Assembly (NCBI RefSeq): GCF_046119375.1
Contig: NW_027362768.1
Coordinates: forward strand, 157,976,001 to 158,040,000
Source of the DNA: Phyllobates terribilis
Taxonomy: Eukaryota
DNA length: 64,000 nucleotides
Reading direction: 5' to 3'
The translations under genes and the position numbers were made by a program. The notes beneath the pieces are model-generated. The model had not been told where the DNA came from, searched no databases, and saw nothing but the letters and a program-made list of their open reading frames with translations. Of this stretch, positions 1-64,000 are shown one piece after another; position 1 is the first letter of the stretch; every line of letters starts with the position of its first letter.

Positions 1-1719
1 TCACACAGGACCCTGTAGGTTTGGATTTCTTTTTCCCTTAATAATAATGACCTTCATTCAAAAACTGCATTTTGTGTTTACTTGTGTTATCTTTGTCTAA
101 TATTTAAATTTGTTTTGTGCTCTGAAACATTTAAGTGTGAGAAACATGCAAAATAATAAGAAATCAGGAAGGGGGCAAACACTTTCACACCAATGTATAT
201 TATGCTTCCTACAATCAGACGTCTCACTATAAGGCAAAATTCAGACGTCCATATATCATGTTCCAAGTAAGGACCACGATGCACGGAGCGCCTGCAGGGG
301 TGGACTTTTAATAAAGAATTTTATTCGGGCTGTTTGTTTATTTACAATATTGACTATGGGGTTAGTATTGGGGGCGTCTTATAGACACCCTCCATTACTA
401 ACCTGGACTTCATGTCAGCTGCCAATACAAGGCTGACATGAACCCCGACACTATTACCCCACTGCCACTGCACCAGGGCAAGTGGGAAGAGCAGAGGCTA
501 AGCGCCAGAGTTGGCGCATCTTATTGATGCGCTATTCCTGGGGCCACTGAGGGCTGATCTCATTAGCCTTGGAAGGGGCCAGTATCCATGGCCCCTTACC
601 TGGCTAGTAACATCAGCCCCCCACGGTCAGCTTTCCCTCTGCTGGTTATGAAACTGATGCGGGAGCCCACACCATTATTTTTAATTTTATTCTTCATTTT
701 ACACTGGATGCTGAATACAACTCCCATCATTGTCTCTGAGATCAGCGCGAGCAGGGGACAATGATGAGAGCTGCCTCCAGCAGTCGGTGCAGGGGATCAG
801 CGTGAACTGTACTGCTGATTCCCAGACGCCGGTACGTGTCACGCTGATAACACACGTATGTCATCTGTGTGTCATCTGTGTGCACGTGTGCAGCATGCAT
901 TTTGTGAGTGCTGCACCAAAAAACCTGTCATGTCTGCGGGTTTCTCACATGGACACACAGCCCGTGTGACAAACCTGACATCTGCGCACACCCACTGAAT
1001 ACAATGGTTGTGGGTATGTCAGTATTTGCGGCCCTTTAAAAACGGACAGCATACGGACATACAAAACAGACCTGTGAATAGGGCCTTACAACGTGTAAAA
1101 GTAACCGCGTCGTCTGGAAATCATCAGGACAGGATTTTAGCCTTTGAGTTTGATTCCAGAAAAGTCTCAGTAAATCACAGGTTATGCGGCTTTTGCAGAA
1201 ACTCATTGTTTTCCAATATGGAAAAAAGTTGTGAGAGTTTTTGCAACTTTCCGAAACTTCTGAATAGAGAATATGCCAAATTGTCCAGCCATGAAGCCCG
1301 CTCTCCAATATCAGCAGGCAGATTGTTGTTGGGGCGTATAGTAATTGGATGATGATTACTGTTATGGCAGCAAGATTTATCGTCACCCGGATTTCCAGAA
1401 ATGATGGGTGTTATTGTTACATCATAAGAGAAAAGAACAACTCAATGACTTTTACTACAAGGAAGATCCAGAGCATCGTCTAATGGAAACCCGGAAAAGA
1501 AAAGTCACTCCACATACCAGTCAGGAGAACACGTGGCGAGCTGGACGCAGTAACCGCTTTTATTCTCATAAGGATATCCAGTCCGAGTTATCTGAAAAGT
1601 AAAAATCACACAAACAAATATGGATTTATTATAAAATATTGTTTGTATGAACGTAGGGTTACATGGCATTAAATCTCATAAAGGCCTAAAACCTGGAATG
1701 GATGGAGACAATTTTCTAA

Positions 1720-2180
1720 ATACATTACTCATACTGATCCTGAGTTACATCCTGTATTATACTCCAGAGCTGCACTCACTATTCTGCTGATGCAGTCACT
1801 GTGTACATACATTACATTACTTATCCTGTACTGATCCTGAGTTACCTCCTGTATTATACTCCAGAGCTGCACTCACTATTCTGCTGGTGGAGTCACGATG
1901 TACATACATTACATTACTTATCCTGTACTGATCCTGAGTTACATCCTGTATTATACTCCAGAGCTGCACTCACTATTCTGCTGGTGCAGTCACTGTGTAC
2001 ATACATTACATTAGTGATCTTGAGTTACATCCTGTATTATACTCCAGAGTTGCACTCAATATTCTTCTTGTGCAGTCACTGTGTACATACATTACATTAC
2101 TGATCCTGTACTGATCCTGAGTTACATCCTGTATTATACTCCAGAGCTGCATTCAATATTCTGCTGGTGCAGTCATTGTA
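1720..2180. repeat. Paralogous 97-bp satellite array (~4-5 units)
   Basis: Same unit and same flanks as 22727-24620. Confidence 0.93.
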
Positions 2181-2882
2181 TCTATATAAAATGCATCCGT
2201 AATTTACATGTCGCATTTTGTAGATTTTTGAAGATAAAAGAATCTATGAGATGTAAATAGTGACATAAAATTGTAGAACAGTGATCTGAGTCGCTCCTCC
2301 TGTTGGACTCGCTGAGTGTCTCTTCCTTATGACACATCATGGCGGCGGTACATCTGCCAATATTCTGCATAGGAATCTGACACATCACAAGTCCTCTCAT
2401 GCCGGACTTTTCCTCCCGATGTTCTGGACTTCGTCAGAGGAGTTTTTGAAAGTAAAAAAAAACATAAATAAAATAATTGGTGGCCAAAACTCGCCTCAAA
2501 GTAGTCCGGGAGCCAGTGTAAGTCAGTGATCACCTCCCGGTGGCCGTGCTCTATAGAGGACACTGCGCAGTATCTCACCAGCTCCAGGGACCTTCTGCTC
2601 CAAAAACGCCTCAAAATAAATCAGTGTGATCGTACCCTAAAGACCCCCATACATTTTAGACTCACGGCAGCCGAACCCTCAGATATCAGCAGGGTCGTCC
2701 GACATTAGTTTAATGTGAATAGGAGCCTCCCGACTCTCCCCGACACATCATGTTCGGAGACAGAAGGGTCGAACATGTTCGATTGTTGCCTCTGAGATAA
2801 GCCACATCCTTAGGACTGACAGTGGCTCCTTCATGGAGGAGAGTTCAGATGACAGCTATCTATCGTGTACACTGGCCACATA

Positions 2883-3829
2883 TGTGGCACCCCAGAGGGT
2901 CTGGTTGCCACAGTGGTAGTAATACCATGTCTGGGAGCAAAACAGGAGTTTCCTGGTTAGGGAACACACTACCTGCAACACCTCCTGCTGCAGACCAGAA
3001 AAGGGGAGGATCCTGCCCTTTATTACTGGATCTGGAGGCGGGGTTAGCCAGTCTAGTGACAGGAGTCAAGCAGGACACACTAAGGAGCAAGGAGCTGAGG
3101 ACTGGAGCTGGCAGAGTTCATCCTAGCCGGAGTATATACAGAGTTGTGGACACCGGAGTCCGAGGCTGTGGGAACCTTCAGGCTCAGCAGCAGATACCGC
3201 AGGGCAGGGGATTTCAGGTCTCCTGGCCCAACAGAAGCCCGGAGGCTCAGCCACAGGAAAGGACCAGTACCATCACAGAGGAGCGAGGAATACACGGGAT
3301 CCGAGTCGCCAGCCATACGGGTGAGCACCGCACGTCACACTCAGGGACGTGGGCTACAACACGACTATAAGCGAGATAGCCAAAGAGTAGAGTCAGAACG
3401 GCAGGCCTACAACTCCACCTGGCCAAGGGAATTCCAGGACTGCTCCCAGACTGACCAGGCCCTCATCCATAGCAAGTACTCCCGTTGGGGTCTATATAAT
3501 TACCACCAGTAAAGACCCTAGGACTGCACTGCAAAGACTCCGTGTTATTATTACTGATCCAGGCACTATCACCACCATCATCCATACACGCTGCCCTGAA
3601 GCTCCACTCTTCCTGTGGGGAGTTACATCACCTTGCTGCCCATACCATCAGCTTCAGTGGACTGCTCCGCAGCGGCGGTTCCCAATAACCGCATCCCACA
3701 GGTGGCGTAGTCGGACTATATATAGCCTATACACATAGACTAGCCTGGTTTGACCGCCCTGGGTCACAGACCGGGTCGCCGCCACGGTGACTACAACCCC
3801 CAGCATCTACAAGGTCCGGCTCCGGGTAC
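2883..3829 (+). mobile_element. LTR retroelement 5' portion: LTR 2883-3700 (TG...CA), PBS 3703-3714, short internal stub
   Basis: Absent from the paralogous site at ~28943; TGGCGTAGTCGG is complementary to the 3' end of vertebrate tRNA-Ser (recalled sequence ...CCGACTACG-CCA). Confidence 0.7.
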
Positions 3830-4879
3830 CAGAAAAAGTCAGCCGATATAGTGGAATTTAGAAGTTTGGCCGATCAATTATAAAAAACGATTATTCACGG
3901 TTGTCGACAGGTAACTTCCATTTGCCAAAAGTGTGATCTGTCAGTTTGGGTGCTTTTTAGGCCGTTGTTGGTGACATTAATGATGTGTATTATGGCACGA
4001 GCGTTAATAATAATAATTTTTATTTATATAGTGCCAACATATTCCGCAGCACTTTACAATTAAATTAGAACGTTGATCATTTGCTGCTATGATACAAGTG
4101 ATCAGTTTGTTTCGCCTCATGTACAGCAGACCCTTCCCTTTAATAATCCACCTTCTGTAATGTTCCCAGTACCTGACCGTTCATACATCCTGCAGCGATA
4201 ATATTGGGGTCACTTGGGCAGAACTGGAAGCAATAAATGTCATCTGGGCATTCGAGCATCAGCTGGAGAGAATAAGAGAAAAAGTCACCATGAGACGGGA
4301 TCGCAGCAGAATTCAGGAGCCCCAGGACCTGCGGATGGATGGGGTCATTCAGGCTCCAAATGAGAATCAGCGATGGCGTCAAGATGAGCTTAAAAGAAGC
4401 GTTGACTCGATCCTCCAGCGACAGCCGTTCTGTGAGCGAGACTGCGACCAAACCTGGTGAAGGAATAAGTAGTACAGAACGTATAATGTATAGTGGATTG
4501 CAAAGTGGGCAGACATGTCAGGAGCTGAGCTGCTCCATAGCCAGGCGGTGCCGGCTGTGTAATACGACCGGCACCTGCTGCTATGGGCGCAGTCACATAA
4601 GTCGGACCAAGATCGGAACACAATGCCAGGACTGGCTGGCGAGTCTCCCGACCCGAGCATGAAGCCGAAACGCTTGGGTCGGGAGAGCCGCCGGCCAGTC
4701 CAAGCATTGTGTTCTGATCTTGGTCCGATTTATACGGCCGTCTGACTGCGCCCCAATAGTAATGATGGGAACTTGCTGGCGCTGGTTGCGCCTGTGTGAT
4801 AAGGAAATCATTAAATGTGATGTCGCAACACAACACTGTTTACTGCCATAACATTACAGTCATGTACATACTGTATATA

Positions 4880-5548
4880 TATATAAAAAAATACACACAT
4901 GTGGTATCCTCGTGTTCAAAAAAGTCAGATCTATCAAAATATAAAAACAATTAACCTTATCGGTAAACACCGTAAACGGAAAAAATTCAAGAACACCAAA
5001 ATTACATTTTTTTGGTTGTCACAATTCCACATAAAGGGATGTAACAAGCGATCAAAAAGTCACATGTATTCAAAATGATGTTAATCAAAACGTTGTCTCA
5101 CCCCGCAAAAAAATAAGCCTCCACACAGCTCTATAGGCTGAAAAATAAAATTGTTACGGGACTCAAAAAATGGCGACTAACCCCCAAATTTTTTTGTTTA
5201 CAAACTTCTGATTTTACATAACAAAAAATGGACATATTGGGTATAGTCGTAATCATATTGATGATGAGTCTCATATTGTAAGGTTGTTTTTACCAAAAAA
5301 AAGTACACTGTAAAAACAATTCTCAAAAAACAATGTCAGAATTGGGTTTTCCTTTCACAATTTCACCACACTTGGAATTTTTTTCCCATTATCCAGTACA
5401 CTATGTGCTAAAATGAATGGTGACATTCAAGAGTATAACTCGTCCTTCAAAAAACTAGTCCTGATATGTCCATGTGGACAGAAAAATAACAGTCATGGCT
5501 CTGGAAGAAGGGGAGAAAAAAACAGAAATTGGCCGCAGCATGAAGGGG
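4880..5548. mobile_element. Truncated piggyBac-like element abutting the duplication breakpoint
   Basis: Ends gaagggg|TTAA; resembles the reverse complement of 62095-62700. Confidence 0.6.
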
Positions 5549-8500
5549 TTAATGTATAACTATCGTTTCAGGAGAACTTGCAGCTTAATGTCAGTATCGG
5601 CCTCTCGCTCCTCCCCCTCCAGAGAATTTTATGAGCACCAACTGCCATCTCCTATCTCAGTAATGTGAAATTAGGAGTGAAAGATCAGTACAGGAGAAGA
5701 AAGGAAATCTATTAAAAGTTTTTCTTTTTCACTTTTAATAAATAAAATAATGTTTTATATCAAAAAGAAAAAAAAGTCTTTGTTCCGCATACTGAACAAT
5801 CACAGCCCAGCTTCCACGTTTTGGGTTCCATAGCAAAGACTATTATGATGCCAGGTTGTGACACTTATGCCATTTCTATGACTATTTTGGTCAATTCCTC
5901 ACCACCTGGTTTACTAAAAATGCCACCCCTCTATAGAGGGGAGTCCTGTGTCAAACACCATACAACACCAATGGAGATGAGATCAACCAGTTGTGCCTGT
6001 TTATAATGGCCCCATTGCAGCCCATGGGCCACATCCATGGTGGATATAAAAGGGCATCACATTGGCTGCATCTATTGTAATGGTTAAAGGTCATTATTCA
6101 GACATAGAACTAACGACAGCAGTTATAGTCATCATTTTTTATTATTTTCATTATTGGACCATTTCCTTTTAATGATAATTCAACTTGTCAAATGGCTGTT
6201 TTGAAAATAACTAAAAGTACGCAGATTGTTTACATTTAAAAATTAATACTTGATTCCTATTGGCTGCTGGAAGTCCCTCCCATTTAGAATGCCCGAGTAG
6301 AACGCTCATAATCGTTGCCGCGGAAACAAATCGTTGATGCAGTGACGGCGGTTGGAGAGACAGCATCTCGTTTTGCGATTCTCCAAATTTTGCAAAATGT
6401 TTTGCATTTTATTTGAATTGTGTTCGAACGTCTTGAGATTTTCAGAAGGGCAGTACGTCATCACATCAGGTCAGATCTTTAGCAGCTTATGTACATTAAA
6501 TGTAATATATTGGGAGAAGAAAAGCCGCCCAAAACAGATTTTGTGTGGCCAGATGCCCTTCATGAACGGAGGCGGTTAGTGGATGTTGGAATCTCCTATC
6601 CAAAATTTGCACCATCATCTCCTAAAAAGTGTACAAAAACTACCCATGTTAATATATAGAGATGACCAGGCCTTCAAAAATCATAGGCATTGACTTTGTA
6701 TGATCATCTCCATGGTCATGTAGGTTTCTTCCAGGTTCTTCAAATTCTACAACACAAAAATATCTTGGCCCAATATGTCCGTGGAGACAGACATGCGGTG
6801 CGTCTTCTCAGACCGCAGCATGTCAATTTCTCTAGTCTCCACATGCGAAATTTTATCAGTGCAATGTATAGGATGCGGTGAATCCGCATGTGTTCAATGA
6901 ACAAATGCAGATTCACCTGCGTGCAGCGCTTTGGACGCAGCATAAAGTATACTGTGTTCAAAGAGCCGCCAGAAAGGACCGTGTGCACATACCCTTAGTA
7001 TCATCCAAAATAGAAGAAGAAAACCGTTCTAGATATTCTAGTCTCGGATGGGAAGTTTGGTGGGATGATAATGGAGTTTAGACGTCACCCTGAGCAGGAC
7101 CCCCTGTACCCCTCTAACCTTCCAAATAAGCACAGTCTGTCTTCCTTAGAGCAGAGGATCTTCCTTCTTGCTTGGGTTGGTCTTAAACAGTCTTTAACTC
7201 CCACCATGTCTTCAGTTAGCCTTGGGCTCATGCACTCGGATGGTCACTCACTAGAGGCTTCTATGGGGTGATCAGAGACTAGATACATATTCAGTTACCT
7301 ACTCAAATTTATATATATATTTATTTTTTTTAAGGCACATGCATTTTTTTTAAATTACTAATATATATAAATATATTAGTAATTTAATTTAAAAACAAAA
7401 TTGGTGCCTTAAAAAATCCCAAATTTTGGTGCTCGTAATTTGTGCAATAAAATTAGAAACTTTGGAAAAGTTTGGAAAGCGTGTGCGGTGTTAACAGGGA
7501 GGGATGATGGCCACAATCAGATCAATATAGATCAAATATTCATTATGGTAGAAACGGGCACAAATAATACAGTGATTTCAATTTCTGTATTTAGAAGAAA
7601 ATGTGAAATTTATTAAAGAGCGTGCGTCTTCTAATAAATTTGTGCATTTTCCTCTGCTGCACTTTGGTTTAAAATTGATGGATGAAACACAAGTCACAAC
7701 AAGTCTCCCCAAAATACTTTCAGATACGTGATACCTGGTCACTTATAAACACAGTTTACATGGGAGGAGGACTGGATGTGAAACAGTATCAGTCTTGTCA
7801 ATAGCGCCATTCTTGTCAATAGGCTGGGTCTGGTATTGCAGCTCGGCCCCATTCCAGCTGGAAAAAATACAGGAACTATTCAGGATTTTCTTCCCCTCCA
7901 AACAACCACCACTGTCTGACAGTTCTGCTCTAGAACTTCCTAAAGTTCAGGAGGTTCATCCCTCTTCATTATGGACTGAATGCACATAGGGCTACTCCTC
8001 TCCATAGGCCCCACAATAAGAGGGGAAGGTAAAGGCCCATGGGGCATTCTCTGTGGCCCACTTGTCTCTTCCCATTGGATGTAGCCAACAAATACCTGGT
8101 GTGAGCACAGTGACTTATTCCTGGTGTATGTTCCTCCATAGATAATAACTGCAATATTAATTTCCGACAGGTTTGAATATAGACCTATCAGCTCTACTAC
8201 CACCGATAAGACGTAGAAGACCAAGAATTAACGACCGGCAAAGAAGGATTTTCATCCAAAGAGTCCAGAGGGCCGGATACCGCGAGCTGGCAATGGGAGG
8301 ATAAATGGTATGACACCGCCTTATAGGCACGTGCCCACCGACCCACACACGTGTATGTACATCCAAGCACCCAAAACATATCACAGAAAACTCCGGACCC
8401 TCTTACTAAGGAAAAAAAATCAGTCACGTAGATGATTATGTGACACTGCCACGTGGGCCACATCGATGCAATCTTTGCATGCCCGGCTCATATTGCATCT

Positions 8501-9170
8501 CCCTAATGCACATTGAGCCACGCCAGCATTGTCTGAGCTAGGCCGCTCTTAAAGGAGTTGTGCCATATACATCACTGTATGATCAATGGGGATCAGAGTG
8601 CAGGGGTCCTCACCGATCACGAGAATAGGAGTCTCATAGTCCCCTGACGCCACTGCTTCACTCACTGTCCATGGGAGTGGTGGTCACATACGTGCAGTAC
8701 TGCTCCCATAGAAGTGAATGGAGTGTACCATACATGTCTGATGGATCAGAATTCCACCTAAAAGAGACGATCAAGAAAATCGAGCAGCCTTGCTGCTAGT
8801 TTTTGACTGCTGGACCAGAGCCCTGCAAATTTCTTCCTACCTTCCGATATTCTCGACACCTCTTCTGCTTTGTGCCACAACATCATAGCGTTGCAAGGCC
8901 TACTAATCAGAAGAGGCACCGAAGATGTGAGCAGATAGGAGGAGGTTCTCCGGGCTCGGATCCAGTGACCATGGCTACTAATGTGGTCACTGGACCAGAG
9001 TCCTAATCTTTTAGCTCAATTATCACTTTAATAAATTAATTGAGACAAAAAATGTCCCTACTTGGATGACGGGAGACTCCACCAGCACATTGGGTGATAG
9101 AGACCTGGGGAGAAAGCGAGAGGTTCACCTTAAATAGTGTCAGAACGCTCCTAATTCTTTTCAACACAAC

Positions 9171-9176
9171 TTTATT
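9171..9176 (-). terminator. Candidate DNAI3 polyadenylation signal AATAAA
   Basis: tttatt on the + strand, ~270 nt past the stop codon; first canonical hexamer seen downstream. Confidence 0.55.
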
Positions 9177-9447
9177 TGTACAGTCCAGAAGAACACATTT
9201 TATATGATCCATCAGACTAGCGGTGGATGTAAATATATGTTACACACCGGTGATCCACAACCTGTGACTTTACAACTGTTGCAAAAACTATGACTCCCTG
9301 CACGCTGGGATTTGTAGTCTTTGCAATATCTGCAGAGCCCCAGGTTGGGGGTGACCGCAGTACACCACAGTACAATGTATGCGCTGGGTTTTTACTATTC
9401 TGTAGCTTTGAAGAATACAAACATCTGTCATTATGAGAATTAGGTTT

Positions 9448-9582
9448 TCACAGTTCTTTTTCATTCTCTTTCTTAATCCCCAGACCGATCAGCACAGAGC
9501 TCTCCAGGGCCAAGTATGTGCCGTACTCTCGGCTTATCTCCTCCTCGAGCTGCTCCTTTGACTTCACCGGTGGAGAGATTTC
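9448..9582 (-). CDS. DNAI3: DNAI3 last coding exon (EISPPVKSKEQLEEEISREYGTYLALESSVLIGLGIKKENEKEL*)
   Basis: tctag| acceptor, TGA at 9450-9448; resembles the WDR63 C-terminus (KSKEQ...YLELEK.VL..LG). Confidence 0.9.
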   Translation of the reverse strand, partial: EISPPVKSKEQLEEEISREYGTYLALESSVLIGLGIKKENEKEL

Positions 9583-12500
9583 CTAGACATAAATAGGACA
9601 GAGTTATACTCGACTTCCTTCTCTTATCCTACATGATCACTCATGGATATAAAAACAAGTAGAAGTGACGGCACAAAGTGCAAGAGCTGAGCAGTGTGGA
9701 GCGAGATACTTACGCTTTTCTTGCTGTGCTCCTTCAGCTCCAGCGTTCTCTTCTCTGCAGCCCGAAATGTCTTTCTCTGTTCATAATATTCCAAATGACT
9801 GACCTCCCTGTCCAAGTAATGCAGGACCGCGGTGCTCTGCAGAAGAGAAAGGAGAATATTGCTGCGGACATGTTCCCACAATTGCAGACGGGACAACCCA
9901 TAGCGGATCTTACAATGCAAGCTGCCAATGCCACCGTTGCAAATTTCCTCATAGTGGTAGAAGAAGCCATTGGTCAGGAAAAACAAATTCACCAATTCAG
10001 CTGCAACCAGCAGCTTTAGCAGAGGACCTCAATTATGAAGTCCAGATATTAGACCCTTCCACTGTTCCCAGTTGTTGGGGTCAATACTACTTCTTCACTA
10101 ACTCTACTAGTGCCCATGTTTCCCTGGCATGGTGCCATGGAGTCACAGCTGTCAACTGGACCTAAATGGTTTCAACCAAGGAGCCAGGGCCAAAGAGCCA
10201 GTTGTGAAACTGGGCACAGACACAAACATTTATGTCTATAGGATTTACCAATAGTATATGAGACTGTTGGTTTTCCTTGGGGCGGACAAGGACCCAACAC
10301 GGTGGCCCTTTTCTTGTCCAAGCCTCTTATATTCACTGGAAAGGCCCAGGAGGAATCAGGACTGATCAATATTTCTGACAGTCATTATATGTATATGGTA
10401 AAGCACCTAAAAGGCTTCAAAGGGGTTGTCAACCTTCAAGATTCCCTTTACCATAGAGGAACCTATGAAATTACCCTGATTACATGGTGTCTTGCGATGC
10501 AAGCTGCCAATGCCACCACTGCAAATTTTCATGTAGGCCTGGTGGCGAATGGTAGAAGAAGCCATAGGTCAGGAAAAATGAATTCACCAATTCAGCTGCA
10601 ACCAGTAGCTTTAGCAGAGGACCTCAATTATGGAGTCCAGACATTAGACCCCTCCACTGTTTCCAGTTCTTGGGCTCAATACTTCTTCACTTACTCTACT
10701 AGTGCCAATGTTTTCCTGGCATGGTGCCATCGAGTCACAGCAGCCAATTGGACCTAAATGGTTTCAACCAAAGAACCAGGGTAAAAGAGCCAGTTGTGAA
10801 GCTGGGCACAGACACAGACATTTATGTCTATAGGACTTACCAATAGTATATGAGACTCTTGGTTTTCCTTGGGGCAGATAAGGACCCAACATGGTGGCCC
10901 TTTTCTTGTCCAAGCCTCTTATATTCCCTGGAAAGGACCAGGAGGAATCAAGACTGATCAATATTTCTGACAGTCATTATATGTATATGGTAGAGTGCCT
11001 AAAAGGCTTCAAAGGGGTTGTCAACCTTCAAGAATCACTTTACCATAGAAGAACCTATGAAATGACCCTGATTACATGGTGTCTTGCAATGCAAGCTGCC
11101 AATGCCACCGCTGCAAATTTTCATGTAGGCCTGGTGGCGAATGGTAGAAGAAGCCATTGGTCAGGAAAAACAAATTCACCAAATCAGCTGCAACCAGCAG
11201 CTTTAGCAGAGGACCTCAATTATGGAGTCCAGACATTAGACCCTTCCACTGTTTCCAGTTGTTGGACTCAATACTTCTTCACTTACTCTATTAGTGCCCA
11301 TATTTTCCTGGCATGGTGCCATCGAGTCACAGCTGTCAACTGGACCTAAATGGTTTCAGCCAGAGTCAAAGAGCCAGTTGTGAAGCTGGGCACAGACACA
11401 GACATTTATGTCTATAGGATTTACCATTAGTATATGAGACTCTTGGTTTTCCTTGGGGCGGACAAGGACCCAACATGGTGGCCCTTTTCTTGTCTAAGCC
11501 TTTTATAATCCCTGGAAAGGACCAGGAGGAATCACGACTGATCAATATTTCTGACAGTCATTATATGTATATGGTAAAGCACCTAAAAGGCTTCAAAGGG
11601 GTTGTCAACCTCAAGAATCCCTTTACCATAGAGGAACCTATGAAAATACCCTGATGACATGGTGTCCCATGCTCGGACCACTATTGATCAGTGGTAATTT
11701 GCAAAAACAATAAAACAAACCTTGCCGAATGTGTTAAACTCACTGCAGTGCCACCATAGGACAACATGAAGTATCACTAGTAGTACGTTCAGTCCTAACG
11801 CCAGCGTGTCAGTGCGCATGATACACGAGAAACATTTAAACTGGCACGTGAGGCTGGTATAGACACCGAAAAAGGGGTAAAAAATGGTTTGTCAAAGATT
11901 CTTGTTATTAAAGCATCTTCCTGAGTTACAGTAAATGTACGACCACAGAAAGATGCAAGAGTGAAATGTAATAGAAGAAAAGCAAAGATTGTGCAAGTCT
12001 ATAGGAGGCCGGAGCAAATCACATCGGCAGCAATAAAATAACACTTTCCTCGTTTATTAATGTGTTCAATATATGAAGACTCTGTCCCCGAACCAACCTC
12101 ATTAGCGGACGGGTGATGTAAGGTCCACGGGATCTGTAATACATGGAGGGTCCCGCTGTCATCGGCCACGGCCAGGAAATGCTGCTTTGCTGCAATAAAT
12201 AAGATGTAATTCATTATTTTGAGTCTGTATCTGTTTTGGTCTCACAATATAATTCCTTATCCTTGGGCATGTGCGAGAAATCCTTGAAGAGGTTGTCTCA
12301 CAAAAACAACCCCTGTTATGGCATATGGGCATTGTAGATGGGGGTCAACAAATGAGGGCAGCCCCCCCGTCTATGGGCCAAAATAGAGCTGATTTGTACA
12401 AGCAGCTTCCGCTCCGGCAGACCTGCGACTGCAAAGAAGTCACCGGTGTCGTCTGATCCGCTCATTTATTACCCTCTGAAGTCTTCCCCCTTCTGTTTGT

Positions 12501-15500
12501 GAATGAGAAAGAAAAGGGGATAGATGAATAGATAGATGAGAGTGACACATGACTGCAGGATCAGACTACACATAGTTTACTTGTAGTCTGTAACCATGGA
12601 GACACATTGGTCTGCACTGCACCTGCATACACGAAAAGGCCATATCATCATCATTTTTGTATTATTTCAGCTGTTACCTGACATGATCCAGGGTTTAATG
12701 CAGGTGATGGCCGCTGCTGATATGTTCTGCGTCTGAGACGGCTCATGTGTCTTCTCCAGTAAGTCCCAGATATCCACATTTCCATCTTCCTTGCCGATGA
12801 AGAAGACGCCGGGCCTGGACAGTGACCAGTGGGCTGCGGTGTACCTCTTCTGAGTGCAACACGACTGCAGGATCGGTCCGCTCTGCGAAAGAAAGATGCA
12901 ATAAAAAAATGAAAATACAAAATAAAATGTTATATAAATATGAAAAAAGTTATTGCAGTGTCTATAACAAACATCCATTTTATTTTATGTTCATTAATAT
13001 TCCAGAGCCCGTTCATCACGCCGTCCTACGTGTTTCAGAGAGATATGTCATTAGTCATGGCCTAAAATTATCATACATGGTCAACACTGTTGAAAAAAAA
13101 TGTCAGGGTTGCTGTTTTGTGTTCATTCCACCGTCCCAAAAAATTAAAAATGATCAAACACTTAAATGAAACCCAAGATGCTGCCGCAGGCTCTCGTTCA
13201 CACGTCCGTTTACACTTTCCTTTTCTTTGCCCTGTTTTTAAGAACAGATAAATGGAATATATGTCCAAAACGGATCCGCTGCATAACCGAGGCAAATGGA
13301 AGCACTGGGCCACGTTGGGTCGTATGGGGTCCATCTTGGTTTTTAAAATGTAAGAAAAAGAGCAGCGTGCAAAAAAAATTTTTTCTAAATACAGCACATA
13401 ATAGAACTCAGACATACCCCCTAATAATCAATGCGGCCCCTCTGATTGCATTTCCATCAGTTATCCAGCAGATACATTTTGGACAAGAATTCTGCTATGG
13501 AGAGGAGCTCCGTCCACCATGATAATGTTGTGTTATTCCCTTCCTGCAGCAGGAGACCAAGGAGACATTTATTTCGGGGGTTTATAGGGCCCGAGAGTTA
13601 TAGGGGCAGGACCTGCACTAGTTATGGATCCCGGGGTAGGTTCTGGGAGGAGCGCACTTCCCTGATCTCTTATATTATGTGATGGGGGTCCATCTGCCCA
13701 GAATAGTAATACTCACAGTGACTCCTTCCTTCCAGATAGCGAAGTTCCAGCCCCCGACGGTGAGTGCAAAGTCCTTCAGAAATGCAGATCTTTGCACAGT
13801 GTGGACCAGTCCATCATGGATGCCGTGTCTCTGCGAGGGTTTAGCACCTGCAAATACCAAAATTCAATCCACAGTCAGTGGATACACTGGAGATAATGCT
13901 ATGGGAGACGCTACATGCCCTTCCAATAATTGTGCAGTTTATAAAATGTTGCTGCCATGTCCAGATGGTGAATTTACTTATAAAAAGACTATGATCCTGA
14001 AACTGCACTAAAAGTATATAACAAAGGTTCTAGACCCAAGAAAATGGAGGAGGGTCCAGGATGGGTCTATGGACCACTGATGTATATAGTGTATATACAG
14101 ACAACTCACTGATGTGTCTTCCAGTGTCTCCGTCCTTTTCCATCTTCCAGTCTGTGTACAGCAGCTCCCCGTCCTGTAGTAAGATGGACAGAGTGGACAA
14201 TGGCGTGTTATATTGTCACTAATATATACACAAGACATATGGCCGCTCTCACCATTCCCAAAGTGCAGATCCAGTGAATGTCAGATAAGATGACCATACT
14301 TGTTAGATGGCTGGCACCAATCAGCCATTCCTCTGACCCCTCAATACATAGCTGGGTTCAACAAAACAATGGTATATCTCCAATGAGAACAAAGGTTCGG
14401 CCATGCTGGAGCCCATTGTACCTGATCCCTCTTCCCCCTACATCTGCCATTAGGAGAGAGTTCAAACCCCTCTCGATGGTCGGCCGGTGACTTCAGCCGA
14501 CGTTCGTCTCATGTGTGTACTGCACCTTTATAAATGATCTGAGGGGATTAATCAGTATTATATTCCCTGAAATGCTGGTTATCACAGTTCCCCAACCAGT
14601 GGCTCAGGGGCCACGTGTGTCTCTTGGGTCCCCGGCATGTGGCTCTTTAAGAAACAATCGTATCAGTGTCAAAACCATATCACTTGTAGTATAGCTGAAA
14701 AGTGACAAAAAACGCACAATAGGACATCACCCGGGCAATAAATGCTGTAGATAGTCTGGTATTGCTCACCAGGCTGGGTTGTATCAGGCACAACTCCTAT
14801 GCAGGTATAGAAATCAGCTGCGCCGTATACCGGAATAAAACCAGCAGTAAATGCAATAGTAGAGAGGGATATACGGATAATTCTGCTACTGGTCAAGAAG
14901 ATATCCAATGGCGATGATGGTGTTGAACAAAGAGCAGTTTTATTAACCAACGCGTTTCAGTCATTGCAGTCATTGTGTTTTTCTCCTGATGAAGGAGTTT
15001 GTTCAACTCTGAAATGCGTTAATTAATAAAACGGCTCTTTGCTCAACACCATCATCTCCATTGGATATCTTCTTGATCAGCAGCAGAATTATCCGTATAT
15101 CCCTTTCTACTATATAAATAATTGTCCACTTTTACGATTTACACTGTGTTCCAAATTATTATGCAAATAATATTTTCTCAGATTTTCCCAAATTACCTGG
15201 GAATTGCAGTCATTGTAATTTTCCAGTCAAATAACTATTAGAGTACAATTGAAAGGTTTTTGTACAAACTGCCTATGATAACAGTATATTTTTAAAAACA
15301 TAAAAAACTCAAACTGCACTCAAAATGCATTATCATGCATGAAAATGATCTTGCTGCGGAATGCACGGTTCTTCTTCTTGAACCATGGAAGGAAGTGCTG
15401 TTTGAGAAACTTTAAAGCTGCATGGATCTCTCACTCATTGCTTGAGTATTGTGTCTAGCTGTTAGCCTAGTTTCCAGTCTCCAAGCTCCTGACCATTCTT

Positions 15501-18500
15501 ACCTAGATTGTTCTCACCTATCTACGGATTGTTTCCTACAACTCCTTTTTGCTAACTACAAGAACTTTTACTAACGCTTGCTGTTCCTGCTTGGGCTCCT
15601 TTGGCCACTGGTTTTCAGCAGTACAAGGCCAGTAGTATAACATTTGCTGACATTTACCAAGCGCTACCGTCTGTATCTCAAAGATGGAAGCACTCACTTC
15701 AGTTCCGGCAAAATAACTGGTGTTGACGTCCTCCAGAATTTTGCTGTTCTTGGCCGAGGCCGCTCTTAAACTGCTGTAATGAATGGATCCCTCGGATTTC
15801 TCCTCTTTGATCGGAGTCTGTAGTTTATCTACACACGATAGAGAGAAAGGAGAGAATAAGTAATATTACAGATGTGCTATGAATATATATGGCTGTGTAA
15901 GCCCAGAGCGATCTGTCAGACCCATACAGCCAGGAATCATTATGTCCAAGAGGCCACCTCACCGGCAGAGTATGGGGCGCTGGTGGTGGCAGCAATGGTC
16001 CTGGGAGATCACCATCGCTCACTATAGATCTTCCTCGCCTTAAGCCTTTCTTAAGAACATATCACACTGAATCCTCCAAGACAATGGATGTCCTGTCTTT
16101 AGGAGCGGCCGTCACTGTTTGATCAGTGGGGGTCGCCCTATCTTATGGAGATACCTGACATCAGGGATCCCGTGCAGAGCCCTGTCCAGAATACAGGGAG
16201 GTGCACATGCCAACCTCCGCTCCATTCATTGCCTATGGGACTAGTAGAGAAGGAAGAGTACATCGCTCGGCTATTTCCATCAGTCCCACTGACGTCCTGC
16301 TTAGGGATGTCCTCCATGCTTGATTATCTATGAAGGAATGTCGTTTTCTGACCAGGCCACTGCTTGCCCAGAATAGATCCTTTCCTCATCCTTTATCTTT
16401 TTCACCGAGGATGTATTATCACAAATCTAAGGAACGGTGGTTCCTGCGAGGACGGCCAGCATCCTGCTATTAATGGCGGCAGAATGGATCAGTGTCACAT
16501 GAAGAAGCTGTGAGTTCCTGAATGTGATATCCTGAGGTTTCGGCGCTGAATGACCACGTGACGGAATTAGACTCAGGAGGAGAATGGCGTGTGCCGGGGA
16601 AACGTTGGCCGCGGCTCTGGAATGCCCGAGTCTGGCTGTAAAACAAGCCTGAGGCTTCCGCATTCCCCCCTGGGAAGTGTAGACCCCATTGTCCTCATAG
16701 GAGCGCGGTCCGGGGATACAACGCAGGACTGCAGGAACAGGAGCCGGCTGTGGGGGCAGAGGCCTCGCTGTCTGTGGGCCCCAATAATAGGGCCACAAAA
16801 TGTAACCTCCCAGCATATATAAGCTAGGGTGATAAAACAGTGACCTATACTACAGTAAACTCAGGAATGGACGATACAATGGGCAGAAGGGGCAACTGGA
16901 CTGGGGCACTGCAATTTAAAGGGGTATTATTACCACCCACTTTGCAATACAAAATGTAATGTCCCTGCTTGCTCATATGCCAACATGGCATCCAGAAAAC
17001 ACAGCAATCTTCTCCCTGTGCGGAGTCACATATCTGTAGCGTCATTCTAACATCTTAGATGTCTTATAGGGAAAGTAAAGGAGGAACTGCGGATGCTCAT
17101 CCTACATAAAGATGGATAGGAGAGAACGTATCTACTGACAACAGTCCTTACACAATGGCTTGTACTGTTTAGCACAGTATGGCGGTATTATTACATTTGG
17201 AACAGTATGGCGGTATTATTACATTTGGCACTGTATGGCAGCATCATTATATTTGACACTGTATGGCAGTATTAATATATTTGGCATTGTATGGTGGTAT
17301 TATATTTGGCACTGTTTGATGGAATTATTACACTTGACACTGGCGGAATTATTATATTTGGCATTGTATGGTGGCATTATTATATTTGGCACTATGGTAG
17401 TATTATTATATTTGGCACTGTATGGTAGTATTATTATATTTGGCACTGTATAGTGGCATTATTATATTTGCCACTATGGTAGTACTATTATATCTGGCAC
17501 TGTATGGTAGAATTATTATATTTTTAACTGTATGATGGCATTATTATATTTGGCACTGTATGGTGGCATTATTACATTTGGCATTATGGTAGTATTATTA
17601 TATTTGGCATTATGGTAGTATTATTATATTTGGCAGTGTATGGTAGTAGTATTATTATATTTGACACTATGGTAGTATTCTTATATTTGGCACTGTATGG
17701 TGGCATTATTATATTTGGCATTGTATAGTGGTATTATATTTGGCACTGTTTGATGGCATTATTACATTTGACACTGACGGAATAATTATATTTGCCACAG
17801 TATGGTGCCATTATTATATTTGGCACTATGGTAGTATTATTATATTTGGCACTGTATGGTGGATTATATTTAGAACTATATGGTAGTGTTATATTTGGCA
17901 GTGTATGGTGTCATTATTATATTTGGCATTGTATGGTGGTATCATATTTGGCACTGTATGGCGGTATTATTATATTTGGCACAGTGTGGCACTTATTTGG
18001 ATTGTATTGTGACTATTAGTGGCTACTTCTCTCCTTACAAAACATGGCAGTAGTCTCAACAGATCCTGCCCTGGACTATATGATATTTCCCAAGTATTCT
18101 GCTCAGAGACTGCGTCACTCATAAATCATGGAGTACTCGAGTCACATCATGTGCCCGGCCATCCATCGAGGTGGGATCCACCTGAGAGAGCACAGAGCTG
18201 GTCTTACCTGCCGTCCTGCAGTGATGATGCTCATCTCTAAGGCTGATTTTGATGGGGCTGAACTCTCCTCCTGTCTCAATCTTTGGAATTGAAGTCTTAA
18301 AATAGAAAGAAATAACAGCAAATGATTGTTAGAAGTACAAAACTGCAAAATTCCTTATAAAAGATGAAGCTCCAAACCACGCACAGCTATTGTTATAAAA
18401 TCTGTCCAACTAAAGCCACCACTAGAGGGAGCTCAAGAGATCAGATAATACTGTATATACATTGAACTGAACAAAAAGTCAGTATACAGTGAGCACAGAA

Positions 18501-21500
18501 GCCCCCCCCCCCCCCCAGTGGGAGTAGCAGATAATCACAATGCTGTCATATAATTGCAGGGCACTAGAAGCTATACACAAAAATAAGAGCACCGATTCAT
18601 ATAAAGTTTTTGCAGAAATTAAAAATGTTAAACCATCAAATGAGATGGTGTTAAAAGGCAGATATTACCTTCAATGCACGAAAAGAAAAAGTTTGGTCAC
18701 TTTGTATGTACATTTTATTATTTATCTTACACTAATGTTAAGTTATAGTGCTGGATTCACAATTCTGTAGCTTTCAGAGCTGAAATCTCCCAGCATGCCC
18801 CAGGATAGTAATTTCCATTCACAGTAATGCCTATTTACACCAGGTGATGTATAACAATCTAATGTGGAAACAGCTATCACTGCATCACAGGAGCTCGGCT
18901 TGTTGACCGTTTACAGTATGAACCAACAGAATTATGAATGCAGCTCTGGAGAATAAGGCTATGTGCACACATTGAATATTTACAGCAGATTCTTCTGCAG
19001 CAAAAACAGTAAAATACACGTCTGTGATGCCTGTCTGCAATTAAAAAAATGTTGCATTAAGTTTCCTGCCAGGGAAGTAAATGAGGGGGAAATGCTATAT
19101 ATTTTTTTTTTGCATCCAGAATAAGTGACAGCGACCAGACATGATGGAGAAAGTGCCGGAGCCGCTCTAATAGGACAATAATCCTGGCCGGGGATTATCC
19201 GCAGATCCTTCTTCCGGTCATCTCTGGATCGGCTTTTCTTCTTTCTTCATAATCTAATACAAGCACCAAAATGACAGCTGTAGCATCAGATATTGTTATT
19301 TAGAGGATGCATGTATATACTGGTGTATGTGGGGGCAGAAATGTATATATGTGAAGGGGAACCACCGTTATAGGAACAGATATCCCAAATTCATGGAAGC
19401 ATTGGCCCCCTACTTGTCAGGCACCAGCAGCACCATACGGACAATGCCGGTACTTTCGGGTGGATATGCTCTGGCCTGAGCTTACAGGATAAATCTGAAC
19501 AGGGCCCTGTAGGTACACGGCTTCTGGAGTATTAACAATAGGTAGAGAAGCATTGGCACAAGCATGGGCTCTAAATGCACCCGCTAGGCCAGCTGCAAAC
19601 CTATCACTGTGCAAAAGCCATAACTTAAGGCCACGGCCCCGCTATCAGTATTTGGTCAGTATTTGGTCAGTATTTTTTCTCCGGAGTGGGAGCCAAAACC
19701 AGGTGAGGAACAATCAGAGAAAAGGTATAATAGAAACAAGTCATCAATTCTGCATTTATCACCCACTCCTGGTTTTGGCTCCCACTCCTGAGAAAAAAAT
19801 ACTGACCAAATACTGATAGTGGGGCTGTGGACTAAGAGGAGTTTTCTGCTTTCAGTAAACCCCTGGATGCAATTTGTTTTAAAATATCAAGCTGATCTTT
19901 TCTCACCCTCCCCGGGTCCAGCGCTGATATCATCTTGCCACCACTGCAGGTAATCACCCTCTGAGAGGCTTATGCTATCAACTCGGGAAGAGCCGCTGAG
20001 CTCAGTGATTGGCTGCAGCACTGACGATGTTATGTTGGCGCTGGGAGCAGCGGCAAAGATTCAGTGCTGGACCTGATGAGCTGGATAAAAACCCTTTAAA
20101 ATTGTTCTTGTTTCTGCCCATTTTTCCCGCTGTGCTCGGAATACGACTGATGATTTCTCATACAATCTTCTCTGGCTTACTGCTGTTCTGTAAAACAGTC
20201 TGTGTCGCACAGGGAGGCAGTGTACTGTATAGCACTTATAGAATAACCTGTAGTCACACTGAAATGGCGGTGGTCGGGACAGGAAGGCAAGTGTCTGCCA
20301 GCGAGAAGCAGAGAAATACTAAGGGATTAGGATGGAGTTACTGTAGCCATAAAGGTGCCCAGGTATCTGCAGAGCAGCTGACAGCCATTTCTTCCAGACC
20401 CCGTACACCTGTGCTTCAGGGGGGAGAGTCGGGGGTCTCCATACAGGTTCGGATGACTTTCTCTAATGAGTATGGAGGCCCATGGGCCCATAATGTGACC
20501 AACAAGCAGTTAGTTAAGTTGGATCTTGTATCCTGATGGATCTGCACCTTGAGTAGTGGCCTCCAGATTAGATCGAGGTGTTTGAAGATATCCGGCACCC
20601 CGAGAGGAGCCGAGTGCTGGTTCTCCTCTTGCTTTCTGCTTGTCGGCGTCTGTAGATGAGTCTTGTGTGAGCGAATGTCCCAGAACATCACAGAACTGTA
20701 GAGGAGAAATGAGATTGTGTCAAAGGTAGACTTTAGCATGACCATACACATGAGATGAATCTTGGCCAAACCAATGTGTCTTTGAAAACTCTGGATCGCA
20801 GCATGATGTCTAGCTTTTGAGGATCTTTTGGTCTACTTCACTTTGTCAGGCAGGTCCTGGTTAAGTGATTTCTTGATTGAGAACAGGTGTGGCAGTGATC
20901 AGGCCTGTGTGTGGCTAGGGAAATTGAACTCAGCTTCCCAAAAATGTGATATACCACTATTAATTTATGTTTTAAGAGAGGGGGGCAATCACTTTTTCAC
21001 ACAGGACCCTGTAGGTTTGGATTTCTTTTTCCCTTAATAATAATGACCTTCATTCAAAAACTGCATTTTGTGTTTACTTGTGTTATCTTTGTCTAATATT
21101 TAAATTTGTTTTGTGATCTGAAACATTTAAGTGCGAAAAACATGCAAAAGAATAAGAAATCAGGAAGGGGGCAAACACTTTTCACACCAATGTATATCAT
21201 CCTTCCTACAATCAGACGTCTCACTATAAGGCCAAATTCAGACGTCCATATATCATGTTCCAAGTAAGGACCACGATGCACGGAGCACCTGCAGTGGTGG
21301 ACTTTTATTTGTAATAAAGGATTTTATTCAGGTTTATTACAATATGACTATGGGGTTAGTAATGGGGGCGTCTTATAGACACCCTCCATTACTAACCTGG
21401 GCTTCATGTCAGCTGCCAATACAAGGCTGACATGAACCCCAACCCTATTACCCCACTGCCACTGCACCAGGGCAAGTGGGAAGAGCGGAGGCTAAGCGCC

Positions 21501-24500
21501 AGAGTTGGCGCATCTTATTGATGCGCTATTTCTGGGGCCACTGAGGGCTGATCTCATTAGCCTCGGAAGGGGCCAGTATCCAAGGCCCCTTCCCTGGCTA
21601 GTAACATCAGCCCCCCGCGGTCAGCTTTCCCTCTGCTGGTTATGAAAATGATGAGGGAGCCCACACCATTATTTTTAATTTAATTCTTCATTTTACACTG
21701 GATGTAAACAGCGGGTGCTGAATACAACTCCCATCATTGTCTCCGAGATCAGCGCGAGCAGGGGACAATGATGAGAGCTGCCTCCAGCAGTCGGTGCAGG
21801 GGATCAGCGTGAACTGTACTGCTGATTCCCAGACGCCGGTACGTGTCACGCTGATAACACACGTATGTCATCTGTGTGTCATCTGTGTGCACGTGTGCAG
21901 CATGCATTTTCTGAGTGCTGCACCAAAAAACCTGTCATGTCTGCGGGTTTCTCACATGGACACACAGCCCATGTGACAAACCTGACATCTGCGCACACCC
22001 ACTGAATACAATGGTTGTGGGTATGTCAGTATTTGCGGCCCTTTAAAAACGGACAGCATACGGACATACAAAACAGACCTGTGAATAGGGCTTTACAACG
22101 TGTAAAAGTAACCGCGTCGTCTGGAAATCATCAGGACAGGATTTTAGCCTTTGAGTTTGATTCCAGAAAAGTCTCAGTAAATCACAGGTTATGCGGCTTT
22201 TACAGAAACTCATTGTTTTCCAATATGGAAAAAAGTTGTGAGAGTTTTTGCAACTTTCCGAAACTTCTGAATAGAGAATATGCCAAATTGTCCAGCCATG
22301 AAGCCCGCTCTCCTGTATCAGCAGGCAGATTGTTGTTGGGGCGTATAGTAATTGGATGATGATTACTGTTATGGCAGCAAGATTTATCGTCACCCGGATT
22401 TCCAGAAATGATGGGTGTTATTGTTACATCATAAGAGAAAAGAACAACTCAATGACTTTTACTACAAGGAAGATCCAGAGCATCGTCTAATGGAAACCCG
22501 GAAAAGAAAAGTCACTCCACATACCAGTCAGGAGAACACGTGGCGAGCTGGACGCAGTAACCGCTTTTATTCTCATAAGGATATCCAGTCCGAGTTATCT
22601 GAAAAGTAAAAATCACACAAACTAATATGGATTTATTATAAAATATTGTTTGTATGAACGTAGGGTTACATGGCATTAAATCTCATAAAGGCCTAAAACC
22701 TGGAATGGATGGAGACAATTTTCTAAATACATTACTCATGCTGATCCTGAGTTACATCCTGTATTATACTCCAGAGCTGCACTCACTATTCTGCTGGTGC
22801 AGTCACTGTGCACATACATTACATTACTTATCCTGTACTGATCCTGAGTTACATCCTGTATTATACCCCAGAGCTGCACTCACTATTCTGCCGGTGCAGT
22901 CACTGTGTACATACATTACATTACTTATCCTGTACTGATCCTGAGTTACATCCTGTATTATACTCCAGAGCTGCACTCACTATTCTGCTGGTGGAATCAC
23001 TGTGTACATACATTAGATTACTGATCCTGTACTGATCCTGAGTTACATCATGTATTATACCCCAGAGCTGCACTCACTATTCTGCTGGTGCAGTCACTAT
23101 GTACATACATTAGATTACTGATCCTGTACTGATCCTGAGTTACATCATGTATTATACTCCAGAGCTGCACTCACTATTCTGCTGGTACAGTCACTGTGTA
23201 CATACATTACATTACTGATCCTGTGCTGATCCTGAGTTACATCCTGTATTATACTCCAGAGCTGCACTCACTATTCTGCCGGTGCAGTCACTGTGTACAT
23301 ACATTAGATTACTGATCCTGTACTGATCCTGAGTTACATCATGTATTATACCCCAGAGCTGCACTCACTATTCTGCTGGTGCAGTCACTATGTACATACA
23401 TTAGATTACCGATCCTGTACTGATCCTGAGTTACATCATGTATTATACTCCAGAGCTGCACTCACTATTCTGCTGGTGCAGTCACTGTGTACATACATTA
23501 CATTACTGATCCTGTACTGATCCTGAGTTACATCCTGTATTATACCCCAGAGCTGCACTCACTATTCTGCTAGTGGAGTCACTATGTATATACATTACTT
23601 TACTTATCCTGTACTGATCCTGAGTTACATCCTGTATTATACCCCAGAGCTGCACTCACTATTCTGCTGGTGCAGTCGTGGTGTACATACATAACATTAC
23701 TGATCCTGTACTGATCCTGAGTTACCTCCTGTATTATACTCCAGAGCTGCACTCACTATTCTGCTGGTGCAGTCACTGTGTACATACATTACATTACTGA
23801 TCCTGTACTGATCCTGAGTTACCTCCTGTATTATACTCCAGAGCTGCACTCACTATTCTGCTGGTGGAGTCACTGTATACATACATTACATTACTGATCC
23901 TGCGTTACATCCTGTATTATACTCCAGAGCTGCACTCACTATTCTGCTGGTGCAGTCACTGTGTACATACATTACATTACTGATCCTGTATTGATCCTGA
24001 GTTACATCCTGTATTATACTCCAGAGCTGCACTCAATATTCTGCTGGTGCAGCCACTGTGTACATACATTACATTACTGATCCTGTACTGATCCTGAGTT
24101 ACATCCTGTATTATACTCCAGAGCTGCACTCACTATTCTGCTGGTGCAGTCACTGTGTACATACATTACATTACTGATCCTGCGTTACATCCTGTATTAT
24201 ACTCCAGAGCTGCACTCACTATTCTGCTGGTGCAGTCACTGTGTACATACATTACATTACTGATCCTGTACTGATCCTGAGTTACATCCTGTATTATACT
24301 CCAGAGCTGCACTCACTATTCTGCTGGTGCAGTCACTGTGTACATACATTACATTACTGATCCTGTACTGATCCTGAGTTACATCCTGTATTATACTCCA
24401 GAGCTGCACTCACTATTCTGCTGGTGCAGTCACTGTGTACATACATTACATTACTGATCCTGCGTTACATCCTGTATTATACTCCAGAGCTGCACTCACT

Positions 24501-27500
24501 ATTCTGCTGGTGCAGTCACTGTGTACATACATTACATTACTGATCCTGTACTGATCCTGAGTTACATCCTGTATTATACTCCAGAGCTGCATTCAATATT
24601 CTGCTGGTGCAGTCATTGTATCTATATAAAATGCATCCGTAATTTACATGTCGCATTTTGTAGATTTTTGAATATAAATGAATCTATGAGATGTAAATAG
24701 TGACATAAAATTGTAGAACAGTGATCTGAGTCGCTCCTCCTGTTGGACTCGCTGAGTGTCTCTTCCTTATGACACATCATGGCGGCGGTACATCTGCCAA
24801 TATTCTGCATAGGAATCTGACACATCACAAGTCCTCTCATGCCGGACTTTTCCTCCCGATGTTCTGGACTTCGTCAGAGGAGTTTTTGAAAGAAAAAAAA
24901 AACATAAATAAAATAATTGGTGGCCAAAACTCACCTCAAAGTAGTCCGGGAGCCAGTGTAAGTCAGTGATCACCTCCCGGTGGCCGTGCTCTATAGAGGA
25001 CACTGCGCAGTATCTCACCAGCGGAGAATCATGGGATTGCTTCACTTCCAGAGGTGTCTGTAGAAAGAAAAACAGCAATGTACCGGGCGGTAATAATATT
25101 ACCAGTAATACACCAGGCGGTAATAATATTACCAGTAATACACCAGGCGGTAATAACATTACCAGTAATACACCAGGCGGTAATAATATTACCAGTAATA
25201 CACCAGGCGGTAATAATATTACCAGTAATACACCAGGTGGTAATAACATTACCAGTAATACACCAGGCGGTAATAATATTACCAGTAATACACCAGGCGG
25301 TAATATTACCAGGAATACACCAGGCGGTAATAATATTACCAGTAATACACCAGGCGGTAATAATATTACCAGTAATACACCAGGCGGTAATATCAACAGT
25401 AATACACCAGGCGGTAATAATATTACCAGTAATACACCAGGCGGTAATAATATTACCAGTAATACACCAGGCGGTAATAACATTACCAGTAATACACCAG
25501 GCGGTAATAATATTACCAGTAATACACCAGGCGGTAAATTACCAGTAATACACCAGGCGGTAATAACATTACCAGTAATACACCAGGCGGTAATAACATT
25601 ACCAGTAATACACCAGGCGGTAATAATATTACCAGTAATACACCAGGCGGTAATAATATTACCAGTAATACACCAGGCGGTAATAACATTACCAGTAATA
25701 CACCAGGCGGTAATAATATTACCAGTAATACACCAGGCGGTAATAATATTACCAGTAATACACCAGGTGGTAATAACATTACCAGTAATACACCAGGCGG
25801 TAATAATATTACCAGTAATACACCAGGCGGTAATATTACCAGGAATACACCAGGCGGTAATAATATTACCAGTAATACACCAGGCGGTAATAATATTACC
25901 AGTAATACACCAGGCGGTAATATCAACAGTAATACACCAGGCGGTAATAATATTACCAGTAATACACCAGGCGGTAATAATATTACCAGTAATACACCAG
26001 GCGGTAATAACATTACCAGTAATACACCAGGCGGTAATAATATTACCAGTAATACACCAGGCGGTAAATTACCAGTAATACACCAGGCGGTAATAACATT
26101 ACCAGTAATACACCAGGCGGTAATAACATTACCAGTAATACACCAGGCGGTAATAATATTACCAGTAATACACCAGGCGGTAATAATATTACCAGGAATA
26201 CACCAGGCGGTAATATCAACAGTATTACACCAGGCGGTAATAATATTACCAGGAATACACCAGGCGGTAATAATATTACCAGGAATACACCAGGCGGTAA
26301 TAATATTACCAGTAATACACCAGGCGGTAATATTACCAGTAATACACCAGGCGGTAATAATATTACCAGTAATACACCAGGCGGCAATAATATTACCAGT
26401 AATACACCAGGCGGTAATAATAAAAGTAATACACCAGGCGGTAATAATATTACCAGTAATACACCAGGCGGTAATAATATTACCATAATATACTGTATCA
26501 GGCATTAATGATAACAGTAATACACCAGGCGGTAATAATATTACCACTAATACACCAGGCGGTAATATTAACCCTATTATACCAGGTGGTAATAATAACA
26601 GTAATACACCAGGTGGTAATAATATTACCCGGAATACACCAGGCGGTAATAATATTACCAGGAATACACCAGGCGGTAATAATATTACCAGGAATACACC
26701 AGGCGGTAATATCAACAGTAATACACCAGGCGGTAATAATATTACCAGTAATACACCAGGCGGTAATATTAACCCTATTATACCAGGTGGTAATAATAAC
26801 AGTAATACACCAGGCGGTAATAATATTACCAGGAATACACCAGGCGGTAATAATATTACCAGTAATACACCAGGCGGTAATATTAACCCTATTATACCAG
26901 GTGGTAATAATAACAGTAATACACCAGGCGGTAATAATATTACCCGGAATACACCAGGCGGTAATAATATTACCAGGAATACACCAGGCGGTAATAATAT
27001 TACCAGTAATACACCAGGCGATAATAACATTACCAGTAATACACCAGGCGGTAATAATATTACCCGGAATACACCAGGCGGTAATAATATTACCAGGAAT
27101 ACACCAGGCGGTAATATCAACAGTAATACACCAGGCGGTAATAATATTACCAGTAATACACCAGGCGGTAATAATATTACCAGTAATACACCAGGCGGTA
27201 ATAATATTACCAGGAATACACCAGGCGGTAATAATATTACCAGTAATACACCAGGCAGTAATAATAAAAGTAATACACCAGGCGGTAATAATATTACCAG
27301 TAATACACCAGGCGGTAATAATATTACCATAATATACTGTATCAGGAGTTAATGATAACAGTAATACACCAGGCGGTAATAATATTACCACTAATACACC
27401 AGGCGGTAATATTAACCCTATTATACCAGGTGGTAATAATAACAGTAATACACCAGGTGGTAATAATATTACCATAATATACTGTATCAGGCGTTAATAA

Positions 27501-30500
27501 TAACAGTAATACACAATTTCTAGACCTTTTGTTTGGCTTAAGGCTCATTCAGACTTCGGTGATTTTTCAGCAATGTTCTTGATCAGAGTGATCAGAGTTT
27601 GCTCAGTATAAATATTCACCATCAGAGTTTGCTCAGCGTTTCAGCAGTTCTTCTTGGAGGAGACTCGGATGGAGTCTCCAGCTTCTCTTACCAGACGGCC
27701 GCGGTTGACATCCAGGCGCTGTATGATTTTCTCACTGACCCATAGACTGCCATTGGTATTTTTGATCTGAGAATGGGATCAATATCGGACAAGTCTCCGC
27801 GCTCTTGTGCCGACCACTCAGTCCAAGGAAAAAATATCTAACATGTGAACGACCCCATAGACTTATCATAGGTGAGAGTGGTGTCCGCGAAAAACACAGA
27901 TGAGAAAAACTGACGTCTGAACGAGCCCTTACTTTGTGTCACATTTTCTAACATGTTGCGCCATACCCCTTTGATCTAGGACTTGCATCTTATGCTCTGA
28001 AGCACAAAAGTGTCTAAAGCACATAATGATAGGTGTAAAACATAATGACACATTAAATGATGCAAAAAATGTGCCAAAATTTGATGCCTATTTCACCGAA
28101 TTCTAGACATAAAGACATTAGTGAATCTGCCCCATATTCTTATCACATTATGCCGAGCGTGCAATGCTATTCTATAATCTAAGCCGGCAATTTACAATGC
28201 AAAGTGCTGTAGACGATGTATGGAAGTACTGCCCCCTACTGGCCAGAAGGATAATAATTCTAAAGATACTAAATAGCCTCTATTTCTCACCTTTGAGGCG
28301 GTGTTCTTGGTCACAGCAGTTTTTGCTGACAGCAGCTCGTAGTAAGCGGAGATGTCCCACAGCACAACCTTGGAGGGAAAACACAACGTCAAGATCCTTG
28401 AACATCCGATCTGCCTTTTGTTAAGCGTTATTTCACACTTTTGAGCTCCAGGGACCTTCTGCTCCAAAAACTCCTAAAAAAAAATCAGTGTGAATGTACC
28501 CTAAAGACCCCCATAGATTTTAGACTCACGGCAGCGAATCCTCCGATATCAGCAGGGTCATCCGACATTAGTCTAATTAAAGAAAAACGAGTGGCCGTCA
28601 TTACTTTAAGAAATGAAGGTCAGTCAGTTCGAAAAATTGGGCAAACTTTGAATGTGTCCCCAAGTGCAGTTGCAAAAACCATCAAGCGCTACAAAGAAAC
28701 TGGCTCACATGAGGAAAGCCCCAGGAAAGGAAGACCAAGAGTCACCTCTGCTTCTGAGGATAAGTTTATCCGAGTCACCAGCCTCAGAAATCGCAGGTTA
28801 ACAGCAGCTCAGATTAGAGACAGAAGGGTCCGACATGTCCGATTGTTGCCTCTGAGATAAGCCGCATCCTTAGGACTGACAGTGGCTCTCTCATGGAGGA
28901 GAGTTCAGATGACAGCTATCTATCGTGTACACTGGCCACATACAGAAAAAGTCAGCTGATATAGTGGAATTTAAAAGTTTGGCCGATCAATTATAAACAA
29001 ACGATTATTCACGGTTGTCGACAGGTAACTTCCATTTGCCAAAAGTGTGATCTGTCAGTTTGGGTGCTTTTTAGGCCGTTGTTGGTGACATTAATGATGT
29101 GTATTATGGCACGAGCGTTAATAATTTTTATTTATATAGTGCCAACATATTCCGCAGCACTTTACAATTAAATTAGAACGTTGATCATTTGCTGCTATGA
29201 TACAAGTGATCAGTTTGTTTCGCCTCATGTACAGCAGACCCTTCCCTTTAATAATCCACCTTCTGTAATGTTCCCAGTACCTGACCGTTCATACATCCTC
29301 CAGCGATGATATTGGGGTCACTTGGGCAGAACTGGAAGCAATAAATGTCATCTGGGCATTCGAGCATCAGCTGGAGAGAATAAGAGAAAAAGTCACCATG
29401 AGACGGGATCGCAGCAGAATTCAGGATCCCCAGAAATGAAGTCGGACCTGCGGATGGATGGGGTCATTCAGGCTCCAAATGAGAATCAGCGATGGCGTCA
29501 AGATGAGTTTAGAAGAAGCGTTGACTCGATCCTCCAGCGACAGCCGTTCTGTGAGCGAGACTGCGACCAAACCTGGTGAAGGAATAAGTAGTACAGAACA
29601 TATAATGTATAGTGGATTGCAAAGTGGGCAGACATGTCAGGAGCTGAGCTGCTCCATAGCCAGGCGGTGCCGGCTGTGTAATACGACCGGCACCTGCTGC
29701 TATGGGCGCAGTCACATAAGTCGGACCAAGATCGGAACACAATGCTCGGACTGGCCGGCGGCTCTCCCGGCCCGAATGTGACAGCAGCATAGATATACGG
29801 TGTATGAAGCAGTCACGCTCGGGTCGGGAGAGCCGCCGGCCATTATGTTCCAATCTTGGTCCGATTTATATGGCCATCTGACTGCGCCCCAATAGTAATG
29901 ATGGTAACTTACTGGCGCTGGTTGCGACCATCGCTCACCCATTACCTCCTACCCTGTGTGATAAGGAAATCATTAAATGTGATGTCGCAATGTAACACTG
30001 TTTACTGCCATAACATTACAGTCGTGTACAAATATTATTATTACATTTATTATAATAATCTTTATTCACCTGATGCATCTAAAATGAAAAATAGGAACAT
30101 TTGCAAATAGTCCTATTGTTTTGTGGATACAGCCCCTAAACAAACTTATGTGTCTCTATGGTTACAGACTACAATATAATCCCTGTGTGTAGTCTGATCC
30201 TCTTCCTCTTTTGCTGTCTTCAGCCAAAAAAAGAAAACTGGGGAGAGACGTGATGGAAAAATCATGATTTATTAGTACGCTGCAACCATGGAGACACATA
30301 GATCTGCAGAGAACCTGTAAGCGCAGAACGGTAGGAGATTTAAATCTAATATAACATTAAAGGGTTTTCGCCCCAATGTTAACTTAGATAGAATAGGGGA
30401 TCATTTACTGATCTATGGGGTCTTAACCAATGGGACCCCCAGCCACACCTTAGTATGAACGTGTTCTTCTCCACTCCATATAGGAACTTAAAAACTTGGT

Positions 30501-33500
30501 ACGATCCCTTTAAGTTACTGGAAGTCATGAGAAATCATGGGAGAAAACAATATCAGGAAAGACAGAGGGTCCGGCATTTACCCTGCAGTGTCGGGTGCCA
30601 GCTGATGCAGCTGATGGTTTTTTCTTTGCCTGACTGGTGTTCTGTAAAAGACTGATATTCCTTAAGGTGGGAGTCAGATTTGCCCCCGAAAGTGCTCTCC
30701 TGCTCGCACAATGCTCGCCAGTCGTCCACAAAGGCGTTCACTATCTCATTTTGCTGTAAAGCCAATTCCAGTCTGTGGCAAAGAAACAGAAGGATGCGGA
30801 TGAGGAATAACAAATGAGTACACTGCTACTGTGTATGTGGGCTCTACAGTGGAGGTCTGCAACCTGACAGCTGAATAATGGGAGTTGTAGTTTCACAACA
30901 GATAGAGCGCCGTAGATAGCAGACATCTGACAGGGGTCTGACTACTGGCAACCCTGCGCATCAGCTGATCGGAGGGGCACCAGAATGTTTAGTGACTGTG
31001 CCGGGTATTACAGACTCCTACATATACGGGCTGCAAGACCGGGCACTGCCACTACTAAAGAGATATAGAGGACAGGCGGACCGCCGGAGTGTGATTGGCC
31101 AGATACCGGACCCCCACCAACCTAGTATTCATATCCTAGCCATTGGGTAGGTCATTCATTTTACAAACCCCATGTGACCCCTTTAATCTTGCAGTTTTAC
31201 CTTAATGACACGGAGTTGACGAATTCCTTCAGACTCTTAGATGAGAGATATTCCCACTTCTGCTCTTCGGTGAACTCTCTCGGTGTGTACTGGGTACAGG
31301 CATTTCGAGGGTAAGTCCTAAATCAAATAAATACAGAATTAGGGGATGGGATACGGCCATGGCTGATGGCGCTGAGTTGGTGTGGGTTCTCGCCATGCCC
31401 TCTTGATGGGTATATGTGGTGAGTGCTAGCGTTAAATTACAGCCTAAAACAACCACTCTCAATATTGTCAGTGGAGCGAAGAAGTAGTCTGAGGGTCCCT
31501 GTGACATCCATCGTCCACTGTATAGACATAAAGAGTTAGTCTCATCTCAGTAAGTGATGGCATATCGTTAAGTTACAACCTCTGGGACCCCCATCAATTC
31601 TGTGCATTAAGTGTGTGTCCCTGGCACAACCTAATCTCTACAAACAGAAGTGACTGATGTCTTACCACTTGGTCTGGGTGCTCCGCTCCTGTAGTGACGG
31701 CACCGCTTGTACGCCGGTGTCTCGCTCTTTGGGTTTAACGCTGAACCGTTTGTCCTGGTAAGAGGCGCACTCCATGTACCCGTCCTTTACATCGGACGCA
31801 TTGCAATCGCCGAAAGTGACCCGTGAGCCAAACTCTCTGTGCAGCCGCGAAATCATGAATTTGATCTGTGAAACAAATGGGACGGCTGAATCTTACTAGA
31901 TAGTGGATGCCGTCCTTGTGCCCCAGGCTGGATTCACCGTGGCACTGTCTCGGTGTCAGATGCTTGTACGTTTTTCTTTTTTTTTCTATTGTATATTTTG
32001 TTTTCTCTTAGAAGGGTGTTCCTATCAAAAGAACACATTGTAGTGTGCGAGCTCCACAAAAACTGAGCATGGAGGTCCAACAGCCAGACCCCCAAGGCCA
32101 AGGATGCCCTTTGCTGGGGGGAGAAAAAAGCTGATATTTGGTGCTCCAGCTTTCTTAATATCTCGTGAAGGAGGGGAAGAAGACTTGGCAACTTTTAAAA
32201 ATGACTGAGAATATTGCCTTTTTATGCAGCATTAAAAATGTTTTGCAAATCCATGTGATAGGGAATAATTTCGAGTTCTTCTGAAGAGACCACAGCGATC
32301 CAGAGAACGTTGGTTTAGTATCTCTGTAGCCCCTTCCTGAGGTGCACGTACTCGGTCTCCGCTCCATTTATTATCTATGGGACCAACGGACATAGCCAGC
32401 AGTCCCACAGACAATGAATGGAGCGCAGGCCAAGCATGTGCGCCTCCGCACCCCTCGGGAACGGGTTGCAGAGCGTCATTCTCAGACTTCCAGGATCGCT
32501 GGAAACCCAGTATTCAGAGCCACAGCGATCGGGGATATCTTGATTTTTTGGAGAATAACCTTTTAACTCCAAATATAAATTATTGGTTACTTGTCTAGAA
32601 AAAAAAAAACTTTTTCGTCGTACTTGAGAATATCGGACGTCAGGATGAGCCCTTACTGGAAGCATTTGAGGGATTCGATTTTCCTGTGCAAAGTCGTCCA
32701 CTTTGGCTCAATAATAAATGAGATTCCTGATCTAACTACTTTTATATGAAGTGACATCTTATACCATATATCATCCCATGTAAATCATCTGACCTTGGTC
32801 TGAGATTCCTTCACCATTTCTTCCTCGACCTCCAGCTCGCTGCCTAAAGAGATCCAAGGTCTGGGTACTGGAGAGCTGTACGTGAACTCTTCAGAGTCAT
32901 CGTCTTTCTCTTCTTCATCAGTTACAGCTTCTGGTGGCTACAAATCAATGACAAATAACCTCAGTAATACATGGCTTCTAAGCACCTTATCTCTATTCAG
33001 TGTCCACATCACTGGCGGCTCCTCGGTCATACAGAAGGATGTGGTATCCTCTGCGACACTGGACAGGCCAGGACTGTGCACATTAAACTCGTCCGAATCT
33101 GCTGATCTGGTGGGACCGGACGGCCATCTTATGTGAATGGAGGCCATAGAAAAATGTAATATGCCGGATCCTTTTCTTTCCAAAGTAGATAAGCAGCTGC
33201 CACTAATGTCTGGCAGTGGCTTACTCTGCTCTCCTCACTGAAATGACATGCATGCTCAGCCTAGAAGAGTGTGCATGTGTATGACACAAAGATGGGGGTT
33301 GCAAGAATGAAGCAGCAGCGGGGCTAGGAAAGCGTTCATCCAATTCATCGTTTGTCCGCTCTGTTCAGCTTTATCTAGAAGTGATGAAGTTGGGTATTAA
33401 GTCTAATGGGCCGACTATGTGTCCTCCAGAATAAAGCCAAAGTGGAGTCGACAGGAGATGAGATGGCCGCTTCTGTGGCGCTGCCATTGGCAGACGTACC

Positions 33501-36500
33501 GGGACCACCACCGCCTAGCGGACATATCTGACATATCTGAACCCCGGCTTCTTACCTTCAGGGCTGACTCTTTGGCTTCCTCAGTTACAATGAGATAAAA
33601 GTTCTGACCGTAGGTGAAATCTCTATCGAACACCAGCAGCAGCTCTTCTCCGGGGTACTCCTTTATATTCAGAGAGAAAAAGGTAAATGATTACAAGGCA
33701 GAACATTCACCAGGAGGCTGTAAGAAGACCACGGCCATCGACTGTACCGTAATTATAGACTTAAAGGGGCTGAAGTCAGAAACCGCCGCTCTGCTCTTCA
33801 GATCGCTGAGAATCTCATCTTTCTTTAATAGTCTGAATGGGTTTTCTTGGGTGACGTCCTCATCGATTCGACAGCTGAAGATCTCCTGAGTCTTGGAGGT
33901 TAGAACCAGAGGAACGATATATTCGGGGTGACCTGTGCAGACAGAAAGTTACCCCAATAGGTGCCATCTTGTTCACTTGATCAAATTACCCCCATTCTGA
34001 AACGGGGGTCTTTCTGCTCCCCATCCTTCTTAAAGGATAGATAACAAGTGTCTGATTGCTGGGGGTCCGGCCACTGGAATTCCAACTGATCAAAAGTCTG
34101 GGGGTCCCTATGTCCCCTGTGTAAATAGAGCAGTAGTGAGACCACCGCTATTCTGCACTGCAGCCCCGTCTCCATGGACCTAATGACGGCAGCATCCATT
34201 GAAGTAGCTCCTTAACATCTGAAGACTTATTGTAAAATATCTCTAGGATTTTTTTATTCTCCTATACCAAGGACCCTATTAATAAAAGTGATGGAAAATA
34301 CAAACATCAGGTCCTCTCTTTACAAATCAGGAGGGTTAAATTACATGAGACAACGTGAAAAGGAAGTTTTGAGACGGCTGCAATTAGACATGGCGGTCAC
34401 CAAAATATCAGCCGTATCCTTGTGTCTGTGATTACAGCCGGGATGTTGGTGACTCCCAGCACCGCAGCACTGACGTCACTGGTGAATATAGGACAAAGGG
34501 ACATGGAGAAGGGCACAGCGACACCTGCTGGGGGAATTGTGTACAGCAAAAGGGTAAATATGGCATTGTCACAGGTTAAAGGGGGCACTCATGGGACCTT
34601 ATTACTTTTTAGGGGGTATTCAGGGGTCATTATTACTTTTTAGGGGTGTACTCCGGGGACATTATTACTTTTTAGGGGGTACTCAGAGGACAATATTACT
34701 TTTTAGGGGTGTACTCAGGGGACAATATTACTTTTTAGGGGGGTACTCATTATTATTATAGCGCCATTTATTCCATGGCGCTTTACATGTGAAGAGGGGT
34801 ATACATAATAAAAACAAGTACAATAACCTTGTACAATACAAGTGGGCGACTGGTTCAGGAGGAGCGAGGACTCACAATCTACAAGGGATGGGTGAGGATA
34901 CAGTAGGTGAGGGGAGAGCTGGTCGTGCAGCGGTGGTTACTGCAGGTTGTAGGCTTGTTGGAAGAGGTGGGTCTTCAGGTTCCTTTTGAAGGTTTCCACG
35001 GTAGGCGAGAGTCTGATACGTTGGGGTAGAGAGTTCCAGAGTAGGGGGGATGCACGGGAGAAATCTTGTATACGATTGTGGGAGGAGGAGATAAGAGGGG
35101 AGTAGAGAAGGAGATCTTGTGAGGATCGGAGGCTGCGTGCAGGTATGTAACGGGAGACTAGGTCACAGATATAAGGAGGAGACAGGTTGTGGATGGCTTT
35201 GTATGTCATGGTTAGGGTCTTGAACTGGAGTCTCTGAGCAATGGGGAGCCAGTGAAGGGACTGACAGAGGGGAGAAGCCGGGGAATAGCAGGGGACAGGT
35301 GGATTAGTCGGGCAGCAGAGTTTAGGATAGATTGGAGGGGCAAAAGAGTGTTGGAACGGAGGTCACAGAGCAGGAGGTTGCAGTAGTCGAGGCGGGAGAT
35401 GATGAGGGCGTGCACTAGTGTTTTTGCAGATTCGTGGTTGAGGAATGAGTGGATTCGGGAGATATTTTTGAGTTGGAGTCGGCAGGAGGTGGAAAGGGCT
35501 TGGATATGTGGCTTGAAGGAGAGATCAGAGTCCAGGGTTACCCCGAGGCAGCGAGCTTGCGGGACTGGGGAGAGTGAAGAGCCATTGACTTTGATGGATA
35601 GGTCAGATGAGGGGCTGAGTGAGATGGTGGAAAGATGATGAATTCTGTTTTATCCATATTAAGTTTTAGAAATCTGTCAGAGAAGAAGGATGAGATGGTG
35701 GACAGGCAGTGTGGGATTCTGGTTAGTAGGGAGGAGATATCGGGTCCAGAGAGGTAGATCTGTGTGCCATCAGCATAGAGGTGATACTGAAAGCCATGGG
35801 ACTCTATGAGCTGACCGAGGCCGAAGGTGTAGATGGAAAAGAGCAGAGGTCCTAGAACTGAACCATAGGGGACACCGACAGATAGGGGGCGAGATGAGGA
35901 GGTGGTGTGTGAGTGGCAGACACTGAATGTCCGGTCAGTTAGGTATGAAGAGATCCAAGATAGCGCCAAATCTGTGATGCCGAGAGATGAGAGAGTCTGC
36001 AGTAAGAGGGAATGGTTCACTGTGTCAAAGGCAGATGACAGGTCCAGGGGGAGGAGGATGGAGTAGTGTCGCTTGGATTTGGCGGTCAGTAGGTCGTTGG
36101 TGACTTTAGTCAGGGCAGTTTCAGTGGAGTGGTGCAGTCGGAAGCCAGATTGGAGGCGGTCAAAGAGGGAGCAAGAGGAGAGGTGGGAGGACTGCTCAAG
36201 ATGGATGTGTTGTTCCAGTAGTTTTGAGGCGTAAGGGAGAAGTGATATGGGGCGATAGCTAGCCAGAGAGGATGGGTCAAGGGAAGGCTTTTTGAGGATG
36301 GGAGTGATTGAGGCATGTTTGAAGCATGAGGGGAAGACACCAGTTGTTAGTGAAAGGTTAAAGAGATGGGCTATGGTTAGGGTAAAGACTGTGGTGATGT
36401 TTGGGTTGAGGTGAGACAGGATCATGGGGCATTATTTATTTTTTTTAAGGGGATACTGGGGGTTGCATTAAGACTTTCAGAAAGGCACTTAGGGGGCATT

Positions 36501-39500
36501 ATAACTTACATAAAGGGGCATTAGCACAGTCTAGAGGGTCCTCAGAGGGCATTATTGCCTTAGCACAGTCTAGAGGGTCCTCAGAGGGCATTATTGCCTT
36601 AGCACAGTCTAGAGGGTCCTCAGAGGGCATTAATGCCTTAGCACAGTCTAGAGGGTCCTCAGAGGGCATTATTGCCTTAGCACAGTCTAGAGGGTCCTCA
36701 GGGGGCATTATTGCCTTAGCACAGTCTAGAGGGTCCTCAGGGGGCATTATTGCCTTAGCACAGTCTAGAGGGTCCTCAGAGGGCATTATTGCCTTAGCAC
36801 AGTCTAGAGGGTCCTCAGGGGGCATTATTGCCTTAGCACAGTCTAGAGGGTCCTCAGAGGGCATTATTGCCTTAGCACAGTCTAGAGGGTCCTCAGGGGG
36901 CATTATTGCCTTAGCACAGTCTAGAGGGTCCTCAGAGGGCATTATTGCCTTAGCACAGTCTAGAGGGTCCTCAGGGGGCATTATTGCCTTAGCACAGTCT
37001 AGAGGGTCCTCAGAGGGCATTATTGCCTGCTAACTTGCACACAGGGGACATTATTATTGACTAAGTTGCTCTAATGAGGTATCAATACATTGCAGGTAAA
37101 AATATTACAATTTAAGTGGGCACATAGGGGGCTTTATAACATGCAAAGAGGCACACAGGGGGCACCAGTGCTGTCAAGGAAGCACTCAGGGGCAATATTA
37201 TTTTTTAAAGGGACACTAAATGGACATTATCACTTTTGGAGGGGTCATTTAGGCATTATTATTTCTAGGTCCCTCGTCCTCCGTGCACCCTGGTATCTGT
37301 ATACAGAGAGCGGCAAACGGCTCATCTGCAATGTGTTGGCGGTCGGTGTGGGGTCATGGATGAATGAAGTCATTTTTGCAGACCCCTCTGGTCCCCCCCG
37401 CACATGATATGTGTGATACGATGTTACATTGCTTTCTCGTTTGATCCCGCCGGCTCGGGGCAATGTGGAACAATGAGAAGGTTCATCTCGCTGCCGGCGT
37501 CTGTGCGCCGCACAAAAATCCCTATTTTTTTCTAGATGGGAATTCTGTCTGATGTGGGGTTTTAACCTGAGAATGACTTCTAAGAAATAAGATCTGAATG
37601 CACACGCCGCCACGTCGGACAATCCTTTGAGATTGGGGACTACAAAGACATGTCTCCCTTAGGGTTTGTTCACACCTACCGTTTTTTTTTGTCAATTAAT
37701 TATTTTGTGAGGACCAAATGCAACATTGTAGAGTAACAGCAAAATGAGTGACATTTCAAGAATCTAATTCACACGGTGCATTTTTTTCCTTCCGTTTTTT
37801 GCACCTGCGGTGCTCTTTTTTTCTTTTTTTTTAATGCAGGATGTCAATTTTTCAGCCTTTTTAATGCAGTTTTTTTTTGTGTGTGTTTTATTCCCCTTGA
37901 GATCAAAATGGCTTGGCACCAAAAAAATGCACCAAAAACTTGCGTAATCTCTGCTGTGGTTTTCTGCCCATCGGCTGCCTTTTTCATACAGAAAAAAAAT
38001 GTTGTTTTTTTTTCAGGTACCACATAAAAACCTATAGGAAAAAAAAACGCACCAAAAGCAGTGTTTACGCTAGGTGTGAACACAGCCTTATAGCGACACA
38101 CTCAATTCTTCTTAAAGGATACATTGGAAAATCCTCCAGGTCTATGTCTCCGATACAGCGTGACGTGACCCTTGCACAGCTGTGCTGTGAACCCTGTTCT
38201 TTTACAGTAAGCACACCAGCCTCACCAGGTCTACAAGATGTATTTATTAGTGTGTACGGTTTGTATTGTGATAGATCTACTTCAATTATCACCATGTAAG
38301 CCAGGAAGGATATGGATATTGTTTTTTGGGGGTCAAAGGAGATCTCCGTAACAATATGAACCTGACCAAAATGATAGGGAGGCACAATGTCTTCAGCCTC
38401 AGGCTTTGAGGTTGTAGTTTCAGCACAGGAGACAGATAGTTTTCACAATTTTACTGCCCATTAAAGGGCTTTTTTCATGTCTCATTTAAAGTAAGGTTGT
38501 AAAAGATTAGAAAAACGAGGCCTCTTTCTTTACAAAACAGCGCCACTCATGTCCATAGGTTGTGTATGGTATTGCTGATCTGCCTCCTTCACTCCACTTG
38601 AGCTGCTATACCAGTCACAACCTATAAACAGGTGTGGCGCTGTTCCTGGAAGAAAGCATTTTTATAATTCTGCACAAGTTTTTTTTATTTATGGGGAATG
38701 CATTTAGTTACTAAAACACATATTAGGAAAGCAGACAGGCCCTCTTTGGCTTTGGTCAATGACTTCAGTAGGTGACCAATACACTGGGCTATCCCTCTCC
38801 TAATGTCCCAGCCATTTCTCAGAGGTGACTTACCTGACCGGGTGGAAGCCTCCGAGTCCTCGCGCTTTTTAGCTAAAGGTAATAATGAAAATAACCAATC
38901 AGATGATCCGAAAAATGATACTGAGACCTGAGGGAGTCAAATGGTTAATGATCATACCAGTACATGATGGGAGTAGTAGTCCCCAATCATGCAACAAACA
39001 TGCAGCCGTACAAGCAGGTATAACACCAAATATTAAGAATCTATGGTATGACTTAGAATATGTAACTTGTGCCCATAGCTCTGCAATTACTCCTCATCCT
39101 CTCCCCTATATGCAGTGCAGGCTCACGTTATGTGGCTAGTCATCGCCACCATGTGGTCAGACAATGTGCAGCATGGAATCACTCCTGTTAGGACTCATTC
39201 ACACAGTACTAGTCCTATCTCTGTTTTTTTCCTCGAATCGATCTCATTGTTGACATGTCCATGTATTTTTGCGGATTGATTGGTCGGCATCAAAAACATG
39301 GAGAACTGTCCGATTTTGATCAAACTCGTCTATGGCCCCGATTCATCACGCCCGGTCTTGATGAGGGAACATGTTGGGGTCAGACGCTCCTGATTTATTA
39401 AGTGGCGCGAGCTTCTTAATGGATCAGGAGCGTCTTTAAAAGTAGTGTGCACCTATGTGTGCTGCCCACCACAGATCTTACTCCAGTCCAGTGACTGGAG

Positions 39501-42146
39501 TAAGATTTGTGATGTAACCATGGATTTGATGAGCCGGTGTCGCCATGCCCTGTCCCAACTCTGCCCATTTTGGCGTAGCTGGCCAAATCTGTCGTGAAAA
39601 TGGCAAAAGTCGCAAAATTTTTCAGTAACCACAAGTTTTGCAATTTTTCAAAGTATTTTAAGATTTACGGAGTAAACACTTTTAATGAATCGGGGTCTGT
39701 AAAAAATTGGACAACATTCAGATTTTATCGGTGTCTTGTCCGTTTTTCCCTGTTTGATAGGAAAATCTTAAGAAACCGCCATTAGTGGGGTTTATTTATA
39801 TAAGAAAAACTGATGAAACTCTGATGGTAAAAACTGACGCTGATAAAAAAAATCGGATCCAAAACACATAAAAAAGGTCAATTTTTCGCATGCGAGAAAA
39901 AACACTGAAGTCTGAATGAGGCCAAGATGAGCAGCCGAGTAAAAAACACTTCACGGGCATTTTAATTTCTGAACAATCTGATATATCTAACACCGACATC
40001 TTGAAGAAGAGTCACCTGAGAGTTTTGCTTTCCTCTTTGCGCTCCCCTTCCTCTTGCCTCTACGAGACGATGACCTGGAACCTGCAGACGGAGATCGGGA
40101 TGAATCCCTGGTGGACATATCTGCAAAACATGAAGCAATCCGTGAGATACGTGAAACGCAAATATACACGCCGCAACGCGGAAACTGCAACACCAAGAAG
40201 AAAAAGTGGTGGAACGATGGAAATCGCAGGATAGAGACATGATCTGCAAATGAGGAAAATGGAAAGAAAATGTTCAAAACAGCTCGATTTATTCAGTCTG
40301 CGAGCTTAAAGACGATTCTTTGAGCCAATTTTCACGTGGATTTCACCCTTTGCAATGCATAATGTGAAATCTGCAACAAAATCTGCATAGATTTTTCCCA
40401 GTCACATTTGAACTTATCAAATAAGGGTTTGTTCACACAGACATTTTTTTTCGCAGGGAATTTTCTGGCTGAAAAAGTCTAAAAAAAAACCTGCTTCTAA
40501 GATCCATGTTGATTTTGATGCATTTTTTTCTCAGCCTGTTTTTTATGATGTATTTTAATTATAATATGGGGTGTAATGATAAGGCGCGATTTAGACGTCC
40601 GGATATTTCAGGTACTGGAAAAAACAGTACCGGAGATATCCATGTCCGTGTGCAACTGTGTGACAACCGTGTGCCATATCAGGATCACATGTACCGGCGC
40701 CTGGGAATCAGTGTACAGTTAGCGCTGTTCCCAAGCGCCGGGTGCTGAACGCTGCCCTCATCATTGTCCCCTGCTGGTGCTGCCATCAGCACAAGCAAGG
40801 GACAATGTTGAGAGTAGTATTCTGCTTCCGCTGTGTCCTGGTGTAAAAATAAGAATGAAATAAAAAAATCCTTATACTCAACTGTCTGAAGAGGTCGTCC
40901 GCTGTAATTCATCTGACTGCTCATGCCAAGGAGTCAGTGAGAAAGACTCGTTGCAGCGAGCGAGCCCCAGAGTTGCGCTCAGTGAGTGACAGGACACCGC
41001 TCACTGCAGTGAGTCATTCTCCCCGTCTACTCGGCATGAGCGGTCAGATGGGTTACAGCAGGGGACTTCTTCGGACAGGATTTTTTTATTTTATTCCTTG
41101 TTTTACACCAGGACACAGCGGGAGCAGAATACTACTCTCATCATTGTTCTTTGCTAGCGCTGATCACAGCGCCAGCAGGGGACAATGATGAGGGCAGCTC
41201 ACTGCATGGAAAACATGGAATAAAAACTGCAGCAAAAATGTGCGTTGTCTGTGATTCCGCCAAAGAGCTGATATGATGCTTTATTAACAACACGTTAAAA
41301 AAAAAATAGGACTTGTGAGCTATAGATGCAATGTCTCCATTATTGCAAGAGGATTTGAAGCATTTTTAGGTGGATTTTTAACAGAATCTGCATAAGAAAA
41401 CTCCATGAAAACATTCCCTTTAACGTGACATACAGGTCACCCAGGACTATGACTGCCTTGTGACAGCTGTGATGGCAGCCATGCTGTCTCTTCTTTCACA
41501 AAAAATAGAAATAACTAGGAAACCACTGAAATTAATTTGTTGTTGGATTTAAAGGGATTGTCCAGTATATAATAGTATGTATAAAAATGGCAGGGATTGT
41601 AATGAAGCAATAAAATAACTAATAAGCATCCCCTTTAAGCCACTGATGTTCCAGCATGGCCGCCACTCCAAAGTCAGTCTATATTGGGATGCACCCCATT
41701 GCAAATAAGACTTGTATGCCCACATACCAGCTTTTTTTTGTATATTTCCATAATTTAGAATATTCAACATAAATCCATACCTATAGATATAGATTCACTG
41801 CGGCTCCAAGTGATAAGCAGCGTAGTCTCATGTTATGTGTAAGGCTGTGTTCACACACAGTGTAGTCTCTCTCACGTTATGTCTAATTCACGTGATATCG
41901 CCACCATGTGGCCAGACTGGGTACTGCATGGAGCTTTCCTGTTACTCAAAGAGCATAAATGAGTAGAAACCTTCATGTGACTTCTGCACAATCTAGCACA
42001 TAGATGCATGACTTTAATATCGAGATCTTATGAGAAGAGTCACCTGAGCGTTTCGCTTTCCGCTCTGCGCTCCCCTTCTTCTTGCTTTTAAGAGAGGACG
42101 ACCTGGAACCTCCAGATGGAGATCGGGATGAATCTCTATCGGACAT
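9448..42146 (-). CDS. DNAI3: Dynein axonemal intermediate chain 3 (WDR63), whole multi-exon coding span; 22 canonical coding exons (896 aa) plus a duplicated ATG exon (931 aa if both are included)
   Basis: Hand-spliced exons with GT-AG borders and matching phases give an open frame resembling vertebrate WDR63 as recalled (GHPEYIVPLVLTSKTQEIF, LMLECPDDIYCFQFCPSDPNIIAGGCMNGQ, SRPGVFFIGKEDGNVDIWDLLEKTHEP). It lies head-to-head with MCOLN3. Confidence 0.95.
9714..9836 (-). CDS. DNAI3: DNAI3 coding exon 21 (STAVLHYLDREVSHLEYYEQRK...HSKKS)
   Basis: 123 nt, ctgcag| ... |gtaagt. Confidence 0.92.
9905..11670. repeat. Three tandem copies of a ~590-bp unit in DNAI3 intron 20
   Basis: atgcaagctgccaatgccacc recurs at ~9914, ~10497 and ~11089. 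Confidence 0.92.
12098..12189 (-). CDS. DNAI3: DNAI3 coding exon 20 (AKQHFLAVADDSGTLHVLQIPWTLHHPSANE)
   Basis: 92 nt, ttgcag| ... |gttggt. Confidence 0.92.
12678..12882 (-). CDS. DNAI3: DNAI3 coding exon 19 (SGPILQSCCTQKRYT...DIWDLLEKTHEP...CIKPWIMS)
   Basis: 205 nt, tcgcag| ... |gtaaca. Confidence 0.94.
13717..13847 (-). CDS. DNAI3: DNAI3 coding exon 18 (SAKPSQRHGIHDGLVHTVQRS...WNFAIWKEGVT)
   Basis: 131 nt, ttgcag| ... |gtgagt. Confidence 0.93.
14110..14173 (-). CDS. DNAI3: DNAI3 coding exon 17 (DGELLYTDWKMEKDGDTGRHI)
   Basis: 64 nt, ctacag| ... |gtgagt. Confidence 0.93.
14856..15113. mobile_element. Penelope-like element remnant: ~105-bp inverted repeat enclosing a hammerhead-like core
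   Basis: Arms 14856-14960 / 15009-15113; CTGATGA-A-GGAGTT(tgttc)AACTCT-GAAA at 14986-15014; GAAACGCGTT on the minus-strand arm. Confidence 0.55.
15142..15560. mobile_element. Degraded Tc1-like remnant (right boundary approximate)
   Basis: TA followed by CACTGTGTTCCAAATTATTATGCA, resembling a Tc1 terminal repeat; recognition only. Confidence 0.35.
15698..15828 (-). CDS. DNAI3: DNAI3 coding exon 16 (DKLQTPIKEEK...VNTSYFAGTE)
   Basis: 131 nt, tgtag| ... |gtgagt. Confidence 0.9.
17170..17990. repeat. Degenerate ~26-29-bp minisatellite (tatatttggcactgtatggtggcattat)
   Basis: Direct reading. Confidence 0.9.
18208..18295 (-). CDS. DNAI3: DNAI3 coding exon 15 (TSIPKIETGGEFSPIKISLRDEHHHCRTA)
   Basis: 88 nt, tttaag| ... 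|gtaaga. Confidence 0.88.
19629..19832. mobile_element. Harbinger-type MITE
   Basis: ~36-bp imperfect TIRs (..ccc(g/a)ctatcagtatttggtcagtattt), TAA TSD. Confidence 0.75.
20548..20695 (-). CDS. DNAI3: DNAI3 coding exon 14 (SVMFWDIRSHK...FKHLDLIWRPLLK)
   Basis: 148 nt, ctacag| ... |gtgcag. Confidence 0.92.
22525..22598 (-). CDS. DNAI3: DNAI3 coding exon 13 (ITRTGYPYENKSGYCVQLATCSPD)
   Basis: 74 nt, tttcag| ... |gtatgt. Confidence 0.9.
22727..24620. repeat. 97-bp tandem satellite (~19-20 units; some 86-bp variants)
   Basis: actgatcctgt-actgatcctgagttacatcctgtattatactccagagctgcactcactattctgctggtgcagtcactgtgtacatacattacatt; period measured 23761 to 23858. Confidence 0.95.
24935..25057 (-). CDS. 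DNAI3: DNAI3 coding exon 12 (TPLEVKQSHDSPLVRYCAVSSIEHGHREVITDLHWLPDYFE)
   Basis: 123 nt, ctacag| ... |gtgagt. Confidence 0.92.
25080..27515. repeat. 30-bp minisatellite (gtaatacaccaggcggtaataatattacca), ~80 units with higher-order blocks
   Basis: Direct reading; 27-bp variants recur with ~530-bp and ~840-bp periods. Confidence 0.95.
27541..27928. mobile_element. Harbinger-type MITE
   Basis: TIRs ggctc(a/g)ttcagac, TTA TSD. Confidence 0.7.
28291..28368 (-). CDS. DNAI3: DNAI3 coding exon 11 (VVLWDISAYYELLSAKTAVTKNTASK)
   Basis: 78 nt, ccaag| ... |gtgaga. Confidence 0.9.
28573..28821 (+). mobile_element. Internal fragment of the same DD38E transposase (N-terminal HTH region) embedded in a MITE-like sequence
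   Basis: KEKRVAVITLRNEGQSVRKIGQTLNVSPSAVAKTIKRYKETGSHE...AAQIRD; no TIR or TSD. Confidence 0.85.
29118..29168 (-). mobile_element. Short L2/L2-SINE-type 3'-end fragment (duplicated at ~4004-4060)
   Basis: gtaaagtgctgcggaatatgttggcactatataaata(a/taa)n on the minus strand. Confidence 0.6.
29281..29370 (-). CDS. DNAI3: DNAI3 coding exon 10 (LMLECPDDIYCFQFCPSDPNIIAGGCMNGQ)
   Basis: 90 nt, ctccag| ... |gtactg. Confidence 0.94.
29448..29572 (-). CDS. DNAI3: DNAI3 coding exon 9 (LVAVSLTERLSLEDRVNASSKLILTPSLILIWSLNDPIHPQ)
   Basis: 125 nt, accag| ... |gtccga. Confidence 0.92.
30582..30772 (-). CDS. DNAI3: DNAI3 coding exon 8 (LELALQQNEIVNAFVDDW...SWHPTLQG)
   Basis: 191 nt, cacag| ... |gtaaat. Confidence 0.93.
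31201..31317 (-). CDS. DNAI3: DNAI3 coding exon 7 (TYPRNACTQYTPREFTEE...VNSVSLR)
   Basis: 117 nt, phase 2-2, tttag| ... |gtaaaa. Confidence 0.92.
31666..31865 (-). CDS. DNAI3: DNAI3 coding exon 6 (IKFMISRLHREFGS...STQTKW)
   Basis: 200 nt, cacag| ... |gtaag. Confidence 0.93.
32794..32937 (-). CDS. DNAI3: DNAI3 coding exon 5 (PPEAVTDEEE...PRPWISLGSELEVEEEMVKESQTK)
   Basis: 144 nt, tgtag| ... |gtcaga. Confidence 0.92.
33556..33660 (-). CDS. DNAI3: DNAI3 coding exon 4 (EYPGEELLLVFDRDFTYGQNFYLIVTEEAKESALK)
   Basis: 105 nt, ag| ... |gtaaga. Confidence 0.93.
33748..33932 (-). CDS. DNAI3: DNAI3 coding exon 3 (GHPEYIVPLVLTSKTQEIFSCRIDED...SPFKSIIT)
   Basis: 185 nt, cacag| ... |gtacag, strong WDR63 similarity. 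Confidence 0.93.
34600..34748. repeat. ~32-bp minisatellite (ttactttttagggg.gtactcaggggaca.ta), interrupted by the L2 insertion
   Basis: 4-5 units; a similar motif resumes after 36425. Confidence 0.8.
34749..36425 (-). mobile_element. 5'-truncated L2-clade LINE (RT domain plus 3' end), inactive
   Basis: YRPISLLP, QSGFR..HSTETAL, LDLSSAFDTVNH, GVP(Y)GSVLGPLLF, YAD(G); 3' stem-loop agcgccat-ggaataa-atggcgct and (TAA)n tail at the left end; inserted into a minisatellite. Confidence 0.9.
36518..37028. repeat. 39-bp tandem repeat, ~13 units
   Basis: gcattattgccttagcacagtctagagggtcctcag(a/g)gg. Confidence 0.93.
37662..38087. mobile_element. Harbinger-type MITE
   Basis: TIRs gg(g/c)t(t/g)tgttcacaccta, TTA TSD. 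Confidence 0.75.
38834..38872 (-). CDS. DNAI3: DNAI3 coding exon 2 (39 nt, (A)KKREDSEASTRS)
   Basis: ctttag|CT...CAG|gtaagt; phase 1-1; bridges to the GHP exon. Confidence 0.8.
40016..40120 (-). CDS. DNAI3: DNAI3 start exon copy 1b (ATG at 40118): MSTRDSSRSPSAGSRSSSRRGKRKGSAKRKAKLS
   Basis: ttgcag|ATATG...TCAG|gtgact; 105 nt; ends in phase 1, fitting the next exon; basic N-terminus as in WDR63. Confidence 0.8.
40750..41190. mobile_element. Palindromic MITE-like segment between the two DNAI3 start exons
   Basis: ~120-bp inverted arms (gctgccctcatcattgtcccctgctgg... / ...ccagcaggggacaatgatgagggcagc); related sequence at ~730-840 and ~21737-21845. Confidence 0.6.
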
Positions 42147-42148
42147 GT
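42044..42148 (-). CDS. DNAI3: DNAI3 start exon copy 1a (ATG at 42146): MSDRDSSRSPSGGSRSSSLKSKKKGSAERKAKRS
   Basis: tcacag|ACATG...TCAG|gtgact; 105 nt; ends in phase 1; paralogous to 40016-40120. Confidence 0.7.
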
Positions 42149-42873
42149 CTGTGAAACAAGAAGCAGTTTGTGAGACAGGTGAAATGCAAACATATGACAC
42201 TGGCATGGCGGCACGAGATTATGGATCCATACAGCACTGCAGCACTGGGGTCCTGGGCTCAAATCCCACCAAGGACAACATCTGCAAGGAGTTTGTATGT
42301 TCTCCTCGTGTCTGCTGGGTTTCCTCCTGGTTCTCCGATTCCTTCCACACTCCAAAGACATCCTGATAGAGATAAGTAGCAATAGGGCACTTCTGCACTG
42401 CGCCATTTACTGCTTATCAAAATTTTCAGCTGTTCTTTAGATATTAACACTTTATTTTGTTTATTTTTTATAATCTCGTAGCCTTGGAGACCGACCACCG
42501 CTGCTAGACAGCAGATCAGACGCAGTGCTTACAAGCTCTTTTCTATTGAGCTTGTAGGCACAGTTTTGAAACCAGGCCAGGATCGCTGCAGTGCGCTCTT
42601 ACCTCCCGACCAGTTTTAGAACAGAGCTTACTAAACAGCATTTCTTTTCATGAATTTCCAGGAGGAATAACAGAGGAATGGCACAATACAGAATTTTAAG
42701 TAAAGATGATGCAGAATTGTTATTACATGGGGAATACATGTATTTACGAAATAAAAGATGGTGACAGATGATGTTTGTTACAGCAGCCTTAGTCTGTGGG
42801 GTCACAATGTACGTCCACATGCTGTCAGTCCATTAGGTGAATGATGGCACCTTCCACCATCATATACATACTA

Positions 42874-45800
42874 CAGGGGTCGACAAAGTTGTTCAGAATC
42901 TAGGAGCCAGCCAAAAAATTTAGGAGCCAGAATTTTTTTTAAGCAAACTTGGTTTTTAATTTAACAAAAAAAAACATTACAAACGTTATAAACAACATTT
43001 TTACTTTTAAAGATAATAAATATTATATTTTGATATTTTAGATTTTAGGCAACATTCTAGTGTTTTTCACTTTGCTTTTTGTGGCCATGAACATGCCTTG
43101 TGATTTTAGAGCTGAAGTACCAGTGGTCCACAGCCTTGGCAGGATCAAACGCCTTCACAGATGGCCCATTCATGGTGATCATAAACAAGTCACTTAAACT
43201 TTCTTCTTGCATCCTTGACCTGAATTTATTTTTGACCATGTTCATCAAACTAAATCCTCTTTCACAACATGAGGTTGAGACAGGGAGCACCGCCACAATC
43301 GACAACAGGTTTCCCAGAACTGGAAATCTCTCGGTGTTGGAGAGTGCCAAATCCAGAAGCTCACACAGTTTCTTTCCTTTTCCAAGGACCTTAAACTCAT
43401 ACCACTCATTGAGGAGTGAGTGAATGCATTGGTCATCACTTTCAGGTGGAGATAGCTGTTTACGAAAATGATGAGCCAATGCAGTAATCTCAACCACACC
43501 GTAGTCTTGCAATGTTGTTCCTGCTGGCCAGGCAAAGGTGTCAAACACTGCGGTGGATCTTTCAATATTTATATCACTTAGAAATCGCACTGTCAAGTAT
43601 TTAACTGCATGATTAATTAAATTAGCTTTTTCCTGCTGAATTGATGCAGCTACAGTTTTGCTCAGTCCATGTAGCTGTACATTTTGAAACAGTCCTTGAA
43701 GAGATGTTCCTGAGACAAATCTGGCCTCATGTTGTTTTGGTGCATCTCTAAGTGAATTGATTGTTGAAATTGTGCTTTTCACATGCAACTCAATTGTGCT
43801 TAAAAAAAGCTCTTCCCTTTGAAATATAAGTGACAAGTTTTTAAGAATTTCCAGATAGTCCAGTAGAAAATGGAGCATGTGAACAAATTTAAAATCTGTG
43901 AGCTTTCTCAGTAAACCATGGGCAGCTGCAGAGGAAATGTCTTTTTCCGCAGCCACACTTTCTAGGTGGATTGTCACGCATTTCCAGTCTTTGACAAGTG
44001 CAGACAGAGCACCGACTTTGCTTGCTACCCATCTGACATTATGCAAGTATTGGAATTTCAGAATTGTAAGCTGCAGGTTTTCTGCTACTTGCTTCAGCTG
44101 TCGCATTCTCTTAGGTGAGTATTGATAAAATTGGTAGAGTTTCTTTAAAATAGAGTCAAAATCATCAATTAATTTAGCTTCTTTTACTGAACTTAATACA
44201 CTTAAGTTCAATCGGTGTGCAACACAGTGAATGCCAATTAAATGACTGATGTTTTGGCGTATTTTCTGCACCAAGCCATTTTCGGTCCCAATCATGCTGG
44301 CAGCACCATCTGTACCAATGGCAATCAAGTGACTTGAAGAAAGCCAGCCTACAAGACCAAGTGTTCTAAGTTCTTCTGTGAGCGCTTCTAAATATCCATC
44401 TGCAGTAGCCATTTCAAGAGGAGAAACAGAAAGAAATACTTCTTTGACCCTGTTGTCCTTGATGTACCTGACATACAGAATCAGTTGTTCAACCCCTGCT
44501 TTGTCAGTTGAGCCATCTAGCATCAAGCTGACATATTTTGCCTCTTTGAGCTCACTGATTAGGTTTTTCCTGATTATTTCTGCAATATGGGAAATGAATT
44601 CTTTGCATCTTTTATCGTTTGCATATTCCTGTCGCACAGCACTCCCTAATTTCTCCGTCAACTCTAGCAACCCTTCAAAATCTGTGAAAGGTCTGTTGTT
44701 TTTGGCAATATAATAGGCCACATTAAATAGAATGGTCATATGTTTAAAAATGTCTTCATCCATTTTCCTTATACAAGCAGCCAATGGAGTAGCTTCTGGA
44801 GCCAACGCTGCATGTTTAGCCTCCACACAATTTAGATGCTGGAGAGACTTTGCTGCTTTTTGAAGGTTTCAAGTTTAAAGGGTCCTGAAAATCCTTTTAC
44901 GATCCTAGATGCTTGGTCAGCAATGCCAGGGAAGGAAGCACAAATCTCGCATATAGCTATACCAGTTGTATGGTCAAATTTAAGCCATGCGAGTTCTTTA
45001 CACCACTCTTGCCTAAATCTCCTGGGTCCAGCAGTTTGACAACGGCTTGTTGATGGGGACTCCTCTGCTGGTGGGTCAACTCTTGTTTCTTCAGTTACCT
45101 GTTGCCCGGCACTTTCTACCTGTTGCACTGCGCTTTCAAGAGAGGTCTTTGTAAAGAACTGTGTCATTTTCAGTTGCTTTTCATTTTCTGGTATTCTCTC
45201 TGTTGCTCTGCGCTTCATTTTTTTCCTGAACCCAGAAAAGAAAAAAAAAATGTGCACTTTGCTCTGCTATGCCAATTATAACTTACACATGATCTCTTTA
45301 CCCTTCTTTGTCCGAGTGGACGAGGCAGTACTCCGGCTTCGTTCTCCCGGCGGCACCCGACTTTGTTCTTCCAGCAGCACTCCGCAGTCCGCCATATAGT
45401 ACCCATATAATAATGGGATACACTGTGAATATACTGCCATATAGTAACCATATAATTACAGCATATACTGTGTATATACTGCTATACCCTACTTACAAAA
45501 AGATTTAGCAATGTAGGAAACTCCATTCAGTGGTGGTCCAGCAGGATAGGGTCTCTCAGCACTTCTAGAGAAGATTAAAAATCAATCTGCCTTATTATCC
45601 ATATATTTTATTTTCTAACCATAAGAAGTTTCAAATCCTTTTTTGTAGGAACAACACTTTTCTAAATCAATGAAACAACATACTCACCTTAAATGTTTTT
45701 TGGAGGGAAAAGTAAAGATAAATTGTTGTTCCGTTTTTTTCTTGACATTTTTTTTTTAATTTTTACGAATGCTTTAAAAATTGCTTTTTAAAAAAAAATA

Positions 45801-46277
45801 AATAGATGTCATTACATTTATAAATTTTTTATATTCTCAGTTTTTTTCTCAGAAAAATCAAAGAAACTAATTTTTTTAAAAAAATGCCTGTTCCGTTTTT
45901 TTGTTGACAAACTGTACATATAGACCCCCTCACACACGGCGTCTCCCCGGGGAGCACGGCCTTTGTATGTACTTACACAGGTAGCGGGAGATGAGAACGG
46001 ACCCCAGGCCACAGCGATCCTTCCCCCGTAACCCAACTCTCCCTGTCCAGTCCCGGAGCATAAGGGGGGCGGAGCAAAGTGGAGAAGGCGGCCTGAGCGA
46101 TACTGTCCCTGCTTCCTCCGATTGGATGACTCCGTGCAGGAGGTGGGATTGGATTGAGAGTATTTTTTTTTCTTCTCAACTCCTCAACTCCTCAAGCACC
46201 AGGCAACATTTTCTAGGCGCCAGACAACATTTTCTAGGCGCCACTGGCGACCAGGCGCCTGGGTTTGTCGAGCCCTG
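42874..46277 (-). mobile_element. Full-length hAT DNA transposon (3404 bp) with a ZNF862-like transposase
   Basis: 14-bp TIRs CAGGG(G/C)TCGACAAA (13/14), perfect 8-bp TSD ACATACTA (42866-42873 / 46278-46285), subterminal repeats. Confidence 0.93.
43057..45218 (-). pseudogene. hAT transposase (TTF-type zinc finger, DUF4371-like region, RNase H-like core, hATC dimerisation domain) with a single 1-nt frameshift at ~44854
   Basis: RRFRQEW..W...CEIC...LETFKK[H]AKSLQH; SLMLDGSTD; IHCVAHRLNL; LPVSTSCCERGFSLMNMVKNKFRSRM. Restoring one base joins the 141-aa and 589-aa ORFs into ~720 aa. Confidence 0.9.
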
Positions 46278-49235
46278 ACATACTATATACTATATACTGC
46301 CCCTATAATGCAGATCTGCAAGGACAGGCACAGACACATAGCTCTTTTCGAACACTAATAGCAGTGGGAACATTATCTGCAGGTAAACCCTTATTTATGA
46401 GCCATTGAAGCAGAAATGCACCTGGTTGGGCGCGTGACTCGGTAATCACTGGGTCCGGCTTGTTTATGACCGCTGTATGCACCAGAAATGTACAAGACAG
46501 AAATGCATCCCCCGAATATCGACATCAATAGAGGAAAAACTCGGGACTGAGTAGCAGAATAGTGAAAATATTTTAATTAGACAATCCAATTGCACAAAAT
46601 ATAAACATTTCGGTACTAGACCTTGGACCTTCATCGGAAGGCAACGGACTGCCGAAGAGATGGAGTTCTCAGGAGATGTAGCGCAGAGGAACAGCGACGC
46701 CAGTCGCACGTGCAGGGAAAGAGAGACGGACCAGACCTAGGCTCGGCTTCCACTCATAGGCCGGTTATTGGGGAATTCACAGTGAGTGTATGGTATATAC
46801 ACCTCCGATTCCAAAGCATGGAACATATAGATATACCCCAAAGCGATCACCGCAAACTCCACAATAACAAAAAGTACTACTATCTGCCACTACCAATTGT
46901 TTATACAGGCCAATTGGACACCGATTACAGGTAGCATATGGCTTCAGGGGTGCGATTTACAAAGCAAGAGGAACAGAGCTATTAAGTTTTAGATATTTAA
47001 TCTGGAAAGGTAGGCAGTGTTTAAACTCTGATTTTTATTAGATCAAGGTTAACCCACATACCTCACATGAGGAGCAGGTTGTGGGATGTGCTAGGTCTTT
47101 TAGCAGATTATGAGATCCCCAACTTTTATGATATTTTCGCTCCTGGAGGTCCCAGATGGTAGATATTGTTGTCATGTTTCCTATCGCGATTTTACATTTC
47201 TATAGAGATGAAACATGGCACGGATAGCATCATCCATCTGATTAAGTTGGAGGGATTAGAATGGCCTTACAGTGATGTGAATAAATGTCTTATGTTCGTC
47301 CCTTTGCTACAACGCCGAGAATATATCTCCCATAAATATCGGATCAATGCAAACCCAATATTCATCACTAACCACTGGCTCCAGAAAGTCTGGGGACCAG
47401 TGCTTTGAACAGAGGAAGCTCTTGCCTCGGAAGTGTACGTCTCTGCTTCAGAGTAAACAAATCCGAATCTTGGTGGCTGGTTCTCAGAGAAGATCTCTGC
47501 TGTAATTACCTGTTCATCGCAGGGGGTCCCTACTTCAATGGGGGTTGGAGTGTCAGCTCTTTCTCACTTCCCAAGTTATATTTAATCCCATATGTTCAAT
47601 GTGAGGGTGATATGTCCCCTCTCCGGAAAGGTCTTTATGGATTTTAATTTTTCTCTATGGCATTTTGAAACAAGAGTAGGCGTTGTATTATTCTATATTG
47701 TTACTTGAGGTTCCACATCTCGTCCACGGGCACCTCGACATACAGACTGTGCGCACGCTAATCTACTTTATAGACTATGACAGCAGAGACTAGTGATTGG
47801 AGCAGCGATCACCTGCTACGAAAGCAATGTTCAGCTGTCCAAAAATTAAAGAAATACCCACGGGGACCGAAGTGGTTTAGAACTGTCGGCCTAAAGAGGT
47901 GAGTATTGGTTATTTTATTGTTTTATCACGCCGCCTACCTTTTGATAAAATGTGTATAGCAGACATTTTGGTTGTTCTGTCTATTGTATTGGGTTCACTT
48001 ATGCCAGCAAAAAATCATCATCATCATCATCTACAAAAATGTAAAAAGGTAACTTATGTCATAACAGGATTGTATCATCAGGAAATTGTCCTTTCATTTG
48101 AGTAAGGTTTTGGCTTGTTGGTTTTTTTTTTTTCATTTTGACTATGATTTTTTTTCTTCCTATCACATTATTTATTATAAAACACAATTAGTAATCTTGC
48201 AATATTCACACTGGCCACTGGGTCAAATTTAGACTCTAATTTCCTGTCCTTTCAGGAAAAGCTTTCAGCAGTCTCATTATCATCAGAGCCAGGATTAAAA
48301 TGACAGGAGACACCTCTATAAACAGCTGATAACACAGGATCCACCAATCACAATAGGTGATATCACAGCTCACCTCCTCCGCCCTTCACAATGATCTTTG
48401 CACATGCTCATTAGATGCTTCAGTACAAAAGATAAGGTCAGGATACAATCATTGTGGCTAATGTACATGTGCTATCTCCTGAAACCACCTGAAGTATGAG
48501 TATAAAAAAGCCCTATTGGCCAGTGCTGTGGACAGAGGATACAATATAGAATATTTTGTACTGTACATAAGTGAAATAGTCATGTAAAGCATTTGGAAAA
48601 AAATAATGGCATATCCTCTATGAAGTGAGATGTGTGTTAGTCGGCTGTCTGTAAGCAGAAGTAAAACATACGGTGATTATAGCGGACGCGGAGCGTTCAC
48701 CAGACTGTGACTTAGCGGTGACTCACGTCTGTTATGCTGGGAAGCTGCAAACATAAGATGGAAAAAACTTCTCGGCTTCACAGCTGCCCAGAAAATGGCG
48801 AGAGAGGAAATATACAGTACACGTGATGCAGATTTCCCACATTACTATACATCTGACACATATGGCACGCTATAGGCTGACACTGCCATACAATGCTGAT
48901 TGACTGCCATTATAGCAAAAAATAACGCAAAATACAGTATACTTTTGGGCATCGGCAATGGCCAGTGAATAAAGTGGAAAATTTTGGAGAGTTCAGTCTG
49001 CTGCACTTTCCTATACACTAAAAAAAAAAAGTATATCAGCCTGACGGAGGCCAAAACAGTGCCAAATGTAGGGCTCAAAAGCAGATTACTAATAATTAAC
49101 CAAACCAAATAACTATGTGCTCAGCATGTCCTGATCTGGATGACATTGTGCAACAGAACTGAGATCGGGAGCAGAAAGGGCTCTATACACTGGGGTATAC
49201 ACTGGCGTCTGCTCCAGGCGGTCACTAGAAATATA

Positions 49236-50511
49236 CAGGTGCATCTCACTAAGTTAGAATATCATCAAAAAGTTCATTTATTTCAGCAGTGCCACATCCT
49301 GATCGCCTCCATGCCACATTGCCGCATTGATACAGGAATTGATGCAAAAGGAGCCCGACCAAGTATTGAGGGCATTTACTGAACATACATTTCAGTAGGA
49401 CAACTTTTCAGATTTTAATAACATTTTTCAAGCTGTTATAAAGTATTCTAATTTACTGAGATAATGACTTTTGTGTTTTCATTGGCTGTAAGTCATAATC
49501 ATCAACATTAAGGCTGAGTTCACACGATGCGTTTTTCATGCGTTTCCGCGGCGTTTTTGCAGTTGCGTAAACGCAGCGGAAACGCATGAAAAACGCATGG
49601 TAGAAGGGCAGCAATGTTCCCCAATTGAAATCCGCATGTGCTGTGCCCATGATGCGGATTTTTCCGCAGCGTAAACGCTGCGGTCAAAAATCTGCAGCAT
49701 GTCAATTAATTTTGCGGAAACGCTGCTCTTTTGCCGCCATTGACTTGCATTAGACCGCATGGAATCCGCATCACTGTATATGTTGAAGCGCTTTTCATAC
49801 GGTCTAATGTGCGGATGGTACCCGGGTGTGGATGAGAGGACTCTCATCCAGACCCAGGTACCATTAAAAAAAAAAGAATAAAATAAAAAATATATATATT
49901 CTCACCTTCTGACGGCCCGCGCTGCGTCCTGCTGGCTTCCCGCGCACTTCGCGGTTGAATGAAGGACCTTCGCTGACGTCAGAGTCATGTGACCGGGTCA
50001 CGTGACGCTGACGTCGGAAGGTCCTAAAGTCTTCACTGCCGGCAGCCGGGACCGATGAAGCAGGACACCGGGGGCCATCAGAGGGTAAAGTATATATTTA
50101 TTTTTTATTTTTTGACATTCACACACTATATAAATCCATGCCGGTTGCATGGATTTATATAGTGTGAAGTTGACAAGCACTTTCCAAGTGATGCTAAAAT
50201 CGCTTGGGAAGCGCTTGTCAACCCGCATGCGGAAATGAAAGTGAAGACCGCTTCATTTCCGCATGTCCCTGGCAGGAAACCGCATGTACAATCCGCATGC
50301 GTTTTTTCCTGCCAGAGAGACGCAGAAACGCTCAGGAAAAAATCCTGAGCATTTCTGCATCGTGTGCACATACCCTAACAGAAATAAACACTTGGAATAG
50401 ATCACTCTGTTTGTAATGACTCTATATAATATAGGAGTTTCACTTTTTTGTATTGAAGAACTGAAATAAATTAACTATTTGATGATATTCTAATTTAGTG
50501 AGATGCAGCTG
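49236..50511 (+). mobile_element. Internally deleted Tc1 element hosting a nested MITE
   Basis: TA TSD, ~39-bp TIRs CAG(G/C)TGCATCTCACTAA..TAGAATATCATCAAA; transposase C-terminal remnant (..LIASMP..ID...DAKGA(R)P...) at ~49290-49370. Confidence 0.8.
49512..50375. mobile_element. PIF/Harbinger-type MITE nested in the Tc1 remnant
   Basis: TIRs GG(C/G)T..GT(T/G)CACACGATGC, 3-bp TSD TAA on both sides. Confidence 0.75.
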
Positions 50512-52116
50512 TAGGATCAGACCCAAAGGATACAGATATAAGGTATAAACACCTCCTGATCTATGGCCCGTTGAAAAGTGGATCTCCAATGTTGAACATT
50601 ACAATATTACTTTGTAATAAGAATGAAATTAGACTTGTTTTGCCCACAGCCATTTATCCACCGCTACATAGAGGCAGATCGGCAGACGCTTAGTAGCCTG
50701 TTTAGACCTCACGACCGCACTTCCGTGCTAACAGACCGATCGTTAATATGATTGATCATTAATATGATTGATCTGTGTGTTTAAGGTATCGTTATCCTCA
50801 GCAGCACATCTTGTTTACACAGGACGACGTGCTACCGAGAACGATGATTTTTAGCCGAGCTAAAACGAGCATTCTGCTTGTTCATGGGGTGATTGGCAGC
50901 CTGTTTCCACTAGGCCGGTGTAAATGAGGCTGCGTTCACACGTTGCAACTACATTGAGTTTTTCTCCTCTGTAACGTTTGTGTCATGGTATTGGAAAATC
51001 CTGGACAATGTATGTTTTTGCTGCGATGGCTGCGAGGCCTTCTTCACAGAACTTTTTCAGCTTATTTACTAATGTAATTTTTTTTTTACAAGCTTTTCGC
51101 TGGGAGTTCATTTTTTTATGAGATTTGTAACGTTTGTTTCTGCCATGTTAAAAGAACTATAACAAAGTCTATGGGGGAAAAAAAACTGAAAAAGATGCCA
51201 TACCACCAAAATGCCACAAAAAAATGCAGTGTACGTAGAAATGTCACTTTTTTTGCTATGTAATCTGAGTGCAGCATGATGTAGGGGCAGAGAGCCAAAA
51301 ATGGATCAAAATCGGATCCAGAACGCTCACGAATAATTGTCTGTTTTTTTTTCACGTGAAAAAAAAAAAATGGACATTTTAGCGAGGCCTCACTGTGTAA
51401 TATAAGTAACGCAAAGCTTTTACTACATCACTGTGAGCTCCATTCCTCTGGTTTACTAGAAGACCTCCCTCCAACGCGCGTTTCAGGCATACACTAATTC
51501 TACTATCTACAATTACACAGCGTTCACTGGCTTCATGGGATTCACAAATTGATTTGATTATTTATTAACATGGTTGCTTCATGTGGCTGACACGCTGCGG
51601 AGGAAACAAAGGGAGAAGCAATGTTTGTTGGCACAGGGCTGTAAAAACAATTGTGAAATATGAAGTCCGGGGACAGAAAGCCAAAATGTGCAGCGTGTGC
51701 TGCTACTGAGGATCAATGGGTCACTGCATGGCTAATGTCTAGGAATAATCATCTACTGACCCCGCTCATGGTCATAAAACTACAGGGTGGCAGCTACTGG
51801 GGGTCCCACAACTACAGGGGGGCTCATATTGTCTTGGTGGTGAGAGGCTGATAGCGCTAAAAAGAATAAATGCAGATCAGTGATAAAACAGGGAAAGTGC
51901 TGACCAAAATAACCCCAGCTGGGAATTGGCCAACTCTATCAGGAGTCAGGGATGTCTCCTGTTTTTCTACAGGTGCTACAATATAGGCAATATAGGCACA
52001 GATGTCTCTGCAGAAAGTACTATTGTCCTTCTGAGGACAATCCCCTCATTATCGTAAGGACCAGAAAGTACTAACAATCCCCTCATTATCGTAAGGACCT
52101 TCCATCTGTCACTCAC

Positions 52117-52250
52117 CTTTCCTGGATCCAGCGCTGAGCGCTGCGTCCACAGTCTTCTGTCGTCAGATCCCTCAACTCCTCTGTGAATGACACTTTCCCA
52201 GGCCTTATAGCTCGGCTCAGGTGGTGGGACACCACCTGAGTATTCAGGAA
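52117..52250 (-). other. Candidate non-coding first exon of DNAI3 (upper boundary approximate)
   Basis: Consensus AAG|GTGAGT donor on the minus strand in a locally GC-rich patch; both ATG exons have acceptors and so need an upstream exon; unproven. Confidence 0.3.
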
Positions 52251-52332
52251 ATAGGACACCACGCTGCTACTCTGTTTCATGTTACATTGCTATTCTGATA
52301 CATTGAACTGAGTTGTTGACTCAACTCAACAG

Positions 52333-53655
52333 CTGAGTCAACTCTGCTACATCACTGTGCCAGCTCTGCTGCATTAAACTCGGTGGCTGGCTTGCCACTT
52401 CTACTATAGTTCCTCACTGCTGAGTCAACTCTGCTACATCACTGTGCCAGCTCTGCTGCATTAAACTCAGAGGCTGGCTTGCCACTTCTGCTATGGTTCC
52501 TCACTACTGAGTCAACTCTGCTACATCACTGTGCCAGCTCTGCTGCATTAAACTCAGAGGCTGGCTTGCCACTTCTGTTATGGTTCCTCACTGCTGAGTC
52601 AACTCTGCTACATCACTGTGCCAGCTCTGCTGCATTAAACTCAGAGGCTGGCTTGCCACTTCTGTTATGGTTCCTCACTGCTGAGTCAACTCTGCTACAT
52701 CACTGTGCCAGCTCTGCTTCATTAAACTCAGAGGCTGGCTTGCCACTTCTACTATGGTTCCTCACTGCTGAGTCAACTCTGCTACATCACTGTGCCAGCT
52801 CTGCTGCATTAAACTCAGAGGCTGGCTTGCCACTTCTGCTATGGTTCCTCACTACTGAGTCAACTCTGCTACATCACTGTGCCAGCTCTGCTGCATTAAA
52901 CTCAGAGGCTGGCTTGCCACTTCTGTTATGGTTCCTCACTGCTGAGTCAACTCTGCTACATCACTGTGCCAGCTCTGCCGCATTAAACTCAGAGGCTGGC
53001 TGCCATTTCTACTATGGTTCCTCACTGCTGAGTCAACTCTGCTACATCACTGTGCCAGCTCTGCTGCATTAAACTCAGAGGCTGGCTTGCCACTTCTGTT
53101 ATGGTTCCTCACTGCTGAGTCAACTCTGCTACATCACTGTGCCAGCTCTGCTTCATTAAACTCAGAGGCTGGCTTGCCACTTCTACTATGGTTCCTCACT
53201 GCTGAGTCAACTCTGCTACATCACTGTGCCAGCTCTGCTGCATTAAACTCAGAGGCTGGCTTGCCACTTCTACTATGGTTCCTCACTGCTGAGTCAACTC
53301 TCCTACATCACTGTGCCAGCTCTACCGCATTAAACTCAGAGGCTGGCTTGCCACTTCTACTATGGTTCCTCACTGCTGAGTCAACTCTGCTACATCACTG
53401 TGCCAGCTCTGCTGCATTAAACTCAGAGGCTGGCTTGCCACTTCTACTATGGTTCCTCACTGCTGAGTCAACTCTGCTACATCACTGTGCCAGCTCTACC
53501 GCATTAAACTCAGAGGCTGGCTTGCCACTTCTACTATGGTTCCTCACTGCTGAGTCAACTCTGCTACATCACTGTGCCAGCTCTGCTGCATTAAACTCAG
53601 AGGCTGGCTTGCCACTTCTACTATGGTTCCTCGCTGCCGAGTCTACTCTGCTACA
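52333..53655. repeat. 87-bp tandem repeat, ~15 units, in the DNAI3-MCOLN3 intergenic region
   Basis: ctgagtcaactctgctacatcactgtgccagctctgctgcattaaactcagaggctggcttgccacttct.ctatggttcctcactg. Confidence 0.95.
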
Positions 53656-54619
53656 TGGCTGTGCCATCCAGACCAAGGGCTTCGAGGGTCCACCTCATCA
53701 GGGGAGACGTAATACCATTAATGTAATTTCCAGGTAAATATCTTTAAATGTGTCATTTGTATAATGCGCTAACCTTCATATATTAGATCAGTGGGGGTCC
53801 GACTCTCTAAGCTGTGGCTTTGCGGTTATTATTAGGACATATTTTCCATAAATTACATGTTATATTATGAGAATAGATAAGATGTGTGACCATCATGTGA
53901 TGACTCCCCATAGAACACCATGCTATGTTCCTGGCCGTAATTACAGCCTAAGGCTATAATGCGGTTCAGTGCTATGTTCTAGGGTTTTTTCCTGGAAATT
54001 TCCCTTTTTCTTGTATCCTCCAGGTCAGATGAGAAGCCCCCATTTATCTGTAGCCAAGACACACAGTGGCCGGGGCGGGGGGCGCTGCGGACCTGTGACT
54101 CCTCTATGGACTGTTTGTTTACTGAATCAGAAATGACACAATATGTGATAGAAGAAATGTCACTGATTAATAAACCAGGGCTGTGTAAGAAAATGTGAGA
54201 AATGGATTGTTTAAAGGGATTCTCTATAATAAAAGTTAATCTTAATGGGCCCAGGGCAGCTGATCATTATCTGCTTATTGGCTGCAGCGGTCATGTGATG
54301 CCCCTCACTGGGGACCTGCTGGACACACAGTATGGAGGAAATATTTCAGTCGGACATGCACACATCCAGCTGAAATGTATTGCAGCCCAGAGACCCATCG
54401 GTTCCCTCCATTGCAAAACATACCACTGGCCATTCGGAGGCCACAGCTGACATCATGCGCTGCCGGAGACGGGCACGCAGAAGTCAGCTGCCGGCCTCTG
54501 TGCTGGCTAAGGAAGAGAACTCCGCACAGCGTGGGGGTGTAGGAGAGGAGGAGGAATCTTTTATTTCTTATTTTAAATGTGGTGAGAAGAACGGCAGAAC
54601 GGAAGATGGGGGACATTTT

Positions 54620-55375
54620 AACAGCAAGGGGCCCAGGATGGGCAAAATTATAACAGGAAGAGACCCAGGATGGGGGACATTATACCAGGAAGGGACCCAG
54701 GATGGGGGACATTATACCAGGAAGGGACCTAGGATGGGGGACATTATATCAGGAAGGGACCCAGGATGGGGGACATTATATCAGGAAGGTACCAAGGATG
54801 GGGGATATTACACCAGGAAGGGACCAAGGATGGGGGATATTACACCAGGAAGGGACCAAGGATGAGGGACATTATATCAGGAAGGTGCCCAGGATGGGGG
54901 ATATTATACCAGGAAGGTGCCCAGGATGGGGGAAATTATAACAGGAAGGGGCCCAGTATGGGAGAAATTATAACAGGAAGGGACCCAGGATGGGGGACAT
55001 TATACCAGAAAGGGGCCCAAGATGGGTGACATTATACCAGGAAAGGACCCAGGATGGAGAACATTATATCAGGAAGGGGCCCAGAATGAGGGATATTATA
55101 ACAGGAAGGGGCCTTGGATGGGGAACATTATACCAAGAATGGGAGCAGGATTAGGGATAATACACCGGTATGGGAGTCATTATACCAGGAAGGGGCCCAG
55201 GATAGGGGGCATTATACCAGGTTCAGGGGCACTATATCCTAAGAAAGGACCCAGGATGGGGGATAAAAGGACATTATTACAGGAGGGGGCCAGGATCGCA
55301 GAAATTATTACAGGAAGGGGCCAGAATCAGGGACATTATTACAGAAAGGGGCCAGGATGGGGACATTATAACACA
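54620..55375. repeat. 33-bp G-rich minisatellite, ~22 decaying units
   Basis: gggacattataccaggaagggacccaggatggg. Confidence 0.9.
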
Positions 55376-56039
55376 GTGGCGGAACAGGTATGTATTTATA
55401 GGATCTAAAACACTACAAGGGCACATACATCTGACCAACATGCAGGTGGGGGCCCAGGTCCAAATTTTGCACCAAAGCCCATTGGACTCTAGTTACGCCA
55501 CTGCTGACATGTCTGTTTTAGTAAATACTTGATTTCCTCATAATAAAACAGATCTGGAACCTCTTTTATTAGAACTTGTTGATCCTCTGTTATTCCTCCT
55601 GGAAATGTATTCGAGTTAAGCAAAAGATTTGCAGGACCCCAGTCCAATGTCCGCATTAGTAAGTAAGTTAGTAAGGTGGCCATGGACTACCAAGATGGCC
55701 ACTGGATTTGGAAATAACAATGTCACTGGAAGTCACAGTTGCCGGTTCGAGGGGAAGGGGGATAAGTATTTTCTTTTTATTTTTTAGAGGCAAGTAAGCA
55801 ATAAAAAAGGATTGTCCAGCAATGGACAACCCCTTTAAATAGGAGGCCGTCCCCCATAACTTACGTTTGCAGCTAAGTTTTACATTTTGAGGGTCAGTTC
55901 CTTCCTTTTCTCTATTTATCCTCCACAACTCCCAGACCTGCCAGGATTAACAAATGAACAGAAATACCTCAGTATTATTGTGGGGGGCTTCTCCCGACTC
56001 AGGAGGTCACCGGAGAGAAACGGGGGTACAGCCGTGTCC

Positions 56040-56250
56040 TCCTCCAGCGTCCCTAGTAATTGTTACCAAGTCACGTGAGGAACACGAAACCCTTCTCGAC
56101 CAATAGATTACCCTCCTGCCTGATGGGCGGAGCTAACAAGTGATTGACAGTGATATTAGCCAATGAATTCTGCCCTGCGAATTTTTTTTTTTATTTTGAA
56201 CACGCCCTCTGGCTGCAGCAGCAGTAGCGCGTGTCACGTGACGGAGAATT
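56040..56250 (+). promoter_or_regulatory. Putative MCOLN3 promoter: two CLEAR/E-box motifs (56070-56079 GTCACGTGAG, 56233-56242 GTCACGTGAC), CCAAT boxes (~56100, ~56160), GC box (~56125)
   Basis: Motifs read directly; a GC-rich stretch is followed by a CAG|GTGAGC donor at 56451/56452. Confidence 0.6.
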
Positions 56251-56451
56251 TGACAGCGATGCGCAGAGAGCGAGAGAGGGGAAGACTGGCAGAGGGGAAG
56301 CCGGGCATCGAGCTGCGGCAGACAGAGCACTGCCCGCTGAGCTGCCACAGTGTGCGGACCGGGTACATGGAGGCTGCTGCCTGCCGCAAAGATGAGGCTG
56401 CAGAGGGGGTAGAATAGGAAGATCCGGCAACAAAGGCGCCTGTTATTCCAG
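56245..56451 (+). other. Candidate non-coding first exon of MCOLN3 (start approximate)
   Basis: GC-rich, follows the promoter motifs and ends at CAG|GTGAGC; the coding exon has an acceptor 2 nt before its ATG, so an upstream exon must exist. Confidence 0.5.
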
Positions 56452-56622
56452 GTGAGCGGCCATCGTGCTGATAGGCATCATATGTTATTCATTTATTATC
56501 TACTCGTACTTATTTTTTTCCTTATTTTAATGTTCTTTTTTTTTTACATATATTTTGTCTTTATTTAATTTATTTTTTTTTATTTTATTTATATCTTTTA
56601 TTCTTTAATTAACTATTTATAT

Positions 56623-56629
<7 letters not shown>

Positions 56630-56661
<32 letters not shown>
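56630..56661. repeat. (TA)n microsatellite
   Basis: Direct reading. Confidence 0.9.
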
Positions 56662-56663
<2 letters not shown>

Positions 56664-56695
56664 GATATTGTAGGAGCTTCTTGCCCTGTTTTAAA

Positions 56696-57825
56696 AGGGG
56701 ACCTGTCATCGGATTCATGTTACCTGGCCCTCAACAACTTTAATCAGAGCCCGGCTGTGTTATAGCAGGAGTGTGTGTTTTACTGTAACCTGGCCGGGGA
56801 CCATGAGTCTCTTGAGTAGTCCCAGGCAGGTCCCCGGCGGCTTCTCCTGGCCCTACTCCTCTTTAATGACAGGTGTCTTCCTATTCTCACACACACACAG
56901 AGACCTGTCACCAGGGCCAGATCCAGGTGTTTGTGGGCCCTGGGCGGAAGAGTCTCAGTGGCCCCTTTAGCACATACCACGATTCATGATGCACAGATAC
57001 GGCAGAGAAATATAGGAATACAACACAGGGCCCAGCCTGCCACCTCATCCTTCACATATGCAAACATGCACACACAATATACGCACGCACGCACAATATA
57101 CGCACGCACATACATATTTGAACACATTCTTAAAAACACATATAAAACAGACATAAATATATATACACAGTCATACACACTGACATACACAGACATTCAC
57201 ATCATACATGCACACACATAAGAAATATTTTTTATATGGGGATTGGGGAAGCTCGCTCACCTGCCCCCTGGCCTGTTTCCCATCCAGCTCCTCAGTCATG
57301 TGGCAGTGCAGGGCCTCAGGTGTGTCACATGACACTGGACCATCAGGGGGGCCCACTCGCCGTCAGGGCCCGGCCGCTTCCCCGGCATCTGTGCAGGGCC
57401 GCCGGTGCTGTCCGAGCCCTGCTCTGCTTCATGCAGCAGTGTGCGGTCAGTGTGCTGCTGCTGCTCCACCAATCAGGCCCAGTGGTGTCACTTTCCAGAC
57501 ATGGCCGCGCGTTGTGCTGCTGTGTCTGGTAGTAATGACGCGGCAGGTGCGTCACACAAGCACAATTAAAGGCGAGTGGGCCCCCCTGATGGTCCAGGGC
57601 CCCGGCACTTGCCCGGGTACGTCGGGTGCTGACGCCGGCCCTGCCTGTCAGTCTAGATGAGCGGGACAGAGAGAAGCCGCCGGGGACCGGCCTCTTGGAC
57701 TAGTGATTTGAGACACATAGTCCCCGGCCAGCTTTTCACAGTACTCCGCAGCGTTTCAGACACAGACATACTCATCTGCATGCCATCTGTGAGTCAGGCA
57801 TCATGATCGTTCTGTCAGGTTCCCT
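56696..57825. mobile_element. Kolobok/T2-type MITE (TTAA sites) containing a nested hAT MITE
   Basis: Ends aggggacctgtca / tgtcaggttccct (11/13) with TTAA-like flanks. Confidence 0.55.
56912..57643. mobile_element. Non-autonomous hAT MITE
   Basis: CAGGGCC...GGCCCTG ends; 8-bp TSD CCTGTCAC / CCTGTCAG (7/8). Confidence 0.65.
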
Positions 57826-57847
57826 TTAAAGTTTTTTACTATGTAAT

Positions 57848-58245
57848 CTGTGAGCAGCATGATGTAGGGGCAGAGACCCTGATTCCAGGGATATGTCACT
57901 GATTAGGCTGTGTGCTGTAGCTTCAATACAATCAGTGTTTTTTTTCAGCAGGAAATTATCACTGCCGGACTAGGTGTCACGTGCCGGGTAGTCCACTCTG
58001 TAAAACCCCGCCTCCACCACTGATTGGCAGCTTTACAGGAAGCTGCCAATTAGGGGTGTAGACTGGGTTATACACAGCTCAGCATTCTGAGCACTGCTAC
58101 ATCTACAGCAGAGGAAACCTGGATTTTATCAAAACTGCACCAAGCAGCCCAGTAAGTGACACATCGCTGGAATCAGGATCTCTGCCCCTACATCATGCTG
58201 CTCTCAGATTCCATAACAAAAACCTGCTGACTAATTCCCTTTAAG
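57848..58245. mobile_element. MITE with ~37-bp inner inverted repeat
   Basis: gagcagcatgatgtaggggcagaga.cctgattccag is inverted at ~58168-58204; ends ccctttaa. Confidence 0.55.
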
Positions 58246-58924
58246 AAATGTCATTATTACATAGTAAATAGAAGGGCAAAATGCAGCTTCATCCCTGATA
58301 ATACTGTCCAATCAATCAGCGATAGGAAGGTTGTAGCAGAATCCCAGCATTGGATTGTGACTCCTCTCTGTCATCACACTGCTCGCCCCATAGGGGGCAC
58401 CATTCCAGGGACACAAATATACTAAGGAAATGCCTTATATAGAGGTCAGAGATATATAAGTTCAGGTCACAATCAGAACCCACCCTTTAACTTTTACTGA
58501 TAAAGTTTCTGTGATCGTTACCGATTTAAAATAGTAAAAAGTTCCAAAAAGTTGTCCAAGTTTCATTTGATAACTTCCCATAGCCGATAGTTATATTCTT
58601 GTTAGGACACTGGAGTCACCAGCAGGAGACTGACCTTTCTTAGACATAAATACAAGAGCTTAATCGTAGTCCCGTCTGCCGGCTTTATTAAAAGAAAATT
58701 ATAGTTTTTTCAGCCCAATGACTGAAGCGATAGACAATGGAGAACATATTAACCCTTTAAGACTGCAATCTTGAGAATGGAGGGGATCTTTGAGTAATAA
58801 ATTGCAAAGGTGCTTGTGTTTCCCAGCACTTTGCAATATGAACCATTAATGAACATGAGACAGCCCCTCTTAATTGAAATTATTTATTTAAAAAAATATT
58901 TTATTCCAATGAAAAATATATATA

Positions 58925-60545
58925 CAGTACAGACCAAAAGTTTGGACACACCTTCTCATTTAAAGATTTTTCTGTATTTTCATGACTTTGAAAATTGTAC
59001 ATTCACACTGAAGGCATCAAAACTATGAATTAACACATGTGGAATTATATACTTAACAAAAAAGTGTGAAACAAGTGAAAATATGTCTTACATTATAGGT
59101 TCTTCAAAGTAGCCACCTTTTGCTTTAATGACTGCTTTGCACACTCTTGGCATTCTCTTGATGAGCTTCAAGAGGTAGTCACCGGAAATGGTCTTCCAAC
59201 AATCTTGAAGGAGTTCCCAGAGATGCTTAGCACTTGTTGGCCCTTTTGCCTTCACTCTGCGGTCCAGCTCACCCCAAACCATCTCGATTGGGTTCAGGTC
59301 TGGTGACTGTGGAGGCCAGGTCATCTGGCGTAGCACCCCATCACTCTCCTTCTTGGTCAAATAGCCCTTACACAGCCTGGAGGTGTGTTTGAGGTCATTG
59401 TCCTGTTCAAAAATAAATGATGGTCCAACTAAACGCAAACCGGATGGAATAGCATGCCGCTGCAAGATGCTGTGGTAGCCATGCTGGTTCAGTATGCCTT
59501 CAATTTTGAATAAATCCACAACAGTGTCACCAGCAAAGCACCCCCACACCATCACACCTCCTTCTCCATGCTTCACGGTGGGAACCAGGCATGTAGAGTC
59601 CATCCGTTCACCTTTTCTGCGTCGCATAAAGACACGGTGGTTGGAACCAAAGATCTCAAATTTGGACTCACAGACCAAAGCGCAGATTTCCACTGGTCTA
59701 ATGTCCATTCCTTGTGTTCTTTAGCACAAACAACTCTCTTCTGCTTGTTGCCTGCCCTTAGCAGTGGTTTCCTAGCAGCTATTTTACCATGAAGGCCTGC
59801 TGCACAAAGTCTCCTCTTAACAGTTGTTGAAGAGATGTGTCTGCTGCTAGAACTCTGTGTGGCATTGACCTGGTCTCTAATCTGAGCTGCTGTTAACTTG
59901 CGATTTCTAAGGCTGGTGACTCGGATAAACTTATCCTCAGAAGCAGAGGTGACTCTTGGTCTTCCTTTCCTGGGGTGGTCCTCATGTGAGCCAGTTTCTT
60001 TGTAGCGCTTGATGGTTTTTGCAACTGCACTTGGGGACACTTTCAAAGTTTGCCCAATGTTTCGCACTGACTAACCTTCATTTATTAAAGTAATGATGGC
60101 CACTCGTTTTTCTTAGCTGCTTTTTTCTTGCCATAATACAAATTCTAACAGTCTATTCAGTAGGACTATCAGCTGTGTATCCACCAGACTTCTGCACAAC
60201 ACAACTGATGGTCCCAACCCCATTTATAAGGCAAGAAATCCCACTTATTAAACCTGACAGGGCACACCTGTGAAGTGAAGACCATTTCCGGTGACTACCT
60301 CTTGAAGCTCATCAAGAGAATGCCAAGAGTGTGCAAAGCAATCATCAAAGCAAAAGGTGGCTACTTTGAAGAACCTAGGATATAAGACATATTTTCAGTT
60401 GTTTCACACTTTTTTGTTAAGTATATAATTCCACATGTGTTAATTCATAGTTTTGATGCCTTCAGTGTAAATGTACAATTTTCAAAGTCATGAAAATACA
60501 GAAAAATCTTTAAATGAGGTGTGTCCAAACTTTTGGTCTGTACTG
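58925..60545 (-). mobile_element. Tc1/mariner element, DD38E (Intruder-type), inactive
   Basis: TA TSD, ~270-bp inverted repeats starting CAGTACAGACCAAAAGTTTGGACAC; transposase ATG at 60134 to stop at 59088; 38 residues between the second D (QD|ND) and E (NPIE); 5-nt deletion near the start, premature TAG, 1-nt deletion in the first catalytic Asp codon (~59670). Confidence 0.92.
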
Positions 60546-61158
60546 TATATTTAATATTATACAACATGGTAAAAATAAGTAAGAAAAAAGCTAATTTTTT
60601 TTCTTTTTCATTTCGCACCCCACTCCTTATTAAAGTAAAAGAAGTTGATTAAATTTGTTCCCTGAAATAATGCTTGTAAAGTTTTTAAAAACTTTATGGC
60701 TGTCAAAATGTGATGGTGCAAATGCAACATTTTTTTTGGGGGGGTGGTGGGGGAGGGTTCTAGGGAAAAAACTTTTGGGGTGATTACAAATTTTTTATAC
60801 CCACCTACTTTAAATAAATAAAAAATAATAATAATAATAAATTCCATTTTAAAAAGTGTATCAGGAAAACACAACCTGTCCCAGTGAAATATTAGCCCTC
60901 ATAGGAGTGATGGAAACTCATAGAAAAGCGTATAAAATAGGATGTGACCTTAGCAGGGTTAAAAAACGCTATAGGATTGGGCTCCGCCCCTGAGCAGTGG
61001 GATAACCACCAATGTGACCTTCTGATGTAGTCCGTTAGAAATCTACCATTCTGTTAAATCTTCTGGTTAACACTGAGATTTCTATCAAACCTTCTGTCGA
61101 TGACCTGGGCTACATAGTTTTCACACATTGTAACACTACGGTCTGTTCTGTTAAAGTA

Positions 61159-61386
61159 ATGGAGACCCCAGAGATAACGGTGAAGCCGTCCCCTTCCCTG
61201 GATGAACATGACAGTCCCTACCTGAGTAAGACCTGCTCCATTACAGAGGAGCTCCTCCTAGAAGACATGCTGAAGAGGAAGCTCAAATTTTATTTTATGA
61301 ATCCTTGTGAAAAATTTCGAGCTCGTGGTCGCAAGCCGTGGAAACTTTGCATCCAGATCTTGAAGATTGCATTGGTGACAATCCAG
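61159..61386 (+). CDS. MCOLN3: Mucolipin-3 (TRPML3) first coding exon
   Basis: METPEITV...EELLLEDMLKRKLKFYFMNPCEKFRARGRKPWKLCIQILKIALVTIQ; aag|taATG acceptor, CAG|gtgagc donor; 228 nt. Confidence 0.93.
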
Positions 61387-62085
61387 GTGAGCTCTGAAAT
61401 GAGATAAGGAAGGGCCTGTATTTATTTATTTTTCTGCAGGAAAATGTAGATGTTGGACCTTTTAAGGACTATTCCCAAGTTTTTTAATGGGTAAAGTTGC
61501 AAAGTGCATGTAAAGACGGGCAACTTTGCAATTTATCTCTATAATTTATTGTTTGTTGCCTGGGGTACCGACCACCTCTGCAGTGGCAAGGAGCAAAGTT
61601 TTTACAAGCTATTTGCTATAAAGGTTGTGAGCGCTGCTCTGAAGTTGGCCATAACCATGAATCCGCTCTTTCAGTGTCCCTGTGCTCCTTTGATTATGCA
61701 GATGCAAAGCTGCCTCATTTTGCATCATCAGAGAGCTCACCGTTCAGGCTACCTGTGCACTCATGCTGCTGGCTGAACTGTCAATCACTGCCCCATGGGT
61801 GGGGATTGATGCGCTGCTGAAGATCAATCATGATACAACCCCTTTAATAAAACCATGCCGTTTAATTTCAGTTTTGCACACTTTTGAAAAGCCGCATCCA
61901 AAAACGGGCTATGACTAAAGGGATTGCCCAATAGAAAAAACTGACTTTTCATAAAATAGCGCCTCTTTTGTCCATGGGAAGTGTTTGATATTGCAGTTCA
62001 CTTGAGTGGGAATGAGCTGCAATGTCCGATATCTATAGGCTGAAAAAACCTAAGGGTGCTTTAAAGTAGCTGTCCCATAGTTTAA

Positions 62086-63326
62086 CCCCGCGGCCCTTTT
62101 CCGTTTTTGCGCTTTTGTTTTTTGCTCCCCTTCTTCCCAGAGCCATAACTTTTTTTTAATTTTTCTGTCAATATGGCTGTGTGAGGGCTTATTTTTTGCA
62201 GGACAAGTAAGTTGTACTTTTGAACTACACCATTGGTTTTACCATATCGTGTAATGGAAATCGGGAAAAAAAATTCAAAGTGCAGTGAAATTGCCAAAAA
62301 AGTCCAATTCCACAATTGTCTTTTACCAAGTTCACTAAATGCTAAAACTGACCTGCCATTATGCTTCTCCAGGTCATTACGAGTTTGTAGATGCCAAACA
62401 TGTACAGGTTAATTTTTATTTAAGTGGTGAAAAAAAAATCCAAAGTTTGTTTAAAAAAAAAAAAAAAAAAAAAGTGCCATTTTCTGAGACCTGTAGCGTC
62501 TCCATTTTTCAGGATCTGGGGCGGGGTGAGGACTTATTTTTGCTCACCCAGCTGACTTTTTTTTTTTTTTATACCAATTTTGTGTAGATACGATGTTTTG
62601 ATCGCCTGTTATTGCATTTTATTGCAATTTTGCGGCGACCAAAAGAAAAAACGTAATTGTGGCGTTTTGATTTTTTTCTCGTTATGCCGTTTACCGATCA
62701 GATTAATTCTTTTATTTATAGTGATTGGGTGATTCTGAACGTGGTGATACCAAACGTGTATTTGATTTTTTTTTTTATTATTATTGTTTTATTTCGAATG
62801 GGGCGAAAGGGGAGTGAGTTGAACTTTTATAATTTTTTTTAATATTTTTAAACTTTTTTTTTTTTTCTACTTTTTACTGCTTCAGTAGTCTCCATGGGAG
62901 ACTAGAAGCTGCGATCGGATGATCGCTTCAGCCCTGCTATGTGTAACAAAAGTGCTCATCTGCTATCAACGCGACCGCTGGGCGGCGCTCGTACCAGATC
63001 GGCTATGATAACCACAGGGGTCTCCTGCCGACCTTGGGTTGTCATGCCAACCCATTGGTGACCCGCGATCATGTGACACGAGCGCCGATGGGTGGGTCCT
63101 ATGACGCACTTCTGGTGCGGCGATGTTAAATGCCTCTGTCAGTTTGACAGTGGCATTTAACAGGTTAACAGCAGAGGGTGGATCGCGATTCCACCTGCAG
63201 CTTTTGGGGGCACATGACAGCTGTACAGATCAGCTGTAATGTCCCCGGAAAGGTGCAGGCTCAGCGCCGGAGCCCAGACCAAAGGGGGAGATGAGTCATA
63301 CATGTATGATCCATGTCGTGAAAGGG
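62086..63326. mobile_element. Non-autonomous piggyBac-like element in an MCOLN3 intron
   Basis: TTAA|CCC...GAAAGGG|TTAA; same family as 4880-5548 in the opposite orientation. Confidence 0.65.
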
Positions 63327-63837
63327 TTAAGAAATAAAACTAGGTGTAGGAAGACTAGAAAAATAACTTATTCACCTAATAAATGCCCGACCGCTCCAGC
63401 GCTGATACTTTGGTGGTCCCGGGCTGTCTAGGTTACTTTCCTGGAGCAAATATGTGCCATGCATGATGGCATCACCGCTGGTGCCACTGATTGGCTGCAG
63501 CGGTTGCACGCTGTTACGGCACATCAGTGCTCCAGAAAATTAAACAAAGACCATCAGGGACCACTAGATATCGGCAGGGATTTATCAGCTGCAGATAATT
63601 TAATTTTTTTTGTGTTTTAGACAATCCCCGAAATCTCCTTTTAAGTAAATCTTAGCCTTGGGTGGGTGGTGGGGGGACAAGGTAATTTTGAAAAGTAGAT
63701 ATGACCTCAGCGTTACCGAACAAAAGTGCACATTCAGGGAATTAAGCAAAGTTTATTTCACCCCTGTATAACAAAGCCGTAATTGTAATGAGCTCCTGCC
63801 ATGGTGAATGCCTGCATTGTGCCCGTCTCTCCCGTAG

Positions 63838-64000
63838 CTGGTGTTATTTGGGCTCAGCAATGAGATGGTCGTCAGTTTCAAGGAGGAGAACACGGTGGCC
63901 TTCAAACACTTGTTTCTAAAGGGCTACAAGGATGCCAGAGATGATACGTACGCCGTCTATCGGCAGGAGGACGTCTATGATCACATTGCTTTTACAATTC
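63838..64000 (+). CDS. MCOLN3: Mucolipin-3 second coding exon (truncated by the window end)
   Basis: cccgtag|CTG; [54 protein letters not shown]. Confidence 0.93.

What the first reader, a model, noticed from the sequence alone, without database searches (positions are those of the whole stretch)
40016..42148. Tandemly duplicated ATG exon of DNAI3: both copies intact and in frame with each other
Seen: two 105-nt exons, each with an AG acceptor, an ATG at +3 and the same TCAG|gtgact phase-1 donor. They differ at 17/105 nt (26/34 aa identical) with no indels, while their homologous intron flanks (39120-39200 vs 41870-41950) have indels and MITE insertions. Splicing 1a to 1b is in frame (G|AT ATG = Asp-Met), giving a doubled Ser/Arg/Lys-rich N-terminus (931 aa). 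Using either copy alone gives 896 aa. Known: mammalian WDR63 has one short basic start exon (recalled). Inference: both copies are maintained by selection, as alternative starts or as a phospho-rich repeat on an inner-arm dynein intermediate chain.
Basis: partly seen in the sequence, partly recalled or inferred. Interest (0 to 1): 0.7.

Follow-up and report, generated by a model that had tools for sequence, protein, structure and literature searches.

The report
Duplicated DNAI3 start exon, spliced in series
In the golden poison frog, the start-codon exon of the ciliary dynein gene DNAI3 has been duplicated in tandem, and the mRNA carries both copies one after the other, so the protein gains 35 residues in its floppy N-terminal tail; RefSeq already models this, so it is real but modest.

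Summary
Two 105-nt exons lie on the minus strand at 42148-42044 and 40120-40016. They differ at 17 nt, 26 of 34 residues are identical, and both have the same AG acceptor and TCAG|GTGACT donor.

The gene is DNAI3 (WDR63/IC140). The window matches Phyllobates terribilis, because its CDS span of 32,699 bp equals that of the RefSeq gene.

Spliced contigs in four runs of one study join copy A to copy B to the next exon at canonical GT..AG sites, with no mismatch. Both RefSeq isoforms (931 and 966 aa) also carry both copies. The copies are therefore used in series. No evidence shows them used as alternative starts.

The doubling is also present in Ranitomeya imitator, R. variabilis and Dendrobates tinctorius. 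In D. tinctorius the second copy has lost its ATG. Fifteen other frog species have a single copy. Two Australian myobatrachoid frogs carry a doubling that appears to be independent.

The doubled stretch is Ser/Arg/Lys-rich and predicted to be disordered. Evidence that selection acts on the peptide itself is weak: dN/dS is 0.39 and not significant. A break in the reading frame of copy B would truncate DNAI3, and that alone can explain why the frame is kept.

This is a new example of a known kind of event, already annotated in RefSeq, and I found no paper describing it.

The parts
42044..42148 (-). Copy A of the duplicated exon (105 nt). It carries the annotated start codon at 42146-42144 and encodes MSDRDSS...KAKRS plus one nt.
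   Evidence: Sequence. RNA contigs lie on 42044-42150 with 0 mismatches in 4 runs. It equals residues 1-34 of RefSeq P0294. The CDS span 42146..9448 is 32,699 bp, the same as the gene range of P0296.
40016..40120 (-). Copy B of the duplicated exon (105 nt, phase 1-1). It is used as an internal coding exon and encodes D-MSTRDSS...KAKLS.
   Evidence: The same contigs run on directly from 42044 to 40120 and from 40016 to 38872. It equals residues 35-69 of P0294.
40121..42043 (-). The 1923-nt intron between copies A and B (GT..AG). It holds a MITE-like inverted repeat at 40751-41198.
   Evidence: Joint 40120>42044 'skips 1923', with ends CT..AC on the + strand, in all 4 runs. Inverted repeat I1.
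38873..40015 (-). The 1143-nt intron between copy B and the next exon (GT..AG). Compared with copy A's unit it contains inserted repeats.
   Evidence: Joint 38872>40016 'skips 1143' in all 4 runs. Distal flank homology 39142-39190 vs 41897-41944.
38834..38872 (-). The next coding exon (39 nt, phase 1-1), encoding AKKREDSEASTRS.
   Evidence: Joined to copy B in the contigs. Matches residues 70-82 of P0294.
42149..42194 (-). Duplicated upstream intron flank of copy A, including the polypyrimidine tract and acceptor. Its homologue is 40121-40166.
   Evidence: BLAST alignment 42194-42015 vs 40166-39988, 81.7 % identity.
49906..50010 (-). Candidate non-coding 5' exon, NOT verified. It is a CpG-rich stretch ending ...CAGAAG|GTGAGA, with two TGACGTCA palindromes. 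There is an in-frame TGA at 49981, and the uATG at 49988 is out of frame.
   Evidence: CpG o/e about 1.0 at 49801-50200. Sequence. Frame check. The X4 contig needs at least 103 nt of a 5' exon ending in AG that does not lie in 42151-42870. A peptide test against the D. tinctorius X1 N-terminus did not single this place out.
33559..33945 (-). First exon(s) of the folded DNAI3 N-domain (HPEYIVPLVLTSKTQEIF...), downstream of the duplicated tail.
   Evidence: tblastn of frog DNAI3 proteins. The AF2 model is ordered from about residue 85.

Best explanation
A segment of about 2 kb holding the ATG-bearing internal exon of DNAI3 was duplicated in tandem on the stem lineage of dendrobatine poison frogs. 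DNAI3 encodes the IC140 intermediate chain of inner-arm dynein f/I1. The duplicated exon is 105 nt long, is phase 1-1, and has its own acceptor and donor.

Because the exon length is a multiple of three and each copy has both splice sites, the spliceosome includes both copies in series: 5' exon > copy A > copy B > 39-nt exon. Translation starts at copy A's ATG. Copy B's ATG becomes an internal Met.

The protein gains a second 35-residue Ser/Arg/Lys-rich unit (net charge about +8 to +10 per unit). This unit sits in a disordered tail ahead of the folded DNAI3 N-domain.

Shown: the anatomy, the serial splicing, and that the duplication is shared among four dendrobatid species.

Inferred: why it persists. 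Copy B stays open mainly because a frame break there would truncate the whole of DNAI3. The peptide itself is under weak constraint. It is a tolerated lengthening of a basic, low-complexity tail, which may add valency for binding acidic partners or add phosphorylation sites.
For: 1. Transcripts. In each of 4 runs, one contig (depth 12-54, 295-1237 nt) lies with 0 mismatches on 42044-42150, then 40016-40120, then 38872 onward. The joints fall exactly at GT..AG. The longest exact run shared by the two copies is 17 nt, so an assembly with 31-letter words cannot have joined them by mistake. Most of the intron (41220-41779) has no coverage at all.
2. Annotation. Both RefSeq P. terribilis isoforms, X2 (931 aa) and X1 (966 aa), start with A+B+exon 2, letter for letter as in the window. 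The CDS span matches exactly.
3. Relatives. R. imitator, R. variabilis and D. tinctorius proteins are also doubled. All 8 dendrobatid copies share a 4-residue deletion that is absent from 15 single-copy frogs. They form one clade (96/91), within which the A copies (96/89) and the B copies (80/63) each form a clade.
4. Copy B's ATG is Val in D. tinctorius.
5. In the AF2 model, residues 1-81 have pLDDT 42-48 and no secondary structure. Homology to mammalian DNAI3 in solved axonemes starts only at residue 57.
6. Among dendrobatids, copy B is 77-86 % identical, similar to the neighbouring disordered exon (69-92 %). Copy A is 88-100 % and the rest of the protein 92-97 %. Ranitomeya has an in-frame 3-residue deletion in copy B.
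Against: - The transcript evidence comes from contigs of one study. The runs are labelled 'RNA?' as a guess.
- Contigs drop rare variants, and 16 joints were not displayed. Minor isoforms that skip A or B cannot be excluded.
- The RefSeq models of the relatives are predictions, and I could not see their DNA.
- dN/dS between A and B is 0.39, below 1 but not significant (p = 0.12). Some constraint on the peptide is possible.
- The same exon doubled independently in myobatrachoids, which hints that the doubling may be more than neutral.
- The 5' exon and the transcription start were not located with certainty.
Confidence: 0.8

Rival explanations
1. The two copies are alternative or mutually exclusive start exons. 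Some transcripts use A alone and others B alone, giving two 896-aa proteins with different N-termini.
For: Both copies keep an ATG and both splice sites in P. terribilis and Ranitomeya. Tandem exon duplicates often become mutually exclusive (general knowledge; see the titles listed). An older ab initio model for R. imitator (P0299) starts at copy B's Met.
Against: Every contig that covers the region carries both copies in series. Every RefSeq isoform in 4 dendrobatid species carries both. Copy B's ATG is lost in D. tinctorius and in both myobatrachoid doublings. Including both copies does not break the frame, so nothing forces exclusivity.
Confidence: 0.08
2. The doubled tail is itself selected. 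A second basic, serine-rich unit changes how the IC140 tail works in dynein f/I1, for example in docking, tubulin-tail binding or phospho-regulation. The duplication was fixed and is kept for that reason.
For: The same exon was doubled independently in Myobatrachoidea (Mixophyes, Pseudophryne). The AU test rejects a shared origin of the A copies, p = 0.031. Composition and net charge are kept in every copy. dN/dS is 0.39. There is no frame-shifting indel in 105 nt, although the flanks have several.
Against: dN/dS is not significantly below 1. Copy B evolves as fast as the neighbouring disordered exon and tolerates a 3-residue deletion and the loss of its Met. The tail is predicted to be disordered and has no counterpart in mammalian DNAI3 before residue 57. 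Frame maintenance is explained by the downstream protein. Short symmetric exons in repeat-rich introns may simply duplicate often. The tree rests on 37 columns.
Confidence: 0.22
3. One copy is a dead pseudo-exon, or the duplication is an assembly artefact.
For: Intactness in this genome alone is not beyond chance (15-24 %).
Against: Spliced contigs contain both copies. The copies are 16 % diverged with different flanking repeats. Orthologous doubled proteins exist in three other species from independent assemblies.
Confidence: 0.02

Closest known systems
RefSeq model XP_073499668.1 / XP_073499665.1, 'dynein axonemal intermediate chain 3-like' isoforms X2 and X1 of Phyllobates terribilis (P0294, P0296)
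   Same: Same locus. The N-terminus is identical to copy A + copy B + exon 2 of the window, and the CDS span of 32,699 bp is the same.
   Different: The database entry is only a predicted protein. Nothing in it says that residues 1-34 and 36-69 are a tandem exon duplicate, when the duplication arose, or that other frogs have one copy.
Single-copy frog DNAI3 (e.g. Bufo bufo P0159, Engystomops P0156, Hyla sarda P0303, Xenopus tropicalis P0164, Aquarana P0002)
   Same: Same gene and the same exon layout. An ATG exon encodes MS.RDSSRSPSR...KRKAK.S, followed by the AKK.EDS exon and then HP[DE]YI.PLVLTSKTQEIF.
   Different: There is one copy of the ATG exon, 38 residues long. The dendrobatid copies are 34 residues, share a 4-residue deletion, and are present twice.
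Myobatrachoid DNAI3 (Mixophyes fleayi P0163, Pseudophryne corroboree P0165/P0301)
   Same: The same exon is also present twice and in frame. The second copy is used internally.
   Different: The indels differ and the dendrobatid 4-residue deletion is absent. These copies group apart from the dendrobatid ones. The second copy has no Met. This appears to be an independent event.
Mutually exclusive exon pairs derived from tandem exon duplication (the class treated in PMC8373072 and bioRxiv 10.1101/133215)
   Same: Origin by tandem duplication of an internal exon, giving adjacent homologous exons of equal length and phase.
   Different: Here both exons are included together. The result is an internal repeat, not a substitution.
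Chlamydomonas IC140 / human DNAI3 in solved axonemes (8glv_AG, 8j07_k1, 9fqr_Hw)
   Same: Orthologous intermediate chain of inner-arm dynein f/I1. The WD region and the N-domain align.
   Different: Mammalian proteins start about where copy B's basic tail ends (query residue 57 aligns to residue 7-10). They have no counterpart of the Ser-rich units.

Membership tests
DNAI3 / WDR63 / IC140 orthologue | Sequence homology to DNAI3 chains of solved axonemes, stronger than to other dynein intermediate chains | tested here: met
   The exon at 12670-12984(-) hits 8j07_k1 DNAI3 at E 6.5e-32, against 1e-9 for the outer-arm ICs. The N-domain of P0294 hits 9fqr_Hw and 8j07_k1 at E 1e-44.
DNAI3 / WDR63 / IC140 orthologue | C-terminal WD40 beta-propeller and the DNAI3_N domain (PF27785) | tested here: met
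   WD40 PF00400 scores 36.6 bits, above its cutoff of 27. PF27785 is precomputed for P0296 and all frog orthologues. The local Pfam copy lacks PF27785.
DNAI3 / WDR63 / IC140 orthologue | Subunit of inner-arm dynein f/I1 in the axoneme | not testable with these tools
   Inferred from orthology only.
Tandem exon duplication with both copies included (internal repeat expansion) | Two adjacent homologous exons of equal length and phase, with homologous intron flanks | tested here: met
   105 nt each and 83.8 % identical. Flanks are 79-82 % identical over 75 + 49 bp.
Tandem exon duplication with both copies included (internal repeat expansion) | Both copies present in one mature mRNA with the frame preserved | tested here: met
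   Contigs in 4 runs join A>B>exon 2 at GT..AG. RefSeq 931-aa and 966-aa proteins.
Mutually exclusive / alternative first coding exons | Transcripts carry one copy or the other, not both | tested here: not met
   Only the A+B form was seen in contigs and annotated isoforms. Minor forms cannot be excluded from contigs.
Mutually exclusive / alternative first coding exons | Start codon kept in each alternative exon across species | tested here: not met
   Copy B begins with Val in D. tinctorius, Lys in Mixophyes and Ala in Pseudophryne.

The most novel reading that the evidence does not exclude
The same small exon of DNAI3 was duplicated and fixed twice independently, in poison frogs and in Australian myobatrachoid frogs. 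In this reading, that happened because a longer basic, serine-rich tail on the IC140 intermediate chain is advantageous. It might tune docking or phospho-regulation of inner-arm dynein f in sperm or epidermal cilia. The event would then be convergent protein evolution by exon duplication, not a tolerated accident.
Probability: 0.15. Interest if true: 0.55.

Novelty: new member of a known kind. Interest (0 to 1): 0.3.

Why it matters
This is a clean, datable natural example of how a symmetric internal exon, once duplicated, is included twice at once and lengthens a disordered protein tail. Here the protein is a deeply conserved axonemal dynein subunit. It also shows that two intact 'ATG exons' need not be alternative starts, which is useful for annotation. 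The apparent second, independent doubling in another frog clade makes DNAI3's N-terminal tail a small test case for asking whether such expansions are neutral or selected. It does not change what is known about dynein f, and the isoform is already in RefSeq.

Tried and rejected
Two look-ups of shorter isoforms found no record. As a result I could not do codon-level dN/dS on orthologues, check splice sites in relatives, or search for relic second copies in single-copy frogs.
- A word search with the first 300 residues of the R. imitator protein, meant to catch transcript-derived partial proteins of other dendrobatids, found none.
- Locating the 5' exon by peptide similarity to the upstream-ATG isoforms of D. 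tinctorius and Hyla sarda failed. Ungapped and gapped scans gave only chance-level scores. The CpG-rich candidate at 49906 stays unverified. No RFX X-box motif was found upstream.
- The global alignment of the upstream flanks misbehaved, so I used the BLAST alignment instead.
- The paper search found nothing that links DNAI3/WDR63 with exon duplication or dendrobatids.
The annotated proteins P0294 and P0296 served instead. One script read the frame across the candidate exon-1/copy-A junction, and only locally.


Full report
**Observation.** Two 105-nt segments lie on the minus strand at 42148-42044 (copy A) and 40120-40016 (copy B). Each is preceded by a pyrimidine tract and AG, has ATG at positions 3-5, and ends TCAG|GTGACT. 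They differ at 17 nt with no indel. The 34 codons from the ATG give 26 identical residues.

BLAST between the two units aligns 42194-42015 with 40166-39988 (180 bp, 81.7 %, one gap). It also aligns 41944-41897 with 39190-39142 (49 bp, 79.6 %). The duplicated unit therefore included intron on both sides. A MITE-like inverted repeat (arms 40751-40872 and 41077-41198) and other insertions have since accumulated.

Copy A leaves phase 1. Copy B is 105 nt (phase 1-1) and the next exon, 38872-38834, is 39 nt (phase 1-1). Serial splicing is therefore in frame, with Asp-Met at the junction.

**Gene and genome.** An exon at 12670-12984(-) matches human DNAI3 in the solved axoneme 8j07 (E 6.5e-32) far better than it matches any other dynein intermediate chain. 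A library search with that exon returned a full-length frog DNAI3 (P0002). tblastn of P0002 maps about 20 exons from 33945 down to about 9450.

A word search with P0002 gave the DNAI3 proteins of some 20 amphibians. Cluster look-up then gave Phyllobates terribilis 'DNAI3-like' isoforms X2 (931 aa, P0294) and X1 (966 aa, P0296). The N-terminus of both equals copy A + copy B + exon 2 of the window, letter for letter.

The recorded gene range of P0296 is 32,699 bp. The distance from copy A's ATG (42146) to the stop codon at 9450-9448 is also 32,699 bp. The window is therefore this locus of the golden poison frog.

**How the copies are used.** The run search found four runs of one study that hold parts of 38700-42300. 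When laid on 38700-42870, each run has one contig (295, 366, 368 and 1237 nt; depth 54, 47, 22 and 12). Each contig lies with no mismatch on 42044-42150, continues directly on 40016-40120, and then continues at 38872. The joints 'skip 1923' and 'skip 1143', and both have CT..AC ends on the plus strand, which is GT..AG on the gene's strand.

Most of the intervening intron has zero coverage, so these are spliced RNA assemblies even though the runs are labelled only 'RNA?'. The longest exact match between A and B is 17 nt, shorter than the 31-letter words used for assembly, so the join is not an assembly artefact.

The contigs run 17-103 nt beyond 42150 into sequence that does not lie in 42151-42870. 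Copy A's acceptor is therefore really used, and a 5' exon lies further upstream.

No joint that skips A or B was listed. However, 16 joints were not shown and contigs drop rare forms, so minor isoforms are not excluded. Both RefSeq isoforms carry both copies. They differ only by a 35-residue extension of an exon at 28473-28291.

**Start codon.** A CpG-rich stretch at about 49.8-50.1 kb ends ...CAGAAG|GTGAGA at 49906. If this is the 5' exon, there is an in-frame TGA 26 codons upstream of copy A's ATG, and the only nearby upstream ATG is out of frame. That agrees with the RefSeq start. This exon is a candidate only. Peptide comparison with the longer D. tinctorius X1 N-terminus did not pick it out above chance.

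**Comparative evidence.** The doubled N-terminus is present in:
- Ranitomeya imitator (931 aa)
- R. variabilis (931 aa)
- Dendrobates tinctorius (934 and 951 aa)

One copy is present in 15 other frogs: Ascaphus, Xenopus, Rhinophrynus, Spea, Pelodytes, Rana, Aquarana, Mantella, Hyperolius, Gastrophryne, Hyla, Bufo, Engystomops, Rhinoderma and Eleutherodactylus.

All eight dendrobatid copies share a 4-residue deletion and the motif SPS[GA]GSRSSS, both absent from the single-copy species. In a maximum-likelihood tree of the exon peptides (37 columns, so read with caution) they form one clade (96/91). Inside it are an A clade (96/89) and a B clade (80/63). This points to one duplication before Phyllobates, Ranitomeya and Dendrobates split.

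Copy B begins Asp-Val in D. tinctorius, so its ATG is dispensable. Ranitomeya has an in-frame 3-residue deletion in B.

Mixophyes fleayi and Pseudophryne corroboree also have a doubled exon, but with different indels and no Met in the second copy. These copies group away from the dendrobatid ones. An AU test rejects a tree that unites the A copies of both lineages (p = 0.031). The same exon therefore seems to have been doubled twice. I could not obtain genomic DNA of any relative, so this rests on annotated proteins.

**Constraint.**
- Between A and B, dN = 0.13 and dS = 0.33, giving omega 0.39. With 16 coding differences this is not significant (p = 0.12).
- Random substitution at the observed divergence leaves the frame, AG and GT intact in 15-24 % of trials. 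Intactness in one genome proves little.
- Among the four dendrobatids, copy A is 88-100 % identical, copy B 77-86 %, the neighbouring 13-residue exon 69-92 %, and the rest of the protein 92-97 %.
- Copy B thus behaves like ordinary disordered sequence.
- Once both exons are spliced in constitutively, a stop or frameshift in B would truncate all of DNAI3. That alone explains why B stays open.

**The protein.**
- Each unit is about one third Ser and one third Lys+Arg, with a net charge of +8 to +10.
- An AlphaFold2 model of residues 1-240, built with 29 orthologues, gives pLDDT 42-48 and no secondary structure for residues 1-81. The ordered domain starts at about residue 85.
- Homology to mammalian DNAI3 in solved axonemes begins at residue 57, in the basic end of copy B. 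Mammals have no counterpart of the Ser-rich part.
- DNAI3 is the IC140 chain of inner-arm dynein f, part of the intermediate-chain/light-chain tower (PMC10886578).
- What the extra unit does is not known. My reading is that it is a tolerated lengthening of a basic tail. The rival reading is that more basic or phosphorylatable valency is selected. Its main support is the parallel event in myobatrachoids.

**Comparison with what is known, and verdict.** Tandem exon duplication is a well-known process. Often the copies become mutually exclusive (papers listed). Here both are included, giving an internal repeat. The isoform is already in RefSeq for this species and its relatives. I found no paper that describes the duplication.

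The alternative-start option is not supported, and selection on the repeat itself is unproven. I score it as a new member of a known kind, of modest interest.

No hand-joined spliced model was sent to any search. The annotated proteins were used instead.

Noticed in passing
window 1-4870 (exon-like matches at 4454-4167, 2581-2495, 1597-1520, minus strand): A second, partial copy of middle DNAI3 exons (equivalent to residues about 397-559) lies downstream of the gene's stop. RefSeq also lists a separate 369-aa 'DNAI3-like' protein (P0295) on the same chromosome. It is 94-100 % identical to the gene's 3' exons, which fits a partial tandem duplicate running on beyond the window.
   Followed up: partly
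window 42874-46277 (603-aa ORF at 43060-44868, minus strand): A large hAT-type transposon with a long open frame lies just upstream of copy A. If the candidate 5' exon at 49906 is right, the transposon lies inside DNAI3 intron 1.
   Followed up: no
window 42200-42340: A short, SINE-like repeat directly upstream of the duplicated flank has summed contig depth of about 35,000-55,000 in the four runs. It belongs to a very abundantly transcribed repeat family, and it marks the upstream limit of detectable homology between the two units.
   Followed up: no
window 36401-37106: A 39-bp tandem repeat array of about 17 units, 97-98 % identical in its core, lies inside a DNAI3 intron. This region has a strong GC skew.
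   Followed up: no
window 28291-28473 (minus strand): RefSeq isoforms X1 (966 aa) and X2 (931 aa) differ by 35 residues here. X1 reads a 61-residue stretch where X2 uses a shorter exon. The 35-residue difference has nothing to do with the duplicated exon, although it happens to equal its size.
   Followed up: partly
proteins P0163, P0165, P0301 (Mixophyes fleayi, Pseudophryne corroboree): The same DNAI3 exon is doubled in two myobatrachoid frogs, apparently independently. The two Pseudophryne isoforms differ by one Ala at the start of the second copy, which looks like a NAGNAG acceptor.
   Followed up: partly
proteins P0300 (D. tinctorius X1), P0302/P0158 (Hyla sarda X1/X2): In these species an upstream ATG in the 5' exon is in frame and adds 9-17 residues ahead of the usual Met. 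In P. terribilis the corresponding candidate upstream ATG (49988) is out of frame.
   Followed up: partly
paper PMC10886578, Table 1: The review lists DNAI3 as 'WDR78' and DNAI4 as 'WDR63'. PDB entry 9fqr names the DNAI3 homologue 'WD repeat domain 63', and the frog records use WDR63 for DNAI3. The aliases appear to be swapped in that table.
   Followed up: no
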